Positions 1 through 57,822 are shown, counted from the whole stretch's first letter. The stretch is 57,822 nt of DNA, filler included, from Globobulimina sp. (GCA_003354225.1; 7 parts of 7 records of this genome joined end to end with filler, not necessarily neighbours in it); one strand, 5' to 3'. Numbers and translations are program-made. The notes: generated by a model not told the origin, from the letters alone.

Positions 1-45
1 TGTTTTTGAATATTTTTGGGACAGTTCCTTAAGAAATGTGGTCCC
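1..45. repeat. Terminal direct repeat, copy 1 (equals 8233-8277 with one mismatch, G8 vs T8240)
   Basis: tgtttttgaatatttttgggacagttccttaagaaatgtggtccc vs tgttttttaatatttttgggacagttccttaagaaatgtggtccc. Confidence 0.95.
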
Positions 46-772
46 CGACAATTATAACATTTTAAACCTTGTTTATTTCCAACATTATTTCCAACATAAT
101 TTCCACCATTTTTCCTACCATCATTTTCATCATTTTTCATTGTTATATCATTATCCTGCAAATCAGCCCAATTACTAACATTTCCAACATACAAAACCTT
201 ACATTCATCCGGTAAATTCTCAATTGCATACAACAACTTATCATCCGAACTACTATATTGCTTCCATGCGTGTGTAAATTCTGACGATTTCCAACTTACC
301 ATACCATCGTCCTCGCTATCTCTCCATCTATTTACATAGAAAGCAATTGATGTAACTTGCCAGAATTTGCTCGGAGTTATCATTTTATCATTTATCAATG
401 TAAATATTTGCGTTTTTGCGAATATTCTCATATCATTTATATTCCTAATGATTAATGAATATAATTGATTATATTTTACGTCCTTCGCCGAATACGACAA
501 TAATGCATCAATTGACCTTAAAGTCATGGTACTCCATAACGTATAAAATGTTATTTTCGAACCAATAAACTTTTTTAATGCCAACTTTATATTCGCCCCC
601 CAATTTAAGTGTATCTTCCAATTTTTAACCCACATAAACTTAATCAAATAAAATACGTCGCCATAACCATAGATCAAAAAATGTATATATTCTTTCAATG
701 CAATTTTCAATTCAGTTTGTTTTAATAGGTTAATACCATCATTTTTATTAATTCTATCATTCAACATTTCTC
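1..772 (-). CDS. Element 1 Gag-like exon 2, 5' part (continues across the contig join into 8232-7800); absent from the ORF track
   Basis: Manual translation is open from 800 to 1: EMLNDRINKND...KQGLKCYNCRGPHFLRNCPKNI. Acceptor ttttatgttgtttgtAG at 774-773. Confidence 0.8.
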
Positions 773-1143
773 CTACAAACAACATAAAATACAAATTAAA
801 CTAAAATCATTCATATACAAATCAGAACCAATCAACTTTATTTAATAAATAAATTCGAATATTTTTAAACTTTTTAACAACTTTTTTAAATGATATGCAT
901 ACAGTTTCATATGTGGTGTAAATAAAAATTATATCAACAAATTTTTATTGGCGCAATAACAAAGTTTACAATGTGAAACCTCTCATCATCATAATACTTA
1001 AAACAATATGACCAAACAAACACAATGCACGCTCGCATTGGAAACACAGTTTTTTGATTGTTGGACAGGGAAAGCGTTTTAAAAAAGAAAAATAAACTTT
1101 AAAAAGATAAAAAATAATAAAAACAGGGGTATATGATACATAC
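773..1143 (-). other. Predicted phase-1 spliceosomal intron (371 nt) in element 1 ORF1/Gag
   Basis: Donor GTATGT after gca acg a; acceptor tgtAG|ga gaa atg. Splicing gives an in-frame 800-aa protein. The unspliced ORF tail (MYHIPLFLLFFIFLKFIFLF) looks like translated T-rich intron. Confidence 0.7.
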
Positions 1144-2341
1144 TCGTTGCAATGTGTATCATCGCATTCCGCGTATCAACCGGCGTCAAATGCGGCTTCC
1201 TTAATATATCCCACATATTACTCGTGCTTTCCAGCATTAATTCATTCACCGCACCCATAGATCCTTTTGGACTAAAGACCTTTTTAAGATGTTCAATATC
1301 ATCTAATGACGGCTTATATTTATTGCCGCTGTTACCTAATCCGCGATTTTGTGCATAATTTTGTATATTCTCCATGGTATTCATCTGATATTGCTGCGCT
1401 TTACTATCTCTAATCTGCTTCTCCAATTTATTAATATACGATTTTAGCGTATCCGTGTTATCCTGGTCCATTCCTTGACCGACCTTCAAAATATCATCAA
1501 TCTCCGACCTCGTTACCTCGTCTATGTCACCCTCCTCTTTATCCATCTTCTCTTCTCCACCTCCACCACTTCTGGCTATATCTCTTAAACTGGCGGGCGT
1601 TTCAACTGCCTCTTCTTCCGAAGCTTTGGGCTTTGGCTTATTAAATGCCTCAAACTGCGATGCAACCCCACCTTGAAACGCCTGAAAAGCTGCCGCAGCA
1701 AAGCCCGACAATTCAGACAATGTAAAAATAGTATAAATTTCACACGGCTTTAAATTCGATGCCTTTCCCTTAAAAATATTCTTCGAATTTAAACCCAACG
1801 CCAAATCTTCCATTACCTTCGAGAAATTCCGCCGTAATTCAATTATTGTCTCCACCTCTTCGCTCACCAAACCATAATCGTCCAATCTACAATAATCTAC
1901 ATCTACAAACGTTAAATCATTCTCATCGATGCTTAAATTTATTGCAATTTTTTTATAGATAGTGTCCCATAGATCCCTCAATGTCAATAAAACATTAAAT
2001 TCTAAACAACTCAATACTTCTTTGAATAATACAACCATCAAAGTGGCCAACTTTTGTTTACGTGTCTGCTCATTCAATTTATTCTTATCAAACGACGTAA
2101 ACAAAACCCTAAATATCTCCGTAACACATTCACCCTCGACACCAATCATCATTGTAGCATTTGCAGTGTTGACAATATTCATGTCCCTATCTGCCGATTT
2201 ATTAAATGCTACATTCCATGCATATCCCGGAAATAATAATAACGTCGAATTCAACCAATCATTCAAATCCCTGATCTTCAAACCTTTCTGCATTGCCGTA
2301 GCCTTTTCCTTCGATATGCTACCAATTAAATTTAACGCCAT
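1144..2341 (-). CDS. Element 1 ORF1 / leader exon (399 codons); helical Gag-like N-terminal region of unknown family
   Basis: ATG at 2341 with an in-frame stop at 2351-2353 upstream; first ORF of the element. Unspliced, it runs to the stop at 1079. Confidence 0.75.
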
Positions 2342-2802
2342 CGTACGTAGTTATCTCTGACCTATCTGACTATTCGTCTGACTTTTAATGACAATTTTGT
2401 TTTGTTGCTAAGCTATTTTTTGCAACGACTTATTCTTATTCTTTTTCTTGCTCACGACACTATGCAAGGAAAAAGAAAGAAAAAATTCAAAACACAAAAA
2501 CGAAAACACTTTCAGTCAGTCACTTGAATTATCTTTAAATTAAATGAAACCTTCGTCGCTTACACAACGTTCTGTTTTATTATTAATTTATCGATGTGGA
2601 TAAAACAACATATTAATTTAAACTTAATTATTTATACAACATAATACATATTGACAATAACAACAAATACCTCAATACCAAACCTATACCAATCTCCACC
2701 TCGTCATTATCAAAATACAATATATTATATATAAATTAATACTAAATATACACAAATAACTCCACATCGTATAATAAAAACAGATTAAATCACCTACATA
2801 AA

Positions 2803-4254
2803 TCACCCCCCTCTCAGATCAATTTCATATTCACACAATCTCTCCTGATATGTGTTCATAAACTCCATCGAGAATTTTTCCTTATTATTGGGAAATTCTC
2901 TCACCAAATCACATTCTGCTGCATCCATATCAATGGCAATGTTATTTTTATTTCTACCATAGATAAAGATATTTGCGATACAAATTAAATCCCTCTGTCT
3001 ATGTATCAAATATCTATATATCGCAGCCGTTAATTTCCATCTTCCTGCGAACGCAATCAAACTCATTGTTACTCCCTTCTGTTGTAAGGTTGTCGCAAAA
3101 CCTTTCCTCAACCCATGAAATCTATATCTTTCTGGCTCCCAAAAACCCATTTCTTTTATTACTAATTTCCAATACTTTTTGATTGTTCGTAATTTGAAAC
3201 TTCTTTTAATTGGTTGAAAAACATAATAATTTCTCAAGCTTTTCTTATGTATCTTTTTTAAATCTCTTTTTTGTGTTTGATATATGTGATATAATATTAC
3301 CGCCGGATCAATTTTATTCTTTGTCCTGCCAATTCTTAACATTACATCCTTCCCTTTTGTCTTTCCTTTCGAATTTCTCAATCTTACTCGAACGTGATGT
3401 AGCTCATCGAAGGCAAGGGAATAAGCATTGCTTTGATATATTGAGAACATTCCATCATTCTTCCAATAAAAATCTAAGTCCGACAGATAAATGCCATAAC
3501 CAACATATGCTTTATTGGTATTTTCATAGCATTCTGCCCCCCTTAAACCTAAGATGCCTACGAAAAGAAGAGATATCGCAAACATATACCAAAATAACCT
3601 CTTGGTATCTGTCCAAATCTTCTTAAACGATAACCATTTACTTTTTAATTCCTTCTCATAATCCGTTAGCCTTAAACCTTTATACACTTTAAAGGCCAGA
3701 ATATATTTCACAATTTGCAATAAAATATCCGCAGTCACCGGCAAAGTATCTGATCCTTTCCCCGGATTGGTTTTTTTAACGTACTGCGTTAATGCAAATA
3801 AGGCCGGATTATCTGACCATGACTGAAATTCGCCACATAACTGCGCGACAAAATCAATAGAGCGATATTTCAACCTCATGGTCTTCCAACAGTTTACCTT
3901 CGCCTGCACCATACAACAATGTATCGTATATATCTGCAAGAAAGCATCCGGAGTTGGAAACGTCCAAATCTCTTCATCAGATAATCCTAATTTCCTCATC
4001 GTTTTCCAATAATATAGGAAATTCTGCATATAGGTCGATTCTGTGGTTACCTTTACCCCGCCATTCAGCGCCATATATAATAACTCTTTATAAATCGGAT
4101 TTATTTTTGACCAAATTGGATGATTATATTGTCTTCCTCTAACTATATATCTCAGACAATACAAACTATATATCTCAGACAAAAGTACCAAAATAAAACC
4201 TGTCCTACAATAAAACAAAAACAATGACACCAACTTTTTAGCACACAAAGACAC
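2803..4254 (-). CDS. Tyrosine recombinase of element 1 (real coding start may be the acceptor at 4142)
   Basis: Catalytic set present: LGLRGAE (R), LRNSKG (K), HGLRKGFAT (HxxR), GRW (W), IYRY (Y). N-terminal T..TY......W helix as in DIRS/Ngaro YRs. Confidence 0.9.
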   Translation of the reverse strand: MSLCAKKLVSLFLFYCRTGFILVLLSEIYSLYCLRYIVRGRQYNHPIWSKINPIYKELLYMALNGGVKVTTESTYMQNFLYYWKTMRKLGLSDEEIWTFPTPDAFLQIYTIHCCMVQAKVNCWKTMRLKYRSIDFVAQLCGEFQSWSDNPALFALTQYVKKTNPGKGSDTLPVTADILLQIVKYILAFKVYKGLRLTDYEKELKSKWLSFKKIWTDTKRLFWYMFAISLLFVGILGLRGAECYENTNKAYVGYGIYLSDLDFYWKNDGMFSIYQSNAYSLAFDELHHVRVRLRNSKGKTKGKDVMLRIGRTKNKIDPAVILYHIYQTQKRDLKKIHKKSLRNYYVFQPIKRSFKLRTIKKYWKLVIKEMGFWEPERYRFHGLRKGFATTLQQKGVTMSLIAFAGRWKLTAAIYRYLIHRQRDLICIANIFIYGRNKNNIAIDMDAAECDLVREFPNNKEKFSMEFMNTYQERLCEYEIDLRGG

Positions 4255-5069
4255 ATAAACTACACATATTGCTACCTACAACTATACACAAAGTCAGATA
4301 GTATCACTCTGTTATACTTATTATAGGCAATATCGCCATATTATATTAACTCATCATAGCACATTGACAATAAATGTATCTATATCATTTGGGTCGGCGT
4401 CCCTTGAACGTCTGTCGACCGCTTCTAAACGTCTGCCACCCAAATGATACGTAAATATATCTGTATTACAATCAAATCAAAACCAATGTAACTGACAAAT
4501 AATCAATGTCGTAATTGTCTATTTTGGCGCTGATGCCTTTGTATATTATTCTAAAATCATTATTTTGACACCAAATACCTTATGACGCCGTTATTAATTT
4601 CATACCGATATAATCACTCAATTTCAAAATTTTACTGATTAACTTTGCATTTTAGCCCATTAATCGCCAAAACTAACTGCAAATATTCAATTTAAAGAGA
4701 AATAAATCAAAACCGAATGATAAACATATAAAGAAAATCAATGTAAATTATTATACAAAGTATACAATTTTCAAGTTATTCAATCAAAACACGACTAATT
4801 TAATGCACAATATCATTTTAAACCAAATTTCAACTAATTCTCAATGCAAATGCTAAATCAGTCCGTCATTGCGATGGCAAACGACGTCAACAAAAACACA
4901 GCCCATTACACAAAATAATACTATTCATTTATTACAATAATATTCATTGTTAATACATTACAGATATCACATTATTGCATTAATCAAATATTATATTACG
5001 AATCAATATAATCAATATAAATGAATTGGGAATTAACATTAATTTGGATTACGAGGCAAAAATCATATA

Positions 5070-7225
5070 TTACCATTCATGTATGTTAGGAATCTGACAT
5101 TTTCTCGAAAAATCAGATAAAATCCATCCATTTCTCCTACATTTTTTCCTTGCCACTTTCAATAATGTTCTTATATCAAACCTTGAGGCTAAGTCAGGAA
5201 TTTTATTCGCCTTCGAATTAACATAATCAATATACAAATTTACCGATTGTTCGACGGCAAACATACAAAGCCAACGTACCCCGTCTTGTAAGAATTCATC
5301 GTCTGAATTTTTATTAATTATCACTGCTTCAACGTGTTTATTATCTGTCTTTAATAATATCTTTGTATGTGATTTAATCAAATGTCTAAATGTAAACAAT
5401 CCTATGATGATTGCCAACATTTCAAAATGTGCAATCGCAAATTCTTTAACATATTCCGTCCTCAATGATCTATAAACATTTGTAAATTCATTGGGCAAAG
5501 GGATTGCAAACCAATTGCCTTTGTACCAACAACCGATAGCCGGACACCATCCTAATTCACGACATCCATTCGTCGCCGCATCAAAATGTATTTCATCCTC
5601 AGGGTATATTGGATCAACCACATCAAAAATTGATGCTTTATTTATTAGTCTAATATACTTCTTCCACCACAATAAATCTAAAATTTGCCACCTTTCCAAT
5701 ATTATAATCACATTCTTCCTTCCATATAATTTAATATATTCATATAATTTATCTCTTAATCTCTTCAAAAAAGCCTTTCCCGGCCATTTTAAGCACGAAA
5801 AATCCTGCAATTTCCCTATAATTGATTCATATGTCTCTAACGGGACCACCTGATGTATCAAAACCTCATTTATTAACTCTTCAACTTTCTTAATTTTAAC
5901 TTCCTTCATTTGTACCAACATATCATTTGTGTTAATATCATAACCAATCATTTCTAAAAGAACTGCTGGTCCCTCTCTCTTCTTCTTCTTTTCAATAAAA
6001 CCTGCTTCCTTTATAAAACCACAAAATCGATCAAATATATTATCCGCGACTGCTTGCGATGGAGGAAGAAATAGCATATAGTCATCAACATAATTATTAA
6101 CGATCCCTTTCAATAATTGTTTACAACCTAATTTTAACTCTATTACTTTCTCAAAAAACTCTGCATTTTTAAATAATAAAAATTCTTTATTCGATAAAAT
6201 ATCCATTGCTCTGTGTATATTAAATGATAATAAATGGATCCCATCAAATAATAATCTATTTACAAATGACAATAATATATTTAAATTATTGTCCATCAAC
6301 CACCTCCTTACACAAATACTATTCCATTCTAATAACAACTTATTATCATAAATATAACTTATATTCTTTTCATTCATTTTTTTATTGCTTCCTTTATTAA
6401 ACTTTTTATGAAAGAATAATAAATTCCTTCTTTCAATACCTTCATTAATATCTTCCAATAACTCTAAACCATTTAATTTTATATTAAAATATCTACAAAT
6501 TAACTGTCCAACGTCCTGGGTATGTTTTGAACCAGATCTGGTTCCCCAGAAATCATAGAAATCCGCAACCAATTTTCCATCAAATTTGTATATGCAATTT
6601 TCAGGTTCAGTTATTGCTAAATATAACTGTCTAAACGCTGTCGCCAAATCTGTTTTGGCCAATTTAAACCCTGGACCCCATATCAAATACATTATATAAC
6701 AATATTTGCATATATCTAATAAATAAATTAATTCTATATGCGCCTTATGATCCGGAGTCAACATATTTAGCGATGGGTACTGTTCTGAACCTTTTGTACC
6801 ATCTCTTATAATCCTATATTCATAAATTTCTCCCGAGACTGGATCTACCACCTTCTCCCTCGTAAATAATGGAACGATACCATTTGGCTCTCCTAACCAA
6901 CCCACTGCTTTTCCTAAATTCATATTTCGCGTTAAATCCCTCGCAATCTCCATTCTACTCTTTCGATCCATAGTTTTTTCTGGATATGTCTCCTGATTTA
7001 ATTTCTTTCTCTCAGGGTTATCAATACCTATTTTCCAACCAAATTCTAAATTATTTTTCATTGCAATACATCTAAAACGATATATTACCTCTTCATTATC
7101 ACAACTCTCTATAAATGGGAGAATATATTGATACCAATACCATCTCTTTACATATAAGTCAGATACTTTATATTCCGAGTTTCTATATGCAATCCTAAAT
7201 TGTTCCATTATTATTTTCTCATTTG
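5070..7225 (-). CDS. Reverse transcriptase-RNase H of element 1, with an insertion of about 115 aa before YVDD
   Basis: RT motifs KTDLATAFRQL, FWGTRSGS, YVDDY, EMIGYDIN. RNaseH motifs FDAA, HFEMLA, KTDN, NKIPDLASR. The track start is TTG; acceptor tatatAG at 7227-7226. Confidence 0.92.
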
Positions 7226-7799
7226 CTATATACAAATAATTTGAAATATATATTTATAAACACGTACGTATAACTACTTTAACACCACATATGTTTATAC
7301 TGTTTCAAATAGAATTTTCGCCATAATTCTTTAAAATACATTCCGTATTTTGCAACCAGCTCAATTTTAAATCTCTTTTGCTTCCATACCAAATTCTCTT
7401 CCTTTTAATATAAACGCACTTTTAATAAAAAGTGTAACTTCAACGAAGAGTGGCAAGGTAAACAAAACACATTTTTTCTGTGCAACTCAATGTATTTAAT
7501 AATAATTAATACAAACGGAGTTTAAGTTTACTGCAGATTTTAAAATCATATTCAAAAATACCCCTTTTTCTTTTTCACACAGATAAAAACAATTAATTAT
7601 TATATTAAATCATTAATCTTATTATAAATCATTCAAACACAAATAATAAACATGCATCATTTATCATTATTATATTCAACTAAACCAAAAATATATCAAT
7701 AATAATCATAATAAATGCCAATATATTAAATGCAACCGTATCAATAATAACATTAATATTCATTTTATTAAATATTAAATATTCAAATTTAAAACATTT

Positions 7800-8277
7800 C
7801 TATGCTCCACGACCTGCAAAACGTTTTAACTGCGCATTAGGACATTCATACGCAGTGTGTTCATTTGCTAGGCCACATCTTTCGCAATAATGTGGATAAC
7901 CGCATAATAAAAAGTTGTGCCTAAAATTGCATCGTTGATGCCTCTCTTTCCAGAAATAACACGCCGGATCACCATAATATTTCTTTTTAATAAAATAATT
8001 TCCATTGTTCAATTCATATAAATCTTCACCTCTTTTTTCTCTCTTTGGCCCTCTATTTCTCTGCGCCACCGACGTATTATCATCACGATCAAATCTTACT
8101 TTCTTTGGAGGCGGAAAATACGGATTACGATTATACTGCGATTGATTCGATGGCGACTCATAATGACTTCCTTCATTCTTTTCTCTCAATCTCCTTTTTA
8201 ATTTTTTATTATTCCTCACCAAATTCTTATTGTGTTTTTTAATATTTTTGGGACAGTTCCTTAAGAAATGTGGTCCC
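7800..8277 (-). CDS. Element 1 Gag-like exon 2, 3' part, with CCCH finger and CCHC knuckle
   Basis: CYFWKERHQRCNFRHNFLLCGYPHYCERCGLANEHTAYEC. The frame is open up to the contig end (GPHFLRNCPKNIKKHNKNLVRNN). Confidence 0.85.
8233..8277. repeat. Terminal direct repeat, copy 2 of contig 1
   Basis: 44/45 identity to 1-45. Confidence 0.95.
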
Positions 8278-8377
8278 NNNNNNNNNNNNNNNNNNNNNNN
8301 NNNNNNNNNNNNNNNNNNNNNTTAATTAATTAANNNNNNNNNNNNNNNNNNNNNNNNNNNNNNNNNNNNNNNNNNNN
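8278..8377. other. Artificial contig linker (N run, TTAATTAATTAA, N run); also at 16603-16702, 24916-25015, 33195-33294, 41425-41524 and 49631-49730
   Basis: Identical 100-nt spacers carrying stops in all six frames. Confidence 0.99.
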
Positions 8378-8496
8378 CAAAAAGTTGAAGAGAAGTTTTT
8401 GTACACACTTCAAAAAAGATACACACTTTTTTGACAAACGCACACAACACCAAACTTAAAATAATTAGATCAAAATGAAATGTTAATATAAGTTAT
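8378..8496. repeat. Exact 119-nt terminal direct repeat (equals 16484-16602)
   Basis: caaaaagttgaagagaag...gttaatataagttat is identical at both contig ends. Confidence 0.97.
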
Positions 8497-8913
8497 TTCA
8501 AGTTGGTATAACGTGATGACCACTTTATTTATATTGACAAACGGGAGAAATAAATTAAAATTAACAATATTAAACTATTTGGTTGGTAGAAATAAACCAA
8601 TCAATAGTATTATTTTATGATACAATAAGACATAAAATATAATAAAACCCCGTTGCCCGTAGGTTAAAATTTTTGCTTTATAAAACCTGTGGCCGTTAAA
8701 GGAATTTATAAAGGAGCTTTTTGCGGAGATATAAAATTTTTGAGAGGGAAACAAAACCCAAACTCAATAATAGACACACAGAACAAAGGCAAACTTATAT
8801 GCAAAGGTGCCATATTAACACCGCATTGGAATTGAATCACTATGGGGAGTTTACACAAATTTGGTTATACTTTATTGTTTTTCTAAGAAAAGAGAGAATA
8901 TATTTGTATATAT

Positions 8914-10130
8914 TTACCAATGTTTATATTCAACATTATTTGCCCATGGATCATATATACCGCCTATATTTTGGTTGCGATGTAAGGTATTAAGTCCGTT
9001 ATAATTATATCCATGGATTAGTTCTTTAATAAACGTTGCTAACATGATTTCAGTGTAACACATATATCTATAAGATACATGTGGTAAATTGTTGGGTTTC
9101 CAACCAACATATTTTAATATTTTAGGATGTGGTATATGATTATTACTGCCTAGAGAAGAACCGCCAATTCTAAAAGCATACGAGGTATATCTCTCTGGCT
9201 CGGGTATTCTATTAATTATTGTTATCTCTTTTGCAATTTCACCTAAGTCCGAGACTACAGCATCTTTATTATTTTTGAATCTTAATAAATTTACTTTTTT
9301 GTTTATAGCAAAATATTTATTCTGCAACGCATATTTATAAGTTCTGTCTAAGTAAATACTTAATAATAAATAGGGATTTATATAGTTGCAGGGACAGTGT
9401 TTATTTGTATTTGTAATATACTTATTTCCACATCGCGAATCGCCAATTATTACTTTTTTAATTATACTTTTAAATTTTTGATTTTTGTATGATACTACCA
9501 TTAATTTGAAATACCAATCTAATTTGTTCGGAGCTGTGTTTATATGGAAGATATTTTCTAATTTAACTCCGAATTTGGATTTACTTGATTTATTCAGTAA
9601 TAATTCGCATGGTCTTGACATTGTGCAGAAGTAAATTTGTGCAATTAATACTTTTAGTAATTTATCAATGTCAATTGAAGCCAAATGACTTCCATATGCT
9701 TTATATAATTTTGTATATTTAATTAAATGGGATAACTCGAATGGGAGTCTGCTTTCAGCCTCTTTCCAGTATTCAATTTTTAATCCTTTCTTAAAATCAT
9801 CAAAATCTATGTCTGTTTTCCATTCGGTATTACCACCGCATAGTTTGCACAGCCAAATCAATGTTGATTGCCATGTACAAATCGATTGGACACTTCCTAA
9901 TTGGAGTGCTCTCTCAGAGAACCAATATGTTACTGTTAATGGATCGATTGGCATATTAAAAGGGTCTTCATCGATCAGTGCGCAATATTTCGACCAGTTT
10001 CTTAAATTTGAAATATAATGAATTTTAGTGAGATGTACTTTATCTCTGCTCCTAATTTTTTGAATGTGTAATGTATTTTTTACGTCTTTTGGAGCAATAC
10101 GATTCGAAGCTAAACGCTTATGAAAGAATT
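8914..10130 (-). CDS. Tyrosine recombinase of element 2
   Basis: TKIHYISNLRNWSKYC N-terminal helix, TMSRPCEL (R), SYKN (K), YAFRIGG (Y in place of H in HxxR), VGW, SYRY. The track start is GTG; acceptor gtgttAG at 10132-10131. Confidence 0.88.
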
Positions 10131-10808
10131 CTAACACATACACAAATATTTAAAAAATAAAAAATAAAAATAAATTTGATTGTTTGCAATAAATTTTGAT
10201 TGTTTGCAAAATATTTAAAGTATATAAAAAATAGAAAGACAAAAATGATAAACAATAATGCCCAGAACGATTAACAAAAGACAGAATTAAAAGTGTAATT
10301 GTTTAAAGCTTGTTGGGTTTCATTAGGGTTTCGAAGGTTTTTTAAGAATTAATATTTAGCTCGGAACGTTTTTCAGTCACTTTGCTTCCCTACATCAGGG
10401 GAACTCGACTTCGAGCAAAGAAACAGAAAATATAATTGCTCATTTTGTCAAACACCAAAGAATTTTAGGTCTGAGCAGACCAAGAAACCTTTAAAAATTG
10501 GATAAACGTTTATATTGAATATAATATTAACACATTAATAGAATTAATTTAAATATGAAGGAATCAACGAAAATTAACATAGGGATTAAAAATCAAGGCA
10601 TTATCATTGGATTGATGATAATATTAAATTTAGAATTCATTTTAAGCGATTTTAATGACAATAAAATAGTGATTCAAATATATTTAACATTTATTTATAC
10701 GAAATTAATGTATACAAATTTATTTATTATAGTAAAGACAGAGCATTTTTGGGAATGCTGAATCTTATTTGGAATTCAATCACGAAAACAGATCGAGAAT
10801 CAAATAAT

Positions 10809-12613
10809 TTATATTTTCATATAACATTTGTACGGCGAAATGGCTCTTATACTCAATGGTTGTTTTAACCATTTAATAAAATTTGCATATTCATGCATAT
10901 CATTTTCATAATTCATTTGCGGATTATTTGCAAATTGGTATCTACCGAAATAATCAGGCTTCGTTTCAGCTAATTTTAGATTGAATGTATTACATAATTC
11001 GCTAAATTCTAACATTTTGAACCTAGATAGTCGATCTGGTAAGAAATTAAAAGCAGATGGAAGCCATACAAAATGTACATAAATTTTGTATTTTATCATT
11101 AATAAACATAATTCAAATACGAATATCATCATATTATAGGACGAGGACCATTTTCTAACCATTGAATAGTAACATGATGCATTATCAATATATAATTTTA
11201 AGGTTTTTCCTGTTAATAAACGTTTATGGGACTCAATCAATGTAAGGACGCAATGGGCCTCTTTTTGATTTATGGACAGATTTAAGTCATTTTTATTGAA
11301 TTTATATTTTGCGAATAATGAATCAATTACATATCCAGCACCTTCTTCGCATGCATCAGTTGCCGCAAATACATTAATTGACGGATTATTTAAGATTGTA
11401 TACATTGACACAATTTTTATGTTATCAATCCATTTCAGCCAGAAACGTAAATCATTTATGACTGAAATTGGTAATATTATGCCATCCAATTTATTTATTC
11501 GACCATTTCGTATATTTTTATGAATGTAAGCCAATGATCTGTAAGCTAAGGCTTTTGTGGCTTTGTTTAACTGGCTCCAATGCATTATTTTGCCAGTTAA
11601 TGATTCTAAGGCGCGACCTGTGACAATTCTGTATTTTATAACTAATGAAATAAAGTATTTTAATCTTTTTAAAGCTAAATCAGGTATTTTTAATGTTTTA
11701 TTTATTAAATTCCAATAAATACCGTAAATGACACCTTTTCTCACATTATCCACAGATTTATGCTCAGAGACTTTTACCTTTAATTCACGTAAGAGATTAT
11801 CGAACAAATTTGTTAATAAAATACAGTCAGATTTGGATTTTGCAGCAATTACAAAATCATCAATGTGGACTAATATGGAGTTTATCAGATGTTGCTGTTT
11901 TTTATTTAAAATGCAATTATTAAGAATCCACACTAAAATGGTTGAGAAATATTGGGAGTTACCAGGGGCTGACGAGACACCGTATGGTTGGCTACGATCT
12001 CTGAAACGTAGACCAAATATGGAGTAACCAACAAAATCTGCATCACTTTCAGGCAATTTTATTTGTCTGAAAAAATCAGCTAAATCACGTAACGACATAT
12101 ATTCATTATTTATTAATAACTTTGTGTATGTTTTCAAGTTAGGAAGGTCTCTCATATTGCATTTTTCTTTGCGAATCCATTGATTTATTGCTGTTTTGCC
12201 GGATGCATGAAATGAGCCATTACGAATGACTCTCGTTTTGGTATACAACCCAAATTCATCTTTTTTGGGTGTACCAAAAATCATTAATACATATTTTGGA
12301 TCGTAATTAATAGGCTCAATTTGGCCTTTCTTACATTCTTCAGATAATTTATCGATAAACGCAGTAATATCATTTTTAGAGCATATTGAATTGTTGATTT
12401 TTGTTGAGAGGTTCGAAGGTTCCCAACCTTTGTTATGGAAGGATTTCCATAAAGGAAAGCCATTTTCAATGAAATGAATTTCTAATTTGCCATTTTGTTT
12501 GTTTTTAAGGTATTTCCTGAATGCATTTATATTGAAATGAAGTTTGTTTTTATAACCTTCGGCATGCAATGTTTGTAAATTTTTTACTTTTACAGATAAC
12601 GAAGGATCGATCA
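10809..12613 (-). CDS. Reverse transcriptase-RNase H of element 2
   Basis: RT motifs FIENGFPL, IFGTPKK, RVIRNGS, LRDLADFFRQI, QPYGVSSAP, HIDDF, IYGIYWN. RNaseH motifs ATDAC, NQKEA, YIDN, NFLPDRLSR. The track GTG start is the G of a cAG acceptor. Confidence 0.92.
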
Positions 12614-12939
12614 CTGGTTTTTTTTAGTGTTGACAGAGCAGAAATTATTTACAGATAAAGTATTTTATACAACAAACAAATGCAAAGATTAACATAAATA
12701 TTAACTTTACATTGAGCTAATTTAAAGGTTTGTAAATATTAAATAATAAATGTTGGGAAAAAAGTAAACAAAAAGTTGGAAAATTTAAAGGAAGGTTTGG
12801 TAGAAATGAATAAAAAATTAGTAAATTAGTATGAAAATTTAATATTATCTGTACAGAAATATCCAGATAAAAATGTACCGCAAATATCAAAATTTTATAT
12901 AAATATAATAATGAATATTCATACAAATGATATAATTGG

Positions 12940-13985
12940 CTAAATTTTGTCGCAATTCATTAATGGATGATCTTTATTATCAATAATACAAATATGAGCT
13001 CTCGGGCAATTATCGCCTAATCGACAATAATTATAAGCATTATAGAAGCAGCAATATTTGCTTTTTAATGAAAATGCTGTGCCAGTTTTTGCTAATAAAT
13101 TTTGGCACACTTTTTCGGCCGCTTTTGGATTTAAATTACGATTCTTTTTGGGAGGTTCATTGTGTTTTTTATTTGGATTATTATTATTTGATTTATCCAT
13201 TTTATTATTATAGTTCGTCGGCCACGTTTTTTTATGTTGGTTGTTGTAATTATTTTTATCCGGAAATATTACCTGTTTTTGATCATTATTTGTTTTTAAT
13301 TTATCCAAAATTAGCGCATCTTTCAATACTTGTAATACATTATTTGATTTATCATAAAATTCAGATTGATCGTAATATAAAAATGTGGATGATAATAATT
13401 GATCTAATGTCAATTTTGATTTTGTTGCAATTTGGGATTGCATGAAATTCGATGAAAATGTAATATAATAAGAATTATTTCTATCCAATGCATGTTTTAT
13501 TCCTTTATTTATCCATGAAAATAACGAAGAAGGTGAAACTCGAATATTTTTAATTAATGGTAGTAATAATTCAGAATATTTTGATAAATCAAACATTTTA
13601 TATGCACAGAAAATTCTAATTGTACGAAAGAGTAAAGATTGATCTGTATCCGCTGGAATTATTAAGCTTAAACTGTCTGAAATTAATTTGATAAATGACA
13701 ATATATAATTATTAATATTTACAGCATTCCATTTGTTTACAAACAGTGATTTAAGTTCTTTTGACATTGATTGGTGATCAATATTTTTAATGTTTGGATT
13801 TAAATATTTGAATATTTTATAATACAAATCATAAATACTAAATTCATCTGATACATAACCGCTGAAAAAGAGAATTAATTCAATTTTTACTGCAAACTTA
13901 TCATTTTTGGTTATTATATTTTTAATTTTTGATGAATTTGATGGGGAATATAATTTAATAATATTTTGTAAATTAAAGTTGCCAT
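12940..13985 (-). CDS. Element 2 Gag-like exon 2 with C-terminal CCCH finger and degenerate knuckle
   Basis: Frame open from 13995; CCFYNAYNYCRLGDNCPRAHICIIDNKDHPLMNC; acceptor ctttgttcAG at 13987-13986. Confidence 0.8.
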
Positions 13986-14215
13986 CTGAACAAAGTTAAA
14001 ATTCACAAAACTAACAAATACACATTGTAAATAGGAGAGAATTGCGGTTGTTGTATAATATAAATGAAATTGGAGACAATGGAGAATTTAATAATAAATT
14101 CAATCGTAAGAAGTGGTCTTTTATCACAGACTAAGCGCCAGAAAGCATTAAAAATAAACCAAAGCCGTCGCAAACATTATAAAATTTGGAGAAAAAGAAA
14201 TAAAAAGGTATTAAC
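13986..14215 (-). other. Predicted phase-1 intron (230 nt) in element 2 ORF1/Gag
   Basis: gaa a|GTTAAT ... ttgttcAG|at ggc; joining gives an in-frame 1066-aa protein. Confidence 0.62.
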
Positions 14216-16370
14216 TTTCTAATTCTGTTAAAACGTCGTTGTTTGTAATACGAGTGCCCGATGGGGTATATTTTGTATTTAATAAGGTATTTAATTGTGT
14301 AATTACTTTGTTTTTTCGTTTTGCGACGACTTGGTCCACCATTACGACAATGGGATCTTGTTTTTTTTGTTTATCTATTATAAATCCTGTGATTTTGTTT
14401 GTATTTACAGATTCCAGACATTCAACGGTATTCGGATCATCATTATTATAATCAAACTTAGGTTTAATTGCATAATTTAAGCTGTCTTGGATTCGTTTGT
14501 TTTCGTCGAACTTCTGCTGAAATTCACGTGATATCTCCGTGCGAAGTACGGCTAAATCAGCAGCAGTAATTGGTTGCGGATTATGTTTATTAATTGGATT
14601 ATTTATATTATTTGATTTGTGTTCAAATTTATTTGGCGCTAAATTTCTTTGAGTCGCAGTACTGTGTACATTGGTGATTTGTGGATAAGTAACACTTTGT
14701 TGTGTTCTTTGTGTATTGGTGCTGTTATGTTGTGTGTTATTCGTTGGATTTCTCATAATTTGTGTATTCTGACGATTTTGTGCTGTGCTGTTTAGTCTCC
14801 TTCGTTTTAAGGGAGGTTCGAAAGTGATGGGATTGTTGGAAAAAGCGTTGGTATTTTTGTTGGGGGAATTATTAGAAAGTAAACCATAAGGAATTAACCT
14901 GTTTGATAAAGTGGTTATATATTTGTTTAAGTTTTTAATATTGCGATATTTGTCAATTATTCCTGTATCCAATAGGTTTTTGGTGACAGTAGTTAACATT
15001 TTAGGATATAAGCGATTAAATTGCAAATCATTTAAGTTGCCGATATATTTAATATAAGCTTTTATTGTGCCGTGTTTATTTGGGGGAGTATTTACGTCGA
15101 AATCAAAAATAACTATATTTGCAATTATCGCTGTTAAAATAGATCCGATATTGGTTTGGGAATTGTAACTATTTATTTTATCCATTTTATCTGCTTCAGT
15201 TATCAATGAATTCATGAAATTATTGAAATTATTTTCGTTGTCATCTATCATCATTTGGTATGGGTCTTCTTTTCTTAATAGATTCGTTATGGAATTTGCC
15301 GCAGTATCCATTGAAAATAAATTGTCTAATTTTGAAGGAATAGTTGGTAAATTTGGAAGGCGGGGCTGTATATTTGAAGTAAAATTATTATTTGTTGGTG
15401 ACGTAGTATTTAAAATATGATCGATTGATGATTGTATATTTCGTGGTTTATTTAACACCGTGATACTCGGAGTTTGATTTTGATTTTGATGAATCGGGGG
15501 CGGTAAATTCACAGTAGAATTATTATTATCATTAAAGCTTACACGATTTTGGTTATTTGAGGTTAATTCAGCACCATTTTCAGATTTGCTGTTATGATTT
15601 TTTTGTATTGGACTTAACGTGGAAGATAATTGTGAGGGTAATGATGTTTGTAACCCTTTGTATAAAGCTAAGCAATCAGTATTTATTGCATTTGCTTCAT
15701 TTTGTGATTCAGACGTATTTTTTATGATTTCTTGTATTGATTTGGAAGATAAAGAATCTAAATAATGTATACAATTAAATTGACGTACATCGGAATATAC
15801 GGCAAAGCTGGCGGTTTCTTTGAATTTTTTAATTTGATCTGCTTTGAATTCGGAGCATGATAAGTAAATTAAGTCAGAAAGATTCCGGACTTTGGCTGAA
15901 GAGTCCCTGTTGGCTCTAATATAGCAATTTCTTAGGAATAATTTCAAGGAATCTAATAATGAGCGAGATGATGTATTTGTGAACCAAATAAAATTATTAT
16001 TTACTTGGGCATAATATAAAAATAATAAGATTTCACATTTATTAAAATATAAGTCTGGTTTCGATGGATCTGGTTTTTGATTAAAGGATGATTTAAGTAT
16101 TGCTTTACCAAAGCTTACTTTCCAATTTTTCATGGACATTTTCTTGATATCCTCTTTATCCAATAAATCCATAAAATTATCGAAATGTAATGAGCTGTAC
16201 GGAGTTGAAGCCACTATTTTTTGGATTTTATTATCATTATTTTTTGTTTCTTGTGCTATGCTATGTGTTTTTTGTGTATTGTTATCTCTTTTATTTTTGT
16301 TTTTATTGACTTTTGGTTGATAACCTTGTTGGAATAAATTGCTTTTGTGTGGTTTATTTGTTTTATCCAT
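14216..16370 (-). CDS. Element 2 ORF1 / leader exon (718 codons); N/Q-rich, with NLS-like PPLKRRR
   Basis: Long ATG-initiated ORF preceding the zinc-finger module; unspliced stop at 14211. Confidence 0.78.
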
Positions 16371-17246
16371 TATTAAATTGCAATAATGATTTGTTTCAAA
16401 CTGTTGTTTGTTATTTGAGTTTGGTTTTTGTTTCTTATTAGGTTTTAAGTTTTTGCAGCGTTATCACGTTAGAGATAGAGAAGCAAAAAGTTGAAGAGAA
16501 GTTTTTGTACACACTTCAAAAAAGATACACACTTTTTTGACAAACGCACACAACACCAAACTTAAAATAATTAGATCAAAATGAAATGTTAATATAAGTT
16601 ATNNNNNNNNNNNNNNNNNNNNNNNNNNNNNNNNNNNNNNNNNNNNTTAATTAATTAANNNNNNNNNNNNNNNNNNNNNNNNNNNNNNNNNNNNNNNNNN
16701 NNAACTTGTTAACACAAATCTATTGGTCGCGTCATGGTGTAATACAAAACGTTTCATTCTCTCCTTTCCTGATTGCAACCAATAAAAAATAATGGTTCAA
16801 CATGAACAATAAAAAAATGGGCTTGCCAGAAACATATATACCAATTTCAAATTCCACACATAAATGATCATAAAATCATCATTTTCATGTAATATCATCG
16901 TTTATATCCTTTATAATTGTCATTTCTATCATTTATAGTTAATGGTAATAGTGGATGGTTGATGATTGATAAGCAAACAGATACACCTTGTGGTAGTTTC
17001 ATTGTGTTGTGGCAGAATGAGGAAAAAGTCAATGTTGTCAACCTAACGTAAAGTTTTTTCAAAATAATCTACTCATCCTTAAAATTAAAAAAACATTTTT
17101 ATACGATAACTCAAGAAGAATGAAATTACTTCGAAGCCTAATTTCGTTACAAATTGAAGGTATAATTTATTAGGTACATCAACCGATACATGTACATCAA
17201 AATGTATATCAACATATAAAAAGCTCCAAATGAAACCTGTGTTGAT

Positions 17247-18746
17247 ATGCATGGTACAGAGCAGTATCAAAGCGCAGAATTAATACGACCGAAACTGTTG
17301 CCACAATCAAATAAGGCATCAAAACCATTTGCATATTCATCAATGAACATTGCAAAACATCAAAAACAGCAACATTGCAAAACGCATACAAAAAAAGAAC
17401 AAAAGCGACAAAAAGACGAAAAACAATCAGAACAGAAACAAGAAACCACTCAAACTACTTTACATTTACAGGTCAACGAATCGTTTAGAAATCTAACGTT
17501 GCCTTCAAATTATGACTTAAATCTAAATAAAGTGAATATTAATTATATGATCGACGATGTATCACTTGAATCCATGTCAAGCTGTACCAGCAATATGCAA
17601 TTGACATTAAGTGGTTCGTCATACACATTGTCCGACAATTGCAACATATACAATATATGTGATATGGATGCAAATGCACAAGACATTGAAATGAGGATCT
17701 TCCCATCCGATGATTTCCGGTTTATGTACAATATCGGCCATGGGGCCTTTGGTATTGTTCACAAAGACTTTCATATCAAATCCTGCCAAGTTGTGGCCAT
17801 TAAACAGTGCAGATCCACCAATTGCAGATCATTCAAAAAAGAAATCGAAATATACAAAGAATGCAAGGAATGCAAATATATTATCAATATGATCGAATAT
17901 GGAGTCATCGAAAGAGAGAATAAGATTTGCATAGCATTGGAATATATGAATATGTCCTCATTGAACAAAAACAAATATCTGTTCAATAAACGACAGATGA
18001 AATATATTTGTGTCTGCATATTGAAGGCACTGTGCTTTTTACACAAAAAGCTTTACATTCATCAAGACATTAAGCCCGATAACATTCTATTTAATGACAA
18101 TTGGGATATAAAATTAACTGACTTTGGCTGCGTGACACAGATGAAAGATATCAATATTCCGTTAACGAAAACATTCGGCGGAACAGAATATTATCAGAGC
18201 TATGAAAAACGGTTCATTTCGCCGGTCGGATATACCACAAAATCTGATATTTATTCATTTGGAATTACAATTTGTGAGTTATTGTCACAGCGACAGATCA
18301 TTAACAAAGACGTTGTTTTACCCTTTGAAATTCCTAAAGAAATTTGTGTAAAACATCACAAATCAGACGAGAATTTGATTGATTTTTTGAGTAAATGTTT
18401 GGACCGAAATTATAAACAACGATGGAATGCGCAACAATTATTAAAGCATACTTTTTTAAATGATCATGATATGAATGAGATGGATGACGAAAATAAAGAG
18501 ATGGATAAATTGGAGGATATGGATGATTTGGAATTTATGACAAACACTTTGATCGATTATTATTCACATTATAAACATAATAAAAATAACAATAATATCT
18601 CAGTTGTTACACCAATCGATAATATATGGAGTGATGGCGAGAGAATACAAAATATGGCCAAATCGAGTGGGTTTGCGGTACAATTTGTGCAGGATTTTAT
18701 ATCCAAGGAAGTAAGAAATATCAAAAACAAATATCTAAAAATATAA
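17247..18746 (+). CDS. Ser/Thr protein kinase, STE/MAP2K-like (5' end uncertain)
   Basis: IGHGAFGIV, VAIK, ICIALEYM, IHQDIKPDN, DFG, GTEYYQSYE, SDIYSFG. Confidence 0.88.
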   Translation: MHGTEQYQSAELIRPKLLPQSNKASKPFAYSSMNIAKHQKQQHCKTHTKKEQKRQKDEKQSEQKQETTQTTLHLQVNESFRNLTLPSNYDLNLNKVNINYMIDDVSLESMSSCTSNMQLTLSGSSYTLSDNCNIYNICDMDANAQDIEMRIFPSDDFRFMYNIGHGAFGIVHKDFHIKSCQVVAIKQCRSTNCRSFKKEIEIYKECKECKYIINMIEYGVIERENKICIALEYMNMSSLNKNKYLFNKRQMKYICVCILKALCFLHKKLYIHQDIKPDNILFNDNWDIKLTDFGCVTQMKDINIPLTKTFGGTEYYQSYEKRFISPVGYTTKSDIYSFGITICELLSQRQIINKDVVLPFEIPKEICVKHHKSDENLIDFLSKCLDRNYKQRWNAQQLLKHTFLNDHDMNEMDDENKEMDKLEDMDDLEFMTNTLIDYYSHYKHNKNNNNISVVTPIDNIWSDGERIQNMAKSSGFAVQFVQDFISKEVRNIKNKYLKI

Positions 18747-19033
18747 AACATTGTTCTAGCACAAGGGGTGTTTAATTAATAATTATTAAAATATTATAAA
18801 TTAAATTAATTATTCGTTAGTTGCTATAGAGTTAAAATTAATTATTAACAATATTATTAATAACAATTTGACTGCATTTTAAAATTCTGACTATTGTAAT
18901 TAAAACATGCAGATTAAACACATTCAGAGTGAAATGAACCGTTTTTAAAACCTGTAACTACGAAATCTCATCGTTTTGATGAGTGACTCAAAAAAAAACA
19001 CTTTCAGTCAACGATGAGTTTTAAAATTTTTCT

Positions 19034-19831
19034 TCAAACTGTAACCTTAAAAAATGGAAATTCCATCGGTTTTCTGAACATTCCAGGTGGGATTTTTACA
19101 CATCGTATTTCCTCATTGTTTAAATAATTATTAAAATGCGGCACAAATCCGAATTTATAATTTTTAGGCAATGCATTAAATTCCATGGTCTCAAAAGTAA
19201 CATCCTCAACAATTCCGATTTTCAAATTAGCAGAATCACAATTTAATAGCATATCTACTTCGTATTCACTTTTATGATTATAACTCCATTTACCACAGTA
19301 TGCAAAGTGACCATTTTTGACGGCATATCCCGTTGATATTCCACCCCAAACTTGTTTGCCACATTCAAAGGACCGGTCTGGATATTTATAAACTTGACTG
19401 ATTGCCCACATTACGCACGAACACCCAATCCTGTCTCCAGGAGATGACACAAAAACTCTCCAACAATGAACTCCCACTATCACCGGTTCCACATCACATA
19501 AAATATACTTATGCTGCAAATCATAATTTGTATGCACTGCAATCGTATCATTGCCACTCAAATGAAAGCATCCACTTTGATATTTTTTGCTGAATTTAAG
19601 CGATTCATAACCATCATAAGAAAATTTGAATATCAAATTTATGATTGAATCTGGCACATATTGTTGCAACAAAATAGATTTTTCTTTTCTACCAACATAT
19701 CCATAAACACACATCTTGGCCTTTTCTTTGGTCAAAAATGAGATACTATTCATCTTGGCTCTTTCTTTGGACGATACACTGTATTGTGTGTTAGCCACAT
19801 CTGTTTGTTTATTGCTTAGCGACTTTCCCAT
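19034..19831 (-). CDS. SPRY/B30.2-like beta-sandwich protein with a possible N-myristoylation start (MGKSLS)
   Basis: GVHCWRV, VDMLLNCDSANLKI and GFVPHFN resemble SPRY strands; preceded by a VYGYV...VPDSIINLIFKF helical motif. Confidence 0.55.
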   Translation of the reverse strand: MGKSLSNKQTDVANTQYSVSSKERAKMNSISFLTKEKAKMCVYGYVGRKEKSILLQQYVPDSIINLIFKFSYDGYESLKFSKKYQSGCFHLSGNDTIAVHTNYDLQHKYILCDVEPVIVGVHCWRVFVSSPGDRIGCSCVMWAISQVYKYPDRSFECGKQVWGGISTGYAVKNGHFAYCGKWSYNHKSEYEVDMLLNCDSANLKIGIVEDVTFETMEFNALPKNYKFGFVPHFNNYLNNEEIRCVKIPPGMFRKPMEFPFFKVTV

Positions 19832-19997
19832 TACGATCTGTATTTTAATTTAGCTCAACAGTTTTGAAAATTATAAAAAAAAGCTCTAATATAAAATAAA
19901 AAGACTGCCAGAACAATAGTAGAGAGAGAAAAACATTAAAATAATTCATTCATTACAATTTCAAACAATATAAGCTCATCTCCTTAACAACAACATT

Positions 19998-22004
19998 TTA
20001 ATAATCATCATCAACAATGAAAGTTGGCATCGTATGTTTCCTTAATTTATGCTCCTCATCATCAACCATTGTGGTCTCCAAACAATCCTCAGCCGATTCA
20101 TCAAAGCCATCCTCCTCCGAACTGCACACATAATAATGTTCCGTATCCTCATTATTCTTCTCATCCTCCCTCGAATTATAGTCATCCGGATCCAGCAATT
20201 CGTGCTCCGTAAACGGTTTCAATTGCAACGACTGTGCACCTCCAAAATGTTTCGCCGGTACACCATTCACAACATCGCGCATACTCTGAGACTTAAACAT
20301 GCGCAGATCCACAGCCATCAATATATTGCCAGACAACCGTTTGTCGCAAACATCGCCCTCTCGCACCTCCTCCTCATCGTTTATAGCCAACAAATGTTCA
20401 TCGACATCCATAACCAACCTCGGCTCTGCAGACTGAGCCTTATAATTTATGTTATTTTCTACAAGTTCAACTTCCTTCTCCTCATAACTCATATTCATAT
20501 TTTGTAACTTGGTGCCGGTGCCTGTATCGATAATAAAAAATATCATAAATTAAAATAAAAATGTACCGTATACGTACCGTCAGAGAACAGACAGTTTTGT
20601 TGAGCTGAACTGGTCCGTATGCCCTTTCGTGTGACTTTCATAAACGATTGACACCAAAATAACAGCTCAGTGGCTTCCGCCGCGCCAAAATACCACTTTC
20701 CAACAGATGTGGTGACAGTGAATATTTTGAGCGATTTTAAGAGCTGTTCCGTTGCAGAATATTTATATTTCAATTTGTTGTCAATTTGATGCGACGATAT
20801 CTTCTCGATTTGAGGGTCAGTCATCGGGATGGATTTATGCACATATTTATGAAAAGCAATGTTATAGTAATCATCCGTCGAATATATACTGTCCGCAAAC
20901 TCAGTGCAAAGCGACTCGCTTTTTAGTGTAAGCAATGCAAAGGGGGTCAATGCAAAATATGACTGCTTCCAATATTTGACATCCTCTGCACGGAAATGTA
21001 AGTAGCCTTGGCATAGAATACTGATTTTGAATGCATTCATAGTGAAATAAAAAGAATCCATAAATTCATCCCTGATTTGCTTGCTCTCTGCGCTGAAAAC
21101 ATGAATTAAATTACTGTTTGTATCATATATTTCGATCGGATATGGCATGGATTGCTTTTGTCCATATTTGATGACAGAGACACAATGATGGTCGATGTCA
21201 ATTTGCTGTTTTACTTTGGTTTTTTTATGATCTTTATAAATGCGAATGATTTTGCTTTGATAAACTTCAATGAAACGTTTTTTCCATTTTGTTTTTAATT
21301 TTTTTTTGGTTTTTCTGGTTAAATATCCATTCAAGATTAACTTGCCAAAGATTGCATACTTTAAATGTATGATCCATTCGTTTAATTGTTGCACATTTGC
21401 ACAGTGTAGCCAATAGGAGCGTTTTTCTGTCATTATATCAAAAGCATTGCGTTTATTGCACACTGAACGGGTATTTATCGGCGCATCGACATAGACATCG
21501 CAATTTATGTCAGCGGTTGACTCATTTTCAGGTGTTTCGATATTGGGTTCATGCTCGTGATCCTCATCGGACGAATCGAAATTACTGCTCAAGGTATGAT
21601 TGGTGGGAGTGGTGATATTGTCATCATCGTTTTCTTTTTCTTTCTCTTTTTTCAAAATAAACATATCTGCAAATGATTTTGCACGCGATTTGCGTTGTTT
21701 TGTGGGAATATTTGAGTATGGCAGAAGTGATAATTCTTTTACGGTGGATAAGTTTATCTCGTTTATGGGCGCTAAATGTGTGATTTCTTTACAGGTATAA
21801 TATGCTAATTTTTTATCTGAAAATAATATGAAGTATCTATTGAATATTGGTGTTGTTTGTGTATGACTGTATGTTGCTGATAAACGGTTTGGTGTACCTT
21901 TTCTTCCAAGATCGGTGGATTTTTCCTTTTTTGTTAAGATATCCTTCATGTAGGACATCCCGAGAGTTTTCGTGGTCTGATTGCTGTTCAGGTTCTTCTG
22001 CCAT
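19998..22004 (-). CDS. Multi-PH-domain protein (3 PH domains); exons 22004-21898, 21836-20578 and 20521-19998
   Basis: Removing the 61-nt intron 21897-21837 restores HEGYLNKKGKIHRSWKKRYFIL. Further PH starts are LNGYLTRK..WKKRF and CQGYLHF..WKQSYF. A 56-nt GTACGT..ACAG intron (20577-20522) joins the acidic tail in frame. Confidence 0.8.
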
Positions 22005-22879
22005 GTTTTAAAGTTGTAAAAAAAAACCTGCAGTGAAAAAAACCTGCCCGATATTAAATACATGTACAACATTGCAATATAAATTTGAATATTTGCGTTT
22101 GGCACAGAAACGTAAAGCGTCCTGTGATTGAAAGAGTGTTTAAATATTCATTATAAATAGACGTATTAATATTTGTGTTTGAATAAGAGAAAGGTGCACG
22201 GCCATTCCCAGAGGTTTCACCGATTTGTGACAACAACAACTTCAAATAACAAACACTTTATTGTGTTATTAAACAATTTGCCTCTGTGGATTTGATCAGA
22301 AAACATGCTGTAATATTTCTGGGATTAATGGGATTAATCGAAATTGAGCATTGTTTATGGATTGATGATCCACCTCTGATTAATTGGCATTTGCGCAAAT
22401 GCCTATCAAAGATACCGTTGCCTTTCTCTTTTTTTGTGACAGTCATAAATAAAAATAATCACAACTGAATCTGTGCAAAAAATATTTCATATCTTGATGA
22501 GAGTTTACTGTTTTTGATGATTTTTTTAATGAATTTAATTTATGAATTTGAGCACTTTTTTGATGACATCTGAAGTTTAGAAGAACGCTTCGCAGATTCT
22601 CATGATTCACTGATTAAAGGTTTAGGATCGATATACAATCGCCAAGTGCAGATATGTTATTTAAATTTAATTTTATATATTAAACAATCTACAATGCGAA
22701 AAAATGAAAATATAAGAAAAAAAAGAAAGGGAAACTGTGTTTTATCATGAAAGGTTTGCATGTAACACAAAATAAACAACAACAAAAAAACAAATATATT
22801 TAACATTTATGCGAATTTGCGAAGCTAAATAAAATAAAATAAAACGAAATAAAAATTGGAATTGGGAAATTATAATTAA

Positions 22880-23356
22880 TTAAATAGGTTTGGAATTGAC
22901 TCTATTGAAATAGTAAGCCATTTGGTTTTCGTTTTTCTGAAATCCACACCGTTCATAAAAACCTACCGTTCGATCAACACAATCTAAGATCACTTTGTAA
23001 CATCCATTCTGTTTGGCATAATTCACTGCATAATTCGTAATTAATTTTCCTAAGCCTTTTCCTCGATAATTACTGTCAGTGACAACGTCTTCGATATGTC
23101 CAACACGCGAGCAGTTGTGAGAGAATTTCTGCTCAATCAGGAGCGTAATTGTTGCAATTATCAATTTTTTCGATTTATCTTCGATTACAAATGTCGATTG
23201 TAATGGATTAGATTTCATTATAGCAAATGCTGCCTTATACGCAATTTTACTCACATTTCCCATTTCTGCCAATTGACTCAACAAATCGATATGGCCTTTA
23301 TCGTAATCTGAACCCTCCAATTGCCGAACAGTAAATCTTTGTTGCATTTGGGACAT
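22880..23356 (-). CDS. GNA1: Glucosamine-6-phosphate N-acetyltransferase (GNAT family)
   Basis: LLIEQKFSH...GHIEDVVTDSNYRGKGLGK...GCYKVILDC...FYERCGF. Confidence 0.93.
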   Translation of the reverse strand: MSQMQQRFTVRQLEGSDYDKGHIDLLSQLAEMGNVSKIAYKAAFAIMKSNPLQSTFVIEDKSKKLIIATITLLIEQKFSHNCSRVGHIEDVVTDSNYRGKGLGKLITNYAVNYAKQNGCYKVILDCVDRTVGFYERCGFQKNENQMAYYFNRVNSKPI

Positions 23357-23402
23357 TGTTTTAGTAGGAGTAGAGATATAATATTTCTAAATACTTAAAA
23401 AA

Positions 23403-24915
23403 ATGTCAGCAATGACTGAGACAACTGAAGGTAGTGGAGAAATGGATCTACGAACTTGGTTGCAAGAGAATAAATTAACGTCATTGCTAAAGAACCAGCG
23501 GTTTATGGAATATATTGATGAACAAGAAGCGTCTTTAAATGATATATTAGCATTAAATGAGAATGAATTGAAGTTATAATCACATACTAATATATATACT
23601 ATACTATACTTTGCCGTAGCTTTATTTGGAAGGTATAGCTTATCCTTGCACACCGTGTGTGTAATGGTTAAACTGTTTAGAAATCCTTTTAAACAAATGC
23701 ACGGTCAACGTATTTAAAGAACGTGCGGCCATTTGTCCAGAAGTGTTCTAGCTATTTTTTCTATCCTCGCACATAAAGGGGGATCTTCCACAAATTGTAC
23801 ACTGAGTGCGAGGATACAAAAATAGAACATTTGTATATTTATATTTTGATATGTACGTTATTGTGACATTTAACAGGGGCTTTATTGAAGAATGTAGTTT
23901 ACGCGTTTTAGAAAAGAAACGATTTTTACTTTCGTTGGCAAAATATCGTAAAAATGATAAAAACGAAAAGAATCCATGGCCCGCAAACGCAGCACAGCCA
24001 ATTATTATAATTCGCGGCGAAGCTGAACAAATAGCAATTGACGAGGTAGAAAAAGAAGAAAAAACGCTTCAAAACTATATCGAAAATATCAATGAGTCGA
24101 TTGTGAAAACAAGACAAAACGCAAAGCATTGTGAACATTTAATTGATGAGGAATTTAATAAAATGACTGATATCATGAAACAAAGAAGAATTGCATTAAA
24201 GAAACAATTAAAAGATATTGAAAATAGAAAGTTATCGCTTTATAAAAATAATTTAGATAAAATTGTAGCAGTTAATAATAACATAAAACGTTTGCAATCT
24301 GCATGGAATAAAATGTTGTTTGATACAAATATTCAACAAAAAGTGCGACGAAATAAAATTAAGTTGGAAGCAGAGAATATATTAAAAAAAAGTAAAAATA
24401 CCTTAAAACATGAGGTTGTTGGTGCTGTGGATGAGACGTTCAATGTTAAATTCAATTCAACTGAGAATTATAAAGTTATGTAAGTGTGTTATGTGAGGTT
24501 AGTTCGATCGATATCAACTTATGTGTTTTGTGACAGTTTATTGCGGATATTGGGAAGGTTGATGGCAATGAAGTTGTTCCGCAATTGTCAGTGGTGAAAG
24601 TGTATCAAAATAACGTGGATATAAATATTGAAATTAAAGTAGATGATGATATTTTGTTATATGGATTACAATGTAAAGAATTGGTGGATCAAACGCATGC
24701 TGTTGCCGATGAGAAGAAAGATGAGGATTTAAGTCGATATTTAGAGATTAAGGTAGTGTGGGAATTAAATAATTGAATTTGGATGAAATAATATAAGGCC
24801 ATCGGTATCTTATTGTATACAAATTCAATTATTTGATTCCCGCACTACGTCAAGGAAAGTAAATATACAATAAAAAATTTGAAATATACGACTGATTATT
24901 CGTTGAGAGCTAAAA
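23403..24915 (+). CDS. Multi-exon protein with SAM-like N-terminus, coiled coil and FN3-like C-terminal segment; truncated at the contig end
   Basis: ATG at 23403 reads MSAMTETTEGSGEMDLRTWLQENKL; coiled-coil ORF 23806-24483; YTIKNLKYTTDYSLRAK at the contig end. Exon boundaries are not fully resolved. Confidence 0.55.
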
Positions 24916-25018
24916 NNNNNNNNNNNNNNNNNNNNNNNNNNNNNNNNNNNNNNNNNNNNTTAATTAATTAANNNNNNNNNNNNNNNNNNNNNNNNNNNNN
25001 NNNNNNNNNNNNNNNAAA

Positions 25019-27279
25019 TTGAATGTCGAAGAAGGCTGTAGATCCAACCCGCAAGTTATTGCAGGATCAGATGGCTGCAACGAAGGTGTTTACGACATAG
25101 TTGTGGAAAAATGTCAAGAGGCCAGAGATGGATTAAGACGCTGCTGTTATGAGATTGGTGGCTCTTTCTGCGACGTTTTACACACTGCCTGCGAGATTGA
25201 TGTGTGTATATTGGGCACGGATTACCCCGACAGAATTGACGAATTTATCGCGAATCAGTTTGTTGCAGATATCGAAGAGGAATGTGCCAATCATCCCGGC
25301 GAAGGTGGGCCATTCCCATTCTTATTGTACGAATTCGACGGCGATTTGTCTGAAACCATTAGCGGCAAAGACCCCAAATACGACTTACAAATCCGTGGCG
25401 ATGCCCATGTGGGCGAAGGCGTGTTATTTTGCGACGGCGCCGGTGATTACGTGTTTGGCGAACATAACTTGGATATGGGCTTTGTTTCTCACAGTTTGGA
25501 AGTCTTGGTTCAAATCACTAACTTGGACATTCGTTCCGGTGGTATGATTTCGTTGGACAGCAAGTATACGAACGATGAGCCAGCTTCCGGCTACGCCCAC
25601 GACCAATTTGACTCCATTGTGTACGCCGAGCGGGTGCCGGGAAAAACGATGATTGGCTCTGAGTATTTCCGTAGAACTGATACCCAGGACGGTGGGATGT
25701 CGGCAGCCACTCCAAACACAGAGTACGTGGCAACCAATTATGTGGCTGAAACCGTAGCGAATGAGTTTGTGCATTTCGTAGCTACGTTCGATGTCGAAAA
25801 TAACAGAGCCAAGTTGTATCGCAATGGCGTGGTGCAATTAGATTATATCCCAACCGATGGTTTTATGGTCAAAGAGGCCGACTACGGCGTTCGAGTTATG
25901 TTTTGCGAACGGCATCTTGGTGCGGGCGGTTCTGAGTTTTCCGGCAAGATTAGATTCGGAGCGTTCTATGACACTGCGATCAGTGGCGACGAGGTGCGGC
26001 AGTTATTGGAGGCCAAAGTGAATACGGACTTTGCTGACACCGTTGAGCTTATTGGCGATGAATTGCGACCCGGTGACACGTTGCAGCAAGAACAGGCTTT
26101 GCGGTCAGTTGACGGATTATTTCTAGTGCTCATGCAGAGAGACAGCAACTTGTGCACTTATAAGACGCCCGTACGGGGCTATGATTGGTGTGCATTTACG
26201 CAGGAGACCGAGGCGCAGTATCTCCGGTATAATGAGGACGGCAGTGTGGCGTTGTATGACAGTCACGATGCGTTGGTGAAGGAATTAGCCGAAGCTAATG
26301 GGAATGCGGGCCGTTTGATTATGACCAGACATGGCGACTTGAGGGCGTATGACGGAGAGGGAAAAGTGTATTGGCGGTCCGGCGGCGAGGCGGTTGGACA
26401 GTGTGCCAGCGACGACTGGATAGCGGCGTGGTATGATGGCAGTTCGCTTGATTTAGATGTGCCGGAATGGAAAGATTTATCTGGGAAAGACAATACTGGC
26501 GTTATCACGGGCTCCGGAATCGGTGTATTTGACGGCACTGCGGAGGAGAATGCAGAGTTGTATTTGAATGGCGAGCCGGTGGTCTATGGCACCCATGCTA
26601 CCAAGGTTGCGTTTGGACTGAATTTGGTGGTTGGCGAGAAACATACGGTGTTCAATTTGTGTAAATATCGCGTGACTGGCAGTAAGGGCAGGATTATCAA
26701 TGCGGGAGAGACCAATTCTTTGTTTGGATTCTGGGGCGGCCGCAGTGGCGTCGCCCACGAGCAGGGCTGGGAGACGGACACTAGCAATCGGTTTGGAAAT
26801 GAGTGGGTGCTGTCGACGCAGACGCATACAAAGTACAGAGGCAATCGGGTCAATTATGCGGATAGAACGGCCGGAGGTGTTCCCAATGGGATTGGTCATT
26901 TGTATATCAATGGTGGTATGTATAGTAATGAGGTGTCTGACTGGGCGTGCGCTGAAGTGCTGATTGTGAATAAGGAGTTAACTGATGCCGAGATTGAATG
27001 CGTTGAGGAATATTTCCGCGGTAAGTATGATCTCGCACCTCCTCCTGCTGCGCAATCGGGATTATTCAATTTTGATATCAATAGAGTCGGTGTGAATGGT
27101 GAAGCTGGTACCTGGCATTGGGGTATTTGATGTATGCGATTATGCTGTTGCTTGCAGTGAATGTTATCGGTGCTGCGGTTGTTTGCTGTCGAAGGAAAAG
27201 AAAAGTAAGGTATAAGGTGGTCTCGGTTGACACTGATACGGATATCGATTCCGAGGATCAAGTTTTAGTAAAAAGTTAA
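25019..27279 (+). CDS. 5'-truncated surface protein: Cys-rich segment, LamG/ConA-like, bulb-type (B) lectin, second LamG-like domain; the TM and tail lie in a shifted frame (27103-27279)
   Basis: QRDSNLCTY, NEDGSVALYD and RHGDLRAYD fit QxDxNxVxY lectin repeats. The downstream frame reads YLALGYLMYAIMLLLAVNVIGAAVVCCRRKRK. Confidence 0.7.
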
Positions 27280-28059
27280 ATAGCAATTAATTCAAATTTA
27301 TAATAAAGGCATTTTTCGTTGACTATTAAAAGTGTGGTAGTCATCTTTACTTTTTTTTTACTTTTTTCCTACGTTAAATGCCATTTAAAAAATAAAATGT
27401 TTGTTGGTTTCTTTCTTTTGTACTGAACATACGCATTCTTATCGTTTTGTTTCTTTGTTATTACTTTTTCACAATAATAAAAAGCAAAATGACCATTTGC
27501 AATGACAGATACTATACCGGATTAAAATGACCTACGCAACTTAATTCTTTTTTTGTTGTGTTGTCATTTAATTATCGTTTATCGATACCTGGTTGTGTTT
27601 GAAATTGAAATAATTTTTTTTGTAACGTTTTTTTCCAATGCGTATTTTCAATTTTTTTTGTAATATTTTTCCTCTTTTTCGTGAGCATTCCATCAAACTG
27701 CTTTATATATAATACTTGTGATTTGTGTTTTTGCGTTGTTGTATGTTTTTTTTTTTTAATATAATATAATATCTATTTTCTGCAACAACTATATATTGTA
27801 CTTCCAAGAAGTCCATATCAAACACACATCGACATGTTTTGCTTGATGTGCCATAAACTGTAGACAATTTTTTTAGAATGATTATACTCATTACAGTACG
27901 TTAGAATACTCATATGGAGATTTACATGCAGTGGAAGGATAATGTATACAATTTCAAAATAAAAGTGTTTCAAACACCTCATATTTCAGTTTTGTTGTTT
28001 AGATATTAAAGTTTTCTTTAAGTGAGGTCCTCTTTTATAGAAAAACCCAAAGAGTGAAC

Positions 28060-30597
28060 ATGTATTACTCTCACACGTTACCTGCACAGCATTGTGTTTC
28101 AAAACCAGAGCACATAGAAAGAGCTGTCTGTAGTCAACAAACAACCACAAAAATTCCAAATGGTACCACTAAGACGAACATCAACAAAGGTAATCAAACC
28201 AACGGTAAATCCAATTGCAATCCACCCAAACAATCATCATTCAAACCACCACCAATTTCGACCTCTACACCTTGTACATCTTCTACATCTCATAAAAATC
28301 CACCTGTCGTCGCTCCATCTCCTCAATCACCAGCAAAGCATAAACATCATAAAAAGCGTGGAAAGAGCAGTCGGGATAAACAAACACACGTACGTATTTA
28401 TTATATACATTTAATCACATTTTACGCAATTCTACATATTAATACATGTAAGGCACCGATATTAATATTTCCATATTCATGGAACCCAAACGTAAAAGAC
28501 GACAAATATGAAAACAACAAACAATTTCATAAGAAATGCAAGCATATCCCACCACGAATCACCATCCAGCACGGCATCGACCATTTACTTTCTCCCTCCA
28601 AATGCTCGAAGCGCTATCTATCCGCTTACTGTTTAAACCTACATCAATTAACCACCGCCACCTCTTTATTAGAGTGCATCATTAAAAAACTAACGCCTGT
28701 TATCAAGCAATTGCATCACATCACAAACGAACCAGTTACATCATATTCACATTCACATAAAATAATATCTCCCTCCATATCACCCACCGTCGAATATGAA
28801 CCAACTACATCCACATCCAACGCATCCAATGCATCCATCTCGTTCACGCAATACGCACTAAACAACACTGTCAACACTGCCCGCACGCCTTCACCCATCC
28901 AAATGCAATTAAATGTAATCCACGACAACGATGAACATAACATCACCACTTCGCCCATATCCATATCACTCGCTCTATCGCCCAACAAAAGCGCCCAAGC
29001 CATGTCCATGGTGAATCTCAAAAACGCAGCACATTCCCTACCCACAATCACCAGTAACAACGGACACGGCGTACATACCATACCTGTGCCCCTCAGTGGT
29101 TTAGATTTAGTCGAAACGCGTTCCTGTCCTGACTTAGACAACGAATATCATTCCACCTCCGATGACCAGCTGCAAAACGCCACCACGCCGCCAAAATGCT
29201 GCCTGTTATCCGCAGCCGCCACCAATTGCAATCAGTTAAACTTAAAGAAAGAGAAAAGCATCGACTATAAAACCAAAATGAAAGCGTACTGCATAGCGAC
29301 CATCAAACACAACATCGACATTATTTATCATTGGATCTATTATTATCCCGCAGACTTTGCCGACGCTGAGTTACTGCAACGTTTATTAACATATATATCC
29401 ACAGTCAAACGCGACAGAGATAAGGCCATAAACGATGCCAATACGCAGCGTTCGTTGCTGCGGAGATGGAACAAGTTATTGCAGCTAATACAGCATCGCA
29501 AGCCCGACATGAAGCATTCCTCCATACTCTCCTCCTCCATCAGCAATCTCCGCATAATCCCCAAAATCCGCAGACACGAAAAAAAAACGTCGTTCCAGTT
29601 CACCGACTCCTTCTTCCCGCCGCGCGAAATGGTGCAGAAATTGGGCGGTGGCATCGATTTGCTTCACGTGCATCCGGCGTTGGTCGCGGATCAGTTGACA
29701 CTGATCGATACGGAGATTTTTTTGCAAATCGGCGCGCGCGAATTTACGAATCAAGCGTGGCAGAACCGGCCCAATTTGAACGAGACGCAGTTTATTAATG
29801 ACGAGGAGGGCGACAATGAGACCAATTTCTGTTTGTATGATAGGTTAAGTCGGCAGAAAATAGACGCGCCCAATTTGCTGTATATGATTGACCACGTTAA
29901 CAGGTTGTCGTTGTGGGTGGCCACGGAGATATTGTCTCGGTCCACCACTGCGGAGATGGCGGATTTGACCAAGTATTTCTATGTGGTGGCGCATCGCTGC
30001 TTGGAGCTGTGTAATATTCATACGTGCACTGCCATATTTGGCGGGATCTGTTTGCAGCCATTGACCCGGTTGCGGCGGCTAAATAGGTATTTGTCGGACG
30101 ATCAACAGATACAGCAATTGCATGCGGCTTTGAGTGAGATGGTGTGTTCCAATGATAACTATAAAACGTATAGGAATTTTATGCAGCAATGGTTTGATAC
30201 GCATAGTAATACGCCGTGTATTCCCTTCATACCGGTGGTGATGAAGGATTTGTTCCAGATACAGTTGCAATTGGTGACGAGGGCGGTGTTGGATGAGGGG
30301 GAGGAATATAAGCAATATAAACAAGAGCAGGCGTCGAAATGCATTGATTTGGGTCTGTTGGAAAAGAATTGTCGACATATTCGGAGAGTGTATGAGACGC
30401 AGCAAAAGGCGAAGTTGTATGCGAATCAGTTGCCGGCGGATACCGATATTCAGTCGAAATTGAGAATGAATATTGCCAAGTTTGAGACACATGAGACTTT
30501 ACGAGCGTGGTCGTTCGAAATGCAACCAAAGTTAACCAAGGAGGATAAGGAGAATTTGGAAATGATTGATACTTTGGAGGAATTTGGCTTTTTATGA
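28060..30597 (+). CDS. RasGEF (REM + CDC25 domain); an in-frame intron is probable near 28390-28452
   Basis: HWIYYYPADF, ADQLTLIDTEIF, HVNRLSLWVATEIL, SNDNYKTYR, PCIPF. Confidence 0.9.
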   Translation: MYYSHTLPAQHCVSKPEHIERAVCSQQTTTKIPNGTTKTNINKGNQTNGKSNCNPPKQSSFKPPPISTSTPCTSSTSHKNPPVVAPSPQSPAKHKHHKKRGKSSRDKQTHVRIYYIHLITFYAILHINTCKAPILIFPYSWNPNVKDDKYENNKQFHKKCKHIPPRITIQHGIDHLLSPSKCSKRYLSAYCLNLHQLTTATSLLECIIKKLTPVIKQLHHITNEPVTSYSHSHKIISPSISPTVEYEPTTSTSNASNASISFTQYALNNTVNTARTPSPIQMQLNVIHDNDEHNITTSPISISLALSPNKSAQAMSMVNLKNAAHSLPTITSNNGHGVHTIPVPLSGLDLVETRSCPDLDNEYHSTSDDQLQNATTPPKCCLLSAAATNCNQLNLKKEKSIDYKTKMKAYCIATIKHNIDIIYHWIYYYPADFADAELLQRLLTYISTVKRDRDKAINDANTQRSLLRRWNKLLQLIQHRKPDMKHSSILSSSISNLRIIPKIRRHEKKTSFQFTDSFFPPREMVQKLGGGIDLLHVHPALVADQLTLIDTEIFLQIGAREFTNQAWQNRPNLNETQFINDEEGDNETNFCLYDRLSRQKIDAPNLLYMIDHVNRLSLWVATEILSRSTTAEMADLTKYFYVVAHRCLELCNIHTCTAIFGGICLQPLTRLRRLNRYLSDDQQIQQLHAALSEMVCSNDNYKTYRNFMQQWFDTHSNTPCIPFIPVVMKDLFQIQLQLVTRAVLDEGEEYKQYKQEQASKCIDLGLLEKNCRHIRRVYETQQKAKLYANQLPADTDIQSKLRMNIAKFETHETLRAWSFEMQPKLTKEDKENLEMIDTLEEFGFL

Positions 30598-30898
30598 ATG
30601 TGTGAGCGTCGTTTATATTTCATATTGTTCCAACTTTAAATTTTAATGTTTTCGTATATAACAAGTGTTTTTTTTATTTTTATTTTGGATGATTATATAA
30701 TTAATCTGTTGCTTTACAACATTGTTTCCATATATTTTTGTGTTCATATTGTTATTGTTATACTGTATCTGCATTTTTGTGCAAGGATAGACTTAAAATT
30801 TATGTTACGCTGTGCAAGGATGTAACAATAAAGTGGAAGGAACGAAAAGTTTCACATCAAACACCAAAAAAACATAAAGATACACATTTTTTGTTATT

Positions 30899-31348
30899 TT
30901 AACCAAGCAGTTCTCTGATAAATTTATCGACGTCAACATCTTTGCCATCCAAAGGTATTTGTTTACTAAAATCACTGACCGTGTCTTGTGTACATTCATC
31001 GTTATATGCTATCAAGAAATGGCACATTTCATCAATATGTATTTTCTTATTTGCGGGATTTCGCAAGACACCAAATGCTTTCTCCAACTTGTCATCATCG
31101 AAAGGTGGAGCAAATTTTGCTTTTAATACACTAAGAAAACTATCAAATTCAACGCTTCCATTATGATTTGGATCTGCTGCTTCTTCCATTTCCATAGTTT
31201 CTTTTACCGATAATGGTGGCAATCCAATGCTTTCCAAAAGTGGTCCTAACTCGCTTGTTTTCAGTTCTTTCTCGTCATCATTGATTTTTAACTTAAATTG
31301 TTCTTTTAATTCACGTACTCTTTCAGCATTAAAAAATGAATCTGCCAT
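30899..31348 (-). CDS. Calmodulin/centrin-like EF-hand protein
   Basis: ELKEQF, ADPNHNGSVEFDSFL EF-hand loop, LEKAFGVL; about 150 aa. Confidence 0.8.
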   Translation of the reverse strand: MADSFFNAERVRELKEQFKLKINDDEKELKTSELGPLLESIGLPPLSVKETMEMEEAADPNHNGSVEFDSFLSVLKAKFAPPFDDDKLEKAFGVLRNPANKKIHIDEMCHFLIAYNDECTQDTVSDFSKQIPLDGKDVDVDKFIRELLG

Positions 31349-31479
31349 CAATAAGAGTTATAAGACTCAATATGAAAAGCTATACGATACGTCCAAAATG
31401 GCAAAATGTTGTACTTGAAAATGTGTAATCAGCCAGAACGTTTTTTATTCTTCAAAACTAAATACATCAATATTAAGCA

Positions 31480-32311
31480 ATGGGACGCTTTGATGGGCAA
31501 ATCGCATTGATTACAGGAGGGACTAAAGGAATCGGCTTAGTTAGGTTAAATTGTAAACATTTATAGATAATTGATGAAAATATATACTATACAGGCAATA
31601 GCAAAGAGATTAGGAAGTGAAGGAGCAACGATTGTAATATGTTCAAGGAAACAAGCGAGTATTGATGAAGCATTGAAATCATTAAAAAAAGCAAATATAA
31701 AAAATGTATATGCGACAACATGTCATGCTGGAAAAGAAAATGATATCAAATCACTTATTGATTTCACTGTAAACAAATGTAATTTGAAAAAAATAAATAT
31801 TTTAGTTGCCAATGCTGCAACGAATCCATTTGTTGGTGATATAATGCAGTCCGAAGTGTCTCATTGGAATAAAATTTATCAGGTCAACTTATTGGGGCAA
31901 TATCTGTTATGTAAATATAGTTTGCCGTATATGGTGAAAGGCGAATCGTGCATAATAATAAATAGCAGTATCGGAGCATGGAGTTTTAGCAGTGGTCCTG
32001 GAGCTATTCCTATTTATCATTTATTTAAGCTGGCACTCGTTGGTTTGACCAAAACCTTATCAAAATCGTTAGCACCAAAAGGTATCCGCGTAAATGGTGT
32101 GGCGCCGGGCTTGGTCCGTACAAAGATGTCAAAAGTGTTATGTGCTGCAGTTGATAGTGGGAGAGTTGATATGAAAAACATTTCTGATTCTGGGCGATTA
32201 GGAATACCTGAAGATATTTCAAGTGTCGTTGCGTTTCTTGCCTCAAAAGATGCTGCTTATATCTCAGGAGAAACTATTATAATTAATGGTGGGACATCAT
32301 CCAGATTATAG
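31480..32311 (+). CDS. Peroxisomal short-chain dehydrogenase/reductase, DHRS4-like; intron 31540-31594
   Basis: Exon 1 MGRFDGQIALITGGTKGIGL joins AIAKRL; also ANAA, YHLFK (YxxxK), IRVNGVAPG and a C-terminal SRL (PTS1). Confidence 0.88.
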
Positions 32312-32709
32312 AAAATTTATTGTGCTTCTTCTTAATTAATTTGACAACATTCGTTTCAACGTTCAGTGCTTAGCTATGCGGTCTTATATAGCATTATCCA
32401 TACATTAAATACCAAATCCGTGAGCTCTAATAGTATGGGACGGTTGCCCGGAGCTAAAAAAATGCTGTACAGTAGCTTAGATATTTTTGTATTTTCGATT
32501 AGAATTTCAGGCGAAGAGTCATTTTTACATTTTGAATTTCTCCTTAAAGGTAAGAAAAGTTTAGAATGATTGATAGCAGGATTTACATGAGGTGTAAATG
32601 AAAAATGTAGGCAGAGTATGCGTGATTTGCTGTTATTGATAAATTTATGCAAATATCAGTTAGCGACAAGTCGTTGCAAAATAAAATGAATACTCAACAG
32701 ATTAAAATT

Positions 32710-33194
32710 GATTGAAACTAAACAAATTAACAAAAACAACACGAACAGAAACATTATTTTGGGTGCAAAAAAACAAATATTTTATATACATAATAAATAA
32801 TTTGAAAACAGCAAAAAAAATAAGAAAAAAAGATCATGCAACAAAAGACAATCATATCCATGAACAGCGTATAAACAAATTAATAAAAACACAAATAAAA
32901 TGAATAAAAATGATAAATATTTATTATTGTCAAAAACCAGATTATATTTTGGAGCAGAAAAACAACAAAAAAAACTAATATAATATTTTATTTACATAAT
33001 AAATAAGTTGAAAAAACAGCAAAAAAAAAATAAAAAAAAGCGCATGTAACAAAAAATAACCATACAATGATATATCTAAAAAACAAACAGAACAAAACAG
33101 AAAATTAACATTATTTTAACTACTAAAAAACAACAAAAAACTAGTAGTATTTGATATACATAATAAATAATAAATAATTTGAAAACAGTAAAAA
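32710..33194. repeat. A-rich imperfect tandem repeat (about 3 copies, unit about 170-205 nt)
   Basis: acataataaataa(t/g)ttgaaaa..cagcaaaa recurs near 32788, 32993 and 33158, ending at the contig break. Confidence 0.7.
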
Positions 33195-33403
33195 NNNNNN
33201 NNNNNNNNNNNNNNNNNNNNNNNNNNNNNNNNNNNNNNTTAATTAATTAANNNNNNNNNNNNNNNNNNNNNNNNNNNNNNNNNNNNNNNNNNNNTACATA
33301 CAGTGCAAGGATAATGTATAAAGGTGTTTCAAATTATAATATGCGGGTTTCCTTGAAGTGGTAGCTGAAAAACTTAAAAATACGATCCATCGTTATTTTG
33401 AAC

Positions 33404-34723
33404 ATGGAGCTCTTCAATCGGAAGATGTTATTTATTTGTTTTCTTGCCGTATTACAAATAGCATGCGCAGCAATTATTTTTTTGACCCAATCAACTTATT
33501 TGAAAGATGTATTTCCTGGCAACAAACAGCTATCCATGCACGACAATGCTAATGATTGGACAACATTGGCGGATCCGGACAAACATCGGACACACGTTGA
33601 CCAACGATTTTGTGATGCAGAATATCTGAATGACAAAGTCTTCAACAACACAGTTTTATTGGTCTGGCCTCGCATTCCGAAAACAGCAGGAACGAATTTC
33701 TTGGACTTATTGTCACGGTTCAATAAGCTCAACAATGTTAGCTACAGATATCTGACCGACAGCCCACATTTTGCCTATGCTGCCTATAAAAGCCCTGTTC
33801 GGCCCGGAAATATTGATTATCAAAACCCGGTGGAATTTTGGTCCGATGAGCTTCCCACAAAAGGCATGAATGAACAAAATATGAATAAATTAATGGCATT
33901 GGAATTGAATATGAGCGCTCCAAAGCATTTGCCAGTTCTGCCATTGTTTCACGGCCATTTGATATTTATTCCATTTTTGGATGCAAATTATAGAAATATT
34001 TTATTTCGAAATCCCAGTAAATATCCTGCTGATAACCATTTATATGCACTGTTCAATGCGGGTCGGATAAAATATATGTCGATGATCAGAGATCCATTGC
34101 AAAGGATCGTGTCTTCTTATCTTTATATCAGAGGACAAAGTGGTGGATGGAGAGGTTCGTCAAAAGGATATAAGCAGACTATAGATGCGATCATGAATGC
34201 AACTAAAAATTCCACTTTTGATGAATGTGTTGTTGACTATGTGTATGGCAGTAATATTTGCGCATTTTCTTCAAATTATTTGGTTGGATGGTTTTGTGGC
34301 TATGATATCGAGATTTGTAACAGATCGAATTTAACAAAGTTGTCATTGGACAGAGCAATTTATAATATTAATAAATATTTTTCTTATATTGGTGTTTCTG
34401 AGTATTTTGATGAATCAATAAAATGGTTTTTCAGAAAGTTCCCGCAGTATATACTGCAAAATGAAAAGTACATTCGCAGGAATGATGAGAACTGTTTGTT
34501 TACGGACTGCAGTTTCCAATTTAATAACATATTTTGGACGGATTTCAAAAACGAAACTGACAAACTCAACGCAAAGAGACAAAATCATGGATATAATTCA
34601 CAAAAACACAATTCAACGCAAAATAAAACTATAATGAATCTGTTGTATCAAAAAAATGAATTAGATGTGGAACTATATAGATATGTCGTGGATAGATTTA
34701 AGCGCTGCATTATGAATGAATGA
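33404..34723 (+). CDS. Golgi type-II membrane carbohydrate sulfotransferase (HS2ST/UST/Gal3ST-like)
   Basis: N-terminal TM; 5'-PSB motif RIPKTAGT; 3'-PB motif RDPLQRIVSSY; NELDVELY. Confidence 0.88.
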   Translation: MELFNRKMLFICFLAVLQIACAAIIFLTQSTYLKDVFPGNKQLSMHDNANDWTTLADPDKHRTHVDQRFCDAEYLNDKVFNNTVLLVWPRIPKTAGTNFLDLLSRFNKLNNVSYRYLTDSPHFAYAAYKSPVRPGNIDYQNPVEFWSDELPTKGMNEQNMNKLMALELNMSAPKHLPVLPLFHGHLIFIPFLDANYRNILFRNPSKYPADNHLYALFNAGRIKYMSMIRDPLQRIVSSYLYIRGQSGGWRGSSKGYKQTIDAIMNATKNSTFDECVVDYVYGSNICAFSSNYLVGWFCGYDIEICNRSNLTKLSLDRAIYNINKYFSYIGVSEYFDESIKWFFRKFPQYILQNEKYIRRNDENCLFTDCSFQFNNIFWTDFKNETDKLNAKRQNHGYNSQKHNSTQNKTIMNLLYQKNELDVELYRYVVDRFKRCIMNE

Positions 34724-34830
34724 TTGATTTTGCTTAATACAATATATAATATATATTTGTTTTGTGCTATGGCTATGCCTAATATCTAATTAACAACAAA
34801 TTTGTACAATTTCATCATAAGTGACATTAA

Positions 34831-36309
34831 CTACTCAATGGTATTTGCAATTGTTTGATTTCCTGGATTAATATCATCAACATCCAAATCATGACCTGTA
34901 TCGCCTTCCTGTTGATTATTAAATCCATCATCTGTTCCATTCACAATCTCAACTAAATCCGCATCATCATCCACTGATAAATCACTCTTAATATCATCTA
35001 TATCTTCAAAATACGTTTCATTATCATCGTTAAATCCATTTTCTGTATCATCCACATTCTTAATTATATCATCCACATCGACATCTTGAGTTTCATTTTC
35101 ATTTCCATCCATTTCATAATCTTCATCATTTATTTCCAAATGTTTTACCATTTCAGTCATGCCATAATCTCCATTTTGTTGTTCATCAAACTCAGGAGTT
35201 TCGTTCACCATTTTAATGATGTCCTGGTCATCGTTATCCTCAACAACCATATTTATAATACCCTCCATCTCCTCATCATTATCCGTGCCATAGCCATCTC
35301 CGTATTTGTTTACAATATTAATACTGTTTTTGTTTCTGTTTATTATTCAAAATAAAAATATAAAGTGTTTTCCGTGCAAAATTTGTGTCAGAAATGCAAA
35401 AGAATCAACAAATTAATATTCATAACTGAGCATCAAAAAAGTTATTATTCTTTTCAGATTTACTATATTTTATAAACACAACGAGCAATTATCAAACCAC
35501 CGATAATCCCCGCTGTACTCATTGAGGTCATTGACGAGCTACCACCAGAATTCTGCCCTTCTCCTTCATGCATATCTTGCGTCGCATAAACCGTACTTTC
35601 CATCTCTGTTTCAGCTCTTCCTTCATCATACTTTGTTGGTGTCAGTGTTGGATATTTTGTCGGCATTTTTGATGGGTACTTTTGATGGTGATGCAGTTGG
35701 AAACGCTGTCGGAGTTACAGTGGAAAATGTAGTTGGATTTCTGCTCGGACTTTTTGATGGATTTATAGTCGGATATACAGTCGGAATCGTTGATGGATAG
35801 ATGGTCGGGGAAACTGTTGGGAAAAACGTTGGATGTATGGTTGGTTGACTTGGTTCCATGGTGGGGTTAGGAGTGACATCATGTGTATGCTGTATGGTAG
35901 GTGCTGTGGGTGCGTTGGTAGTGGGTGGATTTGTGTGCAGTGTGGGTGATAATGTAGCACCGTGACTGTTGTCGGTAGGGTTTGCAACAGTGAGTGATGT
36001 GGTTGGTGTTAATGTTGCATTGCTGTTATCTGCATCGATGGATAGCGGAGATATGGTTGGCGCATTGCTTGTTGGCGCAGATGTAATGTTTGTAGTGGCA
36101 TTTGAACGTCCATGGTCGAATTGCGTTGGAGATATGGTTGGTAGAGTAGGTGCTGCAGTGGATGTAATATTGGTTGTCGGCGGTTTGGTTGTTGGTGACT
36201 TGGTAGGTGTCGTTGGAGATAGTGTATCATTGCCCCGACCATCGTTACCGTGCACGTTGATGACAAGAGTACAGGAAATGAGAAATAATGCGCATGATTT
36301 GAGAAGCAT
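34831..36309 (-). pseudogene. Mucin-like PTxxP-repeat surface protein with acidic tail; apparently frame-disrupted
   Basis: Signal peptide plus PT repeats. An extra C near 35675 shifts the frame (PSKVP to PSKMPTKYPT). The TM is cut short at AGIIGGLIIA. The D/E-rich tail is in the 34831-35268 frame. Confidence 0.5.
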
Positions 36310-36451
36310 GGTTGGTTTCAACAGTGGGCAACGTTTTCACCTGACCGCAAAGAGTTTAGTCAAACCATGTCGTTAAACATGCTCTCGAATAACCGCAATG
36401 ACGTTGGTTTCTGAAAGAAAGGAAGATGTTTATGAAAGTAGACATATACAG

Positions 36452-36492
36452 ATTGGAATGTTCTAATTGGAATGTTCTAATTGGAATGTTCT
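36452..36492. repeat. Three tandem copies of a 14-nt unit (attggaatgttcta)
   Basis: gattggaatgttctaattggaatgttctaattggaatgttctgg. Confidence 0.9.
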
Positions 36493-36651
36493 GGTTATCT
36501 GGTATTACGTGGCTCATATAAATTATATAGAGATTGAAAGTAAAACACATAACATTTCATTCATTTGTTCGTATAACATAAAAATGAACAAATGACAAAC
36601 CAGTTAAAATTCAAAGTCAGCGCTACATATATATTAAATATCTCCACAGAT

Positions 36652-38256
36652 TCAGCTTTGCAAAAAGATCAAAGGAATTGTGGACATAGGTCGTAACGTT
36701 GACATGTTCTCTTCCAGTAAAACATAATCTGTTTCAGTTAAATTTTTTAATCTGTCAAACGATATCATCATTAAATGATACATCTCTTCAATCACCAAAT
36801 CAAAATATTCAAACAAATCGATAGTTGGAGTATCTTTATTTGCGTCAACATATTCCTCTAAACCCATATTAAAATCCTTGCTGTAGCTCTCTCGCAACAT
36901 GCCAGATATATTAATCACAAAAGAAAACTGCTTCGATGTGTCCACACAGCCGATGTACTTAAAAAAGAATTTATACATAATCACTAATATCTGTTCAGTC
37001 TTACAATCTCCTTTCAATTCATATATGATCGAGGAATCTGGGATAAATTTATTATTTTTTAAATTGCATCGGTTATAATCATATAACAGTACATCATCAT
37101 TGTCATGTTTTGGTTCTTTTCGATTCAATGAATCTGACGGCACATAAAAATATCGTAACTTATTTTTTCTTTTACATTTCTTTAATTCGTCAGTAAAATT
37201 ATCATTTATTAAATTCTTGAGTTGTACCAATTCAATAAAACAAACTAGTATTTCTATGCTGTACTCGTGGCATAAATATAAAGCAAAACACTCTAATTTG
37301 AACGCATTGTTATGACAGAATATGTTATTCAATTTCTCCGAGCGTAGTATGTCTCGTCCAAATGTTTGTTTATTTGTATCAACAAACTGCTGTGATTGCG
37401 TGTTTTTTTCTTTTCTCAATCTCCAAACTGTTGTGAGTAACATGTACATATTAACAGTAATAATACCTGTATATGTTCTGCATATTTGTCGGATAAATGT
37501 TTTATTGTCATTATGGACGTTCAGAAGCATTAATACTAAATCCGTAATGATTGCAATTATTATAAAGATCAGTATCAATGATAAACCGTATTTTAATTCA
37601 TATTGCAACAAATATCTATCGACATGTGGCGGTATTTTAGTGTATATTATAAATGCACTCATCGCAAATAACGAAACGAAGCCCTGCGAATAGGTAAAAT
37701 GATGAGTATAGGGTTCTGTTATCAGTGTAATGTGTATAATGTAGTAAATAAAAAATATTAATAACCATATTAGCAATGCACATTTTGTTATAAATGCATT
37801 ATTTCCTAAGCTTGAATAGTATTTGAACCAAAAATCTCTATTTAGTAAATTTTCGTCAATCATCATTTTCCATTTTTTGTCAAGGTTTGAATGATAATAT
37901 TCCAAATCGTAATACATTGACCAGTATCGAACAAAGGCTAAAACGGTTATTCCGCAAATGAAAAACACGCGGAAATAATTTGCGATTTCTTGCATGCAGT
38001 GATTGCAATCTGTTATTTTCTGCTGTGTGACAGTTAAAATATATAATGGATAAATTACTGAATATAATACAATGCCCAATATATTGACATATTTGACAAT
38101 ATTTGGATATCTGTGCGAGATGATTGGGTTTGCATTCTTTTTGCCTGATTTTCCATTTACACAGAATTTGTATGTAAAGTATATTTGTATCGGATTCATT
38201 ATAAATATACAGATTACAACGGGTATTACACCTATACATAAAAGCAAAGGGGACAT
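36652..38256 (-). CDS. 7TM-RGS protein
   Basis: About 7 hydrophobic helices, then RGS motifs FALYLCHEYSIEILVCFIEL, FFKYI, INIS and FDLVIEEMYHLM...SFDR. Confidence 0.8.
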   Translation of the reverse strand: MSPLLLCIGVIPVVICIFIMNPIQIYFTYKFCVNGKSGKKNANPIISHRYPNIVKYVNILGIVLYSVIYPLYILTVTQQKITDCNHCMQEIANYFRVFFICGITVLAFVRYWSMYYDLEYYHSNLDKKWKMMIDENLLNRDFWFKYYSSLGNNAFITKCALLIWLLIFFIYYIIHITLITEPYTHHFTYSQGFVSLFAMSAFIIYTKIPPHVDRYLLQYELKYGLSLILIFIIIAIITDLVLMLLNVHNDNKTFIRQICRTYTGIITVNMYMLLTTVWRLRKEKNTQSQQFVDTNKQTFGRDILRSEKLNNIFCHNNAFKLECFALYLCHEYSIEILVCFIELVQLKNLINDNFTDELKKCKRKNKLRYFYVPSDSLNRKEPKHDNDDVLLYDYNRCNLKNNKFIPDSSIIYELKGDCKTEQILVIMYKFFFKYIGCVDTSKQFSFVINISGMLRESYSKDFNMGLEEYVDANKDTPTIDLFEYFDLVIEEMYHLMMISFDRLKNLTETDYVLLEENMSTLRPMSTIPLIFLQS

Positions 38257-38318
38257 CAATAAAATAGGTTTTTCCGGGAGTAAATAGGTTTTTCTTAGTT
38301 ACAATTTTTGTTTTCACC

Positions 38319-39818
38319 ATGTCACTTTCAAAAGAACAGGTTATTTCAAGGACAAAAAAGTTATCTGCCTTTATCTCAAAGAAAAATACAACAGTTACAA
38401 TCGCTACACTATTTATGGAGCGCACAAATTGGAATACAGACGCTGCAATGAAGCAATTTTATGCGTTCAGCGGTGATGCATCACGTCTAAACCATTTGCA
38501 ATCATCACCATTTACCATTGCTAATCCAAATATAAATGCGCCTAAATTAGTAATACCACCCTCGGAAGTACAGTCACCATCATTCCATTCTGATCGAAGG
38601 CAAAAGAAAGATGAATACGAGTCATATGCCGCTGGATTAGAATATAGAGTCTCATCAAAACCATCATATTTACAGAAGTTGCTGATTGATGGTTATATTA
38701 AAGAAAATATATCATATATGATCCCAATGGATATTGTTAATTTATGTCAAACATTTTATTCTCAAGTAATTCATTGGAAAATTGATTGTGAGCCAATTAA
38801 TGCAAATAAACAGACCGCGACACAGCCAGTGGCCAATGATAAAAACACAGTCAATAATCCTCAATTTGATAGTGATGAATATCGCATTGACGGTCTCAGA
38901 ATAAAATGGCATTTTGAACCAATATTTAGTGTTTATGATGGAGTGCAAACTAATTCGTTTTTATATTTACACGCTTTGCTTCCAGCCAATGTCAATCATA
39001 TTAGTTATTATTTAAACGTATTTTGTGCAGATAACAAAGCAGAAATTAAAAAATATCAACAATTGTCGCATGGAGTTAAGACTTATTATGGTGGGCATCA
39101 TCACGGTCAGAATAAACCAGATAACACTGAATGGATCGTGGAAAAATTTAGTTTGATTGGGGCATATCCAACAAAATCAATTGAAAATGTAAAAAATATG
39201 CAGATTAATTTTTATATGGATATATTAGAAATAGTTTTCACTCAAAATACTGACGAAAACAATATGTCAGTACCAGTGTTAGCAAATTATTTTAAAACTG
39301 TATTTATGAAAAGAAAGATATCGTATAAATGGGAGTTAAATAAAGCGTTGTTACATAAGATAAAATATGCGGTGGAAGGCACAGAATTTTGGAGTGACTC
39401 ATTTGATGGAAGTAACAATAACTGGTCGTTATGTATCAAGGCAGAATATGCGCGATGGAATAATTACGGCTCTGGTAACCGCAGAAATGGTTCATTGTGG
39501 TTATATTTATTTAATTTGTCTGCAAAGATTAAACGGTTAATGATATATTGTACGGTTACAAAGAATTTTGGTGCGAGTGACATTTTGGTTGATTCACAAA
39601 GAAATTTATTTTTTGATCATTATGAAAATAAAAGTTGCAGTTTTACAGCATATCAGGACTTTGGTGTCAGTCTATTGTTGCCTCCATTTGTGCTGCAATG
39701 GTTGAAAGAAGGTTATATTGGCATTCATATTGAAATTACAGGCATGGAAGTTTGGAATTATAATCAGTCAAATTCATATATGACAAATAATTGGACGCAG
39801 TTTGGAATTATTGAATAA
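38319..39818 (+). CDS. Protein with a UBA-like N-terminus, a helical GY..IP motif and MATH-like beta domains
   Basis: ATLFMERTNWNTDAAMKQFY (UBA-like); LLIDGYIKE..IPMDIVNLCQTFY; YKWEL..FWSDSF..WSLCI (MATH-like). Confidence 0.55.
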   Translation: MSLSKEQVISRTKKLSAFISKKNTTVTIATLFMERTNWNTDAAMKQFYAFSGDASRLNHLQSSPFTIANPNINAPKLVIPPSEVQSPSFHSDRRQKKDEYESYAAGLEYRVSSKPSYLQKLLIDGYIKENISYMIPMDIVNLCQTFYSQVIHWKIDCEPINANKQTATQPVANDKNTVNNPQFDSDEYRIDGLRIKWHFEPIFSVYDGVQTNSFLYLHALLPANVNHISYYLNVFCADNKAEIKKYQQLSHGVKTYYGGHHHGQNKPDNTEWIVEKFSLIGAYPTKSIENVKNMQINFYMDILEIVFTQNTDENNMSVPVLANYFKTVFMKRKISYKWELNKALLHKIKYAVEGTEFWSDSFDGSNNNWSLCIKAEYARWNNYGSGNRRNGSLWLYLFNLSAKIKRLMIYCTVTKNFGASDILVDSQRNLFFDHYENKSCSFTAYQDFGVSLLLPPFVLQWLKEGYIGIHIEITGMEVWNYNQSNSYMTNNWTQFGIIE

Positions 39819-39930
39819 TGATTGGATTTATTTTCTTCTAATTTTCATAGTCATTGTCGTTTCTGTTTTATGATTGTGCCATCTCTTGTGTAGTATAAAG
39901 TTTTCACTCAAAAAATCAAAACATACGTAC

Positions 39931-41049
39931 ATGGCAAGTGTTTCTGCAACAATAGAAAATGCAATTTTAAAACAAAAAATACATCACTTAACTGGTTTAT
40001 GCAAACACCATAAATCCAAATATGAACAAATAAAGGCACAGTCGCAAGTGCATTTAAATCAAACAACAGATGAATATATGCTCAAAATAACAACATTAAA
40101 ACAACAGCAAGAACAGCAAAAAACAAAACTCATTTCAATGCACAATAAATTGAAACAATCACAACTACGAATATCAAAGAAAGATATCCAGCATTCACAA
40201 CAAATAAAAGCATTCCAACATGAAATGGATAGTTTTAAAAACGAATTAAAACACAAAGAACAAACTAACATCGCGCAAAAAAAACAAATCCGTTACTTAC
40301 GAACAGAATTATCACAAAAAGAAGAAAATATTGCTTCATTAACAGAACAATTAAACAGTTTATCAGAGCAATATAAACCAAACAGATCCCACTCGTTATC
40401 TCCCTCAACATTGAAAATTGTGCAATCTGTGAGTATTCCGCATATTTTACCTAATGAAGCATCGCTATATTCATCGCCCGAAATATCTGCATTGAAAGCT
40501 ACATTTTTTAATAGGAATCACGATATGTCACCGATATCATCATTGAGTTCCAGCAATTATGCGCAAGGAAAACATATCAAATATAAAACAAAGAAGTACG
40601 TATACAGAGAGAGGAAAAACGATATGAATAAATGGTCAGATGCAATAATGCAAAACTCCAAACCACCGCCAATTGATGTGTCTGTGGTGGATGTATCGGT
40701 TTGGAAGAGCCCGACTGATGATAACAATGCAAGTGATGATACGGAGAATGATGATATAATACCAAATCAATTAACTTTACAGCTGAATGATAAAAATTCA
40801 AGTTCCAATTCGAATTCTTATGGATTGCCAACAATGTCACCATTTGCACAGATGATGAAAGGGAATAATAGCATCACACCACAATCACAGCTAAGTTCTA
40901 GTGGTCACTCATTGACACAATTAATAAAAAGCGTATGTTGTCTGATTTATGCTGTATTCATATATGTATATTTATATTATATATATATACAGAGTGAAAC
41001 TCATGAAATATCAGATGATGTTTGCACTACAGAGGATGCTCAATATTGA
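39931..41049 (+). CDS. Coiled-coil protein of unknown function; probable in-frame intron near 40934-40992
   Basis: Q/K/E-rich heptads followed by an S-rich tail; GTATGT...ACAG around the hydrophobic, intron-like stretch. Confidence 0.6.
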   Translation: MASVSATIENAILKQKIHHLTGLCKHHKSKYEQIKAQSQVHLNQTTDEYMLKITTLKQQQEQQKTKLISMHNKLKQSQLRISKKDIQHSQQIKAFQHEMDSFKNELKHKEQTNIAQKKQIRYLRTELSQKEENIASLTEQLNSLSEQYKPNRSHSLSPSTLKIVQSVSIPHILPNEASLYSSPEISALKATFFNRNHDMSPISSLSSSNYAQGKHIKYKTKKYVYRERKNDMNKWSDAIMQNSKPPPIDVSVVDVSVWKSPTDDNNASDDTENDDIIPNQLTLQLNDKNSSSNSNSYGLPTMSPFAQMMKGNNSITPQSQLSSSGHSLTQLIKSVCCLIYAVFIYVYLYYIYIQSETHEISDDVCTTEDAQY

Positions 41050-41528
41050 TTGCTTTGTTTGTACAAAAAGATAACAATTATATAGGTCTTCAACATGCAA
41101 TATCAATTTGTAAGATGTACAGTATTCAAATGTGATATGTGTGAATTTTTAAAATTCTTTTTGACTGTCAGTCTTTCAATGGATTTTTATATGTTTATGT
41201 TTATCTGTTTAAATTTAATTGCTCGCACCGATAAAATCCGATAAAAAACAATGATCAACTCTTCATCTTCAAAAGTGTCAAAACACCGTTAAGTGCGCCT
41301 AAAATATGATAATCCGGATCCACACATTTGTCACGTTTTGTTTTCTCCAGAAAATATTTCCCACTCTGCCTATTACATCTCCTATGCCAAGATCCATGTT
41401 TATGATGCACTAAATGTTTCCAACNNNNNNNNNNNNNNNNNNNNNNNNNNNNNNNNNNNNNNNNNNNNTTAATTAATTAANNNNNNNNNNNNNNNNNNNN
41501 NNNNNNNNNNNNNNNNNNNNNNNNTTAA

Positions 41529-44500
41529 ATGTCGACATGGAAAACATTATCATTGACAGCGAGTGATAATTTAAATAATATCAATGCCAACAAAGCCGTC
41601 GATTCGAAAGGTGGCGCCATTTACGCTTCGTGTATTACACACAATTTATCCATTACACTCACCGACATCTCCGATGCGCGGAGTATTATCGGTGGCGCAG
41701 TCTTTTTATATGAAACGCCTTCTATTTCTATAACTGCCTCGCAATTCAGCTCCAACCAAGCAATTTTAGCTGGAAGTTGTATCGCGATTTTTACGCCGGG
41801 TGTCATCGATAGAAATATAGACATTTTCGATGTAGAATTCACTGCAAACCCAGGCGCTGCATTAGGTGCCACGATATACATTGGTTCCTATCGTGATATT
41901 ATACTATTATTTGACGGCAATGGTCGATATTTTGAGCCGCCTTTTTTGGACGTATGGGACTTTGAGGATTTCCTGGCACTCGAGATTGAGAAACGGCACA
42001 TTACCAAATCAACGGAAAACGTATTTACATTTACGAATAATAAGTATGCCGAGCAACTATTGAGTATGTCGCGCATTATTATTGACCTTAATATAGAATC
42101 GAATAATAGTTATAACACCGATGCGGTATTTAGTGGTACTCCGCAATGGAATGCTTCGGACGCGTTGTTGTATGACGCCGCGGGGGACAGTCAAGCTTGG
42201 ATTGACAGGCAGAGATCGTTTGGGAATGTGATATTTTTGCAAGATGCGTATGGCGCGGATGAGATGAATACAATTAATATGTACGAAGGCAGTGAGTATA
42301 CATTTAAATTTGATGGCGATGCGTGGACAGACGCGTTGGATAAAAGTACAAGCAAAAATATCACCTTTCGATATGATATGATTGGCTTGATTCAGAATGC
42401 ATATTATGACGATGAAGGAGTGATTAATATTGATATCGACCACTGCACATTCACGCAAAATGGCCATGATGTCCACTCTGTGATTGGTAATGTTTACATT
42501 GACGATCCCTACGGAATTGCCAGTGTGTCCTCTACGGATAATGATTTTATATTAAATTCGGCCAAGGTTGGTTCAGCATTGGTACATTTAGCGGGTTATG
42601 GTGTGAAGGACAGTAACCCCATTGATTTAAGTGCAAACAACGAAGATGTTATAACAAATTGTAATTTTATCGACAATGTCGCGACGGATACAGGCAATAT
42701 CGTTATACACAATGCAGATTTGAGCTTTGTAGACAGTCTATGCAGCAAAAATAAAGCTGGACTCGATGGCAGTTGCATTGCGACCTATTCCTCGACATTG
42801 GAGGTCGCAAATGCTGTGATTGAGACGTGTATTACGCAAGTTTCTGGCGCAATATATACAGATTTGTCCATAGTCAGAATACAAGGTACTAATTTTACAA
42901 ATAACATAGCTGATTTTGGTGATGGATCATGTATTTATTCTAAACGAATGATCCCACTCATTTTAGGCGACTGTCCATCATTTACATTCGAAGCACTGTA
43001 CGAACAATTTTCAGATACAGATACAGCAACGAATGAGTATCTATTCTCCGTTGCGGACTGTTTATTTGATAACAATACCGCCTACACTGGCTCTGGCGGC
43101 GCTATTTATGTCGGCACAGATTATGATAGAGATTTACTATCAGACAACGCAACCTGTACTGGCTTAAGACAACAGCTCAACGAAGCTGCAGCAGCAAACA
43201 CTGGGAGACGGTTATTACAATTTAATGATACAAACAGTACCATAAACGGTTCCATTATGACCACCTCCCTTCCACTTATAAGCACCACTCAATTCTTTGT
43301 ACCTACCACACCTTCGCCAACCACGGAAGGTTGCATTAATATCGATATTGTGCCCGATGCTCATTTGTCGGATATAAGCTGGACATTGACCGGCTTGGAG
43401 GTCGATGGCACGGTCACTGGGCAAACATCCGGTGTTGGACTGCCTCAATTATGTCTAAATAATACATATAATGACAGTTGTTTGGAATTTACCATTGATG
43501 ACAGTTTTGGTGATGGCTTATCGTATGGAGAGGGCACATGGCATATTTCATGGTATGGTGAAGAATGGAGCTCTGTGTCGAATGGCAACTATTACCACAG
43601 TGAAACCTTTCAATTTTGTAAATCGTCCGTGTTTCTGCAGGAAGAGTCGGCCGTTATTGACATTGTAGTGTCGATTGTGGACGATACAGACTCATTGGAT
43701 TTTGTTATTGCGTTCTTAGATGACATTACACCGATGTTTGAGGATAGAATCTCCAGTGATTTGGTGTTCTCAAACATTTTCAATGGAGACGTGAATACTG
43801 TGATTGGCATTAACTTGGAAACAATGTGTATCAGCAATGGCGAGTCGCCTATGTATTGCAGTACTGATGGCATCGAAGCAATTATCGATGCATTGGCTGT
43901 GTTATGTATTTGGAACTCGACCAACGACACTTTGCTGGAGGACTTCCAAGATTATTGGGGCGGTATTAACGGTTCTAATTTATCAGTAGTTGCAGACGAA
44001 TCTGTCTCGTTTGCCTTTTTGAAAATGAATTGCGATTCGGTGGAGTTGAGCTATGACGATATTGACAAAGAGTACACGCTGAGCTCTGGCGCAGAATTAC
44101 TCGACAAAACGTTTCAATTTTTTGACCACAATGAAGATGACATCGACGAGATCCAAGGCAGTCTCCCTCTGATCGGCAATGTGAGCATCGCAGCAACAAA
44201 CGATTGGATTTATATTTGGGACTATGAGAGTCAGGATATTTGCCAATTTTATGCAGCTAATACGCAAGTGATTGAATTAATTTGTAACACGATCGAGTTT
44301 AATGTGAATATAAAGCCTGGTATTTGCCAGTATGACTCGTGTATAGCGCAGCATTGCACTGCTGACACTGTCGTAATTGTATACAATTCCGTATCACAAG
44401 TGTTTTTTGAAGAGGATGCACAGTCAGTTGCATATAACACCGGTCCGACTTCGTATGAACTGACGGATTTAGAGTTTGTACCCATTGGCGAGTATAGTTT

Positions 44501-47500
44501 AGATACGAAATGTTTTGCAAACTATGCCCTCAATGCGAGTCTAGTGCGAAATAAGGGAGTATTACTATTTACAAATTCAACCTGTAATCATGATGCGTTC
44601 ATAGTGCAGTTACAAGAGGTCGGAGTAAGAGCTGTCATCATTGGCGAAGATATGCTCATCCCTCACACTGATGCACCGACGCCGGAACCCACTGCGCAGC
44701 CCACTGTGACTGCAGTGGATAGTTTATTCGTTTTCGTCAATGGCACATTAAGTGGAATAAACATGACCCATTTCGAGGATGTCAAGGATATATTTACCAG
44801 CGTCATGATTGAGGCTATTTCAGTACCAGTGGAGATCGTGGATTATGCCGCAAAAATACCATTAAATGATATATTGATGAATGTGCGGTTAGATGCAACG
44901 TACGAGGACGAACTATGGCGTTCGTTAAAAGGTGAATCGCGCGAAATGTATCTACAGTTATTAGAATGGTCCATGCTGTTCGAGCTTACACAACAAATCA
45001 ACGCGGCGGCCAGTTTTACATTTCTGTCTGATGAGGTCGAGTTTGTCCAAATAGCGCCAACTCCGCACCCAACTCCAACACCGACGCAACTCCCAACGCC
45101 AACGCCTACCGTCCAGACTGTCTATATCCCCGTGCGTACTTTGAAGGGTTCCTCAGGTAAAAGGTTTGCAGAAACTGCCTATTTTATGAGCATCTTAAAT
45201 TACACCAATGATGCGCAGTATGACCCGCCTGATGATGTCATACGAGAGCTACAGCCCGGCATTAATGACTTGAAAGTGTCATTTGTTTGTGATATTTCAT
45301 TGCCTACACCGCAGCCAACACCGTCTCCAACGGACAGACCCGCTGTGGCCAATGAAACGGAAACATATTTATCTGATGAAATATCCATTTATGGATACGA
45401 TTCGACCGCCATAGGGCTGGGAGGTCACCCTCATCCTAAATGGATTGTGTCTTTATCAGAGTATCTGTATAACGCATCCTGTCAGTTTATAGACTTAAAG
45501 GATGATGGCAAGGATGTAAGTGATACATCACAATGTAAGCCGCGATTAGATGACTTGTATCAGAAATGTTTAATGCAAGTTAAGCTGGACGAGGATGGTA
45601 CGATTGTGGAGAAACGCAGCGCGCAAATTGACACAATTGTGTCTCCCGTAGATACGTTATGCATTTATCAGAATATTGCAAACCACGCAGGGTTTTTAGT
45701 GCCAGAGCGTGGAAGCGATGGCTTTGATGTGGGGCTTGATTCTGATATGAAACTTGTATTGAATGACTCTGACAATTTGGTCAATGTAAGCAGGCCATGT
45801 CAGGAGAAATACAGAGACGGAGCGGGCTTAATCTCTGTCAATAATTTCGCAAAAGGTACGTATTGCTTTTTTATTGACAAAGACGAGACGGATGGAAGTA
45901 TGTATACTTTGACGATGGAACCGGTGTATAAATGGCGGAAACCATTTATGCAAATTTATAGCTCTCATTTTACGTACAACTATGCGTATAAAAATGGCGG
46001 AGCTGTGGCGCTGTCGGCAGAATCTGGATTGATTGGCGATTATTCGTCGATGGTTATATCTGAAACATCATTTGCTTACAATTACGCAGTGACTGGTATC
46101 GGCGGAGCTATATACAAAGCATCCGCGGTGGATGAGACAGTCAGCGATTTTCTATCTATTTTATTGATTGATAACATTACCGGCAATGAGTGGAACAAAG
46201 CAGGCTATGCCGGCGGCTCCGTCGGCATTGAATCTCCATATTTTACCAATATTTGGAGGACCGCTGTGTTAATAAATAACATTGATTTTTATAACAACTT
46301 AGCAGTATCTTATGGCGGTGCGTTATATGCCAATTGGAGCAATGTATACATTTTAGATTCGATTTTTAGTGATAACAAAGTGAAGCAATCCGGTGGTGCC
46401 ATATATTTAGTATCATCTGGCTTTGGTGCGTTAGACACAACGTTCAGATTCAACGCAGCCATAAATGAGTCTGCCAGCAATGTCAAATCCGATGACAAAG
46501 TGGTGCAGTACCAATATGATAATGACGGCGGAGCTATCTACAGTTCGTTTTATGATTTAACTGATCCGAATCCAGCCTGTATTGGTGTATACAGCGTCTA
46601 TTTTGAAAACAACACCGCCGGCAATGCAGGCGGCGCCATGTGGTTAGGCCTCTATGGCAACGAAGCAAACTTTGGGGCATCGTGTATTAAATTATCCAAC
46701 ATCAAGTTTGGCAATGCGAGCTATAACGGCGGCACTGCAAATAAAGCATACGACGGCGGCCGGTCCGTCTTTCTAAACGTGTCTGAAGGGCGCCATGCTA
46801 TATTATTCAGCGAAACGTCCATAACAAAATTATGTTTCACGCAATCAAACATCTGCAAACAGTTCGAATCCACCGTGTTCCATATGTGTGTGCAGGAATA
46901 TGAGGTGGCTGCGGGTGTATGCAACCTCAATATCAGCCGGGAAATCGGCAATTTGGCAGTGGATTGGGTCGACTCCATCAACCATTTATCATTGGCCACC
47001 ACGAAGATCGAAATGTTCCCAGGCGACAGTAAAATGTTCCAGGTCTTCGGCTGGGACGTATATGGCAACCAATTATATCCAAATGAATGGTCCATTGATG
47101 TTTCCGCGCTGAGCGACGACATCGATTTGACGGAAACCATCCAATCGCCAGTCTTCGATTCGTGGCTGTTTCCACTGTTCACCAAAGCATCCAAATTAGG
47201 CACCAATAGTTCCGGGAAAATATTCGATTTGAATGGAGTGGCACTGGATTTAATCATCAATATAGAAATTGTGGATTGTTCTGACGGCTATGAGTACCGC
47301 GCTTTATCCACATTGATCTATACGTGCACGCCGTGCTCAGCAGGCACGTATATCATGAATAGCCTTCCTTGCGTCAAATGCGATTTAGGTTTGGAGTGTC
47401 TGGGTACCAATCACGTCAAAATTGCGCAATATTGGTATGGCAAGCCGCAGACCGATGGACGCATGGCGTTGCAGCTATGCCCGCCCGGTGTATGCTGCTC

Positions 47501-49630
47501 CATTGTGGCTGGCTGCGACTTCAACCAAAAAGACACTCTGTGCGCTTTGAATCGCGACCCGGAGGAACCGCTTTGCGGCGCCTGTTTGCCGCCGTACACC
47601 GAAACCTCCTCAGCCTCCGGGGCCTGCGGTATGTGCGGACCCTACTCGTCGTTGATATTTTTATTACCGGGTTTGTTGGGCTTTTTGTTGGTGCTATATT
47701 TCCTGAAAAAACTATCGAAAAAGAAGCAGGATATCCCGCATCCTTTGGTGGTATACGTAGTGCGCAGTGTATTATTCGTATATCAGTTATTGCCAATATT
47801 AACCTTTCAGTCTTCCTCCGCGATATTCCAACCATTAGCTTCGTTCAGTAACTTCGAAATCGATTTGAGTGCAACGAGCAGCGACGGAGCAGGCAGTTGT
47901 TACTTACAAGAGTTAGGGCCGAGGGACAAGATCGGAGTTGGCTTGGTGCCCTCCTTCATATTGTTGACGCAGTTACTGATCTTATACATTGCGTATAGAC
48001 TCAAATTGAAATGCAAGCCTTCGGCCAGTTGGACGGAAGCAGACAGCAAGAAATGGAATTTGGCCTTTTACCAAACCTTCTGGCAATTGGGCATAATGCT
48101 GTATGCCAAGGCCACAGCGTCGCTGTTGAAGTTATCCGACTGTCGGCCAGTGGGCGACTACGGACTGCGAATGTGGTACGGCGGCTACATAAAATGACCA
48201 GACCTGTACCACGGCGTGGCCTGGTTCCTGTTGGCTGTCATGTTCCTGATCCCTTTCTTTGTGGTTTATATATTGCGGCGCGAATACCACTCCCATCATG
48301 ACGGCAAAGGATGGAAGCATCTACGCAAGAAATACCCCGCTTTGGTGATGCCATATCGCAGGGATAAATATTGGTATTCTGCGTGGAATTTGGCGCGCAG
48401 ATTCATATTAATTGGCATCGCCTCGATACCGACCAAGCGGCCCGATTACAGTGCGAGTGCCTTGGCTGTGGTGGTGGGCTTTGTCTTAGGTTTCCACGTA
48501 TTTTGCCGCCCGTTTTACCACGAATTGAACAACAAATTGGAAACATTTTGCCTGTTTTGCGCATTTGGAGTGTCGATATTGAATATTATGCTGAACAAAC
48601 CTGCATTCTATGCGATAGTGACTGCCTCGTTAGCCTTTGCACCGTTGGTCCCAATCATATTTTTAATGTACGCGTTCTTCACAGATAAGTTGCCGTTTAC
48701 AGTGGCGATCACAAAGGACGAATATGTGGACGATACGCCTGCATTTTTCAACAAGCCGCGCAAAACTACGCGGATTGAAGACTTCCAACGGGTACAGACC
48801 ATCAAACAGCAGAAACGCGAAAACGATGCGGCTCTGAAAACGTTTCGAATTTGGAGCAAGACCAATTTCCACATCATCCGCAAAGATGACTTGCTTGACG
48901 AAGTTGGCGTGGATGCGTACGGCAAAAGCAGTGGGCGCTCCGTTGACGAGGAAGAGGAGTTTTACCCCACCGACGACGATCAAACATGGAGCGGCCACTC
49001 GCAGCTAACCCCCACCGCGGACGGCGATTTTATTGACGAGGAGTTGGATGAACGCACATTGTGGCAGGTACTGACCGGGCAGAAATTCGATATGATTGGG
49101 GATGAGGAAGAGAGCCTGAATGACATTCTGAGCGACGACTCTTCGAAATCATCGGAATTGCAGGATAATGAAACTAAAGTTGGCGAGGACTCGGATGACG
49201 CAGACGACCATGTAAACGATTACTTCTTTCACAAGAAACACAAAGGCGTCACAAAGGAGACGTCGTTGTTTGGCGGGAAACTCAAATTCAAGCAAGGCTT
49301 GAAAGCGCAGAAGAAAATATTGAAAGAGCAGCGTGAAATGGTGAAGCAAGCCAAGAAGTTGCGGGCGAAGCAGGAAAAGGAAAAACTAAAACAGCTGATC
49401 CGGGGCCCTTCGTTCAAGAAAGTGCGCGGTAAAGGCCGTGGGCGCAGCACTGCGGGCAATGCGAGCGATGCCTATTTCGACGAAACCATCGGTTTGAGCG
49501 ACGATGAAGGGGCTACGGTGGGTGGCCACGGCACCACTTTGCGCGGTATAGGCAGCAGCATACAGTTAGCGGGCCTGGGCCGTAACGAAGACGATGTTGA
49601 AGACTTTCTGGATATGGATGGCGGGGAGGA
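41529..49630 (+). CDS. Giant Pmp-like (GGAI/FxxN beta-helix repeat) membrane protein with PA-like domain, PT linkers, Cys-rich stalk and multi-TM C-terminus; one in-frame TGA at 48195-48197; truncated at both ends
   Basis: Repeated GGAIY and FxxN; KGVLLFTNSTC..GVRAVII; CTPCSAGTY, CPPGVCC and LCGAC. TM helices continue in the same frame after the TGA. Confidence 0.8.
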
Positions 49631-49730
49631 NNNNNNNNNNNNNNNNNNNNNNNNNNNNNNNNNNNNNNNNNNNNTTAATTAATTAANNNNNNNNNNNNNN
49701 NNNNNNNNNNNNNNNNNNNNNNNNNNNNNN

Positions 49731-52700
49731 ATCGACAAGAAACACCTCATACTAGCGAAACTGAAGCTCAAGTAGCCAAAGAAAGCGAAAAGTTGAGTGT
49801 GTCCGAAATGATTCAAGCGCTGGATGAACCAGGACAACCAGTTCGAGCCATTAATTCCGATCTCAGTCAGTCAATGGAGCGACCAAATCAACCAAGTACA
49901 ATTGAAGCGGTCGACCCTCAAGCTTTGAGTCCGCAAGAGAAACGAGCGCTCAGTCGCGAAGTGGAAATGCTACGGAGAGATGAAGTCTTACGGTTACAAA
50001 ATGAAGCCCGGCTTTCTGTGTTACGAAAACGAAAAGCTGAAGGAAAAAGCACCACTAGTTCAACCGAGGACGAGCCAAGTTCCAGTGGACCCAGACCTAG
50101 AAGGTTATTTACTGAACCAGACGAATCGGACCGATCTGTATCAACCCCCGTAGAATCAGTATCACCTACTGGAGAACTGTTGGAATCAATGAATGATGAC
50201 GAAATTCCTCCAGAACTTCGATCAACAGTTGAACTAATCGATGATACATGGGACGATGATGCAAGTGATCAATCCCGGATTTTTACACAAGTTAGAGAAC
50301 CAACCGATACGCAGTCACCCGACTATCGAAATGTGCCAGAATCAACGAGTCCGGTGTCTTCGCCTGATTACAGTCAACCAGCAGCATTCGGAACCGATCG
50401 AGTGAACCCCCCACGGCGACTCCCATCACATAACACTCCTAACCCCCCGGACGTATTGACGCATGAGGAAAGAAGGAGAATTGATGCTGGTTACACTTGG
50501 GAGGAGCTTTACGAAGAACGGTATGAATTGTTGGTACGTCGCTTACGCGACTTGGAAGAAGAAAAACAAACCCACGAAAACATGAATCTTGAAATTGTTC
50601 AAGCTTATGAAGAGAGAGCAACAACAGCCGAAGAAGTGGCCGAAACGTATCGTAATATGTATCAAGGAAATCAAGAAGAAATCGGTAAGAAAGACGACGA
50701 AGTGACTCGGTTGCATCAACAACTGGAAGGATGGCAACGTCGATATCAAACAGTTCGACAAGAAATCGGCGACAAGTTGAAAACTGAAGAAGCTAAAATA
50801 GCCCGACTAATCGAGGAAGCAACTCAGGCAGCTCGTCGTCAACTCCAAGCCGAACATGAAAAGGAATGGAGAATCGACCGAGAACAATGGCATCAAACCG
50901 AGAAAGAAGTTGACCAAGACCGACAAGATGAAATGGAAGCTGAACGGAAAAGGAGTCGTCAACACCGAATGATACAAAAAGAACGTCACGAAACAAGTAT
51001 GACTGAAATGCGACGAGAAGCCTCCGGTGAAGTTAATCGACTTCGAGATCAACTCAAAAGCTGGCAAGATGAATTGCATACCACCGCGTATAGGGAGACT
51101 CAATTAGCTGAAGTTAACCAACGTCTCAAAGAGGAACTCGTGCAAAACAATCGTGACCATGAAGCCGCGATGGCTGAAACTCGAGAAAGGACTTACGGTG
51201 AAATCAATCGACTCAAGGAACAAAATCACGAAGCAGCAAATTTGGCACAACGGCTCAGAAATCGTATTGAACGCGAACAAGAATACCGAGAAAACGAAAA
51301 TCACATTTTTGAACAGGAACGAAACGAACACGCACGGGTACTTCAAGAAAATCAAACTTTGAAGACCATGCAGGAAATGAACCCTGAACGGACGGAAGCA
51401 ATCGCAGCCGAAAATACTGCTTTATTAGTTGAAAATGAAGGGTTGCGTAATCACATTCAAGCCCTCGAAGAAGAGCCACCGAATCGCATGGAAGAAGACC
51501 GTCTCTGACGGCGAGTGGCCGAATTAGAAGCTCAACAAGTAGTGTATCCTGAACTGGAAGAGGCAGCTCAACGTGAAAGAGCAGAAATGCAAGTTCAGAA
51601 CGAAGCATTACAAAATCAAATCCGAATATTGGAAGAACGAGTAGAAGAAGTCGACCCTTTTGAACTCAGATTTTATCGTCGCCGATGTGAAGAATTGTCT
51701 GGCATTCTGAGAAGAGTCGATGAAGGTGGACTAACGGAACTGCAAGAAGCACGAGAAAGCCTACGGGAAGTTGACCTGATCAATCAACAACCGTCCGAAG
51801 CAGAACGTGCGGGCTTACGCCCTTTTCGAGCAGCCGAAGGTGGAACCGGAGAACGAAGAATTCGGACCGCTACCGACAATCTACCCATAACTACTGGTAT
51901 TCGAACCGACCAAGGACCACCCTTAGAAGAAATGGAAAGTGAAACGGTTTTCCGACCAATAGAACGCCAAGAACTAGAAGAGGATCGAGACGAAGAAGAG
52001 GAGGATTCTGACGAACATAGTCATACTAGTACAGCCGTAAGGAGACCTCGTGGTGTAGTGCCGAGGGACGCCTCGCCGAGGATGGACTCAACCGAACGAA
52101 TTGACAGAAGAAGGGAGCGAAATGCAGGTTTTGAGTTGGACAGTGAACATGTAGAGGAACAAGGATCGACATGTGGTCATTTTAATCGACGAACGAATGT
52201 TGAAGAAAGATCACCACAACTTGATGTGCAATACACTCAAATGAGAACCCAAATGCAAAACATGTATCAAGTTATGCAAGCCCAACAGCAACGAATAAAC
52301 GAACTCGAGGAAGATCAAAGGTACCGATTTCATGCACTCGGCAGACAAGGGGCAGAATCTCAATACACAAGAGTACCGGATACTCCAGTTTTCCAACGAC
52401 AGAATGCCGGACTTCAAGCCCCCGATAGCGGAAATTTTAATCGACCTAATACTGAACAAGGAGAAAATACATTGCCTCGACCCCAACCAGTATACGAACC
52501 GGAATGGCAACGTCGAGAAAATGAAGACCGAATGCGTCAAGAAGCAGTCTTACGACTGAGAGAACAGCAAGAACTGCTTACTAATCGAAGACCGGCCTCT
52601 GGAATAGCAGCAGCCGAACAAAGACGCCAAACGGTACGAAATGTAGTAAACGGAAATGAAGGAAATGAACCAAGTCAGCGACCCCCGAGACAACGGACAA

Positions 52701-55700
52701 ATGTACCCAGACAAACATGTTGTCCCGAGGAGAATGTCGCGCCAAACAGACGACCACCCCCTGGAGGTGGACCCCCTGGTGGACCCGGTGGAGGCGGAGG
52801 TGGACCCCCTGGTGGACCTTACGGAGGACCTTACGGTCCTGGACCGGACAGAATTCCTGAAGAAACCGGAAGAGGAGCCGCGGGCGGATCGCAATCTCGA
52901 ACCTCAGCCCCCGCAGCCACACAAGTCACACCCACACCATCTCGAACCTGTCAGCCTGAACATGGTCCTAATCCAGCAGCTATGTTAGCAACCGCATTAA
53001 ACGAATTTGGACAACAGTTAACTCGACTAAGGGAAAATGATGGACAAGCACCGACTTGGGTAAAATCAGGTCAATTGGTCAAGGAATTCAATCCCACTCG
53101 AGATGACATTAAACAGTGGTTAGCCATTTTCGAATTAATGTGCACTTATTTACATGTAGAAGACGACATCACAAAAATCGCATTTCTAACGACAAAAGTT
53201 CCAGCTGAATGCTTGACAATCATACAAAGTCAACCTGCTGAGGATATGGAAGATTACGATGGAATCAAACGTCTTCTTATCTTACGATATGCTGATCAAA
53301 GAACCCCGGCTGAAAGAATCGAAGAAATCAGCACCTTGAAACAAGGAAACGACACGGTTCAAGAATACGTTCGACGATTTGAATCTACATTAACGAAATG
53401 TTGGCCAAATCGAGCAGCCGAAGCGAACAACCCATTACTCATCAATGCTTTCAAAAATGGCTTAAAACCTCGAGTACGAGCCTGTCTGCGCTTAATGTCA
53501 CAACCCCCGAATGTCACCATTCAAAGAATGTACGCTGATGCTACAAAAGCAGAAACAACCGCTAATGATGCAGACATGAATGTTTTATTTGGAAATGATT
53601 CAAAAACAACAACTCGCCCGGAACGAAAAGTTGAACCTAGATCGGCCCCCGCAACAGTGCCTTTCAGTCGACCGGTACGAACAGAACCTGGAGTTGGACG
53701 AAATCTTTACACCCCGGGGGGGGTAATCAAACCGAACGGATTTATCGAAAATCGAGAAGAATGGAACGTATGGTTGAAAGCTCATGCACCAAATCCAGAT
53801 TTCGCCAGATCAACGGAAGCATTCGACCGAGCTAAACAACGTTACGAGGAATTACAAACCGAATCTCGTCCCGTTTCACCTCGACCCCCCACCCCATTAA
53901 GAAAAATGCGCACAAATGACCCAATCGAAGAACAATCAAAAGAAGGTATGCAAGAAGCAGTCAATCGAGATGTGCTGCCCGACCATTTTAAAAATTTCTA
54001 TGACCTGGTTAACGAAATACATGGAAAAGTAACATGGGAATTATTACAGGATTTTTCCAGCCGCGTCTCGAATGATTTGCTGACAGCGAGACAAGGCGGC
54101 GATCTTCCCAGCAGCTCCGGAGTTGAAGTGCCCAAATCTATTTTGTCTAATAAAACCGAATCTCAATCGAATGTAACCAAAGCACCTGAATCTCAAACCC
54201 CCGACCTTACGGTCGCATCAGAACCAAAAGTAAAGTTCAACAAAGCTGTAAAAAGAATTCACTTCAACGCTGGATTTCAAAACTTGCCATGCCTCGGTCC
54301 TGTAGATACAATCGAAGGAACAGTTTATCAAAAAGATATCAGAATTTTTATCGATAACGGTGCCTCAATGAATATTGCCGGACCAAAGTTAGTCGCCCAT
54401 ATCGCCAGAAGGAGAGGATCAAAAGGTGTTGTTTACCCCCTCGCTAAACCCATCGAAGTACATGGATGGACTAGTCAACTGGATAAACTCACCGAAGTAG
54501 TAACCTTTGATCTCATATATGATGGATGGACTTATCGAATCGTCGCTTATGTTGATATGAATTGTGAACACGAACTCACGCTCGGTCAACCAGGAATTGC
54601 CACCTTACCATTGGGACTGGTTAATTTAAACACTCGAACATTGATCAGTAAGAAACTTCCACAGGATCGACACTATTTCGATTACATGGACGTCCCCGAT
54701 GAAAATGTAGTGGAATTTACTGAAGAATTACCAGAACCAGCAAGCAATTTCGCCACCGATGAATTTCGACAAGACCCTACATTACTCAATCTAATTGACG
54801 ATAAAGATATGGCTGGACTCCGAGTTTCAAATGAAAGAACTCCGGTTTCTTCAGAACAATCAGAAAGAAAATATACTGAATATCCAAATGAATGGCTCGA
54901 ACCAGTCACTTACGATGCATACCCTGTCGAACCAACAAGTGGCAAACCCTACGGCATCCCACAAGTCTCCACTGACCGGCCTAAACCAAAAGATAAGATG
55001 GCCGATGTAATTATTCGAATTGGAGTGGAATCGCAAAAAGTCCGAGCAAGAACGCATTCAACTGCTTGCCAAGCTAACATGGTCGAAGTCGCAACTCCAG
55101 AACTGCCAAAAGAAGAGGGTCCAACAAACGGTCTTACGACCGCACCAAAAGCTAAACAACCCAGAAACACAATAGTGGCTCACTTCAAATTGAGACGACA
55201 AGTAGTCCTTCAACCGGAAACTTCCAAACGAGTCAGAGTGCAATTCGACCAACCAATTTCTAAAGGTAAGGACTTACTTTTTGATCCTAATCCTTCTTTA
55301 GCAGATGAAGATATTGCTTCTCCAACGTCGTTAATACACATTCATCGGAAGGGGGAAAGCATGATCATGTTGGAAAATCCATCAAATTTACCAGTCCTGC
55401 TACCAAAAGGAACAGAGGTTGGCACGGCAGAACCATATCAAACCGTACTAATTCCTACGGAAGAAGAATTAAATAAAAATGAAGGACCTGCTACCAACCA
55501 AACAACCCAAACCGACAATCTGACCGATCAAACCGAAGAAACATTGAAAAACAATGTCGATTTGTTATTAACCGGAGCTCAAAAAGACTATACGGCAGAA
55601 AGCCGAATCTTCAAAATACAGAATATGGCTGTTACCGGCCAATGGACAGAACATACTGCTAAGAAACATCTCCAAACAGCTTTCGCAGCCGAAACTGCTG

Positions 55701-57822
55701 AAAACGCTTATAATAAAACAAGAACAACCTTAGAAGAAGTCTTAAAGCCGTTAACACAAGAAGAGAGATTAGCCAAACTTAAAGAACAGACAGATCTCAG
55801 TCATCTCGAACCGAAACTAGCCGAAAAAGTCATGACATGGATACTTGACCATAATGACTGCTTCAGCCTAAGCAATGATGATCTTGGAGAATGTGAATTA
55901 TTCAAACATGAAATAGACACCGGAGACGCTAAACCAGTACGAATACCAATGAGACGGTTGCCACACGCATTAATCAGTATTGTTGAAGAAGAAATCAAAA
56001 GTCTACTCCAAGCTGGTATCATCCGTCCGTCCTTTAGCGATTGGTGTTCTCCAATTGTCCCCGTCATCAAGAAAGATGGATCAATCCGTGTTTGTGTCGA
56101 TTTTCGAGCTCTCAACAAATTATCTCGACGGGATGAATACCCCCTACCCCGAATCGACGAATTGTTGGACGCAATCGGAGTAATCCGACCAAAATATTTC
56201 TGCAAACTCGACTTCACTAAAGGATTTCATCAAATGAAAATGCATCCCAATAGCATGTGCAAAACAGCTTTCAGATGTCATCTCGGAATGTTCGAATATA
56301 CCCGAGTGCCCTTTGGTGTAACAAACGGACCAGCTACGTTCCAAAGAATGGTACAATTTGTCATTAAAGATATCGACCCCCGTCGAGTCTACAATTATTT
56401 GGACGATATTGTTATCATCGCGGAAACTTGGGACAAAATGAGTCAATTACTCGACCAAGTACTCAAACGACTAGCGGAAGTCAATCTGAAACTCAAACCA
56501 TCAAAATGCGAATGGTGCAAAACCGAAGTCATCTATTTGGGATTTTTAGTCAATGAAAATGGAATTCAAACGGACCCAGAAAAAATCGCTGCCGTAGCAA
56601 AATGGCCAAGACCGACAACAGTCAAACAAGTCCGATCATTTGTTGGTTTTTGCTCATATTATCGACGTTTTGTCTACAATTTTGCCAAAATCGCAGCCCC
56701 TCTTCACAAATTACTCAAAAAGGACTTACCCTTCGAATGGGAAGATGCTCAAGAAATGGCCTTCTTAGAACTCAGGAAACGATTGACTTCAACCCCCGTT
56801 CTAGCCTTTCCAGACTTCGATCGCCCATTCATTCTTGACATCGACGCATCATCAATTGCACTTGGAGCTGTCCTCTACCAAGAAAACGAAAAACTCGAAA
56901 GACACCCCATTGCTTTTGTCAGCCGCTCAACTTTGGATTACGAAGGAAAATACTCAGCAACAGATGTTGAATGCTGTGGACTGGTATTTGCACTCAACAA
57001 ATTATGCGTCTATTTGTACCGTCACCAGGTAATCGTCATAACCGACCATCAAGCTTTACAGTGCCTTCAAAAGACAACTGAATTAAAGGGAAGGTTATAT
57101 CGATGGGCCATGCAAATACAAGAGATCAATCCATTAATAGTTTACCGACCCGGAAGACAAAATGAACCAGCCGATGCTCTCTCTCGAGTGGACCAAGAAT
57201 ACGAAGAACCTAAAGAAGGAGAAGTTCTCGGCATTTCAATGACTCCACTCGAACATGCCCAACCTTATTCGGAACTGATCAAATCGGTACCCACCGGAGG
57301 AGAAAAAGCAATTTTGGCCAGTCGACAAATTCAAGATGATCGACCGCTTAACAGCCGAAGACAACTCCTACAATACCGAGTCCGATCTGTACTTAAATGG
57401 ACTGATGGAAATTACGAAGAAATTCGATCCCCCAAGGCCCAACCTAAAATAGAAACAACAGTGCTCTTACGGGCCCAACAAGAAGCTCAACGAAATTACC
57501 AGCAATTATGAAAGACACGTCAAGTATCTTCCGACAAAACCAACTCAAATCGCAACCAAGAGTCTGAAACAGACGAAGAAATGCCACCTATTCGCATCTA
57601 TCAAATGGCCAAAAATGAACAACGACAAGATGCAGAATTATGCCAAATTATGGACTTTTTAAAAGATAATAAATTACCCACGAAACAAGAAGATGCAGCT
57701 AAAATTGTCAAACTGAGCGATCAATATTTGTTGTATAATGAAGTCTTGTATTACGACAGAAATGAACAATCAGAATATTCACATCAAAACTTCAATATTC
57801 AACCCATGAGAGTCGTAGTACC
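49731..57822 (+). mobile_element. Ty3/Gypsy LTR retrotransposon internal region; LTRs and integrase core lie outside the contig
   Basis: One frame from 49733 to 57822 encodes a coiled coil, Gag CA (about 53050-53570), protease IDNGAS, RT (SPIVPV.KKDGSIRVCVDFRALN, YLDD), RNaseH (DAS, TDH, NEPADALSR) and the pre-integrase linker (Q..D, LYY, RVVVP). Confidence 0.95.
49733..57822 (+). CDS. Gag-Pol polyprotein frame, interrupted only by TGA at 51506-51508 and 57509-57511
   Basis: ORFs 49793-51508 and 51515-57511 and the tail after 57511 share one frame. Confidence 0.85.

Follow-up and report, generated by a model that had tools for sequence, protein, structure and literature searches.

A candidate ORF1 splicing hub in two apparently Ngaro-like retrotransposons

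Two four-frame elements and their relatives

The window, the whole 57,822-nt stretch of DNA analysed here, is built from seven contigs with linkers of 100 nt (N/TTAATTAATTAA) between them; the artificial linker between contigs 1 and 2 (8278..8377, unstranded) reads N44-TTAATTAATTAA-N44 and recurs at 16603-16702 and in four further places. Elements 1 and 2 each occupy a separate contig of ~8.2 kb with overlapping ends and, because the window is made of linked contigs, are not neighbours. End overlaps in the three full-length contigs measure 45 nt with one mismatch (element 1), 119 nt and 119 nt, overlaps of the kind that collapsed split direct repeats, a tandem array and a circular form would each produce. 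Terminal repeats are not visible because the contigs close on themselves; these three contigs contain no other direct repeat of at least 20 nt fit for a terminal repeat, and the only inverted-terminal-repeat candidate was an imperfect palindrome of 26 nt at the point where a relative, L002, closes on itself. Both elements come from an AT-rich microbial eukaryote, and positions 1-16602 gave no Rfam match.

All parts of element 1 lie on the minus strand. Its ORF1 exon (1144..2341; ATG at 2341-2339, last exon base 1144) comprises 399 codons plus one base and has just three weak homologues among 1.84 billion representatives; the homologue P0049 ends ..ASM, one codon beyond the position homologous to the donor. 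The candidate hub 5′ splice site, a/GTATGT (1138..1143, donor G at 1143, phase 1), is followed in the ORF1 frame by 21 T-rich codons and a stop at 1081-1079. A predicted first intron of 371 nt (773..1143) ends in ttgtttgtag/, the AG of the Gag acceptor ending at 773; the in-frame stop ahead of Gag is itself a TAG, a caveat for any rule based on the first AG after a stop. The Gag exon runs from 772 to 1 (1..772) and continues through the contig end overlap, on which its CCHC knuckle sits, into a C-terminal Cys/His-rich part (7800..8232, read from 8232; stop at 7802-7800). The RT/RNase H frame (5070..7225) follows the acceptor tatatag/ (AG 7227-7226), and the tyrosine recombinase (YR) frame (2803..4142) follows atatatag/ (AG 4144-4143), which is not the first AG after the stop. 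Because a 23-nt tandem duplication (4141..4186) copies the YR acceptor, AGs occur at both 4143 and 4166, in different phases, which accounts for the two candidate AGs of the initial annotation. Joining ORF1 in silico to Gag, RT and YR yields proteins of 800, 1117 and 845 aa across predicted introns of 371, 2150 and 5233 nt; the joins to the C-terminal part of Gag and to RT require that the contig close through its 45-nt overlap.

Element 2, also entirely on the minus strand, has an ORF1 exon of 718 codons plus one base (14216..16370, ATG at 16370), which is of low complexity and carries the C-terminal motif NNDVLTELE. Its candidate hub 5′ splice site is a/GTTAAT (14210..14215, donor G at 14215, phase 1), and the ORF1 stop TAA falls within it. 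The predicted first intron (13986..14215, 230 nt) carries ttaac 10 nt before ttgttcag/. Downstream lie a Gag exon with a CCCH zinc finger (12940..13985; first ATG at codon 76), an RT/RNase H frame (10809..12613; acceptor aaccag/, AG 12615-12614; first ATG at codon 113) and a YR frame (8914..10130; acceptor gtgttag/, AG 10132-10131; first ATG at codon 65). Two copies of a non-coding motif, ACGGnCAnnGG(G)GTTTTAT, lie 3′ of YR (8642..8696), and one copy is kept in L002 and L012. The corresponding joins give 1066, 1319 and 1123 aa, with predicted introns of 230, 1602 and 4085 nt. The two donors and six acceptors proposed in the initial annotation proved exact to the base: all eight sites are phase 1, all six joins from the first ATG of ORF1 are in frame without an internal stop and have the lengths claimed, and in five of six cases (the exception being element 1 YR) the acceptor is the first AG past the in-frame stop.

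Searches with the RT protein found 45 relatives, and 15 related metagenome loci have the same order of ORF1, zinc-finger Gag, RT/RNase H and tyrosine recombinase, bearing out the earlier suggestion that the layout is a lineage-level trait. Hosts of family members span 29-62% GC. None of the four frames is broken in element 1, element 2 or L002; L001 is degenerate, its RT carrying a frameshift and its YR having lost half its length. The family is multicopy and diversified in run X1, where 308 contigs match at 85-100% identity. ORF1 evolves so fast that similarity between lineages is undetectable outside its last ~nine residues.

Pfam profiles matched element 2 with RVT_1 (E 1.1e-7, 32.2 bits, cut-off 29.6) and RT_RNaseH (E 7e-4), and element 1 RT with RT_RNaseH only (E 1.2e-3, below the cut-off). 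The HIDD/YVDD and D..E..D..AD.LSR columns are invariant across 18 aligned RT sequences, pointing to an RT with a YxDD box and RNase H, by which YR retrotransposons (order DIRS) are recognized. Phage_integrase matched element 1 only, and below threshold (E 3.7e-5, 24 bits versus 27.1); every complete member can be aligned over the motifs SRPxE, YKNQ, (Y/H)xxR(I/K)G, VxW and xRY, indicating the tyrosine recombinase catalytic set R, K, (H/Y)xxR, W/H, Y. Neither an aspartic protease nor a DDE integrase (E up to 0.1) nor a methyltransferase domain had a Pfam match in the nine ORFs. No protease is encoded, and ORF1 is 400-720 aa long. The order Gag, RT/RNase H, YR, with no methyltransferase domain, is that of Ngaro elements. 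A DIRS1-like identity was rejected, given ORFs separated by 66-930 nt with stops and the missing methyltransferase match.

Start codons, acceptors and donors

Comparison of the frames suggests that Gag, RT and YR lack a start codon in both elements and in about a dozen metagenome relatives. RT and YR homology begins a few codons past the in-frame stop without an ATG, and the first M falls at codon 39-137 in most members. The three first ATGs of element 2 come 3′ of residues conserved in relatives; for RT and YR this agrees with the initial annotation, which had placed them after conserved N-terminal motifs. Element 2 and L001 are ~85% identical in nucleotides across their ORFs, enabling comparison by codon position. 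Between acceptor and first ATG, differences at codon positions 1/2/3 number 4/3/21 in Gag (72 codons), 7/6/28 in RT (109 codons) and 4/0/9 in YR (58 codons), the same substitution pattern as in the remaining ORF. The spacers of this pair lack codon periodicity (8/6/9, 31/22/15, 27/32/42), and intron 1 of element 2 differs from its L001 counterpart at 9.5% of positions, compared with 27% of third codon positions. These patterns support translation of Gag, RT and YR from a point upstream of any ATG, least so for element 1 RT, which has its own ATG five codons 3′ of the acceptor and whose homology with its nearest relative, L015, starts only past the first Met of both. The earlier argument against initiation at the frames' own ATGs is strengthened by the constraint upstream of the first ATGs and is weakest at element 1 RT, which could instead initiate at its own ATG.

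Of the AG dinucleotides within these ORFs, 45%, not 33%, are phase 1, making the phase match weak evidence, and not significant, on two elements alone. The homologues had been expected to carry phase-1 AGs at their ORF starts: at 23 of 30 starts the first AG past the stop has this phase, or at 25 of 30 when the AGs of TAG stops are ignored, against 13.3 of 30 expected from ORF bodies (P about 2e-4 to 5e-6), although the loci are kin and not independent, so that these counts overstate independence. The phase pattern beats chance only with the whole family included. A phase-1 AG occupies a shared alignment column in 11 of 11 YR starts (within one or two columns in the distant members L006 and element 1). 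The column is kept even in two GC-rich members, L011 and L013, whose frame stays open well 5′ of it; between L002 and L012, protein similarity starts exactly at the phase-1 AG in all three ORFs. C or T precedes the AG (YAG) in 24 of 26 chosen acceptors versus 36% of 2926 control AGs (ten of the 26 having been chosen by alignment column and not as first AG), and CTAA lies within -50..-6 of 8 of 26 versus 7% of controls. A T-rich tract in L002 was noticed during picking.

The ORF1 C-terminal motif is followed by a phase-1 GT at a conserved position in four lineages of the element 2 group, whose donor is the positional homologue of those in L002, L005 and L008: NNDVLTELE/a-GTTAAT in element 2, NKDLVNKVE/g-GTTTAT in L002, NRDLVDELQ/g-GTAAGT in L005 and GKDCLKEVQ/g-GTACGT in L008, all phase 1. 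Two of the four (L005, L008) have the consensus GTAAGT or GTACGT, and the first ~50 intron bases of these two are alignable. The ORF1 donor is probably also conserved in one relative of element 1. L008 and L005 contain additional predicted GT..AG introns of 66-68 nt within ORF1, with a branch-like ctaac in that of L008; the one in L005 is phase 0, so not all family introns are phase 1. The sole host intron seen is of similar size (57 nt, GTACGT..ACAG).

A putative splicing hub and its rivals

In the mechanism we propose, the full-length transcript would be both the ORF1 mRNA and the template for reverse transcription, and only ORF1 would carry a start codon. The phase-1 5′ splice site at the ORF1 end would join alternatively to one of three phase-1 YAG 3′ splice sites directly ahead of the zinc-finger Gag, RT/RNase H and recombinase modules, yielding three proteins with a common ORF1 N-terminus. 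Because the predicted introns persist in all copies, the unspliced RNA would be the form that is copied. At the sequence level, the candidate introns begin with GT, end in YAG, join in frame and lie at conserved positions. We infer splicing itself from the layout, the missing ATGs, the coding constraint and the conserved acceptors and donor, and likewise infer that RT and YR share Gag's donor. Our best reading is one hub donor shared by three alternative acceptors, given the phase-1 YAG acceptors, the constraint ahead of the ATGs, the conserved ORF1 GT and the absence of conserved donors at the Gag and RT ends; jointly with the classification of the elements as Ngaro-like YR retrotransposons of about 8.0-8.2 kb, we assign it a probability of about 0.5. 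The splicing proposal of the initial annotation thus gains comparative support for layout, acceptors and ORF1 donor, and is otherwise conditional. Literature searches returned no description of this ORF1-hub scheme. Speculatively, the ORF1 part common to all three proteins could carry each module into the particle of a protease-free element. ORF1 may be the assembly domain supposed in the initial annotation, and the scheme might set stoichiometry and packaging.

Several observations run against the hub reading. The donors of element 2 and L002 carry T at +3, unusual for U1-type sites; the element 2 RT acceptor is preceded by an A-rich, not pyrimidine-rich, tract; the predicted introns to RT and YR measure 1.6-5.2 kb versus 57 nt for the host intron; and many NGT codons within ORF1, Gag and RT offer possible alternative phase-1 donors. 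An ORF1 of 400-720 aa would also be an odd permanent fusion to enzymes without a protease. Among the run X1 contigs, no predicted junction was found joined and no spliced copy was present.

The ORF1 donor might instead serve Gag alone, with real RT and YR acceptors joined to other 5′ splice sites, lying within Gag or RT or in small unrecognised exons, to give Gag-RT or other chimeras, a reading we consider rather unlikely. The acceptors look genuine and are tied to one donor by shared phase alone, the host seems to favour short introns, and donor-like phase-1 GTs occur in Gag of L002 (codon 299, GTATGT) and L005 (codon 304, GTGAGT) and in element 1 RT (codon 663, GTATGT). However, these internal GTs are not positionally conserved between lineages, use of the one in element 1 RT would remove the conserved RNase H C-terminal motif, and the relatives compared have no conserved phase-1 donor at the ends of Gag and RT; a phase-1 GT is absent from the last 45 codons of Gag in L002 and of RT in L002, L007, L008 and L009. 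The lack of conserved donors at these ends speaks against serial splicing from Gag to RT to YR. A mini-exon donor (GTAAAT) 5′ of element 2 RT is not kept in L001, and the mini-exon with a 58-nt intron that the initial annotation had offered for element 1 RT is unmatched in relatives. No ATG occurs in the 66-82 nt between RT and YR of L002 and L012, which excludes a local mini-exon at that point. One phase at all three acceptors would be expected with a shared donor and is otherwise not required.

Translation of RT and YR from unspliced RNA, by non-AUG initiation, an IRES or termination-reinitiation, with the phase-1 YAG incidental, is improbable. Phase 1 is the commonest AG phase in these AT-rich ORFs, and the codon divided by the join reads GCN (Ala) at 4 of 11 YR starts and GTG for element 2 RT, codons resembling non-AUG starts in some viral IRESs. 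Yet the YAG excess and CTAA enrichment, the AG held at one column even in GC-rich members, the lack of a consistent near-cognate codon and spacers of between 66 nt and 0.9 kb, closed by stops in every frame, all speak against it, as do the same features at Gag, where a matching donor lies 230-640 nt upstream.

Some spliced leaders end in AUG, and the acceptors could be joined to a leader ending in AUG plus one base, either a host spliced leader added in trans or one of other origin; several share an ACAG/ motif, and their phase is identical across hosts of such different GC content. This seems very improbable, as the conserved cis donor at the ORF1 end has the right phase, no leader gene was seen, Rfam was blank over 1-16602 and many different hosts would need the same leader phase. 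Dead copies, with a pattern produced by chance and by donors picked after the fact, are a very unlikely explanation, despite the degenerate L001 and the non-significant phase match in the two window elements, given four intact frames in both elements and L002, clear third-position substitution bias, family-wide acceptor enrichment and the multicopy, diversified family in run X1.

Comparison with known systems

Ngaro elements are defined, in excerpts of PMC8547959, by split direct repeats A1-[ORFs]-B1A2B2 and a YR in place of an integrase. Like them, the elements described here run from Gag to RT/RNase H to YR, and no protease, DDE integrase or methyltransferase was found; unlike them, they have a large additional ORF1 before Gag, stops between all ORFs, predicted introns, and Gag, RT and YR frames apparently without start codons. 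In DIRS-1 of Dictyostelium the ORFs overlap, the terminal repeats are inverted and accompanied by an internal complementary region, and there is a methyltransferase-like domain. Artificial marker introns are spliced out of its transcripts before copying, according to excerpts of PMC7192593, and the best 12 of 18 places on introns or splicing in that paper make no mention of natural DIRS-1 introns. As a YR retrotransposon, DIRS-1 likewise encodes RT/RNase H and a YR, but its overlapping ORFs, inverted repeats, internal complementary region and methyltransferase-like domain were not found here.

Retroviruses use one major 5′ splice site with alternative acceptors and keep unspliced RNA as genome, an arrangement predicted here as well. 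In avian sarcoma/leukosis virus (ASLV) the donor lies just inside gag, and env begins at the gag AUG with its first few codons; here the candidate donor terminates a frame of 400-720 codons, all of which would enter the fusion, and splicing would lead to Gag-NC, RT and the recombinase in place of env or accessory genes. In foamy viruses, Pol has a separate start codon and is made unfused to Gag. It comes from a spliced subgenomic RNA, with no frameshift or readthrough, according to excerpts of PMC3705302 and PMC7828637, whereas here the RT frame, which lacks an ATG (element 1 excepted), would be fused at its N-terminus. Splicing to a gag-only RNA occurs in Ty1/copia elements such as Arabidopsis EVD and Drosophila copia, as excerpts of PMC5580714 describe. 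As in those accounts, splicing within a retrotransposon might here set a product ratio; there it drops pol and over-produces Gag, whereas here, if the hub reading is true, it would be the sole route to Gag-NC, RT and YR.

Contigs, gene content and relatives of the elements

The window (57,822 bases) consists of seven contigs in order of length, from 8,277 down to 8,092 bases, linked by 100-nt stretches of the form N44-TTAATTAATTAA-N44 (8278–8377, 16603–16702, 24916–25015, 33195–33294, 41425–41524 and 49631–49730). These linkers are artificial, so features that lie on separate contigs are not adjacent to one another. The element 1 contig (1–8277) is self-closing, as bases 1–45 recur at 8233–8277 with one mismatch (period 8232), and the element 2 contig (8378–16602) closes through 119 bases repeated exactly (period 8106). 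Contigs 3–5 carry eukaryotic genes (protein kinase, PH and RasGEF) at 33–40% GC. Two frames of the PH-domain gene on contig 3 are linked by a 57-nt intron (GTACGT..ACAG, about 20549–20605, minus strand); this sole host intron read suggests that host introns are short. Contigs 6 and 7 (41525–57822) have a GC content of ~44% and frames of 2222 aa (contig 6, with Chlamydia-PMP repeats, E 4.8e-8) and 2000 aa. Both look bacterial, indicating that the assembly mixes organisms.

Both elements encode, all on the minus strand, ORF1, a zinc-finger Gag, RT/RNase H and a tyrosine recombinase (YR) in that order, the Gag finger being CCHC in element 1 versus CCCH in element 2. Pfam matches (RVT_1, RT_RNaseH, Phage_integrase and zf-CCCH) were weak yet coherent, and alignment showed the catalytic columns in place for RT, RNase H and recombinase. 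Protease, integrase and methyltransferase domains were not found in either element's frames, Rfam matched nothing across both elements (1–16602), and a protein atlas query with RT returned generic RVT_1 clusters only. Their layout makes both elements Ngaro-like YR retrotransposons, as the class is defined in an excerpt of PMC8547959. They are as divergent as first thought, with an RT identity of just 19–23%.

Relatives of element 2 RT numbered 45 in the protein collection (identity 30–92%, on contigs of 2–11 kb), and a metagenome scan yielded 15 related loci (L001–L015), all with the same layout and with stops between ORFs, in keeping with the earlier proposal of a lineage-level strategy. L001, which belongs with some other loci to the same record series, is ~85% identical to element 2 in nucleotide sequence (RT protein 92%) and degenerate, with an RT frameshift and a YR cut by half. 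A third lineage (RT identity 43%) is represented by L002, which is complete and self-closing via a 119-nt overlap; loci other than these two are partial and range from 29% to 62% GC. Homologue searches with element 2 ORF1 recovered L001's own ORF1 only, those with element 1 ORF1 gave three weak matches, and 44 pattern matches among viral contigs included no relatives. Among sequencing runs listed as containing 1–10000 there was no RNA run, only X1, stored as contigs, of which 308 matched element 2 at 85–100% identity, showing that the family is multicopy and diversified there. Of the 17 joints in X1, the 15 listed included none that fits a predicted intron; contigs drop rare forms, so missing spliced DNA copies in this run say little.

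Several non-coding features accompany the genes. A CGGGCAAnnGGGGTTTTAT motif ~100–250 nt 3' of the recombinase stop is kept in three lineages and duplicated in element 2 (8642–8660 and 8680–8696, minus strand; L002, ~7806–7830; L012, after 4861), and may act as a site for the recombinase or for priming. Exactly at the closure point of the L002 contig lies a 26-nt imperfect palindrome (7990–8044, 85% complementary, 3-nt spacer) that could represent abutting short inverted termini. The similarity between L001 and element 2 begins abruptly at AACGTGATAACG, ~100 nt 5' of the ORF1 ATG, and the first 540 bases of L001, before AACGTGATAACG, are unrelated to the element 2 closure region; this abrupt start may be where an integrated copy has its 5' end.

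Candidate acceptors and coding upstream of the first ATG

Re-reading of the sequence confirmed every donor and acceptor coordinate of the initial annotation, which had placed a phase-1 GT at the ORF1 end (G at 1143 in element 1 and 14215 in element 2) and a phase-1 AG before each of Gag, RT and YR. ORF1, read from its first ATG, stays open when joined to any of the acceptors: the predicted products measure 800, 1117 and 845 aa in element 1, provided that its contig is closed through the end overlap, and 1066, 1319 and 1123 aa in element 2. In five of six cases the acceptor is indeed the first AG to follow the in-frame stop. AGs inside these AT-rich ORFs are in phase 1 45% of the time (778/1727), so phase agreement in two elements alone proves little. 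Thirty ORF starts were scored, leaving aside L001 (which nearly duplicates element 2), L008 Gag (split) and starts truncated at a contig end. In 23 of them the first AG to follow the stop was in phase 1, or in 25 when a TAG stop's own AG is disregarded, against 13.3 expected from each ORF's own body (P = 2e-4 and 5e-6, respectively, for related loci whose trials are not independent). In position, too, homologues carry phase-1 AGs at their ORF starts: for YR, the AG occupied the same alignment column in 11 of 11 starts (within one or two columns for the distant L006 and element 1), L011 and L013 among them, whose frame is open for 23–28 codons upstream. RT starts form two groups, within each of which the AGs line up at a single column, and in the L002/L012 pair protein similarity starts exactly at the column AG in Gag, RT and YR.

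Sequence context was compared for 26 acceptors picked by phase and alignment, omitting the RT acceptors of L001 (duplicate) and of L010, L011, L014 and L015 (uncertain column). The −3 base was C or T in 24 of the 26, versus 36% of 2926 other AGs; 10 of the 26 have an earlier AG between them and the stop, and the choice for L002 was made with its T-rich tract already noticed. At the omitted RT acceptors this base is A in L010 and C in L001, L011, L014 and L015. CTAA occurred within −50 to −6 of 8/26 acceptors (7% for other AGs), and pyrimidine content over the 15 bases before the AG was 0.59 versus 0.45. Tandem repeats lie near two YR acceptors: a 20-nt repeat at 10172–10211 in element 2, 40–80 nt 5' of the acceptor, and a 23-nt duplication in element 1 (4141–4186) that copies the acceptor itself.

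Initiation of each frame at its own ATG had been disfavoured, and comparison within the family bears this out for most frames. In RT and YR, N-terminal conservation sets in within a few codons of the in-frame stop, with the first Met at codon 39–137 in most members. Between element 2 and L001, differences in the acceptor-to-first-ATG stretches at codon positions 1/2/3 were 4/3/21 for Gag, 7/6/28 for RT and 4/0/9 for YR, the same third-position pattern as in the remainder of the ORFs, and the three spacers were without codon periodicity. This pattern argues firmly that the frames are translated upstream of their first ATG. The exception is element 1 RT, whose frame offers an ATG after five codons and whose homology to L015 begins past that ATG; here the case against own-ATG initiation is weakest. 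A search among longer proteins for intron-less Gag–RT or RT–YR fusions gave one weak match (E 3e-4) in 5555 candidates and found none.

The candidate ORF1 donor and its possible partners

ORF1 proteins are unalignable between lineages apart from their last residues (NNDVLTELE in element 2, NKDLVNKVE in L002, NRDLVDELQ in L005 and GKDCLKEVQ in L008). This end motif and one further base are followed by GTTAAT, GTTTAT, GTAAGT and GTACGT, respectively, and the ORF1 frame stops 0–24 codons past the GT in all four. NGT codons make up 2.4% of element 2 ORF1, the last codon among them. In L005 and L008 the first ~50 intron bases can be aligned, including a second GTGAGT, and the terminal ORF1 exon sits behind an additional predicted short intron of 66–68 nt (phase 0 in L005; phase 1, GTATGT..ctaac..acag, in L008) that resembles the host intron. 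P0049, a protein homologue of element 1 ORF1 (25% identity), is colinear with it and ends in ..ASM, one codon beyond the position homologous to a/GTATGT, which would fit A/GTATG followed by a stop. The predicted fold of element 1 ORF1 residues 1–250, from four sequences, had a mean pLDDT of 37.9, too low to use, and an assembly-domain role for ORF1 is therefore a guess.

Divergence between element 2 and L001 was 9.5% in the ORF1–Gag intron (intron 1, 13986–14215) versus 27% at third codon positions, with 15.5% in the RT–YR spacer and 21.7% in the Gag–RT spacer, and a conserved block inside intron 1 is common to L002 (~2675–2745) and L012 (1–75). These 'non-coding' parts are therefore under constraint, as would fit splicing-control, packaging or recombination signals. 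From the sequence evidence, the ORF1-to-Gag junction is very probably a real intron.

Other candidate donors for RT and YR lack conservation or the right phase. A short ATG-N/GT leader exon occurs in L005 only (ATGA/GTGAGT, Ser/Glu-rich stretch) and is absent 5' of elements 1 and 2, L001 and L002; a mini-exon donor upstream of element 2 RT is not shared by L001; and an RT-to-YR splice at the GTAAGT overlapping the L003 RT stop would be out of frame (donor phase 2, acceptor phase 1). Gag and RT ends have no conserved phase-1 GT: L002 lacks one throughout the final 45 codons of both genes, as do L007, L008 and L009 at the RT end, and the RT–YR spacers of L002 and L012 (66–82 nt) are without ATG. 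What remains for RT and YR is the ORF1 donor, the only conserved partner, and a shared donor requires the identical phase that all three acceptors show. Assigning the ORF1 donor to RT and YR by elimination and phase is an argument, not a demonstration.

RT and YR are likely to be entered through splice acceptors, and we put a single hub donor for all three acceptors at even odds. Against the model, the +3 base is T in the element 2 and L002 donors, the predicted introns to RT and YR are long (1.6–5.2 kb), the element 2 RT acceptor lacks a pyrimidine tract, and ORF1 is long and fast-evolving, with no protease to free it. Together, the data confirm the original observation and extend it to a family, and they partly support its interpretation as splicing.

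Proposed expression scheme and known systems

We propose, with a probability of roughly 45%, that a widespread protist YR family swapped the Gag-Pol polyprotein and protease for hub-donor splicing. The fast-evolving ORF1 would end in a single phase-1 donor that is joined to three in-phase acceptors, so that a nucleocapsid-like module, RT/RNase H and the recombinase would each be produced as an ORF1 fusion, and the unusually conserved intron 1 would carry signals leaving enough RNA unspliced for copying. The prediction is sharp, comprising six exact junctions in the window (1144 to 772, 7225 and 4142 in element 1; 14216 to 13985, 12613 and 10130 in element 2) and homologous ones in relatives. 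Should the scheme prove true, it would give retroelements a new means of protein expression and balance: Gag-NC, RT and recombinase would be made through alternative splicing alone, all three bearing a common N-terminal tag, and no frameshift, readthrough, polyprotein or protease would be involved. It would also account for gene callers splitting these elements into start-codon-less ORFs, and would raise the question of how, in these hosts, an RNA with introns avoids being spliced or kept in the nucleus.

No description of the scheme had been known at first, and a literature search in a collection lacking the older DIRS/Ngaro reviews turned up no natural alternative splicing in a YR retrotransposon; nor did any YR retrotransposon of that literature reach Gag-NC, RT and recombinase through splicing alone, fused in-frame to the whole upstream ORF. 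Retroviruses follow the scheme of splicing one hub donor to alternative acceptors while keeping genomic RNA unspliced. Foamy viruses make Pol from a spliced RNA, and copia-type elements make gag-only spliced RNAs.
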